A DNA stretch of 64,000 nucleotides from Candidatus Latescibacterota bacterium (GTDB lineage: Bacteria > Latescibacterota > UBA2968 > UBA8231): contig OZ242318.1 of NCBI GenBank assembly GCA_965208105.1, forward strand, positions 256,001-320,000, written 5' to 3'. The notes beneath the pieces are model-generated. The model was not told where the DNA came from and searched no databases. It was given only the letters and a program-made list of their open reading frames with translations. The position numbers and the translations under genes are program-made. This document shows positions 1 to 64,000 of the stretch, in pieces. Within the stretch, counting starts at the first letter, position 1. Every line of letters begins with the position of its first letter.

Positions 1-471
1 CGGCAGTACGATCAGGCCGCCGTCACCGGGGAGGACGTCGGTCAGGTAGAAGAAGAAGATGAAGTCCGTGCAGCGGATCTTGCCGTCCTCGGTGTAGTAG
101 CGCCGGGTGTCCGGCTGCTTCTCCGGATTCCAGCCGGCGTGCAGGGGATGGAACCAGTGGCGGTGGTGGTTGTGGCCCAGGGTGCCGCTGGTGAAGCGAG
201 GTCTGTAGTTGGTCAACTCCATCAGGATGGGCCAGGTGGCAGGGTGGACGACGAGAACTTCCAGGGCCTTGTCGAAAGCGAATCCGTTCGTGTAGCCCGT
301 GAGGTCGGGGCGGTCCAGGTCTGCGCCGAAGCCGGCCGGCCAGTCCTCGGGAGCCATGCTGATGTAGCGGTCGGCGGCTTCCTGTGCGGGTTTGAGCTCC
401 TCCTCGCTCAGCACGTTCTTGATGTGGAGGTAGCCCGCCACGTCGAAAAAGTAGCGCTGCTCCGGGGTCAT
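1..471 (-). CDS. phytanoyl-CoA dioxygenase (PhyH) family protein, runs off the window edge
   Basis: Manual translation from ATG at 471: MTPEQRYFFDVAGYLHIKNVLSEEEL...PLHAG...FFYLTDVLPGDGGLIVLP. Typical PhyH N-terminus and 'YLTD..PGDGG' motif. Not in ORF track. Confidence 0.8.
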   Translation of the reverse strand, partial: MTPEQRYFFDVAGYLHIKNVLSEEELKPAQEAADRYISMAPEDWPAGFGADLDRPDLTGYTNGFAFDKALEVLVVHPATWPILMELTNYRPRFTSGTLGHNHHRHWFHPLHAGWNPEKQPDTRRYYTEDGKIRCTDFIFFFYLTDVLPGDGGLIVLP

Positions 472-743
472 TGGGGCATCTTTCTTTTGGTGTGGTGGTG
501 GTGGTGACTTCCAGGTCCGTTCCCGGTCGAACGGCTGTCGCAAGGCTAAGTTAAGCATCGCCCCCCTCCTTTCCAGTCCCTCCACTCAGGCTGCATCCCT
601 GATGCGGCCTCGTTTCGTCCTCCCGGCTCGGCGGCTTTCCAGGCCCCGCCTCCTGGCTTGCTCCTTTTCGGGCCTCGCCTTATCTTCGTTGCCCTCGAAT
701 CCTCCTCTCACTGCACTGACACCAGGTCGAAAGAAAAAATTCC

Positions 744-1886
744 ATGAAAACTGATGTCGTCGAGCTCACCAGGGAGCTCATTTCATTCCCTTCCGTCAGC
801 CTTTCCAGCAATGTCGCCGCCGCCCGCCACGCGGCCAGGGTCCTCAGGGCCTGCAAATTCGAGGTCGAAGAGGTGCCGTACACCGACGAGAACGGGGTGG
901 AAAAACTCTCTCTCGCCGCCAGGCTGGGAAAGGGCAGGGGCGGGCTGTCGCTGATGAGCCACATCGACGTGGTGCCTGCCGCCATCGAGGACGGCTGGAG
1001 CGGAAACCCCTTCGAGGGCAGGCTGCAGGATGGCAAAATCTACGGCCGCGGCTCGTGCGACATGAAGGGTCCACTGGCCGCAACCCTCTGCGCCGCCTCC
1101 CGCTTCAAGGCGGCCGACCTCCAGGCCCCGCTCTACGTCATGATCACCGCCGACGAGGAGCGCCACGCCATGGGTGCCCGCCTTCTGGTGGACAAATCCA
1201 GGTTGTTCAAGGAGGCCAGAAGCGGCTACGGGCTCATCTGCGAACCCACGCGCCTGCGCGTGGTCTACGCTCACAAGGGCAGCCTGTCCATGTGCGTTAC
1301 CTCCAAGGGGCGGCCGGCCCACACCAGTACCACCAAGGGGGTCAACGCCAATATAAAGATGATTCCCTTCCTCAACGACATGCTTAAGATAAGAAATCAG
1401 GTTTTGACTTCCAAACGGTTCCGCAACAAAGATTTCAATCCACCATATTCTGATCTGAATATCACCGTCAACGACCACAACATCGCCATCAACATCTTCC
1501 CCGCCCAGAGCACCTGCTACCTTCTCTACCGGCCCATGCCGGGAGTGGACACCGAGGCCCTGGTCAGGAGGGTGAAGGACTGCGCCAGCAAGCGCGGGGT
1601 CAAGTGCCAGGTGCGCCGGGGCGGCCTTCCCCTGTACACTCCTCCCGATTCTGCGCTGGTGCGGACCGCCCTGAAGCTCAGCGGAACCCGTACTCCCTCC
1701 ACCGTGTCCTACGGCACCGACGGCATGGCCTACACCAGGGGAATGAAGCAGCTGGTCGTCCTCGGTCCCGGGGACATCGCCCAGGCCCACACCGCCGACG
1801 AGTGGGTCTCCGTCGACCAGCTCCACAAGGCGGTTGACCTCTACACCCGCTTCATCGATCACGTGTGCGTCCGGAATCTCCCCTAG
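744..1886 (+). CDS. M20 family metallopeptidase / acetylornithine deacetylase-like
   Basis: SHIDVVP, GRGSCDMKG, TADEE, GPGDIAQAHTADE motifs. Confidence 0.88.
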   Translation: MKTDVVELTRELISFPSVSLSSNVAAARHAARVLRACKFEVEEVPYTDENGVEKLSLAARLGKGRGGLSLMSHIDVVPAAIEDGWSGNPFEGRLQDGKIYGRGSCDMKGPLAATLCAASRFKAADLQAPLYVMITADEERHAMGARLLVDKSRLFKEARSGYGLICEPTRLRVVYAHKGSLSMCVTSKGRPAHTSTTKGVNANIKMIPFLNDMLKIRNQVLTSKRFRNKDFNPPYSDLNITVNDHNIAINIFPAQSTCYLLYRPMPGVDTEALVRRVKDCASKRGVKCQVRRGGLPLYTPPDSALVRTALKLSGTRTPSTVSYGTDGMAYTRGMKQLVVLGPGDIAQAHTADEWVSVDQLHKAVDLYTRFIDHVCVRNLP

Positions 1887-2142
1887 AAACCCTTTCAGAT
1901 TCAGAACTAATCCTGCCTGGTTCCGGTGCCTGCCCGCGCAACTTGGCTGGAATTCGGCCGCCGCATCCCCGTCCCGCAGGGTTGCCCGTCCTCGCCGCAC
2001 ACCACCGCCAGGACTCGCCCAGGAGCCTTGCGAGCCGGGCGCTTCGACACCTCGTTCGCTGGGTTGATCAGGCGCGCAGGCAGCAGCCGGCAGAAGCATG
2101 CCTGGCCTCGACAGGGCGGAGCCCAGGCGGTGGTCCTCCTGC

Positions 2143-3366
2143 TCACCCGGCAGGAAGGTGAGTCTTCCCCCCAACCAGGTGGTCCATCAGCTCGTGGCCG
2201 TGGTCCAGGTGCAGGGATCCCTCCTCGGCGCTGCGTTCGTTGTAGGCGCTCAGGCGGTCTGCGGCCAGGCCGCTGCCCCAGAGGACGAAGGGCACCGGCT
2301 CGCGGCTGTGGGTGCGCAGGACGACCGGGGTGCGGTGGTCCGGGGCCAGGAGGATGCGGCAGGGGCCCAGTTGGGTGACGCCCTCGAGGATCCGCCCCAC
2401 CACCAGGCGGTCGAAATCTTCCAGTGCCCGGATTTTTGCGGCCGCATCTCCGTTGTGTCCGGCCTCGTCCGGAGCTTCCACGTGCAGGTAGACGAGGTCG
2501 CAGCGCTCAAGCGCCGCCAGGGCGTGGCTTGCCTTGCCGCCGTAGTTCGTGTCCAGGTACCCCGTTATTCCCGGAACCTGGATGACCTGGAGGCCGGCGG
2601 CGAGGCCGATGCCGCGCACCAGGTCCACCGCCGAAATCACCCCCGCCTCCAGTCCGAATTTCTCCCTGAATGCCTCGAGCCGCGGCGCCCGGCCCGATCC
2701 CCATAACCAGATGGAGTTCGCCGGAGGCCGGCCGGCCTCGGCGCGGCTGCGGTTGACCTGTGCCCGCGCCAGGACGGGCTCGGCCGCCCGCATCAGGGAG
2801 CGGATGGCCTGCTGCCCTTCTCCCGAGGGCAGGTGGGCTGCCATGGACTGACCCATGATATCGTGGGGAGGATAGGAGGTGAGGTCGCCGGGCCCCTTCT
2901 CGTATACCAGCAGGTGGCGGTAGCCCACCCCCGGGTGGAAGCGAACGCCCTCCCGGCCCAGCTCGTCATCGAGGGCCTCGATCAGGGCCTGGCCTTCGGC
3001 GCTGGAAATATGGCCGGCGCTGTAGTCCACCAGGGTATCGCCGCGGCGATGGATCAGGTTGCAGCGAAAGGCGACCGCCTCCGGCCCCAGCTCGATTCCC
3101 ATGCTCACGGCCTCGAGGGGCGCCCGGCCGGTGTAGTGCACCCGGCTGTCGTAGCCGAAGATCTCCAGGTTGCCGATATCGCTCCCGGCTGGCCTCGAGG
3201 GCGGAATGACCTGGACCAGCCCGCCCAGTCCCTCGCGGGCAAGCCGGTCCATATTCGGCGTGCCAGCAGCCTCCAGGGGGGTCCGGCCCTGCAGCTCTTC
3301 GAGCCCGTAATCAGCCGCCCCGTCCGGAACCAGTACCAGAAATTTCAACGCCTGGACCTCCTCCAT
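2143..3366 (-). CDS. apgM: cofactor-independent phosphoglycerate mutase (ApgM family)
   Basis: LVPDGAAD...TPLEAAGTPNMD, AGSD phosphoserine site, HVEAPDEAGH, PDH metal motifs. Start trimmed from the longer ORF. Confidence 0.85.
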   Translation of the reverse strand: MEEVQALKFLVLVPDGAADYGLEELQGRTPLEAAGTPNMDRLAREGLGGLVQVIPPSRPAGSDIGNLEIFGYDSRVHYTGRAPLEAVSMGIELGPEAVAFRCNLIHRRGDTLVDYSAGHISSAEGQALIEALDDELGREGVRFHPGVGYRHLLVYEKGPGDLTSYPPHDIMGQSMAAHLPSGEGQQAIRSLMRAAEPVLARAQVNRSRAEAGRPPANSIWLWGSGRAPRLEAFREKFGLEAGVISAVDLVRGIGLAAGLQVIQVPGITGYLDTNYGGKASHALAALERCDLVYLHVEAPDEAGHNGDAAAKIRALEDFDRLVVGRILEGVTQLGPCRILLAPDHRTPVVLRTHSREPVPFVLWGSGLAADRLSAYNERSAEEGSLHLDHGHELMDHLVGGKTHLPAG

Positions 3367-3625
3367 GCCGGAAACTTGCCGCGCGGTCTCCACCCGTTCC
3401 AACCAGCCGGGCGCCGCTCCTGCCGCCGGCGGCCCCTGCCGGCAGAGATCGTCCCGCCGGCGGCCGCCTGTCTTCAGGCGGATCAGGCCTGCCATGGCCA
3501 GATCCACAGCATTCCCTCCGGCAGAGATTCTAATAGTAGCGCTATCCCGCAGACTCTACAACCATGCCGCGGGAGCAATCGGTCCGGGTTGCTCCACGAT
3601 TCGTCCGCGCCTACCTTCTGGCGCC

Positions 3626-4549
3626 ATGACCCGCTTCCAGAAACTGCTGCTGGCCACCATCCTGACCACCTTTCTGCTGATTGCCCTGGGTGGGTTCGTG
3701 CGCGCCGCCGGCGCCGGCCTGGGCTGTCCCGACTGGCCGCGGTGCTTCGACCGCTGGATCCCGCCAACGAGCGCAGACCAACTGCCGCCCCATATCGACC
3801 CGGCGCTCTTCAATTTCAAGCTCGCCTGGATCGAGTACGTCAATCGCATCGTGGGAATGGTGGTCGGCCTTCTGATCCTGGCCACCGCCCTCATGGCCTG
3901 GCGCGACCACCGCAGCGAGAGGCGCATCTTCGCTCCGGTCCAGGGGGCCCTCGTCGCGGTGGCCTTCCAGGGTTGGTTCGGAGGGCAGGTGGTGGTCCAC
4001 GATCTCGACCCCCGTCTCGTCACCGTCCACCTCTTCGTCGCCCTGCTCATCGTCGGTCTCCTGCTCTATGCCGCCTTCGCCAGCTTTTTCCCCGCCCCCG
4101 CGCCATCCGCGCTGCCGGGGCGGCAGCGCCGCTTCGCCCGCATGGTCTGCCTGGTCATCGCCATCTCCCTGGTCCAGATGTTTCTCGGCGCCATGGTGCG
4201 CGGCAGCATCGACCTCACCGCGGCGGGGTCGCCTGAAATGGACCGCGGGCTCCTCCTGGGGCAGGTGGGTTCCCTGGACCACCTGCACCGCGCCACGGGA
4301 CTTCTCACCTTTCTGAGCTGCTGGTGCCTGTTCTGGAGCGCCCGCCGTTCCTTCCCCGGCGCTCCGGCCCTGCGCCGTTTCGCCCTGGTCCCCGCCCTCG
4401 TCGTCACGGGTCAATTCGGCGCCGGCCTGGGACTGGCCTACCTCGCCCTGCCCCCGGGCCTCCAGGTGGTCCACGTGGCCCTGGCCAGTCTCCTGCTCGG
4501 AGGCCTGATCCTCACCGCCCTGCGCGCCGGGCGGCCTGCCCACGGCTGA
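3626..4549 (+). CDS. ctaA: heme A synthase (COX15/CtaA family)
   Basis: GAGLGCPDWPRC, WIEYVNR, conserved His in VHL/HR/VH, multiple TM helices. Confidence 0.88.
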   Translation: MTRFQKLLLATILTTFLLIALGGFVRAAGAGLGCPDWPRCFDRWIPPTSADQLPPHIDPALFNFKLAWIEYVNRIVGMVVGLLILATALMAWRDHRSERRIFAPVQGALVAVAFQGWFGGQVVVHDLDPRLVTVHLFVALLIVGLLLYAAFASFFPAPAPSALPGRQRRFARMVCLVIAISLVQMFLGAMVRGSIDLTAAGSPEMDRGLLLGQVGSLDHLHRATGLLTFLSCWCLFWSARRSFPGAPALRRFALVPALVVTGQFGAGLGLAYLALPPGLQVVHVALASLLLGGLILTALRAGRPAHG

Positions 4550-4655
4550 TTCATCCGCCGCCAGGGCCGGCCGAGGATGCCGCCATATTGAAGAATGTTT
4601 ATATTCTCGACCCACGCGCGGAAACCCAGCCGGAATTCCATATACGCCAGCTCAT

Positions 4656-6320
4656 ATGACGACGATGACTAACCGGGAACTGGTGCAGCGCTGGAGCCGG
4701 GAGCCGGCGCCGCTCCTGCCCCTGCTGCACGCCTTTCACGACCGCGACGGCTTCCTCTCGGAGGAGGCCATGAGGGAAATTTCCCGGGGACTGCGCATGC
4801 CCCTTGCAGAGGTATTCGGCACCTCGACCTTCTACCACCACCTGGCGCGCACTCCTCCGGGGCAGAGGTCCCCGAGGGTGTGCACCGGTCCCAGCTGCTG
4901 CCTGCGCGGGGGCAGAGAGCTCCTGCAATCACTCGGCGACGCCACCCCCATGCCCTGCGCCGGCCGCTGCGACGATCCCGTGCCGGTGCTCCGGGGCCGC
5001 GAGGTGCTCGTGGGCACCCTCCCTGACCGGCTCGAAGTCCGTCCTTCGCCTGAGCCTCCGCCCAACCCTGGTGGGGCGGAAGAGTGTGTCTTCGCCCATA
5101 TCCGCGAACCGGACCGCGCCGCTCTCGCCGGCTATCGCCGCACCGGGGGATACGAGGGCCTGGTGCGGGCGGTCGAGGATATGACCCCTGAGGAGGTCGT
5201 CGATCTGGTGACGGACAGCAAGCTGGCAGGCCGCGGCGGCGCCGGTTTCCCCACGGGACTCAAGTGGAGAGCCGTGGCCGAGGCGGCGGGGACGCCCAAG
5301 ACCATCGTCTGCAACGCCGACGAGGGGGAACCGGGCTGCTTCAAGGACCGGGCGCTCATGGACCTGGATCCCCATGCGGTCATCGAAGGCATGGTCCTGG
5401 CCGCCTACGCCACCGGCGCCACCCGCGGCTTCATCTACCTGCGCTATGAGTATCCGCACACCTTCGACATCCTCGAGGGGGCGATGGCGGAAGCCAGGAC
5501 CGCGGGTCTCACCGGCGCCGGCATCCTGGGGACGGACTTCAGCTTCGACCTCCACCTGCGCCGGGGCGCAGGAGCCTATATCTGCGGCGAAGAGGGCGCG
5601 CTCCTGAACAGCCTGGAGGGCAAGCGGCCGCTGCCGCGCAACCGCCCTCCCTTTCCTGTGACCCACGGCTACGAGAACCTGCCCACGGTGGTCAACAACG
5701 TGGAGACCCTGGCCTCGGTTCCCCCCATCCTGCGACTCGGCGCCGATTGGTACGGCGGTCTGGGACGCGACGGACAGGCGGGCACCAAGGTGGTCAGTCT
5801 TTCCGGAGACATCCTCCGCCCCGGCAACTACGAGGTCCCCCTGGGACTGCCCCTCCAGACCCTGCTCTACGACTGGGCCGGAGGCCCCGCTGCCGGACGC
5901 ACCATTCAGGCCGTCACCATGGCCGGCCTGTCGGGAGGATTCCTGGCCGGAGAGGACCTGGAGGTGACCCTCGACGAGGAGAGCATCAGGGGCAGGGGCT
6001 CCATGCTGGGCGCGGCGGGAATCATTGTGTTCGACGACAGCCGCGACATGGTGGACATTGCCCACCAGGCCATGGCCTTCTTCGCGGAGGAATCCTGCGG
6101 CAAGTGCTTCCCCTGCCGCATCGGCACCCAGCGTCTCAGCGAGCGGCTCTCCGGCGCCGCCGGCCCCCGCGAGCATGCCGCCTGGATCGATGAGGTCACC
6201 GACATGGGTCGGACCATGGAGGCGACCAGCGCCTGCGGACTGGGGATGGCCGCCCCCTTTGTCACCCGGAGCCTGATCAAGTATTTTCCGGACCAGATCG
6301 TCCGGCACCTGCAGTCGTGA
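4656..6320 (+). CDS. NuoE-NuoF-like fused diaphorase (formate dehydrogenase beta/gamma subunit)
   Basis: N-terminal 2Fe-2S motifs (CTGPSC...CAGRC), GRGGAGFPTG, NADEGEPG, GAGAYICGEE, C-terminal ESCGKCFPCR and CGLG. Confidence 0.9.
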   Translation: MTTMTNRELVQRWSREPAPLLPLLHAFHDRDGFLSEEAMREISRGLRMPLAEVFGTSTFYHHLARTPPGQRSPRVCTGPSCCLRGGRELLQSLGDATPMPCAGRCDDPVPVLRGREVLVGTLPDRLEVRPSPEPPPNPGGAEECVFAHIREPDRAALAGYRRTGGYEGLVRAVEDMTPEEVVDLVTDSKLAGRGGAGFPTGLKWRAVAEAAGTPKTIVCNADEGEPGCFKDRALMDLDPHAVIEGMVLAAYATGATRGFIYLRYEYPHTFDILEGAMAEARTAGLTGAGILGTDFSFDLHLRRGAGAYICGEEGALLNSLEGKRPLPRNRPPFPVTHGYENLPTVVNNVETLASVPPILRLGADWYGGLGRDGQAGTKVVSLSGDILRPGNYEVPLGLPLQTLLYDWAGGPAAGRTIQAVTMAGLSGGFLAGEDLEVTLDEESIRGRGSMLGAAGIIVFDDSRDMVDIAHQAMAFFAEESCGKCFPCRIGTQRLSERLSGAAGPREHAAWIDEVTDMGRTMEATSACGLGMAAPFVTRSLIKYFPDQIVRHLQS

Positions 6321-6348
6321 AATCGGGAAAACGAGAAAGGAAATTGCG

Positions 6349-9141
6349 ATGACTGTTGCGGCAGAACCACAGGCAGCCGCGTCGGCGGAGGTTTCCTCCA
6401 TGACCCTGGACGGCGAGGAAGTGAACTTTGCCGCCGGTGAGACCGTTTTCGAGGTCGCCGAGCGCTCCGGCCGGGAGGTTCCCACCCTGTGCTACGATCC
6501 CCGGCTCGAGCCCCTGGGCAGCTGCAGGCTGTGCGTCGTCGAGGTCGAAGGCTCCCGCGCTCCGGTGGCTTCGTGCACCACCCGGGCAACCCCGGGGATG
6601 GTGGTGCGCACCTCCTCCGACACCCTCGAGAAGCACCGCCGGATTCTTCTGGAGATGGTGGTATCCGAAAACCGCGAGGTGGACGTGGATCCCCTGCGCG
6701 GCTATGCCTCCCAGGAGCTCAAGACCCTGGTGGACCAATACGAAGCGCGCACCGGACGCTTCGGCGGGGCCCGTTCAGGCGCCACCCGGGAAGCGGACGA
6801 CAACCCGTTCATCCTGCGCGACTACGACCTCTGCATTTCCTGCAACCGCTGCGTCCGCGTGTGTGCCGAGCAGGAGGGAGACCACGCCATCAACATCATG
6901 AACCGCGGTTTCCACACCCGGATCACCACCGAGTTCGACGGCCTCCTGAAGGACTCGGCCTGCACCTTTTGCGGCCAGTGCGTGCAGACCTGCCCCACCG
7001 GCGCCCTGGCCGACAGAAAGGCCATGCGCGCGGCCGCCGTTCCGGGCCCCATCGAGAAGACCAGGACCATCTGTCCCTACTGCGGGGTCGGATGCTCGGT
7101 GGACCTGCTCAGCAAGGAAGATCGCCTGGTCGGGGTCCACCCCGCCATGGACGGCCCGGCCAACCTGGGAGCTCTCTGCATCAAGGGCCAGTTCGCCTTC
7201 GATTTCGTGCAGCACTCCGACCGCCTCAAGACCCCCCTGCTGCGCGGCGAGGACGGCGAGCTGCACGAGGCGGGTTGGGACGAGGCCCTGGATCGGGCGG
7301 CGGAAGGATTCCGCCGGGCCTGCGCGGAGCACGGCCGCCACAGTATCTACGGGGTGGCCTCGGGGCGCGCCCCCAACGAGGCGGCCTACGTAATGCAGAA
7401 GTTCATCAGAGCGGGGTTCGGCACCCACCAGATAGACAACTGCAGCCGTGCCTGACACGCTCCCACGGTTGCCGGTCTGGCAGCCACCATCGGACGCGGT
7501 GCCATGTCGAACCCCATGGCCGACATGGAAAAAGCGGATATGATCTTCTGCATCGGGACGAACATGACCGAGTGCCACCCGGTCGCCGCCACCCGGATCA
7601 AGAAGGCGATCAAACGCGGCGCCACCATGGTGGTGGCCGACCCCCGCCGCATTCCACTGGCCGAACTCGCCGATCTATACCTGCCGATCCGGGTGGGATC
7701 GGACGTGGCCTTGCTGCTGGGGATGGCCCACGTGATCGAGCGCGAGGGACTGATGGACGAGGCCTTCATGGCCGAGCGCACCACGGCTACGGAAGAATTT
7801 CTCGAGCACGTCAGGAAATTCCCTCCCGAGTGGGCACAGGAGATCACCGAAGTGCCGGCGGCCGACATAGAGAGGACCGCGCTGTGGTACGGCCGCGCCG
7901 AAAGGAGCGGCATCTACTACACCCTGGGAATCACCGAGCACATCTGCGGCGTCGACAACGTCCAGAGCCTGTGCAACCTGGCGCTCATGACCGGCAACGT
8001 GGGGCGCGAGGGCACCGGGATCAACCCCCTGCGCGGCCAGAACAACATCCAGGGCGCCGGCGACAGCGGGGCGGTTCCATCCAACTATCCCGGTTTCCAG
8101 CCGGCCTCGGACCCCGAGGCCCAGGCCAGGTTCACCCGGCTTTACGGCAAGAAGATCGAGTGCGAGAACGGCATCACCAAGGTCCAGGCCCTGGAGCGCT
8201 GCGGCGAGCAGATCCGCGCCATGATCATCGACGGCGAGAACACCCTGATGTCGGACCCCGACCGCAAGCACTGCGAGCACGCCCTGCGCAGTCTCGACCA
8301 CCTGGTGGTCATCGACAACTTCCTCACCGAGACTGCGCGCCTGGCGGACGTGGTGCTGCCGGCCACGTCCTGGGGCGAGACCGACGGGGTGTGCACCAAC
8401 ACCGAGCGCCGGGTGCAGCGCCTGCGCGCCGCGGTGAAGCCCCCCGGCGAGGCGCGGCCCGACTGGTGGATCGTCTCCCAGATCGCGCGCAGGCTGGGCT
8501 TCGACGGTTTCGAGTACGGGGAGGCGAAGGAGGTGTTCAACGAGCTGTGCAGCCTTTCTCCCATCTACGCCGGGCTCGACTGGGAGCGCATCGACAAGGG
8601 CGCCTACCACTGGCCCGTTCCCCATGCAGACCACCCCGGCACGCCCATGTTGCACGAGGGCAGGTTCAGAAACGGGCGCGGCATCTTCAAGGTCATAAAC
8701 TACCGCGACCCGGCCGAGACCATCAGCCCCGACTTCCCGGTCTGGCTCACCACGGGAAGGCGGCTGCAGTCCTACCACACCCGGACCCAGACCGGCCGCG
8801 CACAGGGAATCGATTACTTTCTGTCGGAGGAGTCCCTCGAGGTCCATCCCGGGGACGTGGAGGCCTGGGGGCTGAAGGACCAGGGCTGGTGCCGCCTGTC
8901 CAGCCGCCGCGGATCGGTGCAGATCAAGGTCAGGGCCACCAGGCGCTCGCCGCGGGGCACTGTATTCACCAGTTTCAGTTTCAGCGACGTGCCCATCAAC
9001 ATCCTGACAGGCTCGGGCTACGACCCCATAACCTTCACCGCCGAGTTCAAGGTCTGTCCGGTGCGCATCGAGGCGCTGGGGGCGGCGGGGGAGCAGGGGG
9101 GTGCTGACCCGGAAGGGGCAGTTGTGGGCCAGGGCCAGTAG
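6349..9141 (+). CDS. fdhF: selenocysteine-containing formate dehydrogenase alpha subunit (Mo/W-bisPGD); Sec at 7453-7455
   Basis: ORFs 6349..7455 and 7504..9141 are in the same frame, separated only by TGA in DNCSRA-U-HAPTVAGL (FdhF active-site motif). CPYCGVGC, PLRGQNNIQG, LTTGRR motifs. SECIS follows. Confidence 0.95.
7467..7485 (+). promoter_or_regulatory. bacterial SECIS hairpin
   Basis: GGTTGCC-GGTCT-GGCAGCC stem-loop starting 11 nt after the UGA, closely resembling the E. coli fdhF SECIS. Confidence 0.88.
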
Positions 9142-9161
9142 GACCGGAGGGAGCAACGGGA

Positions 9162-9974
9162 ATGAGTGATCTCGGAAAATCCAGAGGAAGAAGGCCGGTG
9201 ACTGCAGCCGCCATTTTCCTGCTGTTGAGCCTGGCCGCAGCGCCGGCCCTGGCCGGCCTCGTCGGCGAGGAGGTGGAGTACGGGGAAGGCGACACCGTGC
9301 TGAGGGGCTACCTGGTCTACGACGCCGGCATCGAGGGCGAACGCCCCGGCGTCCTCGTCGTCCACGAGTGGTGGGGGCTCAACGACCACGCCCGCAAAAA
9401 GGCCGACGATCTGGCGCGGGAAGGCTACATCGCCCTGGCCGTCGACATGTACGGGGAGGGCAAGACCACCGACCATCCCGGCCAGGCCGGGGAGTGGTCT
9501 TCCCATATCCGCCAGAACAGTGAAATCGGCTCCGCCCGCTTCGAGGCCGCCCGCGGCTTGCTGCAGGAACACCCCTTGAGCGACGGCGACAGGTTGGCCG
9601 CCATCGGGTTCTGCTTCGGAGGCCATCTGGTCCTCACCATGGCCCAGAACGGCGCCGATCTGTTGGCGGTGGTCAGCTTTCACGGCTCCTTGCCCACGGC
9701 CGCCCCCGAAGCCGACACCATCAAGGCCAGGATCCTGGTCTGCCATGGGGCGGACGATCCCCTGATCTCCCGCGATCAGATCGGCCGCTTCCAGGACAAC
9801 ATGCGGGAGGCGGGCGCCGACTGGCAGTTCATCGCCTACGGCGGCGCCAGGCACAGCTTCACCAATCCCGCCGCCGACGCCCGCGGGGCGGCCGCCCTGG
9901 GCTACGATCCCGCCGCCGACCGGCGTTCCCGGGGCGCCATGCTCGCCCTCTTCGAGGAGGTTTTCGCCCAATGA
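9162..9974 (+). CDS. dienelactone hydrolase family protein with signal peptide
   Basis: VHEWWGLN, GFCFGG nucleophile motif, HSFTNP. Start may be GTG at 9198. Confidence 0.88.
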   Translation: MSDLGKSRGRRPVTAAAIFLLLSLAAAPALAGLVGEEVEYGEGDTVLRGYLVYDAGIEGERPGVLVVHEWWGLNDHARKKADDLAREGYIALAVDMYGEGKTTDHPGQAGEWSSHIRQNSEIGSARFEAARGLLQEHPLSDGDRLAAIGFCFGGHLVLTMAQNGADLLAVVSFHGSLPTAAPEADTIKARILVCHGADDPLISRDQIGRFQDNMREAGADWQFIAYGGARHSFTNPAADARGAAALGYDPAADRRSRGAMLALFEEVFAQ

Positions 9975-10116
9975 GGCTCCCGGGCAGACGCCGCTTCCGC
10001 GGGTGGACGCCGAGGATCTCCGGGGCGACAACCCTGGCGAAGGCCGAGGCCGCCTGCAGGGAGACGCTTTTCATCAGCCTCTCCGCTCTCCAACCCGTTA
10101 CAAGGTGATTACAGCG

Positions 10117-10884
10117 ATGCAATCAGTCTCCATTGCCATGACCGTCGACAGCAAGACCGGGTCCCGCGAGCGGGACATTGCCGTCGCCTCGGTGGCAGGC
10201 GCCCGCTTCTGCGCCCGCGACCTGGAGGGCACCCGCCGGGAGCTTGACGAAATCCTGCGGCGCGACGGACGCTATACCATGGCCACCCGAACCAATCCCT
10301 CCATCTTCCGTCTCGGCCGCTACCTGCTGACCCAGAACGCGGAATTCGAGGTGCAGGGGCCCATGACCGGGGGCGAGACCGAGGTGGTCGCCATCCGCAC
10401 CGAGGGCGGCGTTCTCATTTCCGTTGGCAGCGACCAGTGCGACCGCGAGCTCGACCCGCTCTTTCCCGACAAACCCAAGCAGATGTGCCCGCACCCCCTG
10501 GCGCGCAGGGCCTGGCCCTACGAGGAGGTCAGCCCCCACTGGGACGAGCTGCGGGTCTACAGCCACGTGGTCGTGGGGGACCACACCGTGCCCCTGCAGG
10601 ACAGCCCGGTCTCCGAGCTGGTGGAGCTGGAATACCTGCTGGCCATGGACGCCGTCAGGGAGCTTCCCGACCCCATGGTGCTCTACTGCGGCTGCGGCTC
10701 CTTCCTCGACTCGGTGGAAGCCGATGTCCGGCGCCTTGAGCTTCCCGCCGAGACCGCAATGGGAGTGGGAGACAGGTTTCTCGTTCGTCTCCACGACCCC
10801 GTCCTCGGCCGCAGCATCGAGCACGAGTTCCGTCCCGTTCCCCTGGGAGACGACCTGTCCCAGAGAAAAGCCTTCGACACCTGA
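10117..10884 (+). CDS. DUF2848-like (fumarylacetoacetate hydrolase fold) protein
   Basis: GETE...SVGSDQCDREL...KQMCPHPL...HWDEL pattern. Confidence 0.7.
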   Translation: MQSVSIAMTVDSKTGSRERDIAVASVAGARFCARDLEGTRRELDEILRRDGRYTMATRTNPSIFRLGRYLLTQNAEFEVQGPMTGGETEVVAIRTEGGVLISVGSDQCDRELDPLFPDKPKQMCPHPLARRAWPYEEVSPHWDELRVYSHVVVGDHTVPLQDSPVSELVELEYLLAMDAVRELPDPMVLYCGCGSFLDSVEADVRRLELPAETAMGVGDRFLVRLHDPVLGRSIEHEFRPVPLGDDLSQRKAFDT

Positions 10885-10902
10885 CCTGAAAGGAGATTCC
10901 GC

Positions 10903-11658
10903 ATGCGCCTGAAAAACAAGGTGGCCCTGATCACCGGCGCCAGCGTGGGGATCGGGCGCCACACGGCGCTGCTCTTCGCCCGCGAGGGCGCCAGGGTGGC
11001 GGTCAACTCGCAGAGCTCCCGGGGAGAGGCGGTTGTCGAGGAAATCGCCGCCTCGGGGGGCGAGGCCCTCTTCGTCCGGGGCAGGGTGGAGGAGGAGGCG
11101 GACGCCCGGGCCATGGTGGCCAGGACAGTGGAGGAGTTCGGGCGCCTGGACATTCTGGTGAACAACGCCGGCATCGTGGTCCCGGACAACATGGAGAACG
11201 CCGGGGTCGAGGACTGGGAGAACACCATGGCGGTCAACGTCCGCGGCGTCTTCCTGATGTCGAAATTCGCCCTGCAGCAGATGCTGCGCCAGGGCGGCGG
11301 CGCCATCGTCCACAACGCGTCCGTCGCCGCGGTCAAGGGCCTGAAGGACCGCACCTCCTACACCGCCTCCAAGGGGGCGGTGGCGGCCTTGACCCGGGCC
11401 ATGGCCGTCGACTACGTCGGCCGCAACATCCGGGTCAACTGCGTCAATCCCGGCACCACCCTGACTCCCTCGCTGCAGGACAGGATCAACGCCTTCGACG
11501 ATCCCGTGGAGGCGGAAAAGATGTTCGTCTCGCGCCAGCCCATGGGGCGGCTGGGCAGGCCGGAGGAGATCGCCGCGGGGATTCTCTTCCTGGCAAGCGA
11601 CGAGGCTTCGTTCATCACCGGCCAGATCCTCAACATCGACGGCGGATTGACGGTATAG
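10903..11658 (+). CDS. SDR family oxidoreductase
   Basis: TGASVGIG, NNAG, YTASK, RVNCVNPG. Confidence 0.92.
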   Translation: MRLKNKVALITGASVGIGRHTALLFAREGARVAVNSQSSRGEAVVEEIAASGGEALFVRGRVEEEADARAMVARTVEEFGRLDILVNNAGIVVPDNMENAGVEDWENTMAVNVRGVFLMSKFALQQMLRQGGGAIVHNASVAAVKGLKDRTSYTASKGAVAALTRAMAVDYVGRNIRVNCVNPGTTLTPSLQDRINAFDDPVEAEKMFVSRQPMGRLGRPEEIAAGILFLASDEASFITGQILNIDGGLTV

Positions 11659-11728
11659 CAGCCCGGGAGGACTTTTTCAACGGGCTGCCAGGCATCGGGG
11701 TCCAGCGCAACAGGCAGGAGGTAATGGG

Positions 11729-12853
11729 ATGAAGATTCGCGACCAGGGAGTAATCAACCGCGGCGAACCGGGCACGGCGCGGGCAATTTCCACCTTTCCC
11801 GGCCTCATTGCCCTCGCCGACGGCTCCCTGCTGGCCACCTACCGGGTCGGCAGCGGCAAGGACTCGGCCGACGGCACCCTCGAGCTGAGGCGCTCGGAGG
11901 ACGGCGGCCGGTCGTGGGGCGCGCCGGAGACTCCCTTCGCCACCAGCCTGAACGGGATGAAGGGATCGCTCAGAACGGGATACGTCACCGACCTGGGAGA
12001 CGGGCATCTGCTGCTCGTCGCCCTGTGGGTCGACCGCCAGACCTATCCGGGCATGCCCCTGTTCAACGAAGAAACGGAGGGATGCCTGCCCCTGGAGGTA
12101 GTAGTGGCCGACTCCCGCGACATGGGTCGCACCTGGTCCGGTTGGCGCGCCGTTCCCGTTGCGGCGGACGTGGGTCCACCCAGCCTCACCAACCCCGTGC
12201 TCGTTCTGGCCAGCGGACGTCTCGCCCTGAGCATCGAGTCGAACAAGACCTACCGGGACCGGGGACAGTGGCTGCAACGGGTGGTCTACCTGTATTCGGA
12301 CGACAGGGGCAAGACCTGGGGCGCAGCGCTCACCACCTGCCAGGACCCCAGCGGCCGCATCTTCAACTGGGACCAGCGCGCCGAGGTCTTCCCCGACGGC
12401 CGCGTGGCCACCTTCACCTGGACCTACGACAGCCAGGCCGCCCGCTACCTCAACATCCGGCGCCGCCTCAGCGCTGACGAAGGGGCCACCTGGACCGAAC
12501 CGGAAGATCTCGGGTTCGCCGACCAGGCCGCCCGTCCCGCCGTATTTCCCGACGGCCGCGTGGTCCTCGCCTGGGTCGACCGCTACCAATCGCGCTCCAT
12601 CCGCGCCCGCCTGGCGGTTGCGGCGGACGCCCCGTTTGCCGCGGCCACCGAGGTCGAGCTCTACCGCCATGCGGCCGACGGAAGCGGGGGCGCATCCGGC
12701 CCGGAGGACACCGGCGACCTGCTTGCCGAGATGGGCCTGTGGAGCTTCGGCCTTCCATTTGCGGCGGCCCTGCCCGACGGCGACGCCATGGTGGTCTACT
12801 ACGCCGGCGACCAGTCCTGCATGGAGGTGCGCTGGGCCCGTCTGGTCCCGTGA
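11729..12853 (+). CDS. BNR/Asp-box (sialidase-like) beta-propeller protein
   Basis: Four Asp-boxes: SEDGGRSW, SRDMGRTW, SDDRGKTW, SADEGATW. Confidence 0.85.
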   Translation: MKIRDQGVINRGEPGTARAISTFPGLIALADGSLLATYRVGSGKDSADGTLELRRSEDGGRSWGAPETPFATSLNGMKGSLRTGYVTDLGDGHLLLVALWVDRQTYPGMPLFNEETEGCLPLEVVVADSRDMGRTWSGWRAVPVAADVGPPSLTNPVLVLASGRLALSIESNKTYRDRGQWLQRVVYLYSDDRGKTWGAALTTCQDPSGRIFNWDQRAEVFPDGRVATFTWTYDSQAARYLNIRRRLSADEGATWTEPEDLGFADQAARPAVFPDGRVVLAWVDRYQSRSIRARLAVAADAPFAAATEVELYRHAADGSGGASGPEDTGDLLAEMGLWSFGLPFAAALPDGDAMVVYYAGDQSCMEVRWARLVP

Positions 12854-12909
12854 GGGGAGCACTGCTGATGCGGCAATCGCCGCCTAAAACGGAAGAAGGA
12901 GGCCGTTCC

Positions 12910-13704
12910 ATGACCCTGAAGAACCCCCGCCGTCTCACCACCGCACAGGTGGAGCGCTTCCGCCTGGACGGCTGCCTCAGCGTGGAGGACGTGCTGACCG
13001 AGGACGAGGTGGCCGCCCTGGGACAGCACGCCGACCGCATCGCCGCCGGGGAGCTGGACCACATTCCCGGAGACAGCATCCAGCTCGAACCCGTTTTCAG
13101 CCGCGGGGAAAAGGCAGTCGACGACAAGGTGCTGTCGGTGCGCAAGCTGTTCAAGCTGGCGGCCTACGACGAGGTGATGTGGGCCCACGCCACCCATCCC
13201 AAGATAGCCGACATGGCCGCCGACCTGCTCGGCACCGATGACATCAAGCTCTACAGCGACCAGCTCTTCATGAAGGGCCCGCGCACCGGCAGCGCCCAGG
13301 TGTGGCACCAGGACTCGGCTTCCTGGCGCGATATCCTCCCCATGGACCTGGTCACCGCATGGACCGCCATCGACGCGGCCACGGTGGACAACGGCTGCCT
13401 CAACTTCGCCATCGGCACCCATCGCTGCGGCCTGTTGCGCGGCGAGCGACTCCATCCTTTCGTCGCCGACCTGGAGAGCGGCCTGTGGCCCGTGCGGTCA
13501 GCTCCCCTGCGCCCCGGAGGCGTCAGCTTCCACCACAGCCTCACTCTGCACCAGAGCAACGCCAATCGCAGCGGCAGGCGGCGCAGGGGCTACGCGGTGC
13601 ACTACATGCGCGCCAGCTCCTGGCGCGACCACAGTGTAACCGGCGTGCCGAAAGTGCCTCCCTTCAGGCAAGTGAGAGGGCGTTCCTTTCCCGGTAGGGT
13701 ATAG
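12910..13704 (+). CDS. PhyH family dioxygenase
   Basis: WHQD, distal HQS, RRGYAVHY. RBS before ATG 12910. Confidence 0.9.
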   Translation: MTLKNPRRLTTAQVERFRLDGCLSVEDVLTEDEVAALGQHADRIAAGELDHIPGDSIQLEPVFSRGEKAVDDKVLSVRKLFKLAAYDEVMWAHATHPKIADMAADLLGTDDIKLYSDQLFMKGPRTGSAQVWHQDSASWRDILPMDLVTAWTAIDAATVDNGCLNFAIGTHRCGLLRGERLHPFVADLESGLWPVRSAPLRPGGVSFHHSLTLHQSNANRSGRRRRGYAVHYMRASSWRDHSVTGVPKVPPFRQVRGRSFPGRV

Positions 13705-13718
13705 ACTTCCGCGGGGGG

Positions 13719-14789
13719 TCAACCGCTTTCGCCCGACCAGTAGTCCACCGCGTCGGCGCGGCGGAAGATGCCCTGGCCGCCCAGGGCCCGAACGCCGGCC
13801 TTGGCGGAATCGGGATACTGGACCACCTCGTGGGGGAGGACGTTGCTCAGAGCCAGCAGCACGCAGGCCTGCCGGCCCTGGTTGGTGAATTTGTGGGCGC
13901 CGCGGGGACCGGGGGGAAAGGCGATGAAGTCCCCCGGCTCCAGGTCCAGCGGTCCGCGGGGGCCGGTCAGGGTGCAGGTCCCTTCGAGGACCTGGAACAT
14001 TTCCTCCTCGAAGTGGTGGAAGTGCAGCGGGAAGGTGGACATGCCCGGGGGCAGGCGGATGAGGCGGTAGCCCAAGTGCCGGCCGCCGATGAGCGGGTCG
14101 ATGTCCCTGGTCTCCCAGCGATAGCCCTCCGCTCCCTCCCAGGGAGTCCAGGGAATATCCTCCACGTTGATCCGGTTGATGTAGATATCCCTCCGCTGCT
14201 CCAGGCATTCGAGCAACAGCCGGCGGGCGTCGCGCAGAATCGAGTGGCCGTCTCCCACCAGCATGGCGTCGAAGTCGAGCTGCAGCAGTTTGCGCAGGCC
14301 CAGGGCGGCTTTCGGAGGATCGGCGAGCTTGGGGTCGGGCAGCAGGCTGAGGCGGCCAACGGGCGCCCCCACCACCAGGTCGCCGGAAAGGACCAGCTTG
14401 AGGGCAGGCCAGAAGAGGGCGATTTCTCCCGGACTTTTGCCATGCTCCAGGTGCACCGCCTGGAGCCCGGGGACGATTTCCTCGCCGTCGTCCAGGAGGC
14501 GGTCCGGCGGCCGGTCGAAGAGGCCGGCGTCGGCGCTGTGGGCGGCGATGCGGGCGCCGCTGCGGTCCTTGAAGAAGGCGGCTTCGCGTTCGTGGTCGCG
14601 GTTGGTGAGAACGATCCAGGCGGCACCGCCCAGTTGGTCGAATTGCTCCAGATCCTCGGCGGCCATGGGCACCGGATCGATGAGGACGTTGCCCTGGTCG
14701 CGCACCCAGAGATGGCCGTTGAAGTCGATCTGGCGCTCCTGGCTGAAGATGGACCAGGAGTAGAAGTTCTCACATGCTATTTCCTTCAT
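13719..14789 (-). CDS. MBL-fold domain fused to cupin domain
   Basis: N-terminal LIDP, LTNRDH, HGKSPGE, SGD, GDG; C-terminal HFHHFEEEMF...GAHKF cupin. Confidence 0.78.
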   Translation of the reverse strand: MKEIACENFYSWSIFSQERQIDFNGHLWVRDQGNVLIDPVPMAAEDLEQFDQLGGAAWIVLTNRDHEREAAFFKDRSGARIAAHSADAGLFDRPPDRLLDDGEEIVPGLQAVHLEHGKSPGEIALFWPALKLVLSGDLVVGAPVGRLSLLPDPKLADPPKAALGLRKLLQLDFDAMLVGDGHSILRDARRLLLECLEQRRDIYINRINVEDIPWTPWEGAEGYRWETRDIDPLIGGRHLGYRLIRLPPGMSTFPLHFHHFEEEMFQVLEGTCTLTGPRGPLDLEPGDFIAFPPGPRGAHKFTNQGRQACVLLALSNVLPHEVVQYPDSAKAGVRALGGQGIFRRADAVDYWSGESG

Positions 14790-14817
14790 GGCGAATGCCC
14801 TCGGGGAAACACACCAT

Positions 14818-15603
14818 TCACAAGCAGGACTGCACCAGGTCCCGCGCCCGCATCAACTCCTCGCGGGTGCGGTAGTATTCGAGAACGAAATAGGGCGCCG
14901 GGGCGTATTCCCGCAGCGCCCCGATATAGGCCGGGTAGTCCAGGCGTCCGGCCCCGGCCGGTCCGTAGCCGGCCACCTCGCCGTTCTCGCCGAAGCGCGC
15001 GTCCTTGCCGTGGGCGATGGCGATGTGGGGGCCCAGGGTGCGCACCGCGCGCACCAGCGGGGTGCGGTCGGGGGCGAAGTTGGCCGCGTCCATGCAGACC
15101 TTGAGAGCGGCCGATCCCACCCGGTCCCGCACCCGCAGGAAGCGCTCGGCTCCGTCGATGGTTCCCCCCCTGGTTATCTCCACCGCGAGGGAGACCCCGG
15201 CCGTTTCAGCCGCCGCGCAGGCCCTGGCCAGCCCCTGGCACAGCCCCTCGAACAGCGCCCCGTCGTCGACCCCTTCTTCAGGATACTCGGAGGGATGCCA
15301 CACCAGCACCGGCTCCGGGTTGTCGCCGAAACGGCCGGCGAGGACCGCGGTCTTGCCGAGGCAGCGCACCAGCCGCGTAACCTCTTCCCGGACCTCTCCC
15401 CGGGGGCCAACCAGGCCCGCGTGCAGGGTCATGGCCGCCAGGGAGACCTGGGCGGCCTCCAGCACCTGATCCACCTCGTCCGGGGCGGGGTCGTCGGCCT
15501 CCCCGTCGAGTCCGGCGCCGAAGAACATCTGCACCGCCTCGAAGCCCTCTGCCCTCAGCTGCGCCGGCGGCAGCAGGTCTCCCTGCATCATTCCAAGTTT
15601 CAC
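14818..15603 (-). CDS. sugar phosphate isomerase/epimerase (xylose isomerase-like TIM barrel)
   Basis: LAVE, MDAANF, AHGKD, GAGRLDY, LEY. GTG start at 15603. Confidence 0.82.
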   Translation of the reverse strand: MKLGMMQGDLLPPAQLRAEGFEAVQMFFGAGLDGEADDPAPDEVDQVLEAAQVSLAAMTLHAGLVGPRGEVREEVTRLVRCLGKTAVLAGRFGDNPEPVLVWHPSEYPEEGVDDGALFEGLCQGLARACAAAETAGVSLAVEITRGGTIDGAERFLRVRDRVGSAALKVCMDAANFAPDRTPLVRAVRTLGPHIAIAHGKDARFGENGEVAGYGPAGAGRLDYPAYIGALREYAPAPYFVLEYYRTREELMRARDLVQSCL

Positions 15604-15767
15604 CTGTCGCTCCTTGTCGTTGGCCGCCCGCACACGCGGGAGCGAGCGGAGAGGGTGGAACTCCCGTGGGCAAATGGATAGGCATCCGCTCCTGCCCTGT
15701 CAATGAGAGGGAGAATGGAGTAGATTTGCCCCTGCCGGAATTTTCCGCATTCCGAGGAGAGCCTGCC

Positions 15768-16029
15768 GTGCTTTTCACCACCGCCCAGATCGAGTACTAC
15801 AGAACCCGGGGCTACGTGTCCGGTCCGCGGGTCCTGTCCGCCGGGCAGGTGGAGGTGCTCAAAGAACGCATCGACGACATTCTCCGCGGCGCGGCTATGC
15901 CATGCACCTCATGCCCGGCCACACCCGGCGCCTGGGCGACAACTGGAACGAGCGCATGGGCGATGTCGAAACCGTGGGTGTAGGCGAGATTGTCCGGGAC
16001 CGGACTACCCGGAGCTGGTAGCGGTGTGA
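15768..16029 (+). pseudogene. internally deleted PhyH-family dioxygenase remnant
   Basis: RBS GAGGAG, then PhyH-like N-terminus (VLFTTAQIEYYRTRGY...VLSAGQVEVLKERIDDIL) joined out of frame to a PhyH-like C-terminus (RGYAMHLMP...VR/PDYPELVAV*). Confidence 0.72.
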
Positions 16030-16115
16030 AAGGCTTTTCCTGGGGGAAGAAGAGGTGGGGTGCCGCCTGCTGGGGCAGAAGGGCGACGCCCGGCCTCCTT
16101 GCGGGACCGGGCAGG

Positions 16116-17057
16116 TCAGGGGGTCTGGGCCCCGTTGGTCTCCAGGTACAGCGAGAACAGGGAGTGGGAACAGGTCATGAAGAGCCTGTTCTTCTTGAGG
16201 CCCCCGAAGCAGAGGTTGGCGCAGGGGGCCGGCAGGTGGATCCTGCCGATCAGGGTCCCGTCGGGGGCGAAGCAGTGGACCCCGTCGAATCCTTCCCCCG
16301 CCCATCCGGCCCCCGCCCACAGGTTGCCGTCAAGGTCGGTGCGGATTCCGTCGGCGATGCCAGGGTCCATGTCGGCGAAGAGGCGCCCGTTGGCGAGGCG
16401 GTTGCCCTCGACGTCGAAGACGAGGATGTGGGCGGGGTGCTCGGGTCCGTCGGAGCGTCCCGTGTCGACGATGTAGAGCAGAGACTCGTCCGGGCTGAAG
16501 CAGAGGCCGTTGGGGCGGCGGAGCTCTGCAGCGACCACGGTGGCCTGGCCGGACCCGGGATCGAGGCGGTAGACGTTGGGGTCGTTCTCGAACTCGGCGC
16601 GGCCTCCTTCGTAGTCCATCAGAATGCCGTAGCCTGGATCGGTGAACCAGACGGATCCGTCCGACTTGACCACGATGTCGTTGGGGGCGTTCAGGCGCCC
16701 GCCCTCGAAGCGGTCCATCAATACGGTGATCGAGCCGTCGTGCTCGGTGCGGGTGACTCTGCGGGTGCGGTGCTCACAGGAGACCAGGCGGCCCAAGCGG
16801 TCGCGGGTGTTGCCGTTGGTGTTGTGCGAGGGCCTGCGGAAGACGGATACCTCCCCGGTCTCCTCCTCCCACTTGAGAATGCGGTCGTTGGGCAGATCGC
16901 TGAACAGGAGGTAGCGGCCGTCGCCGAACCACACCGGGCCTTCGAGCCAGCGTCCGCCGGTCCACAGCATCTCGACGGCGGCGTTTCCCAGCTTGTACCT
17001 TGCGAAGCGCTCGTCGAGCACCTCGATGCGGCTGTCCGGATATCTCACGAGGTCCAT
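16116..17057 (-). CDS. SMP-30/gluconolactonase/LRE family protein
   Basis: WLEGPVW, FSDLPN, NAPND, PNGLCFSPD, ADG, CANLCFGG. Confidence 0.92.
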   Translation of the reverse strand: MDLVRYPDSRIEVLDERFARYKLGNAAVEMLWTGGRWLEGPVWFGDGRYLLFSDLPNDRILKWEEETGEVSVFRRPSHNTNGNTRDRLGRLVSCEHRTRRVTRTEHDGSITVLMDRFEGGRLNAPNDIVVKSDGSVWFTDPGYGILMDYEGGRAEFENDPNVYRLDPGSGQATVVAAELRRPNGLCFSPDESLLYIVDTGRSDGPEHPAHILVFDVEGNRLANGRLFADMDPGIADGIRTDLDGNLWAGAGWAGEGFDGVHCFAPDGTLIGRIHLPAPCANLCFGGLKKNRLFMTCSHSLFSLYLETNGAQTP

Positions 17058-17191
17058 TGTTCCATTTCCCATTTTCAGGCCGGAGGTGCCGGATTGTCGA
17101 TGAAAGTTCTGTTTTTCCCGGGACCAAAGCAAGGTCTTCTGGGCCTCTGTGGCGCGGGGGCGGCGACACGGCCCGGGGGAAGGGGAGGCGC

Positions 17192-18046
17192 TTGAGCTCG
17201 GAGGTCTGGTCCCTCGTGCTGATTTCGGCGGTGTGCCACGCCGGTTGGAATCTGTATGCCCGGAGGGTGGCGGGGCACCTGGGAATCCTGTGGCTGGCCA
17301 AGATCACCGCGATTCTGTTTCTGCTGCCCCTGGCCGGCTGGGCCCTTCTCTGGGACGGGGGGATGGCCATGTCCTGGCGCGGGATGGGGTACCTGGCGCT
17401 CACGGGAACCCTGCATTCCCTCTATTTCTACCTCCTGGGCCGCACCTACTCCAGGGGTGAGATTTCGGTGGTCTACCCGGTGGCGCGGGGGACCGGGGTG
17501 GGGTTGACGGGATTGGGGGCCTGGCTGGTACTGGGCGAAGCTGTTTCCTGGTTGGGCGGCATGGGAATAGCCCTGGTGTTCGCGGGAATCTTCCTGATGG
17601 GGATTCCCGTCTTGCGCAACCGCCGCCAGGTGGAGGGGATGGGCACCGCCCTCGGAGTTGGGGTGACCATCCTGTGCTATTCGCTGATCGACAAGAAGGG
17701 GGTGCAGGTGGTGCACCCTCTGGTATACATCACCGGGGCCTATTTGCTGTCCGCGGTCATACTTGCCCCGGTCGTGAGGCCGAGATCCTGGGGGCAGTTG
17801 GGGGAGTTGGCCCGAGGGGACCCGGCCGCGTTGCTGGTGATCGGCCTGGGGTCCTCGGTCACCTATCTGCTGGTTCTGTTCGCCTACCAGATGGGACCCG
17901 TGGGCTATATCGTCGCGGCCCGGGAGGCAGCCGTGGTGGTAGGTGTCGTGCTGGGTGTGGTGGTTCTCAAGGAGCCATTGTCCGCGGCCAAGGCGGGGGC
18001 CGTCGCGGCGATCGTGCTGGGTCTCCTTTGCATCAGAGCGGGATGA
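17192..18046 (+). CDS. EamA/DMT family transporter
   Basis: HAGWN, GEISVVYPVARG, IDK, AARE...LKE. TTG start after GGGGAGG. Confidence 0.85.
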   Translation: MSSEVWSLVLISAVCHAGWNLYARRVAGHLGILWLAKITAILFLLPLAGWALLWDGGMAMSWRGMGYLALTGTLHSLYFYLLGRTYSRGEISVVYPVARGTGVGLTGLGAWLVLGEAVSWLGGMGIALVFAGIFLMGIPVLRNRRQVEGMGTALGVGVTILCYSLIDKKGVQVVHPLVYITGAYLLSAVILAPVVRPRSWGQLGELARGDPAALLVIGLGSSVTYLLVLFAYQMGPVGYIVAAREAAVVVGVVLGVVVLKEPLSAAKAGAVAAIVLGLLCIRAG

Positions 18047-18049
18047 GAC

Positions 18050-18532
18050 ATGGGCACATACTACCTGCATATGACCGATCGGGCGCAGCTGCGGCCGTCG
18101 CGTAAGGAGGTGGAGGGCTTCGAGGTGGCGCGGTGCCGGGTGCCCTGCGGGGCGCTGAACCGCTTCTTCTACCAGGAGGTGGGGAAGGGGTGGCGCTGGA
18201 CCTTCCGCCTGCCGTGGACGGATGAGGAATGGCAGGCCTATGTGGAGCGGCCGGGCCTGGAGACCTGGATCGGCTACGAGAAGGGAACCCCGGCGGGCTA
18301 CTTCGAGCTGGCGCGGCAGGAGGAGGACCTGGTGGAGGTAGCCTCGTTCGGACTGCTGCCCCGCTTCATCGGCCGCGGCCTGGGCGGGCTGCTGCTGACC
18401 GCGGCCATGCAGCGGGCATGGGAAGAGGGAACCCGGCGGGTATGGCTGCACACCTGTTCGTGGGACCATCCCCACGCCCTGGCCAACTACCAGGCGCGGG
18501 GCCTGGAGGTGTACGAGACCAAGGAGTGGTGA
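18050..18532 (+). CDS. GNAT N-acetyltransferase
   Basis: FGLLPRFIGRGLG, WLHTCSWDHPHALANYQARG. Confidence 0.88.
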   Translation: MGTYYLHMTDRAQLRPSRKEVEGFEVARCRVPCGALNRFFYQEVGKGWRWTFRLPWTDEEWQAYVERPGLETWIGYEKGTPAGYFELARQEEDLVEVASFGLLPRFIGRGLGGLLLTAAMQRAWEEGTRRVWLHTCSWDHPHALANYQARGLEVYETKEW

Positions 18533-18550
18533 AGTCCGGGTGGAACGGAA

Positions 18551-18907
18551 TCAGAACTTGTGCAGGCCGATGCTGTTCCCGGATGGATCCTGGAATATGC
18601 CGATGTGTCCCATGCCGCCGGGAACGGGCGTCGGTGGCACGATGGTTCTGCCTCCCAGGCTCTCGGCCTGGTCCAGGCACTTCCGGATGTCGTCCACCTG
18701 AACGTAGAAGGTGACGTAGTTCGGCGGCATGTCCTCGGTGGTTTGCATGATCCCTCCGGGGACACCGCCCTCTTCCCCCTCCACGTACCAGTAGGTGCCG
18801 GCGGGAGCATGCTGGGAGATCTGCCAGTCGAAAAGGTTGCTGTAGAACTCCCTCAGGGCCTCCCCGTCCCGTCCCGCGATTTCAAAATACACTACCGGTT
18901 TTCCCAT
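18551..18907 (-). CDS. VOC/glyoxalase family protein
   Basis: VVYFEI...FYSNLFDW...FYVQVDD...FQDPSGN. RBS GGAGG before ATG 18907. Confidence 0.88.
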   Translation of the reverse strand: MGKPVVYFEIAGRDGEALREFYSNLFDWQISQHAPAGTYWYVEGEEGGVPGGIMQTTEDMPPNYVTFYVQVDDIRKCLDQAESLGGRTIVPPTPVPGGMGHIGIFQDPSGNSIGLHKF

Positions 18908-19062
18908 AATTTCCCTCCTTGGATGGAAGTTATTCCTGTTTTTACAACGAGCATCGTGGTTCAATTCCAACCTCGAATGACGCCTCGAATGACGTGCCGG
19001 GCCAGCGGCAGGCGAAAGCGCGGTCCGGCGGAACGGGCGGAGGTGGAGGCATATTATTTTAC

Positions 19063-19088
19063 CACTGTATTGCTGTATTGATACAGTG
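19063..19088. promoter_or_regulatory. palindromic operator candidate upstream of the VOC gene
   Basis: CACTGTAT-N10-ATACAGTG perfect inverted repeat in an AT-rich patch. Confidence 0.5.
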
Positions 19089-19125
19089 AATCTGGGGAGG
19101 AGAATAGGATGGTTTGCGACCGCAA

Positions 19126-20100
19126 TCAGCTCTGGCGCTCGCCGAAAGGGGTCCATCCGCGTCCTGGCCGGCGCACGGTTGTGCGCTCGTAGCGGGAGCG
19201 GATTTCCTTGAACCGGGTGATGTCGGCGATCTCGCGTTGCGGGTTGTCGGGGTCCTTGATGACGAAGTCGCCTTCGGTAGGCAGGCAGGCCATGGTGACC
19301 GGGTCCCTCTCCGGATCGAATTCCTCGGGGTCCTCGTCGACGTTGTTGGGGACCCGGGCGTCCTGGTAGCGGAGGTCGACGCTCCAGCGCACGATGCCGG
19401 TGCGGTTCTCGAAGGAAGCGTGGGGGGTGAGGTTGGTCATGAAGAGCACCGAGCCGGCGCGCATGGGGCAGGCCACGGGCTCGAGGACCGGCAGGTCTTC
19501 CGAGGCGATTTCCAGGTAGCCGCCCTGGCCGCCGGTGTAGTGGCGGTAGACGCCGCCGCGGTGGGCCCCGGGAATGACGTAGAGGCAGCCGTTGGCGATG
19601 GTGGCGTCCACCAGGGGGATCCAGCAGGTGACGATCAGGCTGCCGTCGCAGTGGGGCATGAAATAGCCCGAGTCCTGGTGCCAGGGCACGGGGCCGCGCC
19701 AGTAACCCGGAGCCTTGGGGCGGATGCGGTACACGGACGAGCCGACGATGTTGGGGCCAACCAGGCTTTCGATGCAGGAGACCAGCGGCGGGTGGCGCAG
19801 AAAATCGAGGATGGCCTGTTCCTTGAAGCCGCCGCCTCCGCGTCCCATGATCGCCTGGGTCACGCGCTCACCCACCGAAGCGTCGGCTTTGAAGAGGCAG
19901 CCCAGGCGGGTCTCGAAGGGTTCAGCGGCGAAGGTTTCCGGGCCCAGCAACCCTTCCTGCTGCAGGGCGGCGCAGGTCCGGTCGATGACCGCGGTGAGAC
20001 CGTCCTTGAGGGGTTGGAGGTCGGGCCGGGAGTAGATCCCCTCCTTGACGAGGTAACCGCGGTGGTGGAACTGCTGGAGTTCGGCGGGGCTCATGCCCAT
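19126..20100 (-). CDS. PhyH family dioxygenase
   Basis: PWHQDSGY, CWIPLVDA...NGCL, TPHAS, RWSVDLRY. Confidence 0.9.
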   Translation of the reverse strand: MGMSPAELQQFHHRGYLVKEGIYSRPDLQPLKDGLTAVIDRTCAALQQEGLLGPETFAAEPFETRLGCLFKADASVGERVTQAIMGRGGGGFKEQAILDFLRHPPLVSCIESLVGPNIVGSSVYRIRPKAPGYWRGPVPWHQDSGYFMPHCDGSLIVTCWIPLVDATIANGCLYVIPGAHRGGVYRHYTGGQGGYLEIASEDLPVLEPVACPMRAGSVLFMTNLTPHASFENRTGIVRWSVDLRYQDARVPNNVDEDPEEFDPERDPVTMACLPTEGDFVIKDPDNPQREIADITRFKEIRSRYERTTVRRPGRGWTPFGERQS

Positions 20101-20404
20101 GAAGTGCTCCGTCTGAAAGGGTGGCGGGCAACTTGAAACCTGGCCGGGGTCTCCGCTGCCGGTATGTTTTGCATCAAGAGGCCGCCTGGGGTCGCAGGGT
20201 GTTCCAGGGCGCTTGGTCACAGACATCTACGAGCTCCGTGGAGGCTATGAATTTCCAGTTCACTGCGCGGCGCATTCTCCCTTGTGCGGCTGTCGGTGCA
20301 GGTGGGGACTAAAAGGCATTCAATATGGTTCCGCTGTCAAGGGTAAGGGGGGGCAGGTGCAGGGGGAGGCCCCGGGAAATTGTTCTGGTCCATTCGGGAA
20401 CAGG

Positions 20405-21745
20405 TTACGGCTCTGAAGCCCGCCGGATCCACAGGCGGATCTGCGCCGGGGTCGGCCGTCGTCCTTCCCCAGGAATGGCGCGGAGGCTTTCCCCTACTTG
20501 CGCGGGGGTTGATGCGGCCAGGTCCGCCAGCGACCGAATTCCCGCTCGGGCCAGCAGATTTCCGTATTCCACCCCGATGCCCTGGTGCAGGTAGAGCCCG
20601 GTCAGCCTGCGGGTGGAATGGACGGCCTCGGTGCCCAGTTCCGCTTGCATGCGGCGCCAGATTTCCGCCGCCCTGCCATCCTCCAGATCGGTCAGGTAGA
20701 CGATGCCTGCCTCCTGCAGAAAGCTGCGGGTGTCCGGGTCGAGGCCGCCCGCTGCAGCCAGCCGGGGCTTCACCGAGCCAACCGTCAACTCCTGCACGTA
20801 GTGGTTGATGGCCAGGACGCTGGCCGCAGCCAGAAGGACCGGGGCGATGGCATTCCGGGCCCTGACCGGGCCGGGCTTCTGGTGCCGGTGCGCCCCCAAT
20901 GGCGGCGCTAGGCGGTGCCACACAAGGAGGCGATAGACCAGGGCGCATTCCACCGCGAAGGGTGGAAAGCCCAGGAACCCGGCCACGGGCATCTCGAAGA
21001 GCTTCAGCTCCTCGAAGAAAGGCACGGTGTAGATCCACTTGACCAGGGCCCAGTAGTTGAAGAACTCCCACAGGATTCCGGCGATCAGCCCGGCCAGCAA
21101 CTGGCGGGTCATGGGGCCGTAGTCGCCGCGTTCCAGTTGCCGCAGCAGGCCGTCGGGCAGGCGGCGGTGTTCCACCGGGGCAAGTAGCAGGATGATGGCG
21201 ACCCAGGTGAGCGGAAAGAAGAACCGGGGCCACAAAAGCACCAGCGCCAGGCCCACCAGGCCTGCTGCCTGCAGGAGCTTCAGCCGGACGCTGGTCAGGT
21301 GCCAGGGAGGGCCTCGCCAACCGCTGGCCACCCGGCGCAGACCCAGGTAGTGCTCCAGCCAAAGCAGGCCGGGCAGAACCGTGGCGAAGGAGAGAACGGC
21401 GTTGAGTGTCTGCACCACGGGGTTTTCGGGGACGAAGACGTAGTACCAGTTTTGCAGGCGGAAGTTGATCAGCTCGAAGCCGTACCAGAGCGCCGCCGAC
21501 CAGAAGAGGACCAGCAGAAAGGCCGGGCCGCAGCGGGCGATGAGGGAGCGTCCTTCCCGCCGCTGGATGAGGCGGTCGAGGGTCCAGATGATTCCGTACC
21601 AGGCGCACAGGTAGAACAGGGTGGTCGCCGGCTCCACCCTTCGCAGCATGAGGGCAAAGGCGGCGGCGATGAACAGGGGGCCCGCAAGGAGCAGCAGCGC
21701 CGATTGAAAGGGGCGCGGGTCCGGCGGTGCGGAAACGGAGGTCAT
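20405..21745 (-). CDS. membrane protein with C-terminal DUF4332-like (HhH) domain
   Basis: Repeated WYGFELIN/LWEFFNYW, FEMP..GFLGFPPFAVE TM region; tail GIGVEYGNLLARAGI...PTPAQIRLWIRRA. Confidence 0.72.
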   Translation of the reverse strand: MTSVSAPPDPRPFQSALLLLAGPLFIAAAFALMLRRVEPATTLFYLCAWYGIIWTLDRLIQRREGRSLIARCGPAFLLVLFWSAALWYGFELINFRLQNWYYVFVPENPVVQTLNAVLSFATVLPGLLWLEHYLGLRRVASGWRGPPWHLTSVRLKLLQAAGLVGLALVLLWPRFFFPLTWVAIILLLAPVEHRRLPDGLLRQLERGDYGPMTRQLLAGLIAGILWEFFNYWALVKWIYTVPFFEELKLFEMPVAGFLGFPPFAVECALVYRLLVWHRLAPPLGAHRHQKPGPVRARNAIAPVLLAAASVLAINHYVQELTVGSVKPRLAAAGGLDPDTRSFLQEAGIVYLTDLEDGRAAEIWRRMQAELGTEAVHSTRRLTGLYLHQGIGVEYGNLLARAGIRSLADLAASTPAQVGESLRAIPGEGRRPTPAQIRLWIRRASEP

Positions 21746-22641
21746 GGTGAGGGGTCCAGCTCCAGGACCGCGGCCAGGCTGTCGCCCTGGTGGACCCGGT
21801 TGAAGACCCGCAGGCAGAGGATCTGGCCGGCCTGGGTCGACCGCACTTCCTCGCGGCGCCGGCCCAGGTGATCGACAACCGTGCCGATCACGTCCCCGTG
21901 TCGCACCCTTTCCATCAACTTCACCCGGGGCTCGAAGAAGCCGGCGCAGGGGGAGGGGTAGTTGAGCTGGATGTGGCCGGAGTTGTCGCGGCCGTCCTCC
22001 AACACGTACTCGATGCGCGACGGAGGCGGGGTGCGGTCGATCATCTTCAGCTCGGCCATGAGGTTCAGGCAGCCCTCGAAATAGGCCTCGACGCCCCGGG
22101 GGTCGCAGGTTCCGCCCCCCATCCACTCGGCGTAGATGGCCGGCACCCCGGCGTCGCGGGCCACCGAGAGGGAGCGTCCGTCGAGGCCGGCGGAGGTGCC
22201 CCAGACGATGGGCAGGTTCAGGGCCCGGGCCATGCGCCGCTGTACCTCGAGCACGGCCTTGTCGGGGTGCAGCATGTAGCCCGCGGTGGGGTAGAATTCC
22301 ATGGCGATCCCGCCGCTGTGCAGGTCGACCAGGTAGTCGGCGTCCCGGATTTCCCGGCTGACAGCGTGGGCGGTGCGCTCGGTGATGGAGCCCTCGGCCC
22401 GCCCCGGGCAGGTGCGGGCAAGGTCGCGCCCGTCCCCGGCGCAGCGGCGGCCGCGCCAGTAGGCGGCCTCGTTGACCACCGGGATGGCGGTGAGACGGCC
22501 GCGCAAGTCCGCCGGGTCCAGGTGGTCCAGCAGTCGGCGGATGGCCGCCATGGACTCGAACTCGTCGCCGTGAACCCCGCCCAGGACCAGCAGGTTGGGT
22601 CCCTGGCGTTCCCCTTCAATAACTTCCTGCCGCAGGTTCAT
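21742..22641 (-). CDS. succinylglutamate desuccinylase/aspartoacylase family protein
   Basis: GVHGDE, DLARTCPG, VDLHSG, AE; overlaps next gene by 4 nt. Confidence 0.88.
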   Translation of the reverse strand: MNLRQEVIEGERQGPNLLVLGGVHGDEFESMAAIRRLLDHLDPADLRGRLTAIPVVNEAAYWRGRRCAGDGRDLARTCPGRAEGSITERTAHAVSREIRDADYLVDLHSGGIAMEFYPTAGYMLHPDKAVLEVQRRMARALNLPIVWGTSAGLDGRSLSVARDAGVPAIYAEWMGGGTCDPRGVEAYFEGCLNLMAELKMIDRTPPPSRIEYVLEDGRDNSGHIQLNYPSPCAGFFEPRVKLMERVRHGDVIGTVVDHLGRRREEVRSTQAGQILCLRVFNRVHQGDSLAAVLELDPSP

Positions 22642-22702
22642 GGTCGCAGTCACAGGCCGCGCTCCGGAATTTGTGGCCAATTGCCCGGGTTCACCAGGAC
22701 AC

Positions 22703-23062
22703 TTAGGCGGCCAGGGGGACCAGCTTCGAAGCGCGGATGACGCGGTCCCTCGTGAGCAGCGGAAGGTTGTGCACGACGCTGGTGGCCGCAATTATCTCGT
22801 CCGCCGGATCGCTCTCAAAGTCGAGGCGGGTCGAAGCCCGCGCAACGGAGAGATCGATGGGCCACACGTGCAGGCGGTTCAAGGTGCGGATCACCTCACG
22901 GTCGTCGAGGTCCATCTCTATGCGGCCGAGTTGAGCGAGCTTGGACAATTCCCACAGGACAATGGCGGAGACGGACCACCTGTTCCGCGCCAACAGGTCC
23001 AGCTCGGACGGCCGCAGCTCACCAAGGACCGCGAGTACAAAAATGTGAGTATCAAGATTGAT
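22703..23062 (-). CDS. vapC: PIN-domain toxin (VapC)
   Basis: INLDTH, SAIVLWE, DPAD, LLTRD; overlaps the antitoxin gene. Confidence 0.88.
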   Translation of the reverse strand: MNLDTHIFVLAVLGELRPSELDLLARNRWSVSAIVLWELSKLAQLGRIEMDLDDREVIRTLNRLHVWPIDLSVARASTRLDFESDPADEIIAATSVVHNLPLLTRDRVIRASKLVPLAA

Positions 23063-23276
23063 CATCTGCATCCCAGCGGATTCCGGTGGAAAAAATATCG
23101 CCCTGAATCTCGATTTTGTTGCGCAGACTGCCGATCAGGTCGCCGCAATTCTGGTCATAGGGAACCACTCGCGCCACGGGCTTGCCGTGCTTGGTAACGA
23201 TCAGGCCCTCGGGGTCGAGCTGGTCCAACAAAGCCAGGCACTGCTCCTTGAACTTCGCCGCTCCAATCGATTTCAT
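23052..23276 (-). CDS. Phd/YefM family antitoxin
   Basis: IGAAKFKEQCLALLD...IVTKHGKPVARVVP. Confidence 0.9.
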   Translation of the reverse strand: MKSIGAAKFKEQCLALLDQLDPEGLIVTKHGKPVARVVPYDQNCGDLIGSLRNKIEIQGDIFSTGIRWDADDQS

Positions 23277-23306
23277 ATCACTTCTCCAGCGGAATAACCA
23301 GGTTTC

Positions 23307-23336
23307 AGACTGGTCATAATATAAGACTGGTCATAA
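23307..23336. promoter_or_regulatory. tandem operator repeats upstream of the TA operon
   Basis: AGACTGGTCATAA at 23307-23319 and 23324-23336; each holds a GAC-N2-GTC palindrome. Confidence 0.65.
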
Positions 23337-23380
23337 AATTTGTCCATATTTCAGGCACGCCCAATTCATGGACGCATCCC

Positions 23381-24826
23381 TTATTTGTGACCTGCCAATC
23401 CGGCGTAAACCTTGCGTCCTTCCTGGAACAAGTGTAGGACTTCCTCCCGCTGGGTATCCCTGGTGAAGCGCCAGTTCCGGCGCACCGTATCCATGGCGGC
23501 GTCGATGGAGCGCAGGAAGAATGCTGCGGACGCGGACGCCGTGCCTCCGGGAAGGCCGCTGCCGACATAGACCGGGCTGGTGTGGGCGTAGACCGGCTGG
23601 GCGAAGCTGTCCCGGGCTTCCCCGAAGGCGCGCGCCGCGACCCAGCCGTCGGATCCGATCTGCAGGTCGAAGGCCCATTCCCCCTCCCGCCTATTGTCGT
23701 CCAGCCGCTGGGTCTGCGCCACCCCTCCGTCGTGAATCAGCTCCACCCGGTTGAGGGGGTAGTGAGAGCGCCAGGTGATTATCCCCGGGACGGTGCGCGG
23801 GCGCCCACCGGGCGACGGCAATGATGCCCCGGGTGTTATCCCGTCGACCTCGAGAAACAGCGCCGGACCGTTGGTGATGAAGGTCCGTCCCGCCTGCAGG
23901 CCGCGCAGCCAGTTCTCGTAGGAAAATTCCCCATCGGTCTGCACGTAGACCCTGTTGTTGGCGCAGACGAACCAGTCCGTCCCGGTGGAGGCGGGCAGCC
24001 GGATGCCGCAGTTGAGCAGGTGGTACCATATTTCGTATTCGAGGTCTTTCCAGCAGGGGTCGAAGAGGTTGAAGGCGTCCAGCTTCCCCAGCGCCGCGGC
24101 CACGGGCGCTTCCATGCCCCAGCCGTTGTGGCACCACAGCACCAGGCCGCCCTGGCCCCTGGCATCGTCGCAGGCGTAGCAGATGGGGGGATAGTCGGAG
24201 TCGAAGTCGCTGACCAGCTCGCCGCGGCTGACCGGCTCCACCAGGTTGTTAATGCGCAGGAACATGACGTGCCCCGAGCCGCCGCCGTGCCGGGAGTTGT
24301 GGCGGTTTTCCTCGCCGCAGTCGACCTGGTGGTGGGCGGTGGAGAAGTCGGTCATGAACCCGGGGGGGTACTTGTTGCTGGCATAGGGCAGGTCGCGCCG
24401 CTGCAGGATGCTGATGACGGTCACGCTGAGGTCGTGGACCCTGGGGTCGAGGTGAAGGCGGTCGTCGGGGCGTGCCTCCTGCTCGTTGTAGTGCAGGTGG
24501 GTATTGCCCGGGTACCAGCCCTCCGAGGGCAGGTCGGCCCAGCGTTCGAGATGCAGGTCGACCTCGACCGTCCCTTTGGCGGGCATGGAGACGACCTTGC
24601 GCAGGGGCTCGTACTCGGTTCCGCGCTCCACCACGATGTCGGTCGAACCTCGGGGCACGTCCACGCTGAACTGCCCCGGAGAGTAGAAGAACGGGTCGCC
24701 CGGGCCGATCTTGAGAATGCTGTCGGCGGGGTGGACGAAGCGGCCGCCGCTGGTCAGGACGTGGACCTTGGCCTCGATCAGGGCGCCTGAAACCCCGTCT
24801 CGAATACTCCCTTTGAAAATACCCAT
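23381..24826 (-). CDS. CehA/McbA family (PHP-fold) metallohydrolase
   Basis: VERGTEY, GNTHLH, GH, WYHLLNCG, STGTD, GRTFITNGP, AHTSPVYV. Confidence 0.82.
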   Translation of the reverse strand: MGIFKGSIRDGVSGALIEAKVHVLTSGGRFVHPADSILKIGPGDPFFYSPGQFSVDVPRGSTDIVVERGTEYEPLRKVVSMPAKGTVEVDLHLERWADLPSEGWYPGNTHLHYNEQEARPDDRLHLDPRVHDLSVTVISILQRRDLPYASNKYPPGFMTDFSTAHHQVDCGEENRHNSRHGGGSGHVMFLRINNLVEPVSRGELVSDFDSDYPPICYACDDARGQGGLVLWCHNGWGMEAPVAAALGKLDAFNLFDPCWKDLEYEIWYHLLNCGIRLPASTGTDWFVCANNRVYVQTDGEFSYENWLRGLQAGRTFITNGPALFLEVDGITPGASLPSPGGRPRTVPGIITWRSHYPLNRVELIHDGGVAQTQRLDDNRREGEWAFDLQIGSDGWVAARAFGEARDSFAQPVYAHTSPVYVGSGLPGGTASASAAFFLRSIDAAMDTVRRNWRFTRDTQREEVLHLFQEGRKVYAGLAGHK

Positions 24827-25085
24827 GGAATATTCCCTTCGAGTTTCTGTTCAGGGAGGGAGTGAAAATCCCTCCTCCGGGGGGAAGCGAAAGCGGCGAT
24901 GCGCAGTCGAACCCGGCAGGGTTCAAGAAAAAAGGCACCGTCAGCGAATCATTGTCAAGGAGGAGAGCGCAGGAGCATGGGCCCTGCCGCGCTGGAACGT
25001 CCGCCGCCCCGGAGAGTCCTGAAGGTAAGGCCATCGTGGACGGGAACTGGTCATTCCCTACCTTCAGCCCGCAGGAGGACCGACC

Positions 25086-26558
25086 GTGCTCACCCCAGAT
25101 TCGACCCCCGATGGAAAGACGGCCTCGATTCCGCTGCCGATCATCCTCGTCGCCGCGGCCATCTGCAGTCTGTCCGGGGCAGCCAACGGCCACCTGCACC
25201 CGCCGGTCTTCGCCCCCGCCGAAAATCCCGACAGCCTCAACGTGGAACGCGTCGGCGAGGTGGTCCTGCTCAGCCTTCCCGAGGCCGGCGACCCGCCCTA
25301 CGGCACCGACTTTTACCTTGCAGGCGATCACGCCTTCATGGGGGACTTTCGCGGCATCGTCCACATCGTCGATATCTCCGACCCGGCCGCCATGCGCAAG
25401 GTAGGCGAGGTGCGCACCCCGGGTTCGGCGGTGGACATCAAGGTGGAAGGGGACCTGGCGGCCATCGGGGTGCAGAGTTTCACCGGCGAATTCGGGCTGC
25501 TGCTCCTCGACATCTCCGATCCGGCGAGTCCAGTCGAGCTCTCCCGGCTGGAGGAGAAAGGCTGGGGAGGGGTCCACAATCTCTTCATCCAGGGCGAGCG
25601 CGTCTACCTGGCCCACTCCTATACTCCGGGCCTGACCATCGTGGACATATCCGAACCGGCCGAGCCCAGGGTCTCGGGCGTCTGGGGCAAGGAGGGCGAT
25701 TGGAGCAACATAATCCACGATGTCTTCGTGCGCGGCCGTCTCGCCGTCCTCAGCGATATCGAGTCCGGCCTCGTCCTTCTCGACCTCGCCGACCCGGACG
25801 CGCCCGAACTGCTCGCCGAGCTGCCCTTCGCCGAGGGTCTCCACAGCGCCTGGGCCGAAGGGGACTACGTCTACTGCAACCAGGAATTCGGCGGCTGGGA
25901 GCGGCGCCTTCACGTGGTCGATATCTCCGACCTCCGGCGGCCCCGGCTGGTCCGTTCATTCGGCATCAGCCCGCCGCCGCAGGGGGACATCCTCGGACCG
26001 CACAACCCCTGGGTCCGCGACGGTCTGCTCTACTGGGCCTACTACGACGCCGGCCTGCGCGTCTTCGACCTGACGGACCCGGCGCGGCCGGTGGAGGCGG
26101 CCTACCACACCTATCCGGGGTCGGCCTGGAGCGCCCAGCCCCACGACGACGGGCTGGTCTACGTCGCCGACGGCACCGCGGGCATCCAGGCCTACAGGCT
26201 GGACCGGAAGGGCATCGCCGACCGCGCCGCGCTTGGGCGCGACACCTCGGTGGACGAAGCCAGGGCGGACCCCCGGCCAGCGGCTTTCAGGCTGGGTCAG
26301 AATTTCCCCAATCCCTTCAACCAGTCCACCTCTATCAGGGTCGAGCTTGAGACCGCCGCCCATGTGGAGCTGTCCGTTTTCAACCTGGCGGGGCGAAGGG
26401 TCGCCACCCTCGCCGGGGGGCCGCAGCTGCCGGGCAGCCATACCTTCACCTGGGACGGCCGCGACGACCTCGGGGCCGAGCTGGCCTCGGGGGCATACTT
26501 CTACCGGCTCAGGGCCGACGGGGAAGAGCGGACGCGCAAAATGGTCCTCCTGCGCTAA
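25086..26558 (+). CDS. LVIVD-repeat secreted protein with FlgD-Ig / T9SS-like C-terminal domain
   Basis: Multiple IVDISDP repeats; tail QNFPNPFN...WDGRDD.G..LASGAYFYRL...KMVLLR. Confidence 0.85.
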   Translation: MLTPDSTPDGKTASIPLPIILVAAAICSLSGAANGHLHPPVFAPAENPDSLNVERVGEVVLLSLPEAGDPPYGTDFYLAGDHAFMGDFRGIVHIVDISDPAAMRKVGEVRTPGSAVDIKVEGDLAAIGVQSFTGEFGLLLLDISDPASPVELSRLEEKGWGGVHNLFIQGERVYLAHSYTPGLTIVDISEPAEPRVSGVWGKEGDWSNIIHDVFVRGRLAVLSDIESGLVLLDLADPDAPELLAELPFAEGLHSAWAEGDYVYCNQEFGGWERRLHVVDISDLRRPRLVRSFGISPPPQGDILGPHNPWVRDGLLYWAYYDAGLRVFDLTDPARPVEAAYHTYPGSAWSAQPHDDGLVYVADGTAGIQAYRLDRKGIADRAALGRDTSVDEARADPRPAAFRLGQNFPNPFNQSTSIRVELETAAHVELSVFNLAGRRVATLAGGPQLPGSHTFTWDGRDDLGAELASGAYFYRLRADGEERTRKMVLLR

Positions 26559-26703
26559 CAGCCCGTTGAAAAGTTGCTCTGCAGGCGAGGCCCCCGTACT
26601 CATGGACGGGACCATGTGCTGGACTTCCGCCTATGGGAGACTCGTCAGGGGGACCGCGGGGCTCGAAGGCGAGGTTGCCGAACCCGGCTGGCAAGGGGAG
26701 GAC

Positions 26704-27723
26704 CTATGCGAGATCGTCGAGCAGGACCAGCTTCCCGCCGGCTTCGGCGGAGGCGTTGGCCCCCAGAACGGCTGCCAGGCTGTTGAGGGAAGCCGGGTAG
26801 GGGCTGCGCGGCAGGGAGGCATCTCCGCTCCGCACCGCGTCGATGAAGGCCCGGGCCTGGGCATGGAAGGCATCCTCGGGCGGGGGATCTTCGGGGGCTT
26901 CCCACACCACCTCGCCGTTCTCCCTGATCTGCCGCGGGCTCCAGTCGACGATGGAGTCGTCGCAGACCACGACGGTCCGGCGCAGGGAGCAGGGGACGTT
27001 GTTCATCACCCGGGCGACGCTGGCGTTGGCGGTCAGGCGCCTCCTGAAGCGGTAGTTGACGTTGTAGACCAGGGGCAGGTTCATGGGCTCGATGCGCTCG
27101 GCGGGCAGGGACTGGAGGTAGAAGGCCGAGACCGCCTCGATGTCGCCGAAAAAGTAGCGCAGCAGATCCACACCGTGGATGGTGTTCTCCACGAACGAGC
27201 CGCCGCAAAGCTCGTAGCGGCTGGTCCAGTAGCGCTGCGGCTTGCCGCTGTAGTATCTCTGGATCTGGGCGTGGCGCGGGGTGCGATGGCGCAGCAGGTC
27301 GCGGGCCGGGGCGGAAGCGGGCTCGTAGCGATGGACGAAGCCCACCTGGGACACGATGCCGGCTTCTGCCACCGCCGCGCCGAAGCGGGCGGCCTGGGCA
27401 AGGTCGAGGCTTTGTGGCTTCTCGACGAAGAGAGCGATGCCCTTGCCGGCGGCGATGAGCACCTCGTCGCTGTGCTCGGTGGGCGGGATGGAGAGGTAAA
27501 CCGCATCCAGCTCCTGCTCGTCGAACATCAGGTGGTGGTCGGTGTAGGTGGAGCGGGGCTTGTAAGCGGCGGCCTGCTGTCGGAGGGTCTCCTCGCTGCG
27601 GTCGCAGAAGGCCTGGAAGACCACCCTGCCTTCCTCGGCGAGGGCGGCCAGCGCAGGCAGGTGGGCCGACTTGGTGATCAAGCCGAGGCCGATACAGCCG
27701 ACGCGGACGGGCTTCATCTGCAA
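26704..27723 (-). CDS. Gfo/Idh/MocA oxidoreductase
   Basis: IGLGLI, VEKP, HGVD. Confidence 0.88.
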   Translation of the reverse strand: MQMKPVRVGCIGLGLITKSAHLPALAALAEEGRVVFQAFCDRSEETLRQQAAAYKPRSTYTDHHLMFDEQELDAVYLSIPPTEHSDEVLIAAGKGIALFVEKPQSLDLAQAARFGAAVAEAGIVSQVGFVHRYEPASAPARDLLRHRTPRHAQIQRYYSGKPQRYWTSRYELCGGSFVENTIHGVDLLRYFFGDIEAVSAFYLQSLPAERIEPMNLPLVYNVNYRFRRRLTANASVARVMNNVPCSLRRTVVVCDDSIVDWSPRQIRENGEVVWEAPEDPPPEDAFHAQARAFIDAVRSGDASLPRSPYPASLNSLAAVLGANASAEAGGKLVLLDDLA

Positions 27724-27763
27724 TTCCTTCCAGGGAAAAAATGAACGGCCTTGTCGGCCCTTC

Positions 27764-28792
27764 TCACTCCAGGTCCAGGACCACCTCGCGCCCCGTGCGC
27801 GCCGATTCCTCGGTCGCTTCCAGAACCTTGAGCACCTTCAAGCCGTGGTCCTGGGGCACTGGGGTGTCCTCGTCGCCGCGCTCGATGGACTGGACGAAGG
27901 CGGTGAACTGGTCGAGCAGGCTGTTGCGCGCCGGCACCTCCCGGCGGCGCCAGGTGCCCTCGCCGGTGTCGGCGATGAACAGGGCCGGAGGTTCGCCGCC
28001 GCCGAGGGGAAGGCGAAAGCGCGCCATCCCCCTGCCAAAGAACCAGTCGCCGCCGTACTCGGTGGCTCCGCGCTCCCAGGCGATGCGGCTCACGGCGGCA
28101 ACCACGCCGCTCTTCCAGCGGATGAAGTACATGCCGGTGTCGTCGCAGTTTATTACGGGATGCTCGGACCTGGGGTAGGTGAACTGTCCCTGCTGCGCCG
28201 ACACGGTGGCCACGTCGCAGCCGATGATCCACAGCAGGCGGTCGATCTGGTGGGTGCCGTCCATCTGGCCCATGCCGCCGCCTCTTTCGCGGTCCAGCAT
28301 CCACGGGGGTCGGCCGTAGGGTCCGTAGGACTTGTGCCAGACGTCGTAGGCCATGATCACCGGCCCCAGCTCGCCGCGGTCCACGACCTCCTTCATCGCC
28401 TTCACCGCGGGGTAGTAGCGCTGGGTGTGGGCGGTCATGAGCTTCACCCCGTTGCGGCGCGCCGCCGCCAGCATCTCCTCCGCCTGCCAGGCCCAGACCG
28501 CGATGGGCTTCTCCATGTAGATGTGCTTGCCCGCCGCCGCCGCGTCGAGGGCCGCCTGGTAGTGGAGCCAGTGGGGCAGGGCACCGATCACCACGTGGAC
28601 GTCATCGCGCCCGAGGGTGTGGCGATAGTCGGCGACCAAGTCCACGTCGGGATGGCGCTCCCGCCAGGTGGCGGCGGCCTCCTCGTTGGGCTCGGCCACC
28701 ACCTTGATCTCGGCGCCTGGGGTTTTTCTGACCACCTCGATGTAGCTGCCGCCGATGCGGCCGGTGCCGAGCACCGCGACTCCGTATGGCAC
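27764..28792 (-). CDS. Gfo/Idh/MocA oxidoreductase
   Basis: LGTGRIG, MEKP, GGG...HQID. Confidence 0.88.
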   Translation of the reverse strand: MPYGVAVLGTGRIGGSYIEVVRKTPGAEIKVVAEPNEEAAATWRERHPDVDLVADYRHTLGRDDVHVVIGALPHWLHYQAALDAAAAGKHIYMEKPIAVWAWQAEEMLAAARRNGVKLMTAHTQRYYPAVKAMKEVVDRGELGPVIMAYDVWHKSYGPYGRPPWMLDRERGGGMGQMDGTHQIDRLLWIIGCDVATVSAQQGQFTYPRSEHPVINCDDTGMYFIRWKSGVVAAVSRIAWERGATEYGGDWFFGRGMARFRLPLGGGEPPALFIADTGEGTWRRREVPARNSLLDQFTAFVQSIERGDEDTPVPQDHGLKVLKVLEATEESARTGREVVLDLE

Positions 28793-28983
28793 GGGGGAAC
28801 CTGCTTTCTATCCCGTAGGCGAACCCGTAGGATAGGTTGCCATGCGGTCTGTTGTCAAGGAAGGTACGGGCCCCAGCGCAACTTCGTCTCCCGCAGCGAG
28901 CTTCGCCTGCAATTGACCAGCCATACAGGGGAGCATTTCCTTGAAAGGTGGAGTTGCGAGGGGAAACGGAAGAGAGAACCTCT

Positions 28984-29415
28984 ATGGCGAAAACACGACG
29001 AAAACGGAAAAAATCCGCAGCAAAGAAGGAACCGAGAGGCGGCGACGGGGCCGCTGACTACCGCTCGGAGCTGTGGCGCATGGCCGATGCTCTGCGCGGC
29101 AGCATGGACGCGGCAATCGAGGGGCGCATCGAGCGCGGCGGCGAAAACTCCGGCTAGTATGCCGACGTTCCCGGATTCTGCAAGAGTGCGACTCTGGAAG
29201 AGATCCGCAAGCACGGCCACGTCCTCACCCCCGGGCGCTACGTCGGCGCGGAACCTCAGGAGGACGACGGTGAACCCTTCGCGGAGAAGATGGCCCGCCT
29301 CTCCAAGCAGTGGCGCGAGCAGCAGGCCGAGGCGAAAAGACTGGACGCGGCAATCGAGGCGAATCTGGAGAAGTTGGAGTTTCTTCCAGGCCGGCCGTCA
29401 TGCAAAGACGTTTGA
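28984..29415 (+). pseudogene. hsdM: type I R-M methyltransferase remnant (N-terminus fused to C-terminus, internal TAG at 29155)
   Basis: YRSELWRMADALRGSMDAA joined in frame to [30 protein letters not shown]...[10 protein letters not shown]...LDAAIEANL; catalytic core absent. Confidence 0.82.
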
Positions 29416-29440
29416 CGTCAATCGTCATTATTTCTACATT
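29412..29440 (+). promoter_or_regulatory. sigma70 promoter of higBA with palindrome over -35
   Basis: TTGACG-N17-TACATT; perfect palindrome TTGACGTCAA at 29412-29421. Confidence 0.65.
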
Positions 29441-29448
29441 TTCCACCC

Positions 29449-29730
29449 ATGATACTCAGCTATGGGGACAGGCGAACCGAGCGCTTTGCCTCAGGAGAGT
29501 TCGTAGCCGCGTTTCAAGGATTCGAGCGGTAGGCTGCCAAGCGGCTGGCAATCCTGAACGCAGCACCTACGCTGGATACCTTGAGAGCACTACCAGGCAA
29601 TCGCCTGGAAGCCCTCAGGGGCAAGAGGGCGGGGCAGTACTCCATCCGCATCAACCGGCAGTGGCGCATCTGCTTTGCCTGGCCCGACGGTCCGGGGCCA
29701 ACTGGTGTCGAGATCGTAGACTACCATTAA
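29449..29730 (+). pseudogene. higB: HigB (RelE-like) toxin with in-frame TAG at 29530-29532
   Basis: MILSYGDRRTERF...FER*AAKRL...LPGNRLEALRGKRAGQYSIRINRQWRICF...VEIVDYH. Not in ORF track. Confidence 0.88.
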
Positions 29731-29750
29731 CCAAGAGGAGGGACGCTGGC

Positions 29751-30041
29751 ATGTTCAAACGGGTCGTTCATCCCGGTGAGGTTCTGAGAGACGAGTTGAC
29801 CGAGTTCGGCATAACCCCGACAGCGTTCGCCCGCCAGATTGACGTACCGCCCAATCGTATCAGCCAGATCATCGCAGGCAAGCGCTCCGTGACCGGGGAT
29901 ACCGCGTTGCGGTTCGGGCACTGGTTCGGCGTCGAGCCGCAATTCTGGATGAACCTACAGACGCAGTTCGATCTCGCCACAGCCGAGCAGCGGTCCGGCG
30001 CCGCCGTGCGAGAACTTCCCACATCCGCCGCGGGCGGGTAG
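29751..30041 (+). CDS. higA: HigA antitoxin (HTH)
   Basis: HPGEVL...NRISQIIAGKRSVTGDTALR...FWMNLQ; RBS GAGGAGG. Confidence 0.92.
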   Translation: MFKRVVHPGEVLRDELTEFGITPTAFARQIDVPPNRISQIIAGKRSVTGDTALRFGHWFGVEPQFWMNLQTQFDLATAEQRSGAAVRELPTSAAGG

Positions 30042-30114
30042 CGCGTGGTCGCAAGGACTGATCTGAAGCTGGGGTCCGGAGATCGCATGGCCAGGATGGC
30101 GGCCCTGCGCCGGG

Positions 30115-30232
30115 AAGATGCAGCAGCTTGCAGCGCAGTTACGGCAGCAGCAGGCCGATGCGAAAACTGGATGAGGCGATTGCAGAGAATCTTTTTGCAC
30201 TCACAGAGCAGGAATACCGAGAATTGGAATAG
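30115..30232 (+). pseudogene. second, divergent HsdM C-terminal remnant
   Basis: KMQQLAAQLRQQQADAK / LDEAIAENL (one frameshift) parallels [27 protein letters not shown] of the first remnant. Confidence 0.62.
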
Positions 30233-30353
30233 CCGAGGATGACAAACCATTCACCCAGTTGGCGATTGATGACCGCAGCCTCAGCAAATACGAGAACCCA
30301 CCGCTCCGGGCTCTCGACTCTACGCCTAACCTGGCAATCACCCATACCTATCC

Positions 30354-30683
30354 TTGCCTGAATTCATCACTTTCAAACGTTGGGCGCTTAGAGAAGGGCG
30401 ACAAGAGTCGGAACTGGTCAACCTCGTCCATGAAGAGATCATTCCCCACTTCCAGAAACTGCCCGGCTGCCTCAAGCTTGGACTGCTGCATATTGCGGGT
30501 ACTCGGGCTTACCTTGCTCTCCAACATTGGAAAGACCACAACACTTGGCATACAACTATCGAGTCCGACTATTACGAATCTTGGTTTGAAGCGTATAAGC
30601 CAACGCTTGAACGCTGGGATGAGCTCATGATCTTCGAAGAAGAATGGCAAAGTGAAAATTTATTGGACACAGGGAGCGGCTAG
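30354..30683 (+). CDS. small protein, possibly ABM-like dimeric alpha-beta barrel
   Basis: 109 aa; IIPHFQKLPGC...LQHW pattern. TTG start uncertain. Confidence 0.55.
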   Translation: MPEFITFKRWALREGRQESELVNLVHEEIIPHFQKLPGCLKLGLLHIAGTRAYLALQHWKDHNTWHTTIESDYYESWFEAYKPTLERWDELMIFEEEWQSENLLDTGSG

Positions 30684-30821
30684 CAATACGATATAGCTTT
30701 GCGGAGCTGTGGCCCCTTCGGCTGCGGCAATCTGCTTTCCAGGTTCGGCAACCGGAATAACATTAAAGGATTTGATGGGCCGGAAATCCCTCTTGCGTTC
30801 ACAGATAAGAAGGGGACCGTA

Positions 30822-31466
30822 TTGAATAGGGATGCCGAGGTCAAGCGGGTGCGATGGGTAATCGAGCGATTGGTTCATGACGGATCTATCGTTGCGGCCT
30901 CTGACGGCACCCAGCATAATATTTTTCCTGTTGCGGTGAGTTCCAAGGAGTGCGAGTCACTCCGGGACTGGGTATCTCGAGAAAACGCGACACGAACCAT
31001 CGAGGTCGGCCTGGGGTACGGAATGTCTGCACTACACATTTGTGAAGGCCTGCTTCTGAACGGCGACACGGCCGCCAGGCATGTTGTGCTCGATCCCAGT
31101 CAGTCGGGGCGATTTGGCGACTGCGGGTTGCAGGTTCTCGAGAAGGCGGGTGTTAGACACCTCGTGGAACACCACGCCGAGGAGTCCCAGATTGTGCTTC
31201 CACGGTTTTTGGAGGAAGGTCGGAGCTTCGATCTCGGGTTTGTCGACGGCAACCACCGCTTCGATAGAGTCTTCCTGGATCTGTACTACCTTGGGCATCT
31301 CGTACGCAAGAGTGGAATAATCATCCTGGACGACTACATCTGGCCCGGAATTAAACGGGCTGTGTCATTCTTCCTGACCAATTTGAACTGGAAGATCGAG
31401 GAAACGAACGAGGAGGGTCACCAGGCGGTTCTACGAACCGCTGAAGAGGACGACGATCGAGAATGA
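30822..31466 (+). CDS. class I SAM-dependent methyltransferase (Methyltransf_24-like)
   Basis: IEVGLGYGMS, FVDGNH.FD, ILDD. Start uncertain; C-terminus may be clipped by TGA. Confidence 0.8.
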   Translation: MNRDAEVKRVRWVIERLVHDGSIVAASDGTQHNIFPVAVSSKECESLRDWVSRENATRTIEVGLGYGMSALHICEGLLLNGDTAARHVVLDPSQSGRFGDCGLQVLEKAGVRHLVEHHAEESQIVLPRFLEEGRSFDLGFVDGNHRFDRVFLDLYYLGHLVRKSGIIILDDYIWPGIKRAVSFFLTNLNWKIEETNEEGHQAVLRTAEEDDDRE

Positions 31467-31517
31467 AAATACTTCGTTGAATTTTAACAGGTGAGCCAGT
31501 CAGCGCAGTGTCACGTC

Positions 31518-31618
31518 ATATAACAGCCCGGTATTGCGCTGGGCAGCATGCGCCGCTTGGCCCTATCGGGCTACCCTCCTTTTCGCTCTGGGTTCGCAAA
31601 CCCTTAAACGTATTGCGC
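31518..31618 (+). repeat. degraded attC-like site
   Basis: ATATAAC ... AAACGTATTGCGC; both core boxes imperfect. Confidence 0.4.
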
Positions 31619-31647
31619 AAATTCTACTTCGATGAGGCAGAGGCAGC

Positions 31648-32562
31648 ATGAAGCTCACGGTCGCAACATGTCAATTCCCGGTTTCGAGCGACATCCGGAG
31701 CAACGCTAAGCATATCAGAAGACAGGTACGCGAAGCAAAAGACAAGGGTGCACACGTCGTTCAGTTTCCCGAGACATGTCTTTCAGGCTATGTAGGCGTT
31801 CACTTTTCGTCATACGACGATTTTGATTGGACGACTCTTTCCGAATGCACCGAGATGTTGCTGGAGGAGTATCGCGAGCAACAGATATGGGGCATACTGG
31901 GCTCTACCCACCGTTTGACCGGACGGCACAAGCCTCACAATTCACTCTACATAATCAACGATCAAGGCAAGCTGGTCGATCGATACGACAAGATGTTCTG
32001 CGCGGGAAAGACAAGTCAAAGCGGGGAACTGGCACACTTCAGCCCGGGAGATCACTTCACCACGTTCACGATAAAGGGGGTCAAGTGTGGCACACTCATT
32101 TGTCACGAATACCGCTACCCAGAGCTCTACAGGGAGTATAAACGACGGAAAGTCGACCTGGTCTTCCACTCTTATCACGCCGGTAACGTGACCCCTGAAA
32201 GGGGCCGGGTGTACAGGAAGCAGATCGGTGAGGAGTTTCTAAAGTTCAATGTGGGGGAGTCCCATGCTGCAATCACCATGCCCTCCACTATGATTGCCGC
32301 CGCCGCACAGAACCATGTTTGGATCAGCTGCAGCAATACGTCGGCCCGGGAGAGTTGTTTTGCGAGCTTCATTATTCGGCCGGACGCAGCCATTGTTGGT
32401 CGGTTGCGTCGCAATCTGGCGGGCGTTCTGATTACGGAGGTTGATACTGGCAAGTCGTATTATGACTCAACCAAGGCGTGGCGAAAGCGTGCGATGAACG
32501 GCCTTTTTCACAGCGGGACTCTCGTGACAGACCCACGATCGAGGGATCGCAAAGGAATTTGA
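31648..32562 (+). CDS. carbon-nitrogen hydrolase (nitrilase family)
   Basis: FPE, YDK, ICHE catalytic triad motifs. Confidence 0.9.
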   Translation: MKLTVATCQFPVSSDIRSNAKHIRRQVREAKDKGAHVVQFPETCLSGYVGVHFSSYDDFDWTTLSECTEMLLEEYREQQIWGILGSTHRLTGRHKPHNSLYIINDQGKLVDRYDKMFCAGKTSQSGELAHFSPGDHFTTFTIKGVKCGTLICHEYRYPELYREYKRRKVDLVFHSYHAGNVTPERGRVYRKQIGEEFLKFNVGESHAAITMPSTMIAAAAQNHVWISCSNTSARESCFASFIIRPDAAIVGRLRRNLAGVLITEVDTGKSYYDSTKAWRKRAMNGLFHSGTLVTDPRSRDRKGI

Positions 32563-32581
32563 AGTCGCTGAGGAAAAAACA

Positions 32582-32667
32582 GCGCATACCAGGTCCGCGT
32601 CCGGCTTCAGGCTTGCTCCCTTCGCGCAAATGCTACGCGGTTCGGGCACGGGGGAAACGTTAAGCGC
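32582..32667 (+). repeat. degraded attC-like site
   Basis: GCGCATACC ... GTTAAGCGC (GTTRRRY exact), near-complementary ends. Confidence 0.45.
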
Positions 32668-32679
32668 TCGTTCGGATTA

Positions 32680-32758
32680 GTCTACCAGACGAGATGTAAT
32701 CGAGGCAGTACGGATCGAAAGCCCGTGGCTTGGTCCGCGAGCAATGGTAAGGTTAGAC
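32680..32758 (-). repeat. attC-like site downstream of the rhodanese gene
   Basis: Minus strand GTCTAAC (RYYYAAC containing the TAA stop) ... GGTAGAC. Confidence 0.45.
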
Positions 32759-33133
32759 ACTTCCTATTACACGTCCCTGCCCGGCTTCGGTCGGATATCC
32801 ATCCCTCTTCCACCAGTCCAGACCTCCCATCAGCTCCTTAACCCGAAATCCTAACCGGGCCATATTCAACGCCCCCTTGGTCGATGCATTGCAGCCGATG
32901 CCGTCGCAGTAGGTGACGTAAAGCGCCTCTCGGTCCAAATGGGCGGTCGCTTCTTCGCTCATGGTGCGGTGGGGGATATTGACCGCACCGGGTATATGCT
33001 CCTGCGCAAATGCTTCGGGAGACCTCGCATCGATTACCACCACGTTTTCCCCTTTCTCGATGGCTTCGTTGAGATCCCACGAGTCCGTTTCATAGCTCAG
33101 TTTATCCTGGTAGTGTCGGGTTTGCTCGTTCAT
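32753..33133 (-). CDS. rhodanese-like domain protein
   Basis: IDAR, HIPGA, YCDGIGCNAS, GGLDWW. Confidence 0.9.
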   Translation of the reverse strand: MNEQTRHYQDKLSYETDSWDLNEAIEKGENVVVIDARSPEAFAQEHIPGAVNIPHRTMSEEATAHLDREALYVTYCDGIGCNASTKGALNMARLGFRVKELMGGLDWWKRDGYPTEAGQGRVIGSV

Positions 33134-33261
33134 TCTTTTTCCTCTGTTGTCTAGTAAACTTCATTGGATATGATTTTGGCCTGACCGGTGCCGTGAAGGA
33201 AAATATCGTTCAGGCGGATTCTGTCGACTCGCCGCCTTCAGCCGAGAGCCATCTGCAGACC

Positions 33262-34821
33262 TCACCCGCCCGGATGCGCCCAGTCCGGCAGCACTCCCGG
33301 TTCGATCCCGAAGAGCAGCGGGCCCATGGCGCGGAAGACCAGGGTGATCACCACCGCGCCCACAATGTTGAGGACGATGCCGACCCGCGCCATCTCCGAG
33401 ATTTTGACGCGGTCGCTGCCGAATACCACCGCGTTGGGGGGCGTGGCCACCGGCATCATGAAGGCGCAGGAGGCCGACAGGGTGGCCGGGATCATCAGCA
33501 GCAGGGGGTGAACCCCGGTGGACACGGCGACGGCGGCGAAGATGGGCAGCACCATCTCGGTGGTTGCCGTGTTCGAGGTGAGTTCGGTGAGAAAGGTGAT
33601 CGCCAGGCAGATGAGGAGGACGAGGAGGACGGGCGGCACCGCGCCCAGCCCGTCGAACCCTTCGCCGATGAAGCGGGCAAGTCCCGTGGTCCGGAATCCG
33701 TGGGCCAGGGCGAATCCTCCACCGAAGAGCAGCACGATGTTCCACGGCAGCCGGCGCACCACGTCGGGCCCCATCACCGTCCTGGATTGGGCGCCTGGAG
33801 ACCGGGCGGGAATCAGGAAGAGGATGGCGGCCATGGCGATGGCCACGGTTCCGTCGTCGATCAGGTGGCCGAAGGGAAGGAGGGTGGACCAGCCGGGGAT
33901 GGTGAGTCCGCCGATGGCGATGGGCGCGCGAAAGACCCAGAGCACCGCGGTCAGGCCGAAAACCGCGAGGACCGCTTTTTCCTCGAAGCCGATGGCGCCG
34001 AGCTTGCGCATCTCCGACTCCACCACGCTCCGGTCGACGGCGACCCCGCTGGATATGCGGAAGAAGACCTGGGTGATCAGGGCCCAGGCGCAGGCGAGCA
34101 GCAGAGCCGAGATGGGAGCGGCCATGACGAACCAAACCCCGAAGGACAGGGGCGGCGCTTCGGGGAAGGTGATCTGGAAGATGCGCTCCAGGGAGAGGTT
34201 GGGCGGAGTGCCCACCAGGGTGGCGATGCCCCCGGCCGAGCAGGCGTAGGCGATCCCCAGCATGACGGCCACCGAGAACGGCCGGGTGTGCTCTCTGCCG
34301 AACTGCTCCTCCATCCTCAAAATCACCGCCAGGCCCACCGGAATCATCATGATCGCAGTGGCGGTGTTGGAGATCCACATGGAGAGCAGGGCGGAGGCGA
34401 GCATGAACCCCAGCACGATGCGCGCCGGCCCCCCGCCCACGGCGCGGATGACCCAGAGGGCGATGCGGCGGTGGACGTTCCACTTCTCCATGGTCAGGGC
34501 GATCATGAAGCCGCCCAGGAAGAGGACGATGGTGCTGTTGAAATAGATGGGAGCGGTGGACCCGGTGCGCTCGATGCCCAGCAGCGGAAAGAGGAACAGG
34601 GGGAGCAGGGCGGTGGCGAAGAGGGGAATGGCGTCGGTGATCCACCAGGCGGCCATGAGCACGGCAAGGGCCGCCATGCGGGTGACCTCCGGCCTGCCCG
34701 GCTCCAGGTCGAGAATCAGGGTAAGCGCGAACAGGATGGGTCCGAGCCACAGGCCGATGCGCTGGCCCCGCGACCGGGGCTCCGCGGAAGTCGGCGGTGG
34801 ATGATTGGGTGTAGTGGTCAT
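33262..34821 (-). CDS. SLC13/DASS family sodium:dicarboxylate/sulfate symporter
   Basis: WISNTAT, GTPPN, ELTSNTAT, PVATPPN. Confidence 0.92.
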   Translation of the reverse strand: MTTTPNHPPPTSAEPRSRGQRIGLWLGPILFALTLILDLEPGRPEVTRMAALAVLMAAWWITDAIPLFATALLPLFLFPLLGIERTGSTAPIYFNSTIVLFLGGFMIALTMEKWNVHRRIALWVIRAVGGGPARIVLGFMLASALLSMWISNTATAIMMIPVGLAVILRMEEQFGREHTRPFSVAVMLGIAYACSAGGIATLVGTPPNLSLERIFQITFPEAPPLSFGVWFVMAAPISALLLACAWALITQVFFRISSGVAVDRSVVESEMRKLGAIGFEEKAVLAVFGLTAVLWVFRAPIAIGGLTIPGWSTLLPFGHLIDDGTVAIAMAAILFLIPARSPGAQSRTVMGPDVVRRLPWNIVLLFGGGFALAHGFRTTGLARFIGEGFDGLGAVPPVLLVLLICLAITFLTELTSNTATTEMVLPIFAAVAVSTGVHPLLLMIPATLSASCAFMMPVATPPNAVVFGSDRVKISEMARVGIVLNIVGAVVITLVFRAMGPLLFGIEPGVLPDWAHPGG

Positions 34822-34896
34822 TGGGTTTGTCGACTTCTCTCTGGACTGAAATTACGGCCTAGGCCACCCCACGATCTTCCAGGAAAAGAAGAGGAC

Positions 34897-35889
34897 TCAT
34901 CGGACCAGGTGTCCGAAGCGGTTCCAACGGACGGAAAATCCATCCTGGACCGAAAGATACACGATCCCCGCCTTGGCGCGCAGGGAGGAGCGTGGAACCG
35001 GACCGTGAGTGCGGCTGTCGGAACTGCTGTCCCGGTTATCGCCTAGAAGGAAATAGTGGCCCCGTGGGACTTCGATCGGGTCCGCAATGTCCATCCAGGC
35101 ATGTCGAGGCCCTCGGTAGACGCCCGGATCACCTGGCAAAGGCTTCCCGTCGATGTATAGGACGGTGTCGCGCAAGGAGATCTGTTCCTCCGGCAGCGCC
35201 ATGATCCGCTGCGCCAGCATCTTCCCCGGTTCCTTCGGGTGTTCGTAAACGACAATGTCTCCTCGGCTCGGCTCGAAGGTACGGGCCCATCGCCTATCGG
35301 TTGTGATGTTGTCACCTTTCAGCAGGGCAGGCTCCATGGAAGTGGACGGAATTTTGAAACTCTCGATGTGGTTCTTGATCTGATGGTGCATTTTTTCGAT
35401 GACCACGAACTCGAACCAGGCCGTGAATGCCAGGACGGCCAGGGCGATGGGCAACTCGAATCGCAACTGAGGTCTGATACGAGTGGCGCAGGTTCCGCTG
35501 ATCAGGTCGTGAAGGCCTCGCTTTCCTTGCGTGAACGGGATTAGAAGAAATGATATCCCAAGTACCAAAAAGTCGGCGAGGGTGCGAAGCAGACTTCGGC
35601 CAAAGGAAACAGGCCGCAGCTTCCGGTCCACCACGGCCAGACCGAAAAGGCTCTTACCCGGCGACTGCCGGCCTTGAGCATTGAGATACGCCAGACCTGA
35701 GATGTTGGCGGCCAAGCTCCCCGGGAACCACACAAACAGGAAAAGCTGCAGAAGCGCTTCCGTGCTCAACCTCGCGCCGAGGTGAAGGAACAGTAGCAGG
35801 AGAGCGGAAGTTGTGAAGGTCAATCCCAACGAGTCGACCAGGGCACTGGCGAGGCGAACCCAGAAACCTGGAGGATTTTCTGGCACCAT
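34897..35889 (-). CDS. lepB: RDD domain fused to signal peptidase I (S26) domain; catalytic Lys replaced by Gln
   Basis: GFWVRLASALVD, QSPGK, RGLHDLISGT (RDD); IPSTSMEP, RGDIVV, GDNRDSSSDSR (S26). Start may be 35922. Confidence 0.82.
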   Translation of the reverse strand: MVPENPPGFWVRLASALVDSLGLTFTTSALLLLFLHLGARLSTEALLQLFLFVWFPGSLAANISGLAYLNAQGRQSPGKSLFGLAVVDRKLRPVSFGRSLLRTLADFLVLGISFLLIPFTQGKRGLHDLISGTCATRIRPQLRFELPIALAVLAFTAWFEFVVIEKMHHQIKNHIESFKIPSTSMEPALLKGDNITTDRRWARTFEPSRGDIVVYEHPKEPGKMLAQRIMALPEEQISLRDTVLYIDGKPLPGDPGVYRGPRHAWMDIADPIEVPRGHYFLLGDNRDSSSDSRTHGPVPRSSLRAKAGIVYLSVQDGFSVRWNRFGHLVR

Positions 35890-35930
35890 AACCTGATCCT
35901 GGCCACACCCACGTACGATCATAAGGCGTA

Positions 35931-37418
35931 TTACTGTGTGCTCAGGTCGGCGAGTACCTCGCGGAAGCTGTTGAGACCTGCCTCCAGGTTCTCGATGATC
36001 TCTTCGGCGAGCTCGTCGGGCTCAGGAAGGTTGTCCAGGTCTGTCAGGCTTTCGTCCTTGAGCCAGAAGATGTCGAGACTGGTCTTGTCGCGTGCGCTGA
36101 TCTCCTCGTAGCTGTAGCTGCGCCAACGGTCTTCCGGTGCGTCGTTTTCGTCCCAAGTCGCCTTGCGCTGATGCCGGTTCTGCGGGTTATAGCAGTTGAT
36201 GAAGTCCGACAGGTTCTCGAAGCGCATCGGGTTCTTCTTCAGCGTATGGTGAATATTAGTGCGGTAGTCGTAGTACCAGACCTGCTTCGTCCAGGGGTTC
36301 GGGCTGGCTTCGTGGTTGTCGAAGAAGATCACATTGGCCTTGACCCCTTGCGCGTAGAACACGCCGGTCGGCAAGCGCAGGATGGTGTGCAGGTCGGTGT
36401 TGTCCAGCAGCTTTTTGCGGATTGTCTCACCGGCACCACCTTCGAACAGCACGTTGTCGGGAACGACGACGGCAGCGCGGCCAGTGGTTTTGAGCATCGT
36501 GTGGATGTGCTGCACGAAATTGAGTTGTTTGTTCGAGGTCGTCGCCCAGAAGTCCTGCCGGTTGTAGGTGAGGTCGTCTTTCTCCTGTTCGCCCTCCTCG
36601 TTCGTGAAGCTCATTGAGCTTTTCTTGCCGAAAGGCGGATTTGCGAGCACATAATCAAAGCGCTCGCCGGCATCGGCCACGAGCGAATCGTTTGGCGATA
36701 TGGATACGCCGCCGTCGATCTCGCCAATGTTGTGCAGGAACATGTTCATCAGGCACAGACGGCGTGTATTGGCGACGATCTCGTTGCCGTGAAACGCCTC
36801 GTGCTTCAGGAACGCCTTCTGATTTCTGTCCAGGTTGAAGTTGTGCGGGTTGGTGATGAAGTCGTAGGCGGCGAGAAAGAAACCGCCTGTACCGCAGGCC
36901 GGGTCGGCGATGAGCGTGCCCGGTTCGGGGCGGACGCATTCGACCATAGCGCGGATGAGGGCGCGCGGAGTGAAATACTGGCCTGCGCCTGACTTGGTAT
37001 CTTCGGCGTTCTTTTCAAGAAGTCCTTCGTAAATATCTCCTTTTACATCGGCACCCATGGTCACCCATTCGGTGTCGTCTACCATGTTGATGAGGCGGAA
37101 CAGCCTTGCCGGGTCCTGGATCTTGTTCTGGGCCTTGGTAAAGATCTGGCCTAACATGTCCGTCTTAGTGCCATGCTCGCGAAGCAAGGTGACGTAGTGG
37201 TTTTCGAGCTCCGCACCGTTCTTTGATTTCAGGCTCTGCCAGTTGAATTCGGCTGGGATGCCGACATCGCGGTTGTACGGCGGTTTGGCGTATTCATCGG
37301 CCATCTTGAGGAAGATCAAATAGGTGAGTTGCTCCAGGTAGTCGCCATAGCTCACCCCGTCATCTCGCAGGGTGGTGCAGAAGCTCCAGACTTTGGAGAC
37401 GATGGGAGCGGTGTTCAT
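35931..37418 (-). CDS. hsdM: type I R-M methyltransferase subunit
   Basis: GQYFTP, DPACGTGGF, NPPF motifs. Confidence 0.95.
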   Translation of the reverse strand: MNTAPIVSKVWSFCTTLRDDGVSYGDYLEQLTYLIFLKMADEYAKPPYNRDVGIPAEFNWQSLKSKNGAELENHYVTLLREHGTKTDMLGQIFTKAQNKIQDPARLFRLINMVDDTEWVTMGADVKGDIYEGLLEKNAEDTKSGAGQYFTPRALIRAMVECVRPEPGTLIADPACGTGGFFLAAYDFITNPHNFNLDRNQKAFLKHEAFHGNEIVANTRRLCLMNMFLHNIGEIDGGVSISPNDSLVADAGERFDYVLANPPFGKKSSMSFTNEEGEQEKDDLTYNRQDFWATTSNKQLNFVQHIHTMLKTTGRAAVVVPDNVLFEGGAGETIRKKLLDNTDLHTILRLPTGVFYAQGVKANVIFFDNHEASPNPWTKQVWYYDYRTNIHHTLKKNPMRFENLSDFINCYNPQNRHQRKATWDENDAPEDRWRSYSYEEISARDKTSLDIFWLKDESLTDLDNLPEPDELAEEIIENLEAGLNSFREVLADLSTQ

Positions 37419-39022
37419 GTGGGGGCATCTCTTGTCTTGAGTCGCACAGCCAAAGCCTCGCCGCCGGCAGTTCGGCGATAGCGCTGGTGGCGACTTTGTG
37501 GTTTGTCAGGGAGGGTCATTTCGATCAGACCAGCCTTGAGGGCGGGGCCAAGGTATGCTTCCACGAAGTGAGGCCGGTTACTTATGCCCAGGATGTCCTG
37601 TAGCTGAGGACGGTTCATTTCCCCCGTGAGGATTGAGATCAGGCGTTCAACATGTTCTGTGACATGTATGGTCTCATGTACGGTATCTTGTTGGGTGTCC
37701 TGACTTTTCTCCTTATTTTCCAATGACTTATCTTGTTCGGTCTCATGTTCGGTCGCGGCAAGAAAAGCCCGTTCATGTACTGGCAATCGCACCAGAAACC
37801 AAGTTCGGTTCTCATCGCTTTCGAAGATGGGTTCCGGTGAGCCGTTCTGCAGCATGGCCCGGAAGATCTTCGGCACCCCGGTTGAGCGCGCCTCGGCGAG
37901 GTCGAGTTCTTTCAGAAACTCGCCAATTCGCCGGTTCCGGTAGCGCCTGCTCACGGCCTGCCCCTTCTTGAAGTCATCCATACGGATGGAGCGGTCCGCA
38001 CCGGGATAACTCAAGACCAGCAACTCTTCGCGGGTGATCCGAACTTCAACCGGCTCCCGCTCCTCGTATGAGCGATGGTAGATGGCGTTTACCAAGACCT
38101 CTTCGATAGCGCCGATGGGGAAATTCCAGAATCGCTCGGCCTCCGGCATGTGGGGATACTTGACGACGGTCTCCTTCAGGTAGTTCCGCTCAATGTAACT
38201 GATGGCCTCGCCGAGAATGATGGACAACGGCCCGCGGAACTCCTTCTCCTCGAACTGATCGCCGCCCGGCCCATCGGGAAACCACACAACATCGATCTGG
38301 GTGGCCGGAAAAAACCTGTCTGGCCGCTCGTTGAAGAACAGCAGACCGACGTTCTTCGGGAACATCGCCTCGGGCGGGCCGCCGACGATGTTCAGGCGCT
38401 TGCCCAAGTCCTCGACGGACAGGCCCTCTGCTTCCGATGCCAGTTCGCTGCCGATTTCCACGAGAAACTCACGGATCAGCCGGTGGGACAGGTCATCAAG
38501 CGAAGCAGTCTGGCGATAGCGGTCGTCAAAAGGTACTGTGGCCGCCAGGCTGAGCAGCTCACGCTCGTCCTGACCCTTGGCGCGAACCGTGCTGCTGTGT
38601 CTGCGAATGAAGTAGGCCCAATCGTTGCGCTCCGCACTCAGACTCACTTTGGCTTTGTAGGGACGGGTTTCGCCGCCGGGCACCCAGAGGACGAGGATGG
38701 TCCGGCCATCGACGTTGTAGGCAGCGGTGAGGGGATGGTAATGCGGCTGTATGGCGGCATGCCCCAGATTGAGCAGTTCCTTCTGTATCGCATCGACAGC
38801 ATCGGGTCTGATGCCCTTGGGCGGCAAAATTGGGCGGCCATTTTGTTCCTGGACGCCTAAGACCACGTAACCGCCGCCTAGATTGTGGAAGTCGTTGGCG
38901 AAGGCGCAGATGGTGTGCAGCACGCTCTGCGGATTCCAGCCAGCCTTGTACTCGATGCGTTCTCCTTCGATGGGGCGCTGGCGCAGCAGGTGGTCGATGT
39001 TGATGGGAAGTTTGCCGGTCAT
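37415..39022 (-). CDS. AlbA_2/Schlafen domain + HATPase_c_4-like domain + Fic-type C-terminal HTH
   Basis: IEYKAGW...ICAFAN...GGGYVVLGV; EVLVNAIYHRSY; RNRRIGEFLKELDLAE..STG; IEMTLPDKPQSRHQRY. Confidence 0.85.
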   Translation of the reverse strand: MTGKLPINIDHLLRQRPIEGERIEYKAGWNPQSVLHTICAFANDFHNLGGGYVVLGVQEQNGRPILPPKGIRPDAVDAIQKELLNLGHAAIQPHYHPLTAAYNVDGRTILVLWVPGGETRPYKAKVSLSAERNDWAYFIRRHSSTVRAKGQDERELLSLAATVPFDDRYRQTASLDDLSHRLIREFLVEIGSELASEAEGLSVEDLGKRLNIVGGPPEAMFPKNVGLLFFNERPDRFFPATQIDVVWFPDGPGGDQFEEKEFRGPLSIILGEAISYIERNYLKETVVKYPHMPEAERFWNFPIGAIEEVLVNAIYHRSYEEREPVEVRITREELLVLSYPGADRSIRMDDFKKGQAVSRRYRNRRIGEFLKELDLAEARSTGVPKIFRAMLQNGSPEPIFESDENRTWFLVRLPVHERAFLAATEHETEQDKSLENKEKSQDTQQDTVHETIHVTEHVERLISILTGEMNRPQLQDILGISNRPHFVEAYLGPALKAGLIEMTLPDKPQSRHQRYRRTAGGEALAVRLKTRDAPT

Positions 39023-40602
39023 GCTGTTGCTGTCGTGCGTCTGCGTTTTGCCCGCGTGTTGCTTTGAGACCGTGCAGCTTTTTCGGCTTTGATACGGTCA
39101 AGGAGGCTGGATGCAGGCTCGTCATCCGGGTCTTGCGGGACGAGCTTGCCGGAGAAGGCTTTTTTGAGGATGGATTGGCGGAGTGTCTCCGCCTGATTCA
39201 AGGCCGAATCGATCTCTCGCTCCTGCTGCTCGATCACCGCGAATCGCTCCTCCAACAGTCGGACAATTTCTTGCTGTTCGGCCAGAGAACAGAGTGGGAG
39301 CGCGATCTGAGCGAACTTGAATGCACCTAAGTGGTTGATTCCCACGCCGCCTGCAACTTGAGCAAATTTCCCGCTCACATAGAAGAAGCGATACAACCAA
39401 AACAGATAAACCGCATAGTCACGACAATATGGTTGATGTCTGATAACGGTGTTTTGAAAGCAGCAATTCGGGATCTGATCGTCCCAAATCGCTGGCTTTC
39501 CGACTTGCGCTGCGCTGCCGGATGCTTCGGACAGAACCAAATCACCCTTTTCCAGACGGTATGCGTTTAGGTCGTGAGGAAGGAAGTCCATGTCGAGAAC
39601 GTCGTCCAAATCCAAACCCTGTTCCGTAATGTTCGCAGCTCGGATGTACTTCGTGGGATAATCCTTAGACCTGTTCTTTGGAGAACGTTGTCGACCGAGT
39701 TGGACGATTCCTATAGACTCGGCGGTCAACCATAGCCAACCACTCGGCAGTGATTCTAGGTGAGCGATCTCGTCTTCTGCTATCGTTGAGACTGGCTTGG
39801 GCATTCTTGACCGTGCCGGCCCCTTGCCTGACCTACCGCTTTCCTCCCATTCCTTGACGGTGGCCTTCCACTCCTGAAGTTGCTGTCTGTAACGCGCTTC
39901 CCGCTCTTGCTTGATGCGAGCAAGTAATTGTCCGGGCGTCTCAAGCTTGTCTTTGTTCTCTTCGCGCCACTGGTCCGTGAGTTTGCCTTCGAAGGCGTGC
40001 TTGAGTACGGCTTGGCGATAGACGTTGAGCTGCGCGCGTGCGGTCTTCAGGCTCTCGACACCTTTGTCCAGTTCGGAAAACAGTTCCTCGATCTTGGCGG
40101 CGATGCGCCGCTGTTCGGCTATGGGAGCAAGAGGTATCGGAAGGTCGCCGAAGGCTCTACCAGATAGCTCCAAAAACGTCGTACCACTCGCACGTTTGCG
40201 CGCGTAGTCTCGTGAGGCCATCAAGTAGTAGTAGACATACTCATTGAAAATACCAGATGCAGGAATGAGGCTCTTGAAACCCTGGTTTGTGGCTAGCGGC
40301 TCCGAGCTGATGACGACGTAGCCGATTGGTGCGCGCGTGGAGAAGTGTACGCTACCGGCTGGCATCACCTTCGCCGAGCTATTCGAGAGGCCAATCTTGG
40401 AAATGCTCTTTGTCCCCCTCTTGATGGTCTTTGCCGAGAACCCCGTCAAGTCGGCTGGTGAAATCCAATTGATCTCATTTTTCCAATATGTCGGTTCTTT
40501 GGTTGACGGGGTTCCACCTGCGACGATGTCGCCGAGTGCTGATAGCTTGGTCCACACCCAGCTATTAGGTAGTGCCCATCGCGATTCTGGCTCACGACTC
40601 AC
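39019..40602 (-). CDS. hsdS: type I R-M specificity subunit
   Basis: LPNSWVW and LPSGWLW repeats, P..EQRRI / EQQEIV, RQAVLKHAFEGKL / RQSILKKAFSGKL. Confidence 0.93.
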   Translation of the reverse strand: MSREPESRWALPNSWVWTKLSALGDIVAGGTPSTKEPTYWKNEINWISPADLTGFSAKTIKRGTKSISKIGLSNSSAKVMPAGSVHFSTRAPIGYVVISSEPLATNQGFKSLIPASGIFNEYVYYYLMASRDYARKRASGTTFLELSGRAFGDLPIPLAPIAEQRRIAAKIEELFSELDKGVESLKTARAQLNVYRQAVLKHAFEGKLTDQWREENKDKLETPGQLLARIKQEREARYRQQLQEWKATVKEWEESGRSGKGPARSRMPKPVSTIAEDEIAHLESLPSGWLWLTAESIGIVQLGRQRSPKNRSKDYPTKYIRAANITEQGLDLDDVLDMDFLPHDLNAYRLEKGDLVLSEASGSAAQVGKPAIWDDQIPNCCFQNTVIRHQPYCRDYAVYLFWLYRFFYVSGKFAQVAGGVGINHLGAFKFAQIALPLCSLAEQQEIVRLLEERFAVIEQQEREIDSALNQAETLRQSILKKAFSGKLVPQDPDDEPASSLLDRIKAEKAARSQSNTRAKRRRTTATA

Positions 40603-43373
40603 GCCGCTAACGCCTCATTCAATTCGTCAATCACATCATACATCCGGTCGCCAAAGAGATTGTACATCTGCCCAAGGCCGCCCCTGCCATCGAACGGAGC
40701 CATGTCCAGGTCGTCGCGGTCCAGATGAAACGAGGTGATGATGTGGTCACGGATCATGCGTAGCCAGCCCATCTGCTCCTCGTTGAACTTCTCTCCGCTA
40801 CCGCTGTGGTGCGCCATAATCCAATTCTGAAAATTGCGGCGCACGGTTTCCGAATAGGGAGACAGTGTCGCGTCGATACCGCAAACCCGGCGGATCAACG
40901 CCACGAGCGCGATCAGTTCACTATCCGGTTGGCTGCCTTTGTATTCATCAAGCAAGGAGTATGCCTGCCAGACCCGCAAAGGGGCTAGTCGAGGCTGGTC
41001 GCTCTTGAGCTTGTCGAAAACCTCGCGGATCATCTCGAAGGTCAGCTCTCTGCGCCTATGCGGTTGGGCGTAGAAGATGGTCAGGGCTTCGATCTCGTCT
41101 CGATTCGCTTCCAAATACTGGCGGAAGTCCTGTACCATGGCTTCGGCGTTCTCGTGCGCGTCGCCTTCCCATTCAGCGCGCTCCACGGTGTCCAGGCTGT
41201 CATGGTCGATGGTCTGTTCCTTGTCGCGACGAATCGAGTCGATCAGCTCAATCAACTCGCCGTTGAAAACGCTGGCAGCGTCACGGACCAGCTGCTCCTG
41301 AGCCGTTTCGCGTGCCGCCGATGACGGCTCGGCCTCGTCGGGCACCGGCTCGGTCTCGCGGGCCTTCGCTTCGATTTGGTCTGGGTCGATGGCCTCCAGC
41401 AGATTGCCGACGATAGCGGTGAGTTCGATGCCGCCAGCCTTTTGGCGGATTTGTTCCTGCTCAGCGTGGTCGAGTTGTCGGTTGAGCCTGGCAAGGCGGC
41501 CGGCAAGTGAGCTCACGGTGTCTTCGTCGTGCGCGCCCATCATCACGCCCGTGAGGAGATCCTTGAGTGGCACAGAGGGCTTGGTGATGAGTGGCTGGCT
41601 GGCGGTCTTGAGTGATTTCGTCACGCCGACGGCATCCACGATCACATAGTGGGTCTTTCCGCTGACAGCGGAAGGGGAGACTTTCTTGAGGTCGTCATGG
41701 TCCAGTGTCCGGGTGCCGCGTCCCTTCATCTGCTCGAAGTAGTTGAGGCTCCTCACGTCGCGCATGAAGAGCAGGCATTCAAGCGGCTTGACGTCGGTAC
41801 CCGTGGCGATCATATCCACCGTCACAGCGATACGCGGGTAGTAGTCGTTTCTGAACTGGGCGAGGACGGACGCCGGGGCTTCTTCGGTTCTGTAGGTGAC
41901 CTTTTTGCAGAACTCGTTGCCTTCGGCGAATTCCTCGCGCACGGTCTGGATGATGTCGTCGGCGTGGCTGTCGGTCTTTGCAAAAATCAGTGTCTTCGGA
42001 ACTTCGCTGCGGCCTGGGAATATCTCGGGCAGTTTGTCGTGGAACGTGCGGACGACCGTGCGGATCTGGTCGGGGTTGACGACGGCGCGGTCGAGTTCCC
42101 GGGCATCATAGGTAGAGTCTTCTTCCTGGATCTCCCAGCGCTTTCGGCGGGTCAGGCGCTCGCGCTTTTCGACCTGCTGGCCGGTTTCGAGCCAGCCTCC
42201 GTGCTGCGTCCGTTCCGTATCGATGACGTAGATCTCGTTGCCGACATTGACGCCGTCAGCGACAGCTTGCTCATGGGGGTACTCGCTGACGACGTTCTTC
42301 TTGAAGAATCCGTAGGTGCGTTTGTCCGGTGTGGCTGTCAGGCCGACGAGATAGGCGTCGAAATATTCGAGGACTTGACACCAGAGGTTGTAAATCGATC
42401 TGTGGCACTCGTCGATGACGATAAAATCGAAAAACTCGGGAGGGATTTTTTCGTTATAGACAACCGGCACTGGATATTTGAGCTTAACCATTTCCTCCGG
42501 GTTGATCTCTTCGGCAGATTCGTCCAACTCCTCGCCCTTAAGGATCGAATACATACGCTGGATGGTGCTGATGCAGACTTGGATGTCCTGCGCGACGAAG
42601 GAGGATTGGAGACGCTGGACGTTGTAGAGTTCGGTGAATTTCCGGTTGTCGTCACCGGGTACGTAGGCCATGAATTCCTGCTCCGCCTGTTCCCCCAGAT
42701 GCTTTGTGTCTACAAGAAAGAGGATTCGCTTGGCGCTGGCGTGTTTGAGCAGCCGGTAGATCGAGGTGACGGCGGTGTAGGTCTTGCCCGAGCCAGTGGC
42801 CATCTGAATGAGGGCGCGCGGGCGGTCATCTTTGAAAGATGCCTCCAACCTCTCAATGGCGCTGACCTGGCAGGACCTCAGCCCTGCAGGGTCTAAATCC
42901 GGAAGCTCTTGGAGCCTCTCACGAAGGGAACCCGGCTGGGTATGCCAGTCCTGGATCGTCTTTGGCCGAGGGTAGTTGAACACTTCCCGGGAGCGGGGCC
43001 TTGGATCGCGTCCGTCGGTGAAGCGCGTGAGCACACCAGTACTTTCATAGACGAATGGCAGGGGGTCTTTATTGTTCACCCACTTGAGCTCGGCAGCGGC
43101 ATAGGCGGCGGATTGCTCCTCGGCAGTCGTGATTTTATGACCCCACTCCTCCGGCTTGGCCTCGACAATACCGACAGGTTTCTTGTCGACAAAGAGAACG
43201 TAGTCGGCTGGTCCAACATCCGTCTGATACTCGCGAACGGCGATCCCGAGGCCAGCGTTGAGGTCGATCTTTTTCTTGTCCTGAACTATCCAGCCAGCAT
43301 GGGACAACGACTGATCGATCTCGTCTCGCGCCGCCTGTTCCGGGGTTTGATTGATTTTCGTAATTTTGCTCAT
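40599..43373 (-). CDS. hsdR: type I R-M restriction subunit (EcoEI-R-like C-terminus)
   Basis: ADY...VEAK nuclease, MATGSGKT, DECH, GLTATP, QMKGRGTR. Confidence 0.95.
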   Translation of the reverse strand: MSKITKINQTPEQAARDEIDQSLSHAGWIVQDKKKIDLNAGLGIAVREYQTDVGPADYVLFVDKKPVGIVEAKPEEWGHKITTAEEQSAAYAAAELKWVNNKDPLPFVYESTGVLTRFTDGRDPRPRSREVFNYPRPKTIQDWHTQPGSLRERLQELPDLDPAGLRSCQVSAIERLEASFKDDRPRALIQMATGSGKTYTAVTSIYRLLKHASAKRILFLVDTKHLGEQAEQEFMAYVPGDDNRKFTELYNVQRLQSSFVAQDIQVCISTIQRMYSILKGEELDESAEEINPEEMVKLKYPVPVVYNEKIPPEFFDFIVIDECHRSIYNLWCQVLEYFDAYLVGLTATPDKRTYGFFKKNVVSEYPHEQAVADGVNVGNEIYVIDTERTQHGGWLETGQQVEKRERLTRRKRWEIQEEDSTYDARELDRAVVNPDQIRTVVRTFHDKLPEIFPGRSEVPKTLIFAKTDSHADDIIQTVREEFAEGNEFCKKVTYRTEEAPASVLAQFRNDYYPRIAVTVDMIATGTDVKPLECLLFMRDVRSLNYFEQMKGRGTRTLDHDDLKKVSPSAVSGKTHYVIVDAVGVTKSLKTASQPLITKPSVPLKDLLTGVMMGAHDEDTVSSLAGRLARLNRQLDHAEQEQIRQKAGGIELTAIVGNLLEAIDPDQIEAKARETEPVPDEAEPSSAARETAQEQLVRDAASVFNGELIELIDSIRRDKEQTIDHDSLDTVERAEWEGDAHENAEAMVQDFRQYLEANRDEIEALTIFYAQPHRRRELTFEMIREVFDKLKSDQPRLAPLRVWQAYSLLDEYKGSQPDSELIALVALIRRVCGIDATLSPYSETVRRNFQNWIMAHHSGSGEKFNEEQMGWLRMIRDHIITSFHLDRDDLDMAPFDGRGGLGQMYNLFGDRMYDVIDELNEALAA

Positions 43374-43650
43374 CTACCCTTCAAGTTTGGTCCGGAATGC
43401 CCAGGAGAGCTATCAGCATGGGACTCTCAATGCATGTGAGGGATTAGTTCATTGAGCGCTTGGGAGGCAGTATATCCAAGTACATGCTATTGGAACAATT
43501 AGGCACCATTCCGAGAACATTGTCAAGGGTCCTGATGCAGGTGAAAGGTCGGTAGAATACCCGAGGAATCGATGATCGATTTTGCTTTTTGAAATCCTCA
43601 CCTATTCTCTTATTTTCAATGGAATTTTGCTAGATTCGGAGGAAGGGGAC

Positions 43651-44046
43651 ATGAGCCCAGAAAAACTATTCGAAGCCGCCTTCCCCTATGGCGAGGACAT
43701 CTTCGCCTTGCCGGTGGAGGACCTGGACCAGGCCGCGAAGTGGTACGGCGCCGCATTTGGAATGGCCGAGGTGGAAAGGCGCGACGACCCCGTGCCGACT
43801 GTGGTTCTCGAGCGCGACGGGGTGCGGGTCGGATTTGCGATCAACGGCGGCGACGCCGGCCAGGAAGGCGCGGCCATTCTGGTGAACGACATCCACCGGG
43901 CCCGGCAGGAGCTGGAAGCCAGCGGCGTCGAAACGGGCAACTGGCGCGTCGACGAGCGCGACGGCGAGAAATTCCAGGTTTTCTTCGTCGTCGCCCCTGA
44001 CGGGCTTTGCTACTACTTCCATCAGCCCCTCGAAAACGCCGGCTAG
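43651..44046 (+). CDS. VOC family protein
   Basis: LPVEDLD.A..WY...FG; FFVVAPDGLCY; RBS GGAGG. Confidence 0.8.
   Translation: MSPEKLFEAAFPYGEDIFALPVEDLDQAAKWYGAAFGMAEVERRDDPVPTVVLERDGVRVGFAINGGDAGQEGAAILVNDIHRARQELEASGVETGNWRVDERDGEKFQVFFVVAPDGLCYYFHQPLENAG
44021..44046 (+). repeat. 26-bp direct repeat, copy 1 (3' end of VOC gene)
   Basis: ATCAGCCCCTCGAAAACGCCGGCTAG. Confidence 0.88.
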
Positions 44047-44081
44047 GAGCAGCTCATGGTTCGAACCATCGGGCTCCGCAC

Positions 44082-45395
44082 TCATGATTCCATTACCAGC
44101 CGGAACCCGGGGATGGCGAACTGGAAGGTCAGGGGCCAGAAGTTGCGGTAGCTGATGCGGATGTGGTCCTTGGGCGTCGCCCAGCTCCCCCCTTTGAGGA
44201 CCATCTTGTTGCTCATGAACTTGCCGTTGTACTCGGCGATGGCGCCGTCGTAGGGCCGAAACCCGGGGTAGGGCAGGTAGGAGCTGTTGGTCCATTCCCA
44301 GACGTTGCCAATCATGTGCTTGAGCCCTCCTTCCTGAGGCGTCATCGCCGGCCGGTACGCCTCCCCGTCCAGAAGCACCGCTTCATTCTTGCGCACCTGC
44401 GCCATGGCGTCGGTGCGCCGGGCGGCGTGCTCCCATTCCGCCTCGGTGGGCAGGCGCACGATCCTGTCCCCGCCGCGGCTTTTCCAGTTGGCGTAGGCCG
44501 CGGCCTCAAAGTAGCTCAGGTGAGAGACCGGCTCGTGGGGATCCGTCTCCTGCCAGCCGTGCAGGGTGAACTGCTGCCACATGCCGTCGATCTGTTGCCA
44601 GTATAGGGGAGCCCGGGGGAAAATCTCTCTATCCGCCAGCCGGAGCACCGGCCGCATGGAGCCGTCATCCCAGGCCTCGGAGAGCCACCAGGCGAAGTTC
44701 TCGTAACCGCCGTCGGCGATGAACTCCAGAAACTCACCGTTGGTCACCGGGCGGTTCATCATGGCAAAGGAATGGATGTATTGGCGGTGCACCCCGTACT
44801 CGTTGTCGAAGCCGAACCCACCTTCCAAGTTGCCCACCTCTGCAATGGTCTCTTCGAAGGGGATCCACTGGAGGGGGATCTCCACCGAGCCCGGGGCACG
44901 GGACTCGCCGCTGATGCGGTCGCCTTCTGTGCGGCGCTCGAATCTGTTGCGCAGAACCTCGGTGTAGAACAGCTCCTGGTGCTGCTGCTCGTGGTTGATC
45001 CCCAACTCCACCAGCCGGTCGAACTCTTCGCCGTGGTCGCCGTCGAGGAGGAGGTCCATCACCTCGTCCACGTCGGACCGGTACTTCAATATGCCCCGAA
45101 GAGGGGCCTCGTGGACGAGCACCGCGCCGCGGCAGGCTTGGCGCACGTGACGGCCAGCCCCCTTGTAGTAGGAGTTGAAGTGATACCACAGCTTGCCGTC
45201 CCGCCCGAGGGACCCGGCGTACCTGCCGAGGATGACGGCGTCGAAGAACCAGTTGGTGTGCCCAAGGTTCCAGGCCGGCGGGCTCACCTCCTGCACGGCC
45301 TGGTGGTAAAATTCCTCCTCGCTCAGCAGCGCCACCATTTCAAGAGAGTGGTTGCGCACCCTGTGATACCTCTCGCGTAGAGAATCAACAGACAC
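44082..45395 (-). CDS. egtB: EgtB-like sulfoxide synthase (DinB + FGE-sulfatase domains)
   Basis: SPPAWNLGHTNWFF, FNSYY, NHEQQHQEL, RLPTEAEWE, GNVWEWT, EYNGKFM, YRNF; AGGAGG before GTG 45395. Confidence 0.85.
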   Translation of the reverse strand: MSVDSLRERYHRVRNHSLEMVALLSEEEFYHQAVQEVSPPAWNLGHTNWFFDAVILGRYAGSLGRDGKLWYHFNSYYKGAGRHVRQACRGAVLVHEAPLRGILKYRSDVDEVMDLLLDGDHGEEFDRLVELGINHEQQHQELFYTEVLRNRFERRTEGDRISGESRAPGSVEIPLQWIPFEETIAEVGNLEGGFGFDNEYGVHRQYIHSFAMMNRPVTNGEFLEFIADGGYENFAWWLSEAWDDGSMRPVLRLADREIFPRAPLYWQQIDGMWQQFTLHGWQETDPHEPVSHLSYFEAAAYANWKSRGGDRIVRLPTEAEWEHAARRTDAMAQVRKNEAVLLDGEAYRPAMTPQEGGLKHMIGNVWEWTNSSYLPYPGFRPYDGAIAEYNGKFMSNKMVLKGGSWATPKDHIRISYRNFWPLTFQFAIPGFRLVMES

Positions 45396-45573
45396 ATCTC
45401 CTCCTTTACCCAAAGGTTTGCTAAGGCACGCCTTTTTGGGCCCGCCGTCAAGGGTAGGAGCTGCGGGTGTCAGGGGAGCCCCGGGATGATACTGGGCAGG
45501 GCCTGCGGTGGTACTTGCCGTGGGAGTATCCGGCGGATTGGCCAGGGTAGGGAATCAAGGGGGTATTGGCCGG

Positions 45574-45599
45574 ATCAGCCCCTCGAAAACGCCGACTAG
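45574..45599 (+). repeat. 26-bp direct repeat, copy 2 (IS630 target)
   Basis: ATCAGCCCCTCGAAAACGCCGACTAG, one mismatch to copy 1. Confidence 0.88.
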
Positions 45600-46754
45600 T
45601 GCGCTGTTAAAGAGTGGGCATTGAATTTTGTATTTTGGCGAGCTTGGCATCGTCCTGGTTTCGATTTCTCCATACGAGGTATTCCTGCATGCGCTGGCCG
45701 ATGTCTCGATGGTCCCTTGGGTCGCTGTTCTTGATGACGAAGTAGTGGGCGGCCGTCATGTGGCATTCGAGACGGTTCATCCAGGAGGCGTTGGTAGCGG
45801 TGAAGACGAGGGAGACTCGATGCTGCCGACACCATTGCCGAATCTTTCGGGTCGCGTGCGTCGACAAATTGTCCAGAACGAGGTAGATGCGTTGGGCCTT
45901 GCGGTAGCGGTGCCGGATGGCCTTGAGGAAAGTGAGCACCTCCGAGGCGTGCTTCTTTCGCTTGTGATGCATCCACAGGACGTCCTCGTGGACGTTGTAG
46001 GCGCCGAAGAAATAGCTGACCCCGGCGTGCCGGGTGTAGGTGGCTCGGTGCCGCACCGGGTGCTTCTGCGGCGCCCAGGAGGAGCCGGCATGGGGCTTGA
46101 TCTGCACGGGCCCCATTTCGTCGAAGCAGACTACGACCGAGTCCTTCGGCGCACGCCGGTAGAGGCGGTCGATGCGTTTTTTTTCGAGGAGAAATCCGGA
46201 TCCTTCGACTCCTTCCAGGTGCGGGTACGTTGGTAGGTGACCTTATGCCGGTCCAAGACCTTGGCGATGGTCACGTGCGAGACCTTGGGGATCATCTTGC
46301 GCCCGACCAGACAGTCGGTCAGCTTGCGCAGCGACCACTGGTTGAAGGGTTGGCCGAAAGCCCGAGGGGGCATCTTGGCGATCTCCACCACCACGGACTC
46401 GTCTTCGGGCGTCAGCGCTGGGGTGCGCCCCGGGTGGGCTCGCGTGCGAAGCGACGCCAGCCCTTCCTCGTTGTATCGTCGGACCAGGGAGCGGATGTAT
46501 TCCTCGTGCAGATGCAGCGTCGCCGACAGCTCCTGGACCCGCATACCCTGGGCACTGAGGGAGATCAATTGCCCTCGTCGCATCTGTACGGCATTGCGTG
46601 GCCGCTTCAGCCATCGGCCCAGTTCTTTCGATTCGGCCGCATCCGGTGTTCGAGCATGGAGGCACATGGCAGGACCCTCCCAGAAAAATGGACATAGGTC
46701 CCCATGATACCAACATGTACGAAAAAGTACAAGCCTGAATCCTTAACAGAGCAC
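45599..46754 (-). mobile_element. IS630 family insertion sequence
   Basis: TIRs GTGCGCTGTTAAAGA / GTGCTCTGTTAAGGA; TA duplicated at 45597-98 and 46755-56 within CTAG. Confidence 0.93.
45607..46667 (-). CDS. IS630 transposase, two ORFs joined by a -1 frameshift at A8 (46177-46184)
   Basis: HTH ORF 46667-46131; the -1 frame gives KKRIDRLY...CFDEMGP...LDNLSTH...WMNRLE (DDE triad). Confidence 0.88.
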
Positions 46755-46760
46755 TAGGGG

Positions 46761-47396
46761 TCATTTCTTCAAAAACACATACCGCTCCAGCCGGGCCAGC
46801 TCCTTGTCGTCGACGTATTTCCCGATTTCCCGCCGCCAGTGATTCATGCTTTTATAGGGCCTGTATTCCTCGAACTCGTGGGCCATGCGATTTCCCACCC
46901 CCGGGATGGTGAGGATGTCCTCCTCGCTGGCGCTGTTGAGCTCGAGGGGTACGAAGACGTACTGCTCCAGCCGGGATAGCTCTTCATCGTCGACGTATTT
47001 CCCGATTTCCCGCCGCCAGTGATTCATGCTTTTATAGGGCCTGTATTCCTCGAACTCGTGGGCCATGCGCCTGCCCACGCCGGGAACGAGCTTCATTTCT
47101 TTTGTGCTTGAGCTGTTGAGGTTTATGGGCAGAAAGAGATGGGTATAGAGCTCAGACCTCTGCGAGTCCGCGAGGGCCGAATCCAGGTAGGCGTCGAATT
47201 CCGCCATTCTCAGAAACGGCCGCAGCTCTTTCATCCCTTCCACCAGCGTCGAGTCCAGTTGCTCCAGGGCCAGCAGTTGCTCGACTGCGGCCAGGTTGGG
47301 ATTGAGGACGGTTTCGTTTTTTCCCACCTGACCGCGGGCGCCGCTGTTGCAAAAGCATATCACAGCCACCAGGGTTAGAATGACTCGTTCCATCAT
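46761..47396 (-). CDS. secreted helix-hairpin-helix repeat protein (ComEA-like)
   Basis: Signal peptide; LNS.S.E....VPGVG.RM repeated. Confidence 0.8.
   Translation of the reverse strand: MMERVILTLVAVICFCNSGARGQVGKNETVLNPNLAAVEQLLALEQLDSTLVEGMKELRPFLRMAEFDAYLDSALADSQRSELYTHLFLPINLNSSSTKEMKLVPGVGRRMAHEFEEYRPYKSMNHWRREIGKYVDDEELSRLEQYVFVPLELNSASEEDILTIPGVGNRMAHEFEEYRPYKSMNHWRREIGKYVDDKELARLERYVFLKK
46807..47069. repeat. 83-bp identical intragenic direct repeat (46807-46889 and 46987-47069)
   Basis: Base-for-base identity, 180-bp period. Confidence 0.92.
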
Positions 47397-47406
47397 TTGT
47401 TTCTCC

Positions 47407-47856
47407 TTATGTGGGCCTCCGGTTCAGGGCCGGGTGCCTGTAGGTGTAGAGCAACCCGACCAGGCCCAACTGGAGCAGGGCTCCGGGCGCCAGCGCCGGC
47501 AGCGCGCCTGCCAAGGCCCCGGAGAGCAGTTCCAGGCCGGCCAGGGTGGGGTACAACTCCAGCTCGAACTCCATGTTTGCGCGCAAATGAAACCAGCAGC
47601 CCAGCAACCCGGCCGCGACGAAGGCGAGCATGGTGAGGCGGAACAGGCGCAGAAGGATCGACCCCTGGAAGATCAGCCGCGCCGCCGACAGGACCAGTCC
47701 GCAACCCAGAAGCACCAGGGGCACCAGTTGCCGCCATTCTTCGAAATGCCCGAGCAGGAGCAACTCGGCACCCAGACCCACAGATCCCAGGAGGAAGACC
47801 AGCAGGAGCCCCCGGCGCAGGATGATGGCTCCGCCGTCTCTTTCCCATTCGACCAT
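47407..47856 (-). CDS. small membrane protein
   Basis: Four hydrophobic segments; ELLLLGHFE...Q, FH..AN.EFE, P.LAPG. Confidence 0.7.
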   Translation of the reverse strand: MVEWERDGGAIILRRGLLLVFLLGSVGLGAELLLLGHFEEWRQLVPLVLLGCGLVLSAARLIFQGSILLRLFRLTMLAFVAAGLLGCWFHLRANMEFELELYPTLAGLELLSGALAGALPALAPGALLQLGLVGLLYTYRHPALNRRPT

Positions 47857-47910
47857 ATTTCCACCTCTACCGCCTCGTGCCAACATACCCTGGATGGCTG
47901 GCGGCGATTG

Positions 47911-48705
47911 TCAAAGAAAGCACGTCAACGCGGGAACGACCAGGGGCCGGGGGCCATGGGGGTGGGGGATGACCGTTACGGGAATGTCGTAAACAGCCTC
48001 GATAACCTCGGCCTGCAGCACCTGCTCAGGCGGCCCCGAGGCCACCTCCCGGCCCTCCTTCAGAAGCAGGATGCGGTCGGCGTATTGGGCGGCCAGGTTG
48101 AGGTCGTGCAGTACCACCAGCACGCCGACCTGGCGCTCGGCGAACCCCCGCGCCACGCTCAGGGCCTGGTGCTGGTGGGCAAGGTCCAGGCTGGAGGTGG
48201 GTTCGTCGAGCAACAGATAGCGCGGCAGTTCGTCCATCGCCTCCCAGATCTGCGCGAGCACCCTTCCCAGGTGGACCCGCTGGCTCTCTCCCCCCGACAG
48301 GGTCGGGTAGAGGCGGTCCTCCAGGTGGCCGACCCCCGCCTCCTCCAGGGCGGCCCGGGCGATGGCCAGGTCCCGCCGGGTTTCAGGGCCGCGCAGATGG
48401 GGGCTGCGGCCCATGAGCGCCACCTCCAGCACCCGGAAGGGAAAGCTCAGGCTGGACTGCTGCGGCAGGACCGCGCGGACCCGGGCGCTGGCCTTCCTGT
48501 CCCAGGATGACAGCGGGCGTCCTCCCATGGACACCGTTCCCCGGGTGGGGGACAGGTCCCCGCACAGGACCTTGAGGAGGGTGGATTTGCCGGCGCCGTT
48601 GGGTCCCAGCACCGCCAGGACCTCGTTTGGCCGCACCTGGACTGACATCTCGGCCAGCAGGGTATTGCCCTCCACCACCACCTGGAGGTTGGAGCCGGCC
48701 AGCAT
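47911..48705 (-). CDS. hmuV: heme ABC transporter ATP-binding protein
   Basis: GPNGAGKST, LSGGESQRV, LLDEPTSSLD, VLHDLNLA. Confidence 0.92.
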   Translation of the reverse strand: MLAGSNLQVVVEGNTLLAEMSVQVRPNEVLAVLGPNGAGKSTLLKVLCGDLSPTRGTVSMGGRPLSSWDRKASARVRAVLPQQSSLSFPFRVLEVALMGRSPHLRGPETRRDLAIARAALEEAGVGHLEDRLYPTLSGGESQRVHLGRVLAQIWEAMDELPRYLLLDEPTSSLDLAHQHQALSVARGFAERQVGVLVVLHDLNLAAQYADRILLLKEGREVASGPPEQVLQAEVIEAVYDIPVTVIPHPHGPRPLVVPALTCFL

Positions 48706-49820
48706 CAGAAGCTCCCCAGGCGCCGCCCGCGCTGCAGCAGGTAGATGAAGAAGGGGCCGCCGATGACGGCGGTTACGATGCCGATGGGAAGCTCGGCCGG
48801 AGCTACCAGGGTGCGGGCGATGAGATCGGCCCCCAGCAGGAGGCTGGCGCCGAGGAGGGCGGCTCCGGGGAGCAGCAGGCGGTGGTCCGGACCCAGGGTA
48901 AGGCGCAGCAGGTGGGGGACCACCAGGCCGACGAAGCCGATGATTCCGGCAACGGCCACCGCCGCACCCACCGACAGGGCGACGAGGACCACCACCGCGC
49001 GCTTGAGGCGGTCGACGTTGCAGCCGAGGTGTCCGGCTTCGGCCTCCCCCAGCAGCAGCGCGTTGAGGTGCCGGGCGCAGCGCAGCAGCCCAAGGGTCGC
49101 GAGCCCGATGAGGGGAGCTGCCGCGGCCACGGCCGGCCAGGTCGCCCCGCCCAGACTGCCCATGCTCCAGAAGGTCAGGTTGCGCAGCTGGGCGTCGTCG
49201 GCCACGAAGGTGAATATCCCGGTGACGGCCCCGGCCACGGCGTTGATGGCGATGCCGGCCAGCAGCATGGTGGACACCGACACGCTGCCGTGCACCAGGG
49301 ACAGGCGGTAGACCAGCAGGGTGGTGGACGCCCCGCCGCCGAAAGCGGCGATGGACAGGGCGAAGGGCCCCATGGACCGGGTGGCGAAATCGAGTGCGGT
49401 AGACCCGAGGACAATGGTCGCCACCGCGGCCACGGCGGCGCCGCTGGAGACCCCCACGAGGCCCGGGTCGGCCAGGGGATTGCGGAAGAGGCCCTGCATG
49501 GCGCCCCCGGCCACCGCCAGACCCGCCCCGATCAACACCCCCAGCAGGACCCGCGGCAGGCGAATGCTGAGCAATATGGCCTCGTGGCGAGGCTCGAATG
49601 CCCACGGCAGGTTGAGGTCGAATTTGTGTCCGAGTACCGCCAGTACCTGCCCGGGTGCAATGGAGACGGCACCGGTACCCAGGCATGCCAGGCTCAGGAT
49701 CCCCAGCAGGAGCGCCAGCAGGGACAGGCCCAGGGTTCCCTTTTCACGCGCTGATATCCCGGGCAAGGTCAAGCGGCCCACCTGTGGCCGCAGAGGGCGG
49801 GATGCTTCAATCGGGGGCAT
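48705..49820 (-). CDS. hmuU: heme ABC transporter permease (FecCD)
   Basis: IRLPR, QGLFRNPLADP, GEAEAGHLG, GFVGLVVPH. Confidence 0.92.
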   Translation of the reverse strand: MPPIEASRPLRPQVGRLTLPGISAREKGTLGLSLLALLLGILSLACLGTGAVSIAPGQVLAVLGHKFDLNLPWAFEPRHEAILLSIRLPRVLLGVLIGAGLAVAGGAMQGLFRNPLADPGLVGVSSGAAVAAVATIVLGSTALDFATRSMGPFALSIAAFGGGASTTLLVYRLSLVHGSVSVSTMLLAGIAINAVAGAVTGIFTFVADDAQLRNLTFWSMGSLGGATWPAVAAAAPLIGLATLGLLRCARHLNALLLGEAEAGHLGCNVDRLKRAVVVLVALSVGAAVAVAGIIGFVGLVVPHLLRLTLGPDHRLLLPGAALLGASLLLGADLIARTLVAPAELPIGIVTAVIGGPFFIYLLQRGRRLGSF

Positions 49821-50781
49821 TGCCCTGAGGTTTTCCAGAAACCTGGTGCTGTCCTTCCCGGGCTTCCCCGAGGCTCAACGGGTTCGCATCGCTGGAATCC
49901 GCGGAGTTCGGAAATCCGTATAGCGCCCTGTTGAGTTTCGCCACGGCCTTGCCCAGTCGGGGGCCGAATCCCAGCAGCAGGAGCCCGTCCATGGATGCCA
50001 CCCGGCTCTGCTTCCCCGCAGGGGTCAGGGCCAGCCCGGGCAACCGCCACAGCCCGTGAGCGCCGCCGACGCTCGCCAGGCCGCTGTCCATGAGCAGGAT
50101 GACGTCGGGCGCCGCGGCCACCGCCGCTTCCGATGTGAGCGGTTTGTAGCCGCTGTAGCCCCGGACGGCATTGGCGCCGCCGGCCAGGCCGATCATGGTG
50201 TCGGCTCCCGTGTCGCGGCCGGCCACCATCAGGGTGCCCTGGCCGCGAGCGTAGAGAAAGAGGGCCCTGGCTTTGGTCCCGGTGCGGGGAATGGATGATT
50301 CCACCCTGGCCAGGTCTTCCTTGAGATTGCGGACCAGCGCCGCGCCTGTTTTCCGGGCGCCCAGGTGACGCGCGATTCCCTCGATCATGTCGACGGCGCC
50401 GTCCACCGTGGCCTCGTGGGGCATGACGAGCAATCTCACCCCGGCGCTCTCGATTTGCCGGAGAGCCTCGGGGGGCCCTACCTCGGTGGTGGCGATGATC
50501 AGGGTGGGGCTCAGGGACAGCACGCCTTCCGCAGAGAGGCGGCGGTGGTAGGCGACCTTGGGCAGCCGCTCGGCCGCAGCGGGAAATGAGCTGGAGGCAT
50601 CCACTCCCACGACGCGCTCGCCGGCGCCAAGGGCGAAGACGATCTCGGTGATGGTCCCGCCGAGGGTGACGATGCGCTCGCTCCCTCCGGGACCCTCCTC
50701 GGCATGGCCGGCGGTCGGGAGGTTGAGGCTCGTCTGCCCCAGGAAGGTCATCAATGCGAGGAACCGGATAGGCATTTTCAT
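49807..50781 (-). CDS. hmuT: heme ABC transporter substrate-binding protein
   Basis: RIVTLGGTITEIV, Y.R.LSAEGVLSL, GYKPLT.EA, LGFGPR. Confidence 0.9.
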   Translation of the reverse strand: MKMPIRFLALMTFLGQTSLNLPTAGHAEEGPGGSERIVTLGGTITEIVFALGAGERVVGVDASSSFPAAAERLPKVAYHRRLSAEGVLSLSPTLIIATTEVGPPEALRQIESAGVRLLVMPHEATVDGAVDMIEGIARHLGARKTGAALVRNLKEDLARVESSIPRTGTKARALFLYARGQGTLMVAGRDTGADTMIGLAGGANAVRGYSGYKPLTSEAAVAAAPDVILLMDSGLASVGGAHGLWRLPGLALTPAGKQSRVASMDGLLLLGFGPRLGKAVAKLNRALYGFPNSADSSDANPLSLGEAREGQHQVSGKPQGNAPD

Positions 50782-51839
50782 GGTTGGCGAACTCCTTCGA
50801 GGGCTGCCAGGGCGGCATTCCAGGCCTCGACCGTGGCCTGGCCCTGCTTGCGCCGGGCGAAGAGCAGGGCGATGGTTTCTCCCTGGAGGTCGAACAACTC
50901 CAGGCTGACCACCGTTCCATGGCGCGTGGGTTTCTGCACAACCCAGGCCGAATCCACCCGGTCCTCCCTGATGTGCAGGTTGAATCCTCCGTCCAGGACG
51001 TTGAGCCAGGGGCCGCTGGCCTTGACCTTGCAGATGGGGCCCGAATGGATCTGGATGACTCCAGGGCTGGAGACGAACACCATGATGGCCAATCGTTTAC
51101 GGGATGCCACCTGCAGTACCTGGTTAAGACTGGTGGAGACCACCCTGCGGGCCAGAGAGTCGTCGGCCAGGCGCAGGGCCTGAACCCGCCCCACCTGGAA
51201 CCGGGCGAGAAGCCGGTGGAACTCGTGGGTGTCCTCGAGGCCGCGCCAGGCTGCCTGCAGTCCCTGCAGATCGATGGCGCCGTCCTCCCTGTCTGCAACC
51301 AATGGAGGGCGCGGACAGACGCATTGCACCGGCGACTGGTCCGCGGCGGCGAACTCGCCGGTCAGCCCCTCGTATGCCTTGCGGTCGCTCTCTGCGATCA
51401 GGTAGACCTTGTGGACCGCCGTGCCGTGTCGGTCGAAGAATTGAAAGCTTGACAGGGTGGATCGGCGGCCTTCCTGCTCCACCGCAAAGCCCAGGTGCCA
51501 GTGGTCCATGAACAGGCGCAGGTCGATGCCTTCATCCAGTACCAGCCCCATCCGGCCTTGAAAATGCACTTCGCGGAAGCGGCCGTGTTTTTCGTGCACC
51601 GCGTGGTCATTGCGGGTCAGGGCCATGACCGGACCCAGCTCTTCGAGACGCTGGACGAAATGTGGCCAGTCGGCCTCCAGGCGGACCGCGGTTTCCCCGC
51701 AGGAGGATGCCACCAGCTCGGCTTCGCTCACCCCGAGTTGCTCGGCCGCGTCGCGGATGCGCACTCCGGGGTGGTCGCGGCGATAGGATTTCCAGAGCTG
51801 TTTGAAGTCGCCTCTTCCGGCGGGCGCTGTGGTAGTCAT
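50778..51839 (-). CDS. hmuS: hemin-degrading/transport factor (HemS/ChuS)
   Basis: RIRDAA..LGVSEAEL, ALTRN..AVHEK, IDLRLF, DTHEF, QIHSG, FNLH. Confidence 0.92.
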   Translation of the reverse strand: MTTTAPAGRGDFKQLWKSYRRDHPGVRIRDAAEQLGVSEAELVASSCGETAVRLEADWPHFVQRLEELGPVMALTRNDHAVHEKHGRFREVHFQGRMGLVLDEGIDLRLFMDHWHLGFAVEQEGRRSTLSSFQFFDRHGTAVHKVYLIAESDRKAYEGLTGEFAAADQSPVQCVCPRPPLVADREDGAIDLQGLQAAWRGLEDTHEFHRLLARFQVGRVQALRLADDSLARRVVSTSLNQVLQVASRKRLAIMVFVSSPGVIQIHSGPICKVKASGPWLNVLDGGFNLHIREDRVDSAWVVQKPTRHGTVVSLELFDLQGETIALLFARRKQGQATVEAWNAALAALEGVRQP

Positions 51840-51850
51840 GTCTTCTCCCT

Positions 51851-52264
51851 TCAGTTGAGGTTCCCGTGCATGCCAGACAGGGGACTGGAATGGGCGAACT
51901 GAAAACCTGGAAAGACCTTTACGCTGGGTCCGGGCGCCCGGCACATGGAATCAGGTACCGGGCTCGCCCCTTCCCGTTCCGCCATCTTTTCGACAGTCTC
52001 CGCCGCTTCGGCCATGGCCTCAGCCAGGGGAGCCAGGGCTCCCGCTCCCAGGCACATGACCGTGGTGTGCCAGGCCAGGGACAGGTGGGAACAGGACCAG
52101 ATCCCGGCCTTTACCAGGTTCTGAGCCTGCTGAATCTCCCGGTTCAGGTCGCAGAACTCGCTGGGCAGCAGACCGATGTTGACGTTGTGGCAGATCAAAT
52201 GGATGCCGCCGTGCTCGCAGCGGTAGATGGTTGCCAGCGGGGGGTTGCTGACGATGGGTTTCAT
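51851..52264 (-). CDS. hypothetical Cys/His-containing protein in heme operon
   Basis: RBS AGGAG; CEHGGIHLICHN; lies between hmuY and hmuS. Confidence 0.6.
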   Translation of the reverse strand: MKPIVSNPPLATIYRCEHGGIHLICHNVNIGLLPSEFCDLNREIQQAQNLVKAGIWSCSHLSLAWHTTVMCLGAGALAPLAEAMAEAAETVEKMAEREGASPVPDSMCRAPGPSVKVFPGFQFAHSSPLSGMHGNLN

Positions 52265-52284
52265 GAGAACTCTCCTGTGGTTGT

Positions 52285-53418
52285 TCAGTTGGATTCGCGG
52301 AACCTATCCTTGAGCCGACCCCAACTTGAGAACTGCACCGCGGTCGCCTCCGATGCTCCCAGGCCCCGCCAGCGGAAGGTGACGAATCCGGATACGGGGG
52401 AGCCCTCTACCTCCAGGTAGTAGCTGAGGATCTGCATCTTGTAGAAGGCCTCACCGGTGTCGATGATGTAAACGTGGTTTCGGGTCGACAGCAGGTGGGT
52501 TTCGCTGTCGTAGCTGTACCACTCGCCGCTGTCGCTGCTGAAGGCGGAACCGGCCTTGTCGGCAAAATAGCCGAATCCCATGGCCCTGGTGATTTCCTCG
52601 AAGCTCTGGCCGGCCTGGTAAGCGGGAAAGGCTCCGCCCTGGCCGGGGCCGCTGATGCCGCCGTTCATGCGGATGACGTAGCCGGTGAAGTGGAGGTCCC
52701 AGTCCAGTGAGGTCGCCGGGTCGGAGGGGGACACCGGTTCTCCTGCGACCAGGTTGAAGTAGACCTCCTGGTCGCCGCTGACGTCCACGGTTGCGCTGCG
52801 GGAATCTCCCTCGAGATTCTCCCCGTCGCCCACCACCCAGCGGAAGGAGATGCGTCCGGCATCGCTGCGTCCGGCATCGCTGCGTCCGGCCCCTTCCATC
52901 CCGTCGACAACGAACTTGGCGAAGCTCCCGTCTGCTGTGCGCAGCTCGTATGCATTGCCCGGCACATCCAGGCTGTGGGTGGCCGGATTGTAGGAGTACC
53001 ATTCGCCGATGGCGTAGGCCGGTCCGTCGGTTATGAAGGCGTCGGAGCCGGGAATGTGGGCATTTGTCACCGCGTCGAAGCCATCTGTCGCCGCCATGTC
53101 CTCGGCGCCGTTGAAGTCGAAGCCCTTGACCTGGCCGGGGCCGCTGATGCCGCCGTTGAGCCTGATCTCGCTGCGCTTGAAGGCGATGTGCCACTCGCTG
53201 GAGGAGGCCGCCTCCGCGTCGGTGATGGGGACCACGTCCCCGCGCTCGAAGCTGAAGTAGGTGAAGTCGTGGGCTTCGGCGGCGAAGGCCCCTCCGGCGG
53301 TGGCGTCGATCACCGTGTGAAAGTCGCCGTTGTCGAGCTGGGTGGTGGACCCGCCCTGGACCGGGGCGCCGAGCCCCGGCAGCAGGACGAGCAGGATGAT
53401 GAAGCTGATTGGATGCAT
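52285..53418 (-). CDS. hmuY: HmuY-family heme-binding protein with two HmuY domains
   Basis: Twice-repeated YF...W.(I/L).F....IR.NGGISGPG...WYSY...TH; signal peptide without lipobox Cys. Confidence 0.82.
   Translation of the reverse strand: MHPISFIILLVLLPGLGAPVQGGSTTQLDNGDFHTVIDATAGGAFAAEAHDFTYFSFERGDVVPITDAEAASSSEWHIAFKRSEIRLNGGISGPGQVKGFDFNGAEDMAATDGFDAVTNAHIPGSDAFITDGPAYAIGEWYSYNPATHSLDVPGNAYELRTADGSFAKFVVDGMEGAGRSDAGRSDAGRISFRWVVGDGENLEGDSRSATVDVSGDQEVYFNLVAGEPVSPSDPATSLDWDLHFTGYVIRMNGGISGPGQGGAFPAYQAGQSFEEITRAMGFGYFADKAGSAFSSDSGEWYSYDSETHLLSTRNHVYIIDTGEAFYKMQILSYYLEVEGSPVSGFVTFRWRGLGASEATAVQFSSWGRLKDRFRESN
52851..52890. repeat. 15-bp tandem repeat inside hmuY (GRSDA x2 + GR)
   Basis: TGCGTCCGGCATCGC x2.7. 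Confidence 0.85.
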
Positions 53419-53450
53419 GGTGCGTTCCTCCTTGAATAGTGGGTGATGGA

Positions 53451-53861
53451 CTAGTGAGCCGAGGCTCCTTCGAGAATCCAGGTCCGCACCAGCCCTATCT
53501 CCTCCTCAGGCATGGGAAGTGCGAGATAGGGCATGCGGTAGCCCACGATGCGCGGGTCGTTCTCGAGTTTCCACATCAGGTAGCTGACATCCGGTTTGAA
53601 AGGCTCCACGATCATCAGGTCCGGCCGCTGGACGCTCCTCCGGGAGACCAGTTGCTGGTGCGAGCTGTCCGCCGTGAGGTTCAGGAAGCCCGTGCCTTCC
53701 GTGGAGCTGCGGTGGCAGCGCACGCAGCGCTTGTCGAGGAGCGTCTGGATGTCTTCGGCATAGGCCACGGTTCGCGGGGTGACCCGCGCAACCGGATGGC
53801 CGTCGTCACAACCGCTTAAACACATCCACAGGATCATCATGGCTGCCCCTTTTCCTTTCAC
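53451..53861 (-). CDS. small mono-heme c-type cytochrome lipoprotein
   Basis: Lipobox LSGC, CVRCH, distal RMP, WI.EGA; GTGA overlap with receptor stop. Confidence 0.78.
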   Translation of the reverse strand: MKGKGAAMMILWMCLSGCDDGHPVARVTPRTVAYAEDIQTLLDKRCVRCHRSSTEGTGFLNLTADSSHQQLVSRRSVQRPDLMIVEPFKPDVSYLMWKLENDPRIVGYRMPYLALPMPEEEIGLVRTWILEGASAH

Positions 53862-56197
53862 AGCTCCACCCGCAGGCCGCCCCTGAGGACCCGGCCCCGC
53901 GGCGAGCGCAGGTCTCCCTGGCGCTCCGGGTCCCTCCGGTTGTCGAAGAGGTTCTCGAAGCCCAGCCTGAGGGTGAAGGGGCCCGGGAGAGGCTGCTCCG
54001 CATTGAGGTCCCATTCGCTGGCCGCCGGTGAGCGCAGGGTGGCCTCGGCGTCGGCCCACACCGCGCTGTCCCGGCTCAGCTTGATCTCCAACCGTCCCTT
54101 TGAGGGGGTCGTCCATCTCGCCCGGAGGCGCAGCGCGTGGCGCGGCCTCCCAGGCAGATCGATCCGGGCTTCCTGATCCCGTGCCCGCAGATGGGTGTAT
54201 CCGCCGTTCAGCGAGAGGCCGTTCCGAATCCGGTAATTCATGCCGAGCTCGAAACCCCGGGTAGAGGCTCGTCCCACGTTGTCGTAGGCATAGATGGCCA
54301 CCGAGCCGGAGCTTTGCTCGGGGTCGAACACGGTCTGGATCAGGTTGCGCAAACGGTTGTGGAAGAAATTGAGGCGCAGGCCGAGGTCCTTGACCGGCTC
54401 TAGCTCGCCGCCGAGGTTGATCCCGCGGCTCCGTTCAGGTTTCAGCGAGGGTGTCCCAAGCACCTTGTAGCCCAGGTTGCTGTGGTCGAATACGAAATGG
54501 AGCTCCTTCAGGGAAGGGGCGCGGTAGCCCTCGCCGTAGGATGCCCGCACCTTCAGGCGGGTGGCAATCTGGTGGGAGAAGGAGATCTTCGGGGTCAAAT
54601 GAGACCCGAAGCGGGAGTGCCTTTGATAGCGGGCGCCTCCCACGATCCCGGTTCTTTCGCCCACTTGCCAGTCGTCCTGGACGTAGGCCTCCCAGACTTC
54701 CACCTGCGATGGCGGCACCTCGACCGAGCGCCGTTGCCCTCCCCGGGGAAGGGTGCGTTCGAGAGCCACCTCCAGGTTCTCGCGGCTGTGCTCCAGCCCC
54801 CCGGTGAGCAGGTGCCGGTGCCGCATCGGGCCGGCGGCCCGCAGGTGGTACCTGGTGAGGACGTTGGCGGTTGTCCGCTCCCGCGCTTCCCGGCTGCCCA
54901 TCAGCTCCTCCCGGCTGAGCTTGTCGAACCAGGTGCGGTGGACCTGGGCGCTGGCGCTGCTTCCTTCAGCCGACTGCCAGTCCGCCCTTGTGCCCAGTTC
55001 CAACCGCTGCAACTGATCCGGGTAGCGCCAGACGTAGGTCTTGTCGAGCGGGGGAAAGTAGCGGCTGGACACCCCCTCCTCGTCCTCGGAGAGCCATCGC
55101 CCCGAGGCTTGCAGCGACAGCCGGGGCCTTACCTGCCAGCGCAGTTGGCCCTGGGTGAACCGGTTGGTGTAGGCGTCGAGATCGGTGTCGGGATCCTGCG
55201 GGGAACGGTCGAGGGCCTCCCTGGCGGTCCTCGAGGCCATGAGGGAGGCGGAGATGTTGGAGCGGGCAAGGGAGGCGAGGCCTTCGAAGGAGGTCATTCC
55301 CCCGGACCCGGCGCTGAAGCGGAGGTCTCCACCCCGATTCCGCCTGGGTGAGCGAGTGAGGATATGGACCACCCCGCCCATGGCCTCGCTGCCGTAGAGG
55401 GCGGAATGGGGTCCCTTCACCACTTCGACCCGCTCCACCTGGCAGATCGGCAACTGGGCCAGGTCGATAACACCGCCAGGGCCTCCGATCACGCGCTCGC
55501 CGTCCACGAGGATCAAGATGCGATTGGGACCGATTCCCTGGATCATGACGCCGGAAGGGGACCCCAGGTAGCCATAGAGTGCGGATTGCACGTTGATACC
55601 CGCGACGTCCTCCAGCAGCCCCGCCACGTTCTCCGTCCCCGACAGGTCGATGTCCTCCCGCCGGACCACGGCCACGGGCACGGTCAGCTTCGCCGCCGAC
55701 TTGGGCAGGCCGGTGGCAGTGACCAGGGTGGCGGCCTGGTCCAGGGGCAGGACCTGGAGTGAGATGTCAAGCCGAACCCTTTGCCCTTCAACAAGTTCCA
55801 CCTTCCGGGTCCAGGGGCGGTAGCCGATTCTTCTGACCACGAACCGGTAGCTGCCCGGAGGAAGCTGCATCTGAAAGCGGCCGCTCGCGTCGGCAATGGC
55901 CGGTGCTTCTCCGCCCTCTGCCGCTATGCTGGCATGGGAAACCGGCCGCCTGGAGTCGGCGTCCAGTATGGTGCCCTCGACCTCGGCGGCGGCGAGTTCG
56001 AGGACCGGCAGGCAGATTCCACCCAGCAGGAGTCCCAGAACCCATCCTAACCGTGCCGGAGGAGGACTACCGCCTGAACCCGGGGGCCACGGGAGAACCC
56101 TCACCAGGAATTTCCGGCTGCGATCCGGGCGATTTTTTTTCAGGACAGACTTTTTGACTGCGAGGACACCATCCATTATGTTTTCCAAGGAGGACAA
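53858..56197 (-). CDS. TonB-dependent receptor with N-terminal carboxypeptidase-regulatory-like domain
   Basis: VTAT TonB box, ILVDG, VEVVKGPHSALYGSEAMGGV, YRAP, LKPE, ENLFD. True start uncertain. Confidence 0.9.
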   Translation of the reverse strand: MSSLENIMDGVLAVKKSVLKKNRPDRSRKFLVRVLPWPPGSGGSPPPARLGWVLGLLLGGICLPVLELAAAEVEGTILDADSRRPVSHASIAAEGGEAPAIADASGRFQMQLPPGSYRFVVRRIGYRPWTRKVELVEGQRVRLDISLQVLPLDQAATLVTATGLPKSAAKLTVPVAVVRREDIDLSGTENVAGLLEDVAGINVQSALYGYLGSPSGVMIQGIGPNRILILVDGERVIGGPGGVIDLAQLPICQVERVEVVKGPHSALYGSEAMGGVVHILTRSPRRNRGGDLRFSAGSGGMTSFEGLASLARSNISASLMASRTAREALDRSPQDPDTDLDAYTNRFTQGQLRWQVRPRLSLQASGRWLSEDEEGVSSRYFPPLDKTYVWRYPDQLQRLELGTRADWQSAEGSSASAQVHRTWFDKLSREELMGSREARERTTANVLTRYHLRAAGPMRHRHLLTGGLEHSRENLEVALERTLPRGGQRRSVEVPPSQVEVWEAYVQDDWQVGERTGIVGGARYQRHSRFGSHLTPKISFSHQIATRLKVRASYGEGYRAPSLKELHFVFDHSNLGYKVLGTPSLKPERSRGINLGGELEPVKDLGLRLNFFHNRLRNLIQTVFDPEQSSGSVAIYAYDNVGRASTRGFELGMNYRIRNGLSLNGGYTHLRARDQEARIDLPGRPRHALRLRARWTTPSKGRLEIKLSRDSAVWADAEATLRSPAASEWDLNAEQPLPGPFTLRLGFENLFDNRRDPERQGDLRSPRGRVLRGGLRVEL

Positions 56198-56261
56198 AAA
56201 AGCGCGGATATACCCGGCCGGTTCTCTCCGGTTCGGAGCATATCGGTGCCTGGTTCTCGAC

Positions 56262-56306
56262 AGGCTATTGGCGGAGTGCTGGCAGGCGCAGCCAATAGCC
56301 TTTTTT
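56262..56306 (+). terminator. stem-loop with plus-strand T-tract between DHOR and receptor genes
   Basis: AGGCTATTGGC ... GCCAATAGCCT followed by T-run. Confidence 0.5.
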
Positions 56307-56357
56307 ATTTCGATTCAGCTCGGTCCAGCTTTTACTGCTATTCTCCTCTGATCTCCA

Positions 56358-57752
56358 TCACAGGGACTGCAAAAAGGCGACGAGGGCGTCCCGGTCGCTC
56401 TCGTCGAGCCCTCCCACGAACTCCCTCGCTGCCTCGGCCTCGCCGCCGTGGAGCATGACGGCCTCCATCAGGGTACGGGCGCGGCCGTCGTGCAGGTAGG
56501 CCGGAATTCCGTTGACCGTCTCCGTAAGGCCGATGCCCCACAGTGGGGGGGTGCGCCATTCGCTGCCGTCGGCCTCGAAGTCCGGCCGGCCGTCGGCAAG
56601 CTCTTCCCCCATGTCGTGGAGCAGCAGGTCGGTGTAGGGATGAATGGTCTGCATGGACAAAGCGGCGATTTCATGGCTCCCGGTTTGCAGGGTGGGGAGA
56701 TGACAGCCCGAGCATCCGGCTTTTGCGAAGAGCTTTTCGCCGCGCCGAACCTGGGGATCGTCGATGTTGCGGCGGGCGGGCACCGCCAGGGTCTGGATGT
56801 AGAAGGTGGTCACCTCCAGGATTTTGGGCCCGATCTCGGGATCGTCCTGGCGGCCGTCCGCCTGAACCTGGCCGGCTGTCGATTCGAAGGGGAAGTAAGG
56901 GCTGGTTACCCCCATGTCCTGGTGGTAGGCCGAGGCCACCTGCTGCAGCAGGTCCGGGTTGTTGGCCTTGAGGCCGAAGCGGCCCAGCTCGGTGCGTCCG
57001 CTGCGAAAGTTGTAGACCATGTTGGGGCGTCCGGAGATGCCGTCCCCGTCCCAGTCTCCAGGGTCGGCCAGGGCGAGGATGTCCCCTTCGGGGACCGCTT
57101 CGAGCAGGCCGCGGCCAAAGACCGGAGGAGCCATTCGCGGCGAGGTCAGGACCCCGGCCGGAAGGGCCTGGTAGGCATCGTAGATATGGTATTGGGGAAC
57201 GCGTACCGCGTAGGCCTGGCCGTCGTCGAAATGACGTATTTCCTCGTGGTACAAGACCTCGATTCGCGCCTCCGGCTGTACTCCGAAGACAGCGCGGTCC
57301 CCGATCTGCTCCCCGAAGCCCGGCACCGGACGCGGTGCCCCGGGGACCTCCGGATTGAGGCCGGGCAGGCTGACCCGCATGAGCATGGAGCCGAGGAATG
57401 GGGAAGTGTCGCCGAAACCATCGCGCCCGCGGCCGTCGCGCGCGTGGCACCCCACGCACGAGGTCTGGTTGAATACCGGACCCAGTCCGTGACCCACCTC
57501 GGCCGGTGCGGTGACGAAGATCTGCTCGAAAGCGGCGTCACCGGCCAGGAAGCGGTCCATTTCCTCTCCGTTCAAAGAAGGAATCGGGTTTTCGAAGGCC
57601 AGACTGCTGGCGTCGAATACGGTGGCGTCCCCGCCGGAAAGCAGGCGGTTCTCGCCCACTTCATCGGGCTCCACTCCCGAGCCGCCGTCGCCGCAGCCGG
57701 TGGGGAAGGCGGCGAGGAGCGCATAGATCAGCCATCTGCGGATAGGGGCCAT
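56358..57752 (-). CDS. di-heme oxidoreductase (DHOR family) lipoprotein
   Basis: CVGCH and CSGCH, GLGPVFN, YTDLLLHDMG, WRTPPLWG, LHDGRAR. Confidence 0.92.
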   Translation of the reverse strand: MAPIRRWLIYALLAAFPTGCGDGGSGVEPDEVGENRLLSGGDATVFDASSLAFENPIPSLNGEEMDRFLAGDAAFEQIFVTAPAEVGHGLGPVFNQTSCVGCHARDGRGRDGFGDTSPFLGSMLMRVSLPGLNPEVPGAPRPVPGFGEQIGDRAVFGVQPEARIEVLYHEEIRHFDDGQAYAVRVPQYHIYDAYQALPAGVLTSPRMAPPVFGRGLLEAVPEGDILALADPGDWDGDGISGRPNMVYNFRSGRTELGRFGLKANNPDLLQQVASAYHQDMGVTSPYFPFESTAGQVQADGRQDDPEIGPKILEVTTFYIQTLAVPARRNIDDPQVRRGEKLFAKAGCSGCHLPTLQTGSHEIAALSMQTIHPYTDLLLHDMGEELADGRPDFEADGSEWRTPPLWGIGLTETVNGIPAYLHDGRARTLMEAVMLHGGEAEAAREFVGGLDESDRDALVAFLQSL

Positions 57753-57778
57753 CTTCCGTGTTCCGCCGGCCAACAAAT

Positions 57779-58855
57779 TCAGTCGGCCAGGACCAGGGGC
57801 AGAATTGCCTCCTCCAGGGTCTGCTGTACGGTGGCAACGGCCGCCTGCGCCTTTTCCACCTGGCCGCGGTCGGAGAATATGGCTTCGCGGAAGGGCGGGG
57901 CGATGCTGCCGATCTCGTCGATCGCCGCCTGGATTTCATCCTTCAGGCGTTGGTCCAGGGCGGCGTTGCGCTCGCCGATGAACTCGTCCAGGCCGCGGCC
58001 GTCCTCCCGGTAGTTACCGGTGTAGACGTTGCTCACGCTGCGCAGGTTGTTCTGGAAATCGACGATGGAGTTGAAGCTGAACTGGGATTCCACCAGGCGC
58101 GGGTCCTCTTCGGTCAGGGGATCGGCGATCTTGCCGTTGGCCACTTCGTCGCAGATGCCGATCATGCCGCCGACCATCTCCTGCACGGCCGCCTGGGCCG
58201 AGGGATAGACCGGGCTCCCCTTGCCCGCGTCGGTGACCTTCTGGCCGAAATTGCCCCCTGAAGGTATCCAGCTTTCGTACAATGCTCTGGTTGTTTCCTT
58301 GAGGTCCTCGGTGGTGGCTACGAGGTAGTCGAACTCCCGCGCCGTGAGGTCGGCTGCGGACTTGCCTCCTCCTTCGCCGAAAAGGAGGTATTCGATGGTG
58401 TGAAAGCCCTTGAGGGTGCCGTCGAGCCCGCCCACGTAGGCGGCGGTCAGCTCGTTGCCGCTGGCAAGGACACCGTCGAGGTCGGTGCGGTTCACCGGCC
58501 AACTGTCCAGCGCCGGGTCGTAGCCGTTGAAATCCACGGGACCGAAGAGAAAGCCCTCGCTGGCCTCCCAGGGAACGCGGGCGGCCACCCAGCGGGTGCG
58601 GGCGGTGGTCAGGTTCTCAGCGCTGGGATCCTCCCGCAGGGCTCCCACGGCGGCCAGGAGGTCGCCGGCGCGCTTGTCCAGGTCGGCGTAGGTGGCGATG
58701 ACCACCTTGTTGGTGAAGTCGTCGAGGACGGGCCCGAAATCGAAGGCCGCGGGTTCAGCCGTCGGTGGGGTGCTGTCGTCGTCGCCGCAGCCGGCGACCA
58801 GGATCAGACCGGACAGGACAAGCCAGAGGCGTGAAAGAGGGACGATGGCGTTCAT
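57779..58855 (-). CDS. imelysin family iron-regulated lipoprotein
   Basis: Lipobox VAGC, WEASE.FLFGP, DSWP, GFHTIEY (GxHxxE). Confidence 0.92.
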   Translation of the reverse strand: MNAIVPLSRLWLVLSGLILVAGCGDDDSTPPTAEPAAFDFGPVLDDFTNKVVIATYADLDKRAGDLLAAVGALREDPSAENLTTARTRWVAARVPWEASEGFLFGPVDFNGYDPALDSWPVNRTDLDGVLASGNELTAAYVGGLDGTLKGFHTIEYLLFGEGGGKSAADLTAREFDYLVATTEDLKETTRALYESWIPSGGNFGQKVTDAGKGSPVYPSAQAAVQEMVGGMIGICDEVANGKIADPLTEEDPRLVESQFSFNSIVDFQNNLRSVSNVYTGNYREDGRGLDEFIGERNAALDQRLKDEIQAAIDEIGSIAPPFREAIFSDRGQVEKAQAAVATVQQTLEEAILPLVLAD

Positions 58856-58871
58856 GCTTGACTCCTTTTCG

Positions 58872-60131
58872 TTAAAATTGGAATCCCAGACCCAGGCCGA
58901 GGGTGTTTTCCGGGTTGAAGCGGGCGGCGCCCAGCCGCCGCATGGCGTAGTCGGCCTTGAGAATCAGGGCGTTTTGAAGGTTGTAGTTGACGCCGATGGT
59001 ATAGACACGGCGCTGGAATCGAGGATTGTCGAAGGTTTCAGCCGGCACCGAGGCCATGCTGTCGTAGGCGTCCAGGCGCAGGAAAACATCCAGACCCCGC
59101 TGGGGGGCAGGCCTCAGCAAGGGCAGCAGGTCATAGCCAATTTCGAGGAAGGCGGCGTAAGCTCCCCGGGCTACCGGTGAGCGCAGGACGTCCAGGTTGT
59201 TCGACAGGGTGCGGTTGCGGGCGCTGACCACCGCGGCGTTTTGAAGGTGTCCGTAGAGGTAGAGTCCTCGCGCCCGCAGCCCCCCGAGGGTCAGCGTTCC
59301 GTGCACGTCGACGATGGTGACGTGGGCGTCGACTCCCTCCATGTCGGGCTTGGGACGGTTGTCGGCGCTGTCGCCGCGATAGGCTGAAATCCCCAGTTGG
59401 CCCAGGGAAGCGATTTCGTAGTCCAGGCGCCCGACCCAGGCCAGATTGGTGGCCTGCACGGTCTCGAAGCGCTTCTGGTGGCCGCCCGCGACCCAGTGCT
59501 GGGAGCTGAAACCGGTGGCGTCCAGGCCGTTGACAAGCTGCAGCTGGTAGCGCCAAGCTCCATAGGCACCGGAGACCTCGGCCCCGGTTTCATGCCACAG
59601 GGCGGGGATGATCGTGGTTTCAGCTTCGGAGCGGCGGGTGCTGAAGAATGAAGAGGGAAGGTAGTTATGGCTCAATTGGCCGACGGCGACGTAGAAATGC
59701 CCCAGCCGCAGGCGGAAAGCATCGGTGAAGGTGCGCTTGACGGCCAGTTCCTCGACCACGACCTCCCCCCCTTTTTCGATTTCCTGCTCGAACTCGCCGA
59801 ACTCCTCGAACTCCAGCTCCAGGGCGGCGCCGCTGCCGCCGTGCTCGAATTCCACCTCGGCCTCGAGTTCGGTGCGGTCGAGCAGCTCCACCTCCAGCTC
59901 AAGGGCGAGGCGGGTGATGTCCATGGTGGCGCGGCTGTCGGGTGATGAGCCTTTCGGACCGCTTTTCTGATCGGGGCCGTAATCGTAATGAGAATAATGA
60001 AGTTCCCCGTAGCCTTCGAGATGAACCCGGGGATATTCTGATGCCTGGGAGCGGAAATAAGTTGATGCGATGAGGAAAACTACAAGAAGTAACAAACAGC
60101 GGCTCAGTCGGTTATAACATGTATGACACAA
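58872..60131 (-). CDS. outer-membrane porin associated with imelysin
   Basis: GYGE, EVEFEHGG, E.E.E.EKGGEV, WHETG, terminal F. Start uncertain (TTG 60131 chosen, downstream of promoter). Confidence 0.8.
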   Translation of the reverse strand: MCHTCYNRLSRCLLLLVVFLIASTYFRSQASEYPRVHLEGYGELHYSHYDYGPDQKSGPKGSSPDSRATMDITRLALELEVELLDRTELEAEVEFEHGGSGAALELEFEEFGEFEQEIEKGGEVVVEELAVKRTFTDAFRLRLGHFYVAVGQLSHNYLPSSFFSTRRSEAETTIIPALWHETGAEVSGAYGAWRYQLQLVNGLDATGFSSQHWVAGGHQKRFETVQATNLAWVGRLDYEIASLGQLGISAYRGDSADNRPKPDMEGVDAHVTIVDVHGTLTLGGLRARGLYLYGHLQNAAVVSARNRTLSNNLDVLRSPVARGAYAAFLEIGYDLLPLLRPAPQRGLDVFLRLDAYDSMASVPAETFDNPRFQRRVYTIGVNYNLQNALILKADYAMRRLGAARFNPENTLGLGLGFQF

Positions 60132-60155
60132 ATTGCATATGGCAATCCTTAGACA

Positions 60156-60184
60156 AGTATACAAAACATTAATTTGCTTAGCAA
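60156..60184 (-). promoter_or_regulatory. sigma70 promoter of iron/heme locus
   Basis: Minus strand TTGCTA-N17-TATACT in an AT-rich island. Confidence 0.72.
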
Positions 60185-60190
60185 TACTTT

Positions 60191-60208
60191 TGTTTGGTTT
60201 ACCAAACA
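60191..60208. promoter_or_regulatory. 18-bp palindromic operator
   Basis: TGTTTGGT-TT-ACCAAACA, 6 nt upstream of the -35. Confidence 0.7.
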
Positions 60209-60322
60209 TGTCGAATGATTTGGCCTTCTCTCGAGGGTATGGCCCTGTCCTTGTGTTGTCTGGTGAAAGGGAGGCAGATGAGCTTTCCCGCGGCAGGGTG
60301 CGGGGCGGGTTCCCTCGTCCGG

Positions 60323-61492
60323 TCAGGGGACCCCGTGTCCGGCGGCGAATTCCGCCGCGTCGTCGACGCTGCAAAGCGGCCTTCCGCCGAGGGCCAGCTC
60401 GAAGCGGCGGCCCTCCAGGCGCGAGCTGAGTTCGGCTGCGTTGGCCACCAGCAGTGTCTTCCACCCTACCTCGGGTCCGAGGTCGAAGGGGGTGCCTCCG
60501 CGGACTTGCCGCGCGAATGCGTCCAGCTCCGCCGCGTAGGCAGTGGCGTAGCGCGGGTAGAAGTCGGGGTGCCGCGGCTCCGGCCTGCGCATTGGAAACT
60601 TGCGTTGGGCTTCCAGGGTGCCGCGGGGCAGGGGACTGCGGCCGGTGCCGCGCCACAGCCTGGCGCCGACCTCGCCGAAATCGCCGCTGAACTCGCCCAC
60701 GTCGATGCGGCCTTCGCTGCCGATCAGCTTGAACCCGTTGTCGTAACCGGTGGCGTTGATCCGCGAGCCCCAGAGATGGGCGACGGAGTGGTCCGCCCAG
60801 GTGCAGAAGACGTGGACGATGTTGGCCCCTTCCCGGGCCCGGTCTTCGTAGTGCGGGGCCATGAAACGCAGGGCCTGCACGTAGCGGGGCAGCTCGAAGG
60901 ACCTGAAGCTCATGGCTTCGAAGACCAGGTGGATGGCCATATCCGCGGTGATGCCACAGCTCTGGTAGTCCGGCGGCGTGGGATTCTTGTCCTGGAGCAC
61001 GTGGTGGCTCTGTTGCAGGAGGCCGATACTGCCTTTCGCCACCCACTCCCCGGCGGCCTGCGCCGGCGGATCGTAGTAGCGCTGCAGCGCCACCTGCACC
61101 AGGTGGGGGCCGTCCGCGCCCAGTTCCTTGACGTATTGCACGGCTTCGGCCACGGAATGGGCCATGGGCTTCTCCACCATCACGGGAATGCCCCGGCTGG
61201 TGAAGGCCCCGCTGTCGGCGGCGTGGTCCTCGGTGCGCGACGCTACCACCACCCCGTCCAGCGGGAGAGCGGCGGCCATTTCCCCGGGGTCCTCGAACCG
61301 GGCGGGCCGAGGTGCGGGCCCTGGGCCCATCTCCTCGTTCACCGCCGCAAAGGCCGCCGAGCGCACCGAATCGAGGCGGTCCCCCAGCGCCACCAGTTCT
61401 ATCGTGCCTTCCCGGACCATGCGCAACAGGTTCTCCAGGTGCACCCGGCCCATGCGGCCGACACCGAAGATTCCCATTCGCAGTGGTTCCAT
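60323..61492 (-). CDS. Gfo/Idh/MocA oxidoreductase (inositol dehydrogenase-like)
   Basis: FGVGRMG, VEKP, DMAIH. Confidence 0.85.
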   Translation of the reverse strand: MEPLRMGIFGVGRMGRVHLENLLRMVREGTIELVALGDRLDSVRSAAFAAVNEEMGPGPAPRPARFEDPGEMAAALPLDGVVVASRTEDHAADSGAFTSRGIPVMVEKPMAHSVAEAVQYVKELGADGPHLVQVALQRYYDPPAQAAGEWVAKGSIGLLQQSHHVLQDKNPTPPDYQSCGITADMAIHLVFEAMSFRSFELPRYVQALRFMAPHYEDRAREGANIVHVFCTWADHSVAHLWGSRINATGYDNGFKLIGSEGRIDVGEFSGDFGEVGARLWRGTGRSPLPRGTLEAQRKFPMRRPEPRHPDFYPRYATAYAAELDAFARQVRGGTPFDLGPEVGWKTLLVANAAELSSRLEGRRFELALGGRPLCSVDDAAEFAAGHGVP

Positions 61493-61801
61493 CTCTCCCT
61501 TGCGGGACACTCTTTCCTCCGGTTTTCAGTGCCGATGCGGTCGGGGACGCGCCGCCCCCGGTGGCTGCCTGCCTGACAAACCTACCACATCCGCGCTGCC
61601 CCGCCAGGCAGCCGCACTGCCCATCCTCCGCGTCCGCGTCGAGGCTTGCGGCTGGCGCCCATTTGAGTGTTGCCTGCATCCGGCATTTATATTTTCTTCT
61701 CGGCTGCCTGGCACCCCGGGCGCCGAGGAGATGCGGCTACCCCGGATCCGGTCTCCCGGGCAGCCCCCGCCCATCAATCTCTAGTAAGGAGGACAGCGCC
61801 G

Positions 61802-62491
61802 ATGAACCTGGTTTTCGTAGGATGCGAGTACGCCGGCAAGTCGACCATCGCGGCCAGAGTCATGGAGTGGGCCGAGGAGACCCTGGGAGGAACGAGCCAT
61901 TTCCACGATCACATGAGTGTTCCCTCGAGCGAGCTGACCCCCGAAGCCCAGGATTCCCTGGCGCAGGTGCATCCCCAGGTCCTGGAAATGTTCCAGCGCT
62001 ACATGATCGACTACCACGTCTCCGAGGGCTTTTACGGCAACGAGGACCACAACCTGATGGGGCTGGTAATAGAGGAGGCGGTGTACGCGCCGCTGTACTA
62101 CGGCTATGGAGGCCGGGACAGCGCGGCGCCGGAGCGCAGCCCGGAGGGACAGCGCACCAAGATGGCGCGGATGATCGAGGCCACCATGCTGGAGCGGGGT
62201 CCGGGGACCGTGCAGGTGCTGTTCAAGGCGGCGCCGGAGGTGATCAAGGCGCGGATGGCGGCTGCGCCGCACCGGCACCAGCTGGTGCGGGAGGAGGACG
62301 TGGAGCAGGTGCTCGAGCGCTTCGAGGAGGAGTTCGCGGCCTCCCTGATCCAGCGCCGGTTCGTGCTGGATACCACGGCGGCGACGGAGGAGGAGACCAT
62401 GGCGGAGTTCGTGGCCAGGTACGAGCCCTTTCACACCGAAGCCGACCGCGAACGCATGCGCCGCCGCAGGGAGGCTGCAGGGCAGGGGTGA
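61802..62491 (+). CDS. P-loop nucleotide-kinase-like protein
   Basis: N-terminal GCEYAGKST; RBS AAGGAGG. Confidence 0.7.
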   Translation: MNLVFVGCEYAGKSTIAARVMEWAEETLGGTSHFHDHMSVPSSELTPEAQDSLAQVHPQVLEMFQRYMIDYHVSEGFYGNEDHNLMGLVIEEAVYAPLYYGYGGRDSAAPERSPEGQRTKMARMIEATMLERGPGTVQVLFKAAPEVIKARMAAAPHRHQLVREEDVEQVLERFEEEFAASLIQRRFVLDTTAATEEETMAEFVARYEPFHTEADRERMRRRREAAGQG

Positions 62492-62672
62492 TCAGAGCGC
62501 CCCGGTCTCTGTCTTCCCGCCCCCTTCCCGCTGCCTGCAACGGCCTGTCGGCCCAATCCGTAGAGGCGAACACCGGAGATTCGGATTCTCCGCCGGGTCC
62601 ACTACTCCCTGGATATGAAGAGGGCTGCCCGATCTGCCGGGCAACCCAGGGAAAATCACAACGCCGGAGCAG

Positions 62673-63959
62673 ATGATGAATTTCAAGTTGTTCGACGTGG
62701 ATGCGCACGCCCCCGATGCGCAGGACGTTGCGGTGGTCGAACCCTGGCGCCACATCGTCGTCGACCCCGACCACGCCGCCGCCTGGATGGTGGCCGGAGA
62801 CGTGGACGGCGACGGGGAGATGGAGATAGTGGGTGCCCGCAATCGCCGCGACACGGACGGTCACTTCGTCACCGCGGTGAGCGCCCACAAACTCGACGGA
62901 ACCCGCCTGTGGAGCTGGGGAACGCCGGGAGCGGGACATCCCGAGCTTGGCTACGACGTCGCCTGCCAGCTCTATGACTGGGACGGAGACGGCAATCTGG
63001 AGGTCGTATTCGCCACCGCGGATCATCTCGTCGAGCTCGACGGCGCGACCGGCGAGGAGAGGGGGCGCTTCCCCATCCCCCCCGGGGCATTCGACTGCGT
63101 CGTCTTCGCCAACCTCAGCGGCGGCGAGCACCCCGCCGAGGTGCTGGTGAAGACCCGCTACCGCCAGATCTGGGCTTTCGACCGGCAGGGAAAGGAGCTG
63201 TGGACCATCAAGGACCCGGTGCGCCACCGCACCGCGCACCAGCCCTTTCCGGTGGATATCGACGGAGACGGGCGCGACGAGCTGGTGGCCGGCTATGTCC
63301 TGCTGAATCCCACCGGAACGGTGCGCTGGCAGATGCGCGGACTGGGACTGGAGTACCTCACCGAGGACGGCGGCCATCTCGACTGCGCCCGCGTACTGCG
63401 CCGGGGAGATACCCCTGCCGACACCTACCTGGCCGTCACCGGCTGCGGCCACAACTTCATGGCCGCGGTGGACGGCGAAGGCGAGGCGGTCTGGAATCTG
63501 GACGGCCCCCACTTCGAATCCATCGACATCGGCAATGTCTGCCCGGACGTTCCCGGCGCGCAGATCGTCGTGGACCTGGCCCACGTGGAGTGCGATGACG
63601 AGCCCCTCTGGGTAGTCCACGAAAACGGCGAGGTGCTGGGGCAGATCATGACCCGCGGCAGCAGATTTCACTTCCTCGTCGACTGGGACGGTTCGGGAGT
63701 CGAGTCAATTCTGATCGGGCACATTGCCGCCCTCTTCGACGGCAGCGGCCGCAAGGTGGCGCGCTTCCAGACCCCCGCCTCCTGGCCCTCTAACAAGTCC
63801 ATATGCCACTGCGGCGACATGACCGGAGACGGCGTCCCCGATGTCGTCCTGAGCAACCCCACCGGCTCGGAGATATGCGTATACCGCAACGAGAAGGGCG
63901 GGCCGCCGCCCTCCCCGCCCGTTCGCCATTTCAGCCGGGTCAACTACACCCTCTACTGA
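62673..63959 (+). CDS. FG-GAP-like repeat protein (rhamnogalacturonan lyase-like propeller)
   Basis: Repeated DxDGDG..E motifs; GHLD. Confidence 0.72.
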   Translation: MMNFKLFDVDAHAPDAQDVAVVEPWRHIVVDPDHAAAWMVAGDVDGDGEMEIVGARNRRDTDGHFVTAVSAHKLDGTRLWSWGTPGAGHPELGYDVACQLYDWDGDGNLEVVFATADHLVELDGATGEERGRFPIPPGAFDCVVFANLSGGEHPAEVLVKTRYRQIWAFDRQGKELWTIKDPVRHRTAHQPFPVDIDGDGRDELVAGYVLLNPTGTVRWQMRGLGLEYLTEDGGHLDCARVLRRGDTPADTYLAVTGCGHNFMAAVDGEGEAVWNLDGPHFESIDIGNVCPDVPGAQIVVDLAHVECDDEPLWVVHENGEVLGQIMTRGSRFHFLVDWDGSGVESILIGHIAALFDGSGRKVARFQTPASWPSNKSICHCGDMTGDGVPDVVLSNPTGSEICVYRNEKGGPPPSPPVRHFSRVNYTLY

Positions 63960-64000
63960 GCGCGGGACCGTTTCGGCGGCCAAGCAAAGGAGAACGCGAT

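What the first reader, a model, noticed from the sequence alone, without database searches (positions are those of the whole stretch)
35931..43373. Schlafen/AlbA_2-ATPase-HTH gene hard-wired inside an intact type I R-M operon
Seen: hsdR, hsdS, a 535-aa gene and hsdM are joined by 4-nt stop/start overlaps (40599-40602, 39019-39022, 37415-37418), so the extra gene is translationally coupled. It has an AlbA_2 'IEYK..ICAFAN..GG' domain, an 'E..VNA..HR' ATPase-like domain and a Fic-type HTH tail. Established: PrrC is an anticodon nuclease embedded in a type I R-M operon and guards it, and the AlbA_2 domain is the RNase core of Schlafens. Inference: a PrrC-analogous backup nuclease triggered when the R-M complex is inhibited. 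Such genes are usually labelled transcriptional regulators.
Basis: partly seen in the sequence, partly recalled or inferred. Interest (0 to 1): 0.75.

Follow-up and report, generated by a model that had tools for sequence, protein, structure and literature searches.

The report
Schlafen-ATPase gene inside type I restriction operon
A restriction-modification operon carries an extra gene for a Schlafen-type RNA-cutting enzyme with an ATP switch and a DNA-binding tail, a recently described kind of bacterial anti-phage gene, so this is a typical new example, not a new system.

Summary
On the minus strand, hsdR (40599-43373), hsdS (39019-40602), a 535-aa gene X (37415-39022) and hsdM (35931-37418) are joined by GTGA/ATGA/ATGA overlaps. 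X has SLFN_AlbA_2, HATPase_c_4 (GHKL) and Fic-like_C winged-helix domains, all above Pfam cut-offs. It keeps the Schlafen Ex4ExK motif (E19, E24, K26) and the GHKL E308/N312 pair.

X belongs to the published "pSlfn HisKinase-HTH" / "Schlatpase" class. Its tight association with R-M and BREX loci, and the "backup suicidal effector" idea, were printed in 2026.

In my survey of 80 relatives (59-97% identity, many phyla), 42 have intact type I genes in the flank. Eight have an intact X between hsdS/hsdM fragments. Others sit in BREX, beside MmeI-type or SIR2 genes, or among housekeeping genes. X without adjacent hsd genes shows the same purifying selection as operon X (dN/dS 0.24 against 0.23).

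This favours a self-contained, ATP-gated RNase module that rides in methylation-based defence operons. It argues against a PrrC-like nuclease held latent by one particular R-M complex. Trigger and substrate are untested. Verdict: new member of a known kind, modest interest.

The parts
40599..43373 (-). hsdR, 924 aa, EcoAI/EcoEI-like (type IB-like) restriction subunit; first gene of the operon
   Evidence: ORF. ResIII, EcoEI_R_C, HSDR_N, Helicase_C. PADLOC REase_I 156.8 bits. NF008521 387 bits (below its cut-off of 729).
39019..40602 (-). hsdS, 527 aa, specificity subunit with two target-recognition domains; GTG start overlaps the hsdR stop (GTGA 40599-40602)
   Evidence: Methylase_S, 2 stretches. 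Specificity_I 329 bits; same N-terminus in L014 and L047.
37415..39022 (-). gene X, 535 aa: Schlafen(AlbA_2) - GHKL ATPase - winged-helix ('Schlatpase-HTH', pSlfn HisKinase-HTH class); ATG overlaps the hsdS stop (ATGA 39019-39022)
   Evidence: AF2 model, pLDDT 93.5. Foldseek to 3lmm, SAMD9 tRNase, SLFN13/14, histidine-kinase CA domains and a Fic C-terminus.
38579..38968 (-). SLFN_AlbA_2 nuclease domain of X (residues 19-148); catalytic-type motif E19-x4-E24-x-K26 at 38945-38968, with D44 downstream
   Evidence: E19, E24, K26 and D44 each conserved at 90% or more in 62 diverse sequences; 75-76 of 77. The motif is defined in PMC13056530 section 6.
37802..38050 (-). HATPase_c_4 (GHKL/Bergerat ATPase) core of X, residues 325-407; the E308-x3-N312 Mg/ATP motif lies just upstream at 38087-38101
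   Evidence: N312 and H316 invariant, E308 at 90% or more; 77 of 77. The corresponding E314/N318 of RzAgo coordinate the gamma-phosphate and Mg (preprint passage).
37472..37657 (-). Fic-like_C winged-helix tail of X (residues 456-517), preceded by a low-confidence polar linker (about 425-455)
   Evidence: 80.9 bits; 4rgl Fic protein, E 3.9e-9; pLDDT below 50 at residues 442-451; linker 31% and tail 55% mean identity to the window, against 75-82% for the core.
35931..37418 (-). hsdM, 495 aa, N6-adenine methyltransferase subunit; ATG overlaps the X stop (ATGA 37415-37418)
   Evidence: N6_Mtase 247 bits, HsdM_N. MTase_I 654.5 bits.

Best explanation
X is a prokaryotic Schlafen of the HisKinase-HTH ('Schlatpase-wHTH') class, made from the same transcript as a type I R-M enzyme and translationally coupled to hsdS and hsdM.

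Shown here: the operon anatomy; the three domains; an intact and conserved Ex4ExK + D nuclease motif; an intact E-x3-N GHKL ATP site; recurrent placement of close relatives inside methylation-based defence operons.

Inferred by homology to the studied SLFN-pAgo RzAgo and to pSlfn5/Cash: ATP binding to the GHKL domain drives oligomerisation. That brings single-lobe Schlafen domains together into an active RNase that cuts tRNA and stops translation (abortive-infection-type second line).

Inferred from my survey: X is a self-contained sensor-effector and not a subunit of one particular R-M complex. The faster-evolving linker and winged-helix tail are the likely sensing or autoinhibitory part. The cue is probably something common to infections that get past type I, BREX or MmeI-type restriction. 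Candidates are a DNA-mimic anti-restriction protein, or DNA ends/ssDNA made during restriction. Coupling to hsdS/hsdM ensures it is produced whenever the R-M system is, and that it travels with it.
For: Operon and overlaps.

Domains above cut-off.

Residue conservation: E19, E24, K26, D44 and E308 are conserved at 90% or more, and N312 and H316 are invariant, in 62 sequences of 32-51% identity. They are kept in 75-77 of 77 close relatives.

Structure: AF2 model pLDDT 93.5, pTM 0.79. Foldseek matches are DIP2311 3lmm (E 1e-19), SAMD9 tRNase 9o0d, SLFN13 5yd0, SLFN14 9uie and CpxA/PhoQ ATP-binding domains. PADLOC's pAgo model with an N-terminal Schlafen-ATPase matches residues 33-427.

Literature read:
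- Ex4(E/D)xK is the catalytic motif. HisKinase-HTH fusions are 19.2% of 5,930 pSlfns, and two pSlfn types protect against phage through tRNA cleavage (PMC13056530 sections 6 and 12).
- ATP binding by the PF13749 domain drives tetramerisation, which rebuilds the Schlafen nuclease and gives tRNA cleavage. A Schlatpase module is stand-alone or fused to HsdS in Poribacteria R-M operons (preprint passages).
- Schlafen + ATPase + DNA-binding proteins are 'tightly associated' with BREX, R-M and type I CRISPR (PMC13462974 section 11).
- Schlafen-HisK-wHTH is linked to BREX loci in at least 1017 taxa as a 'backup suicidal effector' (PMC12839542 passages).

Survey of 80 loci:
- 28 have the same-family X-hsdM junction; 22 of these have all of R-S-X-M.
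- 2 are S-M-X or R-S-M-?-X.
- 7 are M-S-X-R-YgjP with an unrelated HsdR family.
- 5 are other type I arrangements.
- 2 are BREX (L076 PglX-X-PglZ-BrxL; L080 BrxL-X).
- 1 follows an MmeI-type gene and 1 follows a SIR2 gene.

Autonomy: the tree needs 36 context changes among 77 rows, against a minimum of 10 and a shuffled mean of 45.9. Eight loci keep a full-length X between hsdS-3' and hsdM-5' fragments. dN/dS is 0.24 (28 pairs) for X without adjacent hsd genes, 0.23 (10 pairs) for operon X, and 0.15 (6 pairs) for the Rhodothermales copies among housekeeping genes.
Against: No activity of any kind was measured for this protein or for any HisKinase-HTH Schlafen taken from an R-M operon.

In PMC13056530 (section 6) the HisKinase-type fusions were among the seven constructs tested, and the two that protected were the DUF262 and Ig-like fusions. 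So the class has no demonstrated phenotype when expressed alone, which could mean it needs its partner system.

The reported fusion to HsdS and the conserved 4-nt coupling to hsdS (17 of 17) and hsdM (14 of 17) point to a closer tie with the methyltransferase core than 'autonomous' implies.

Genomes with an 'orphan' X may hold R-M systems elsewhere: L016 and L048 have a separate S-M pair 4-5 kb away, so action in trans is not excluded.

The 80 loci are the closest relatives only, and many share ancestry, so the counts are not independent events.

For the 41 loci without the same-family S/M neighbours, flanks were classified by phmmer with 14 query proteins plus Pfam on 30 selected neighbour ORFs. 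Defence genes of other kinds in the 'none' class may have been missed.
Confidence: 0.55

Rival explanations
1. PrrC-like guard. X is physically held latent by the HsdM/S(/R) complex and is released as an RNase when a phage anti-restriction factor inhibits that complex.
For: X sits between hsdS and hsdM with translational coupling, and the coupling is conserved in relatives. A Schlatpase module fused to HsdS is reported in Poribacteria (preprint passage). HisKinase-type pSlfns expressed without partners were not among the two protective constructs (PMC13056530 section 6). PrrC sets the precedent of an anticodon nuclease inside a type I operon (named in the discussions of PMC13056530 and PMC13462974; the operon details are recalled).
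Against: Relatives of 59-70% identity sit with an unrelated HsdR family in a different gene order (7 loci), in BREX (2), after MmeI-type (1) or SIR2 (1) genes, and among housekeeping genes (Pfam). One conserved protein-protein lock with a given Hsd subunit is hard to reconcile with that spread. Eight loci keep a full-length X although the flanking hsdS and hsdM are reduced to fragments. If loss of the complex unleashed X, such loci should be counter-selected, yet dN/dS there equals that in intact operons. X shares no domain with PrrC.
Confidence: 0.2
2. Pure hitch-hiker. X is an independent single-gene defence (or selfish) module with no functional interplay with R-M. It lodges in defence operons because these are permissive, co-transferred spots.
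For: Context switches are frequent on the tree: 36 changes among 77 rows. X occurs alone among sulfatase, TauD and glycosyltransferase genes. The operon has lower GC (0.56-0.58) than its flanks (0.64-0.70), and an IS630-like element lies 2.2 kb away. PMC13056530 states that 69.6% of pSlfn genes lie within 10 kb of a known defence gene, as defence-island genes in general do.
Against: The position is not merely 'nearby' but inside operons, between subunits of one enzyme, with conserved ATGA overlaps. The partners are repeatedly N6-adenine-methyltransferase-based systems (type I of two families, BREX, MmeI-type) and not a random sample of defence genes.
Confidence: 0.17
3. Regulator or DNA-binding factor. 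X is an ATP-dependent DNA-binding protein (the database labels are 'transcriptional regulator' and 'RecG-like') that controls hsd expression, restriction alleviation or methylation, with the AlbA_2 domain binding nucleic acid and not cutting it.
For: It has a winged-helix tail. Source names are 'ATP-dependent DNA helicase RecG' and 'putative DNA binding domain-containing protein'. One Foldseek hit, 7ksp, is a Schlafen-like SAMD9 domain solved with DNA. The Acidithiobacillia study classed AlbA_2 proteins with nucleoid-associated proteins (PMC10561277 passages).
Against: The acidic/lysine residues that define the catalytic site are kept in 75-76 of 77 close and at least 90% of 62 distant relatives, which a pure binding role would not require. 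The same domain pair is a proven tRNase switch in RzAgo. X occurs far from any hsd promoter in many loci.
Confidence: 0.08

Closest known systems
Prokaryotic Schlafen, HisKinase-HTH architecture (Perez Taboada et al., Nat Microbiol 2026, PMC13056530)
   Same: Same three-part architecture and the same Ex4(E/D)xK motif. The class is 19.2% of 5,930 pSlfns (section 6).
   Different: The paper's mechanistic work is on an Ig-like fusion (RorSlfn5) and a DUF262 fusion. The HisKinase-type constructs were not among the protective ones, and embedding in type I operons is not discussed in the sections I read. Its supplementary tables were not seen.
'Schlatpase' supradomain of SLFN-pAgo RzAgo and its stand-alone or HsdS-fused relatives (bioRxiv 10.64898/2026.05.29.728809)
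   Same: PF04326 + PF13749 pair, with E-x3-N ATP site residues (RzAgo E314/N318; here E308/N312). Most Schlatpase proteins are small with a C-terminal HTH. A stand-alone Schlatpase gene in a type I R-M operon is described (passages). The PADLOC pAgo model matches X residues 33-427.
   Different: X has no Argonaute core, so the guide/target-sensing and filament control of RzAgo cannot apply; its sensor is unknown. Only passages of the preprint were read.
Schlafen-HisK-wHTH 'backup suicidal effectors' in BREX and BREX-related loci (NAR 2026, PMC12839542), and Cluster 7/2/1 Schlafen-ATPase proteins near R-M, BREX and type I CRISPR (Nat Commun 2026, PMC13462974)
   Same: Same protein class embedded in or adjacent to methylation-based defence operons. 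My loci L076 and L080 are BREX examples of the very clade that includes X.
   Different: Both papers are comparative-genomic for this class. Neither gives an activation mechanism, and PMC13462974 says so explicitly (section 12).
PrrC anticodon nuclease with EcoprrI (type IC R-M)
   Same: An RNA nuclease gene placed between hsd genes of a type I operon, in a second-line, abortive-infection logic.
   Different: No homology: PrrC is an ABC-type ATPase with its own anticodon-nuclease domain (recalled), whereas X is Schlafen + GHKL + wHTH. PrrC's latency depends on its R-M partner; X persists where the partner has decayed.
PARIS (AriA ATPase + AriB Toprim tRNase), triggered by the DNA mimic Ocr
   Same: ATPase-gated tRNA-cleaving defence that answers an anti-restriction protein (mentioned in PMC13056530). 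Ocr inhibits both type I R-M and BREX (PMC7261183, title and abstract start in the listing), the two systems X most often accompanies.
   Different: Unrelated folds and two genes instead of one. That X senses a DNA mimic is my conjecture, with no test.
DIP2311 of Corynebacterium diphtheriae (PDB 3lmm), a structural-genomics structure of unknown function
   Same: Best full-length structural match (Foldseek E 1.2e-19; phmmer E 3.9e-5 over residues 287-401).
   Different: 15-19% identity. No functional data are attached to the entry.

Membership tests
Prokaryotic Schlafen, HisKinase-HTH / Schlatpase-wHTH class | SLFN_AlbA_2 (PF04326) domain above the gathering score | tested here: met
   48.7 bits against a cut-off of 25.3, residues 19-148; structural matches to the SAMD9 tRNase, SLFN13 and SLFN14.
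Prokaryotic Schlafen, HisKinase-HTH / Schlatpase-wHTH class | Catalytic Ex4(E/D)xK motif (as defined in PMC13056530 section 6) | tested here: met
   E19-GERI-E24-Y-K26. Conserved at 90% or more in 62 diverse sequences and in 75-76 of 77 close ones.
Prokaryotic Schlafen, HisKinase-HTH / Schlatpase-wHTH class | GHKL/HATPase_c_4 (PF13749) domain with the E-x3-N ATP/Mg site | tested here: met
   36.1 bits against a cut-off of 26. E308 at 90% or more and N312 invariant; 77 of 77. Histidine-kinase CA-domain fold matches.
Prokaryotic Schlafen, HisKinase-HTH / Schlatpase-wHTH class | C-terminal helix-turn-helix domain | tested here: met
   Fic-like_C 80.9 bits against a cut-off of 27; 4rgl, E 3.9e-9.
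Prokaryotic Schlafen, HisKinase-HTH / Schlatpase-wHTH class | ATP-dependent oligomerisation, tRNA cleavage and phage defence | not testable with these tools
   Inferred from RzAgo, RorSlfn5 and CbCash. No experiment exists on this subclass.
PrrC/RloC-type anticodon nuclease guarding a type I R-M system | Homology to PrrC (ABC-type ATPase N-domain plus PrrC anticodon-nuclease domain; features recalled) | tested here: not met
   Pfam, NCBIfam and PADLOC give only Schlafen/GHKL/wHTH-related hits for X.
PrrC/RloC-type anticodon nuclease guarding a type I R-M system | Gene embedded between hsd genes of one operon | tested here: met
   The same family junction is present in 28 of 80 relatives.
PrrC/RloC-type anticodon nuclease guarding a type I R-M system | Latency imposed by the R-M complex; activation by an anti-restriction factor | not testable with these tools
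   Indirect evidence leans against it: an intact X under purifying selection next to decayed or absent hsd genes.
Type I restriction-modification system (EcoAI/EcoEI-like, type IB-like) | HsdR (SF2 helicase + nuclease region + EcoEI_R_C), HsdS with two TRDs, and an HsdM N6-adenine methyltransferase, all as open frames | tested here: met
   The NCBIfam equivalog cut-offs were not reached, so assignment to the subfamily is by best hit only. Enzymatic activity was not tested.

The most novel reading that the evidence does not exclude
X and its relatives are a shared 'anti-anti-restriction' sensor. The variable linker plus winged-helix tail, together with the GHKL switch, detects DNA-mimic inhibitors (Ocr/ArdA-like) or another cue common to phages that defeat N6-adenine-methyltransferase-based systems. 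This would explain why one protein clade is plugged interchangeably into type I R-M of two families, BREX and MmeI-type loci, and why it stays useful after the neighbouring hsd genes decay. It would be a one-gene, Schlafen-based analogue of PARIS.
Probability: 0.12. Interest if true: 0.6.

Novelty: new member of a known kind. Interest (0 to 1): 0.3.

Why it matters
HisKinase/GHKL-linked Schlafens are the largest group of bacterial Schlafens: 34.0% + 19.2% of 5,930 in PMC13056530, and 58.6% of 103,533 in the preprint. More than half of defence-linked Schlafens lie next to R-M or other nucleases (PMC13462974). Yet no trigger is known for them, and the constructs of this type that were tested alone did not protect.

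This window offers a clean, fully coupled R-S-X-M operon that has spread across many phyla. The survey adds one constraint for anyone designing the experiment: X is retained and selected without adjacent hsd genes, so it is probably not simply unmasked by loss of the R-M complex.

For this scan it is an ordinary, already-described kind of locus.

Tried and rejected
1. Complex prediction of HsdS (full length, alignment A2) with X residues 1-440 (alignment A1): 'no answer', score 0.00 in two runs, controls not run. X had to be cut to stay under 1000 residues, so the winged-helix tail was not in the job.

2. Search for fused forms (search for homologous proteins, 'longer'): 3 hits. These are a 1121-aa protein with an unassigned C-terminal part containing a P-loop-like GxxGxGKT string, a TPR fusion, and an NRPS-like fusion. 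No HsdS fusion was found; the tool itself calls this weak evidence, and the preprint reports such a fusion.

3. NCBIfam gave no family for X.

4. The promoter/terminator scan of 34500-44500 gave nothing above shuffled expectation. There are no tRNA genes in the window, so no integration-site signature was found.

6. Makarova et al. 2011 ('Defense islands'), which I recall as listing COG2865/Schlafen-like genes near R-M systems, is not held. That recollection is unverified. The COG2865 full-text search found 8 papers, none on R-M embedding. I read one passage from one of them (PMC7641849), and it labels the COG as RecG-like.

7. I considered X as a nucleoid-associated 'Alba' protein (PMC10561277). 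I rejected this because of the conserved catalytic residues.

8. Searches for a printed test of Schlafen genes against anti-restriction proteins: top 12 of 547, none with 'Schlafen'; 7 papers, 5 listed. I opened four of the five, as sections or passages found by other search terms, not in full, and none of those passages reports such a test. PMC13064643 was seen only in the listing.

Supplementary tables were not seen and may list this family and its contexts.

Full report
OBSERVATION

The window's minus strand carries four consecutive open frames: 40599-43373 (924 aa), 39019-40602 (527 aa), 37415-39022 (535 aa) and 35931-37418 (495 aa).

Pfam identifies the first, second and fourth genes:
- HsdR: ResIII, EcoEI_R_C, HSDR_N, Helicase_C.
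- HsdS: two Methylase_S stretches.
- HsdM: N6_Mtase 247 bits, HsdM_N.

PADLOC agrees: REase_I, Specificity_I, MTase_I. The best NCBIfam hits for HsdR are the EcoAI-type models, below their equivalog cut-offs.

The 535-aa protein X (P0001) has three domains, all above gathering scores: SLFN_AlbA_2 (19-148), HATPase_c_4 (325-407) and Fic-like_C (456-517). The quoted motifs are present. 'Intact' here means open frames with all expected domains, not measured activity.

The operon has GC 0.56-0.58 against 0.64-0.70 further out. An IS630-like transposase pair lies 2.2 kb upstream of hsdR. Both fit horizontal acquisition. The genome has a single PF04326 match.

WHAT X IS

X begins with E19-GERI-E24-Y-K26. 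This is the Ex4(E/D)xK catalytic motif that Perez Taboada et al. found conserved in 5,930 prokaryotic Schlafens and that matches SLFN11's active site (PMC13056530 section 6).

In an alignment of 62 representatives at 32-51% identity to X, residues E19, E24, K26, D44 and E308 are conserved at 90% or more, and N312 and H316 are invariant. In 77 close relatives these positions are kept in 75-77 rows.

E308-x3-N312 corresponds to the E314/N318 pair that coordinates the ATP gamma-phosphate and Mg in the GHKL domain of the Schlafen-Argonaute RzAgo (preprint passage).

An AlphaFold2 model is confident (pLDDT 93.5, pTM 0.79). It has a disordered stretch at 442-451 between the core and the winged helix. 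Foldseek finds:
- the uncharacterised full-length homologue DIP2311 (3lmm, E 1e-19);
- the SAMD9 tRNase domain;
- SLFN13 and SLFN14;
- histidine-kinase ATP-binding domains;
- a Fic-protein C-terminus.

The family is very large. There are 10,479 representatives at E <= 1e-3 in the 50%-clustered library. Of the 120 best 90%-clusters, 118 carry all three Pfam domains.

WHAT IS ALREADY IN PRINT

- PMC13056530 (abstract, sections 6 and 12 read). Fusions of Schlafen to a histidine-kinase-like domain are 34.0% of pSlfns, and HisKinase-HTH fusions are 19.2%. 69.6% of pSlfn genes lie within 10 kb of a known defence gene. Of seven systems tested, a DUF262 fusion and an Ig-like fusion protected, so the HisKinase-type constructs did not.
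- bioRxiv 10.64898/2026.05.29.728809 (passages read). It names the SLFN+GHKL pair 'Schlatpase': 58.6% of 103,533 prokaryotic Schlafen proteins, most of them small with a C-terminal HTH. It shows that ATP binding drives tetramerisation, which rebuilds the bilobed Schlafen nuclease and gives tRNA cleavage. It also describes Poribacteria operons in which a Schlatpase module is either a stand-alone gene in, or fused to the specificity subunit of, a type I R-M system.
- PMC13462974 (sections 11 and 12 read). Schlafen homologues with ATPase and DNA-binding domains are 'tightly associated' with BREX, R-M and type I CRISPR. More than half of 926 defence-linked Schlafens are linked to R-M and other nucleases. 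The activation mechanism is undefined.
- PMC12839542 (passages read). It reports Schlafen-HisK-wHTH genes closely linked to BREX and BREX-related loci in at least 1017 taxa and calls them backup suicidal effectors.

The kind of gene, its linkage to R-M, and the 'backup' idea are therefore published. Supplementary tables of these papers were not seen.

MY SURVEY

The search for related loci found 344 confirmed relatives in one-genome-per-species contigs and kept the best 80 (59-97% identity). They come from Latescibacterota, Pseudomonadota, Rhodothermota, Gemmatimonadota, Binatota, Tectimicrobiota, Nitrospirota, Verrucomicrobiota, Thermodesulfobacteriota, Bipolaricaulota and others.

I classified the flanks (up to 7 kb each side) using phmmer with the window's Hsd proteins plus ten further neighbour proteins. 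Those neighbour proteins were identified by Pfam on 20 representative ORFs chosen after clustering. The classes, totalling 80, are:

| Class | Loci |
|---|---|
| X immediately followed by a same-family hsdM (22 show all of R-S-X-M) | 28 |
| S-M-X or R-S-M-?-X | 2 |
| M-S-X-R-YgjP with an HsdR of a different family (HSDR_N + SWI2_SNF2 + T1R_D3) | 7 |
| Other type I-like arrangements | 5 |
| Full-length X between short hsdS-3' and/or hsdM-5' fragments | 8 |
| BREX (L076 PglX-X-PglZ-BrxL; L080 after BrxL) | 2 |
| After an MmeI-type gene | 1 |
| After a 1263-aa SIR2 protein | 1 |
| Next to a divergent SF1-helicase/DUF559 gene | 5 |
| No recognised defence neighbour (sulfatase, TauD, diphthamide-synthase-like, glycosyltransferases; three have a helicase or methylase a few kb off) | 18 |
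| Too short or with X in pieces | 3 |

So 42 of 80 have intact type I genes in the flank and 50 of 80 have type I genes or their remains.

The ATGA coupling is conserved. It is present in 17 of 17 at S/X (loci chosen for an hsdS frame ending at the X start) and in 14 of 17 at X/M.

DOES X DEPEND ON ITS R-M NEIGHBOUR?

A maximum-likelihood tree of 77 X proteins was built; 4 loci were left out because X is split or short (L022, L047, L051, L065). The tree needs 36 changes of context class, against a minimum of 10 and a shuffled mean of 45.9. The remnant and 'none' loci are nested among R-S-X-M loci in one 50-row clade. The other clade mixes the second type I family, BREX, MmeI-type and SIR2 contexts.

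Pairwise dN/dS (NG86):
- 0.24 (28 pairs) for eight Latescibacterota/Gemmatimonadota loci where X has no adjacent intact hsd genes;
- 0.23 (10 pairs) for five intact R-S-X-M loci;
- 0.15 (6 pairs) for four Rhodothermales loci among housekeeping genes.

X is therefore kept by selection irrespective of adjacent hsd genes.

The core domains are 75-82% identical to the window on average, the linker 31% and the winged-helix tail 55%. The tail is the faster-evolving part, as expected of a sensing or partner-specific module.

Caveats. These are the closest relatives only. Many share ancestry. R-M systems elsewhere in those genomes could act in trans: L016 and L048 have a separate S-M pair 4-5 kb away. 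My neighbour annotation is partial.

MECHANISM

Shown: the anatomy, the conserved nuclease and ATP sites, the coupling, and the recurrent embedding in N6-adenine-methyltransferase-based defence operons.

Inferred by homology: ATP-driven oligomerisation assembles an active Schlafen RNase that cuts tRNA and aborts infection.

Inferred from the survey: X is a portable, self-contained second-line module and not a subunit locked to one R-M complex. The cue is likely one common to phages that escape type I, BREX or IIG restriction. Ocr inhibits both type I R-M and BREX (PMC7261183, listing only). That makes a DNA-mimic sensor an attractive but untested idea. PMC13462974 instead speculates about sensing DNA-cleavage structures.

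My confidence is 0.55 for this reading, 0.20 for the PrrC-like masked guard, 0.17 for a pure hitch-hiker and 0.08 for a non-nuclease regulator.

VERDICT

However, the gene is a typical member of the commonest class of bacterial Schlafens, whose linkage to R-M and BREX and whose 'backup effector' role were published in 2026. It is a new member of a known kind, with interest about 0.3. What remains open, and testable with this operon, is the trigger and whether the R-M partner matters at all.

Noticed in passing
window 45607-46667 (-): IS630-like transposase in two adjacent frames (HTH_32/HTH_29 at 46131-46667; DDE_3 at 45607-46116), 2.2 kb upstream of hsdR. This may reflect the usual programmed frameshift or a broken copy.
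   Followed up: no
window 30001-32000: Lowest GC of the window (0.534). ORFs there are a Methyltransf_24/O-methyltransferase (30699-31466) and a CN_hydrolase (31648-32562). The low-GC tract 30-47 kb may be one acquired island.
   Followed up: no
window 33161-35046: Long overlapping ORFs on both strands (529-617 aa) with no Pfam family on either strand. The true gene and its function are unknown.
   Followed up: no
window 34897-35922 (-): The gene directly after hsdM (8 nt downstream) is an RDD-domain + signal peptidase S26 fusion. It may be co-transcribed with the operon.
   Followed up: no
L017, L029, L039, L048, L052, L060 (about 6660-7004 in each): Where hsdS is reduced to a fragment, the surviving piece is always its last 93-115 codons, still ending in the ATGA overlap with X. 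Downstream hsdM fragments keep the first 80-180 codons (L008, L016, L017, L029, L048, L055). The similar breakpoints are unexplained. Possible causes are an internal promoter for X, or recombination in conserved hsdS/hsdM segments.
   Followed up: partly
L069:5097-7004, L048:3788-5449: AAA_15/AAA_21 (OLD/ABC-like, 'AbiEii-type') ATPase genes sit between hsd genes and X in two loci. This is a second accessory gene in the same operons. L069 also has a weak second Schlafen-like frame at 1953-3401.
   Followed up: no
L001:5394-6767: A 457-aa ORF with no Pfam family lies between hsdM and X in the locus whose X is among the most similar to the window's (94-95%; L047's split copy is 97%).
   Followed up: no
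L022, L047, L048, L051, L065, L072: X is split by an in-frame stop or frameshift into 2-3 frames in these loci. Pseudogenes and long-read assembly errors cannot be told apart here.
   Followed up: no
P0122 (1121 aa), P0123 (1098 aa): The Schlatpase core (57% and 50% identical to X) is fused to other C-terminal parts. One is an unassigned 700-aa region containing a P-loop-like string; the other is a TPR array. This shows the module is shuffled among architectures.
   Followed up: partly
L026:8629-15181: X is followed by a 782-aa protein with no meaningful Pfam hit and a 1403-aa DEAD/Helicase_C/MZB (DUF1998-type) helicase. Another Schlafen-like frame sits at the locus end. This may be a different defence partner.
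   Followed up: no
L001-L080: dS among X genes from different phyla is low (median 0.25-0.35). HsdR and HsdM of the R-S-X-M loci score 1300-1850 and 850-1110 bits against the window's. The whole operon appears to have spread recently across phyla.
   Followed up: partly
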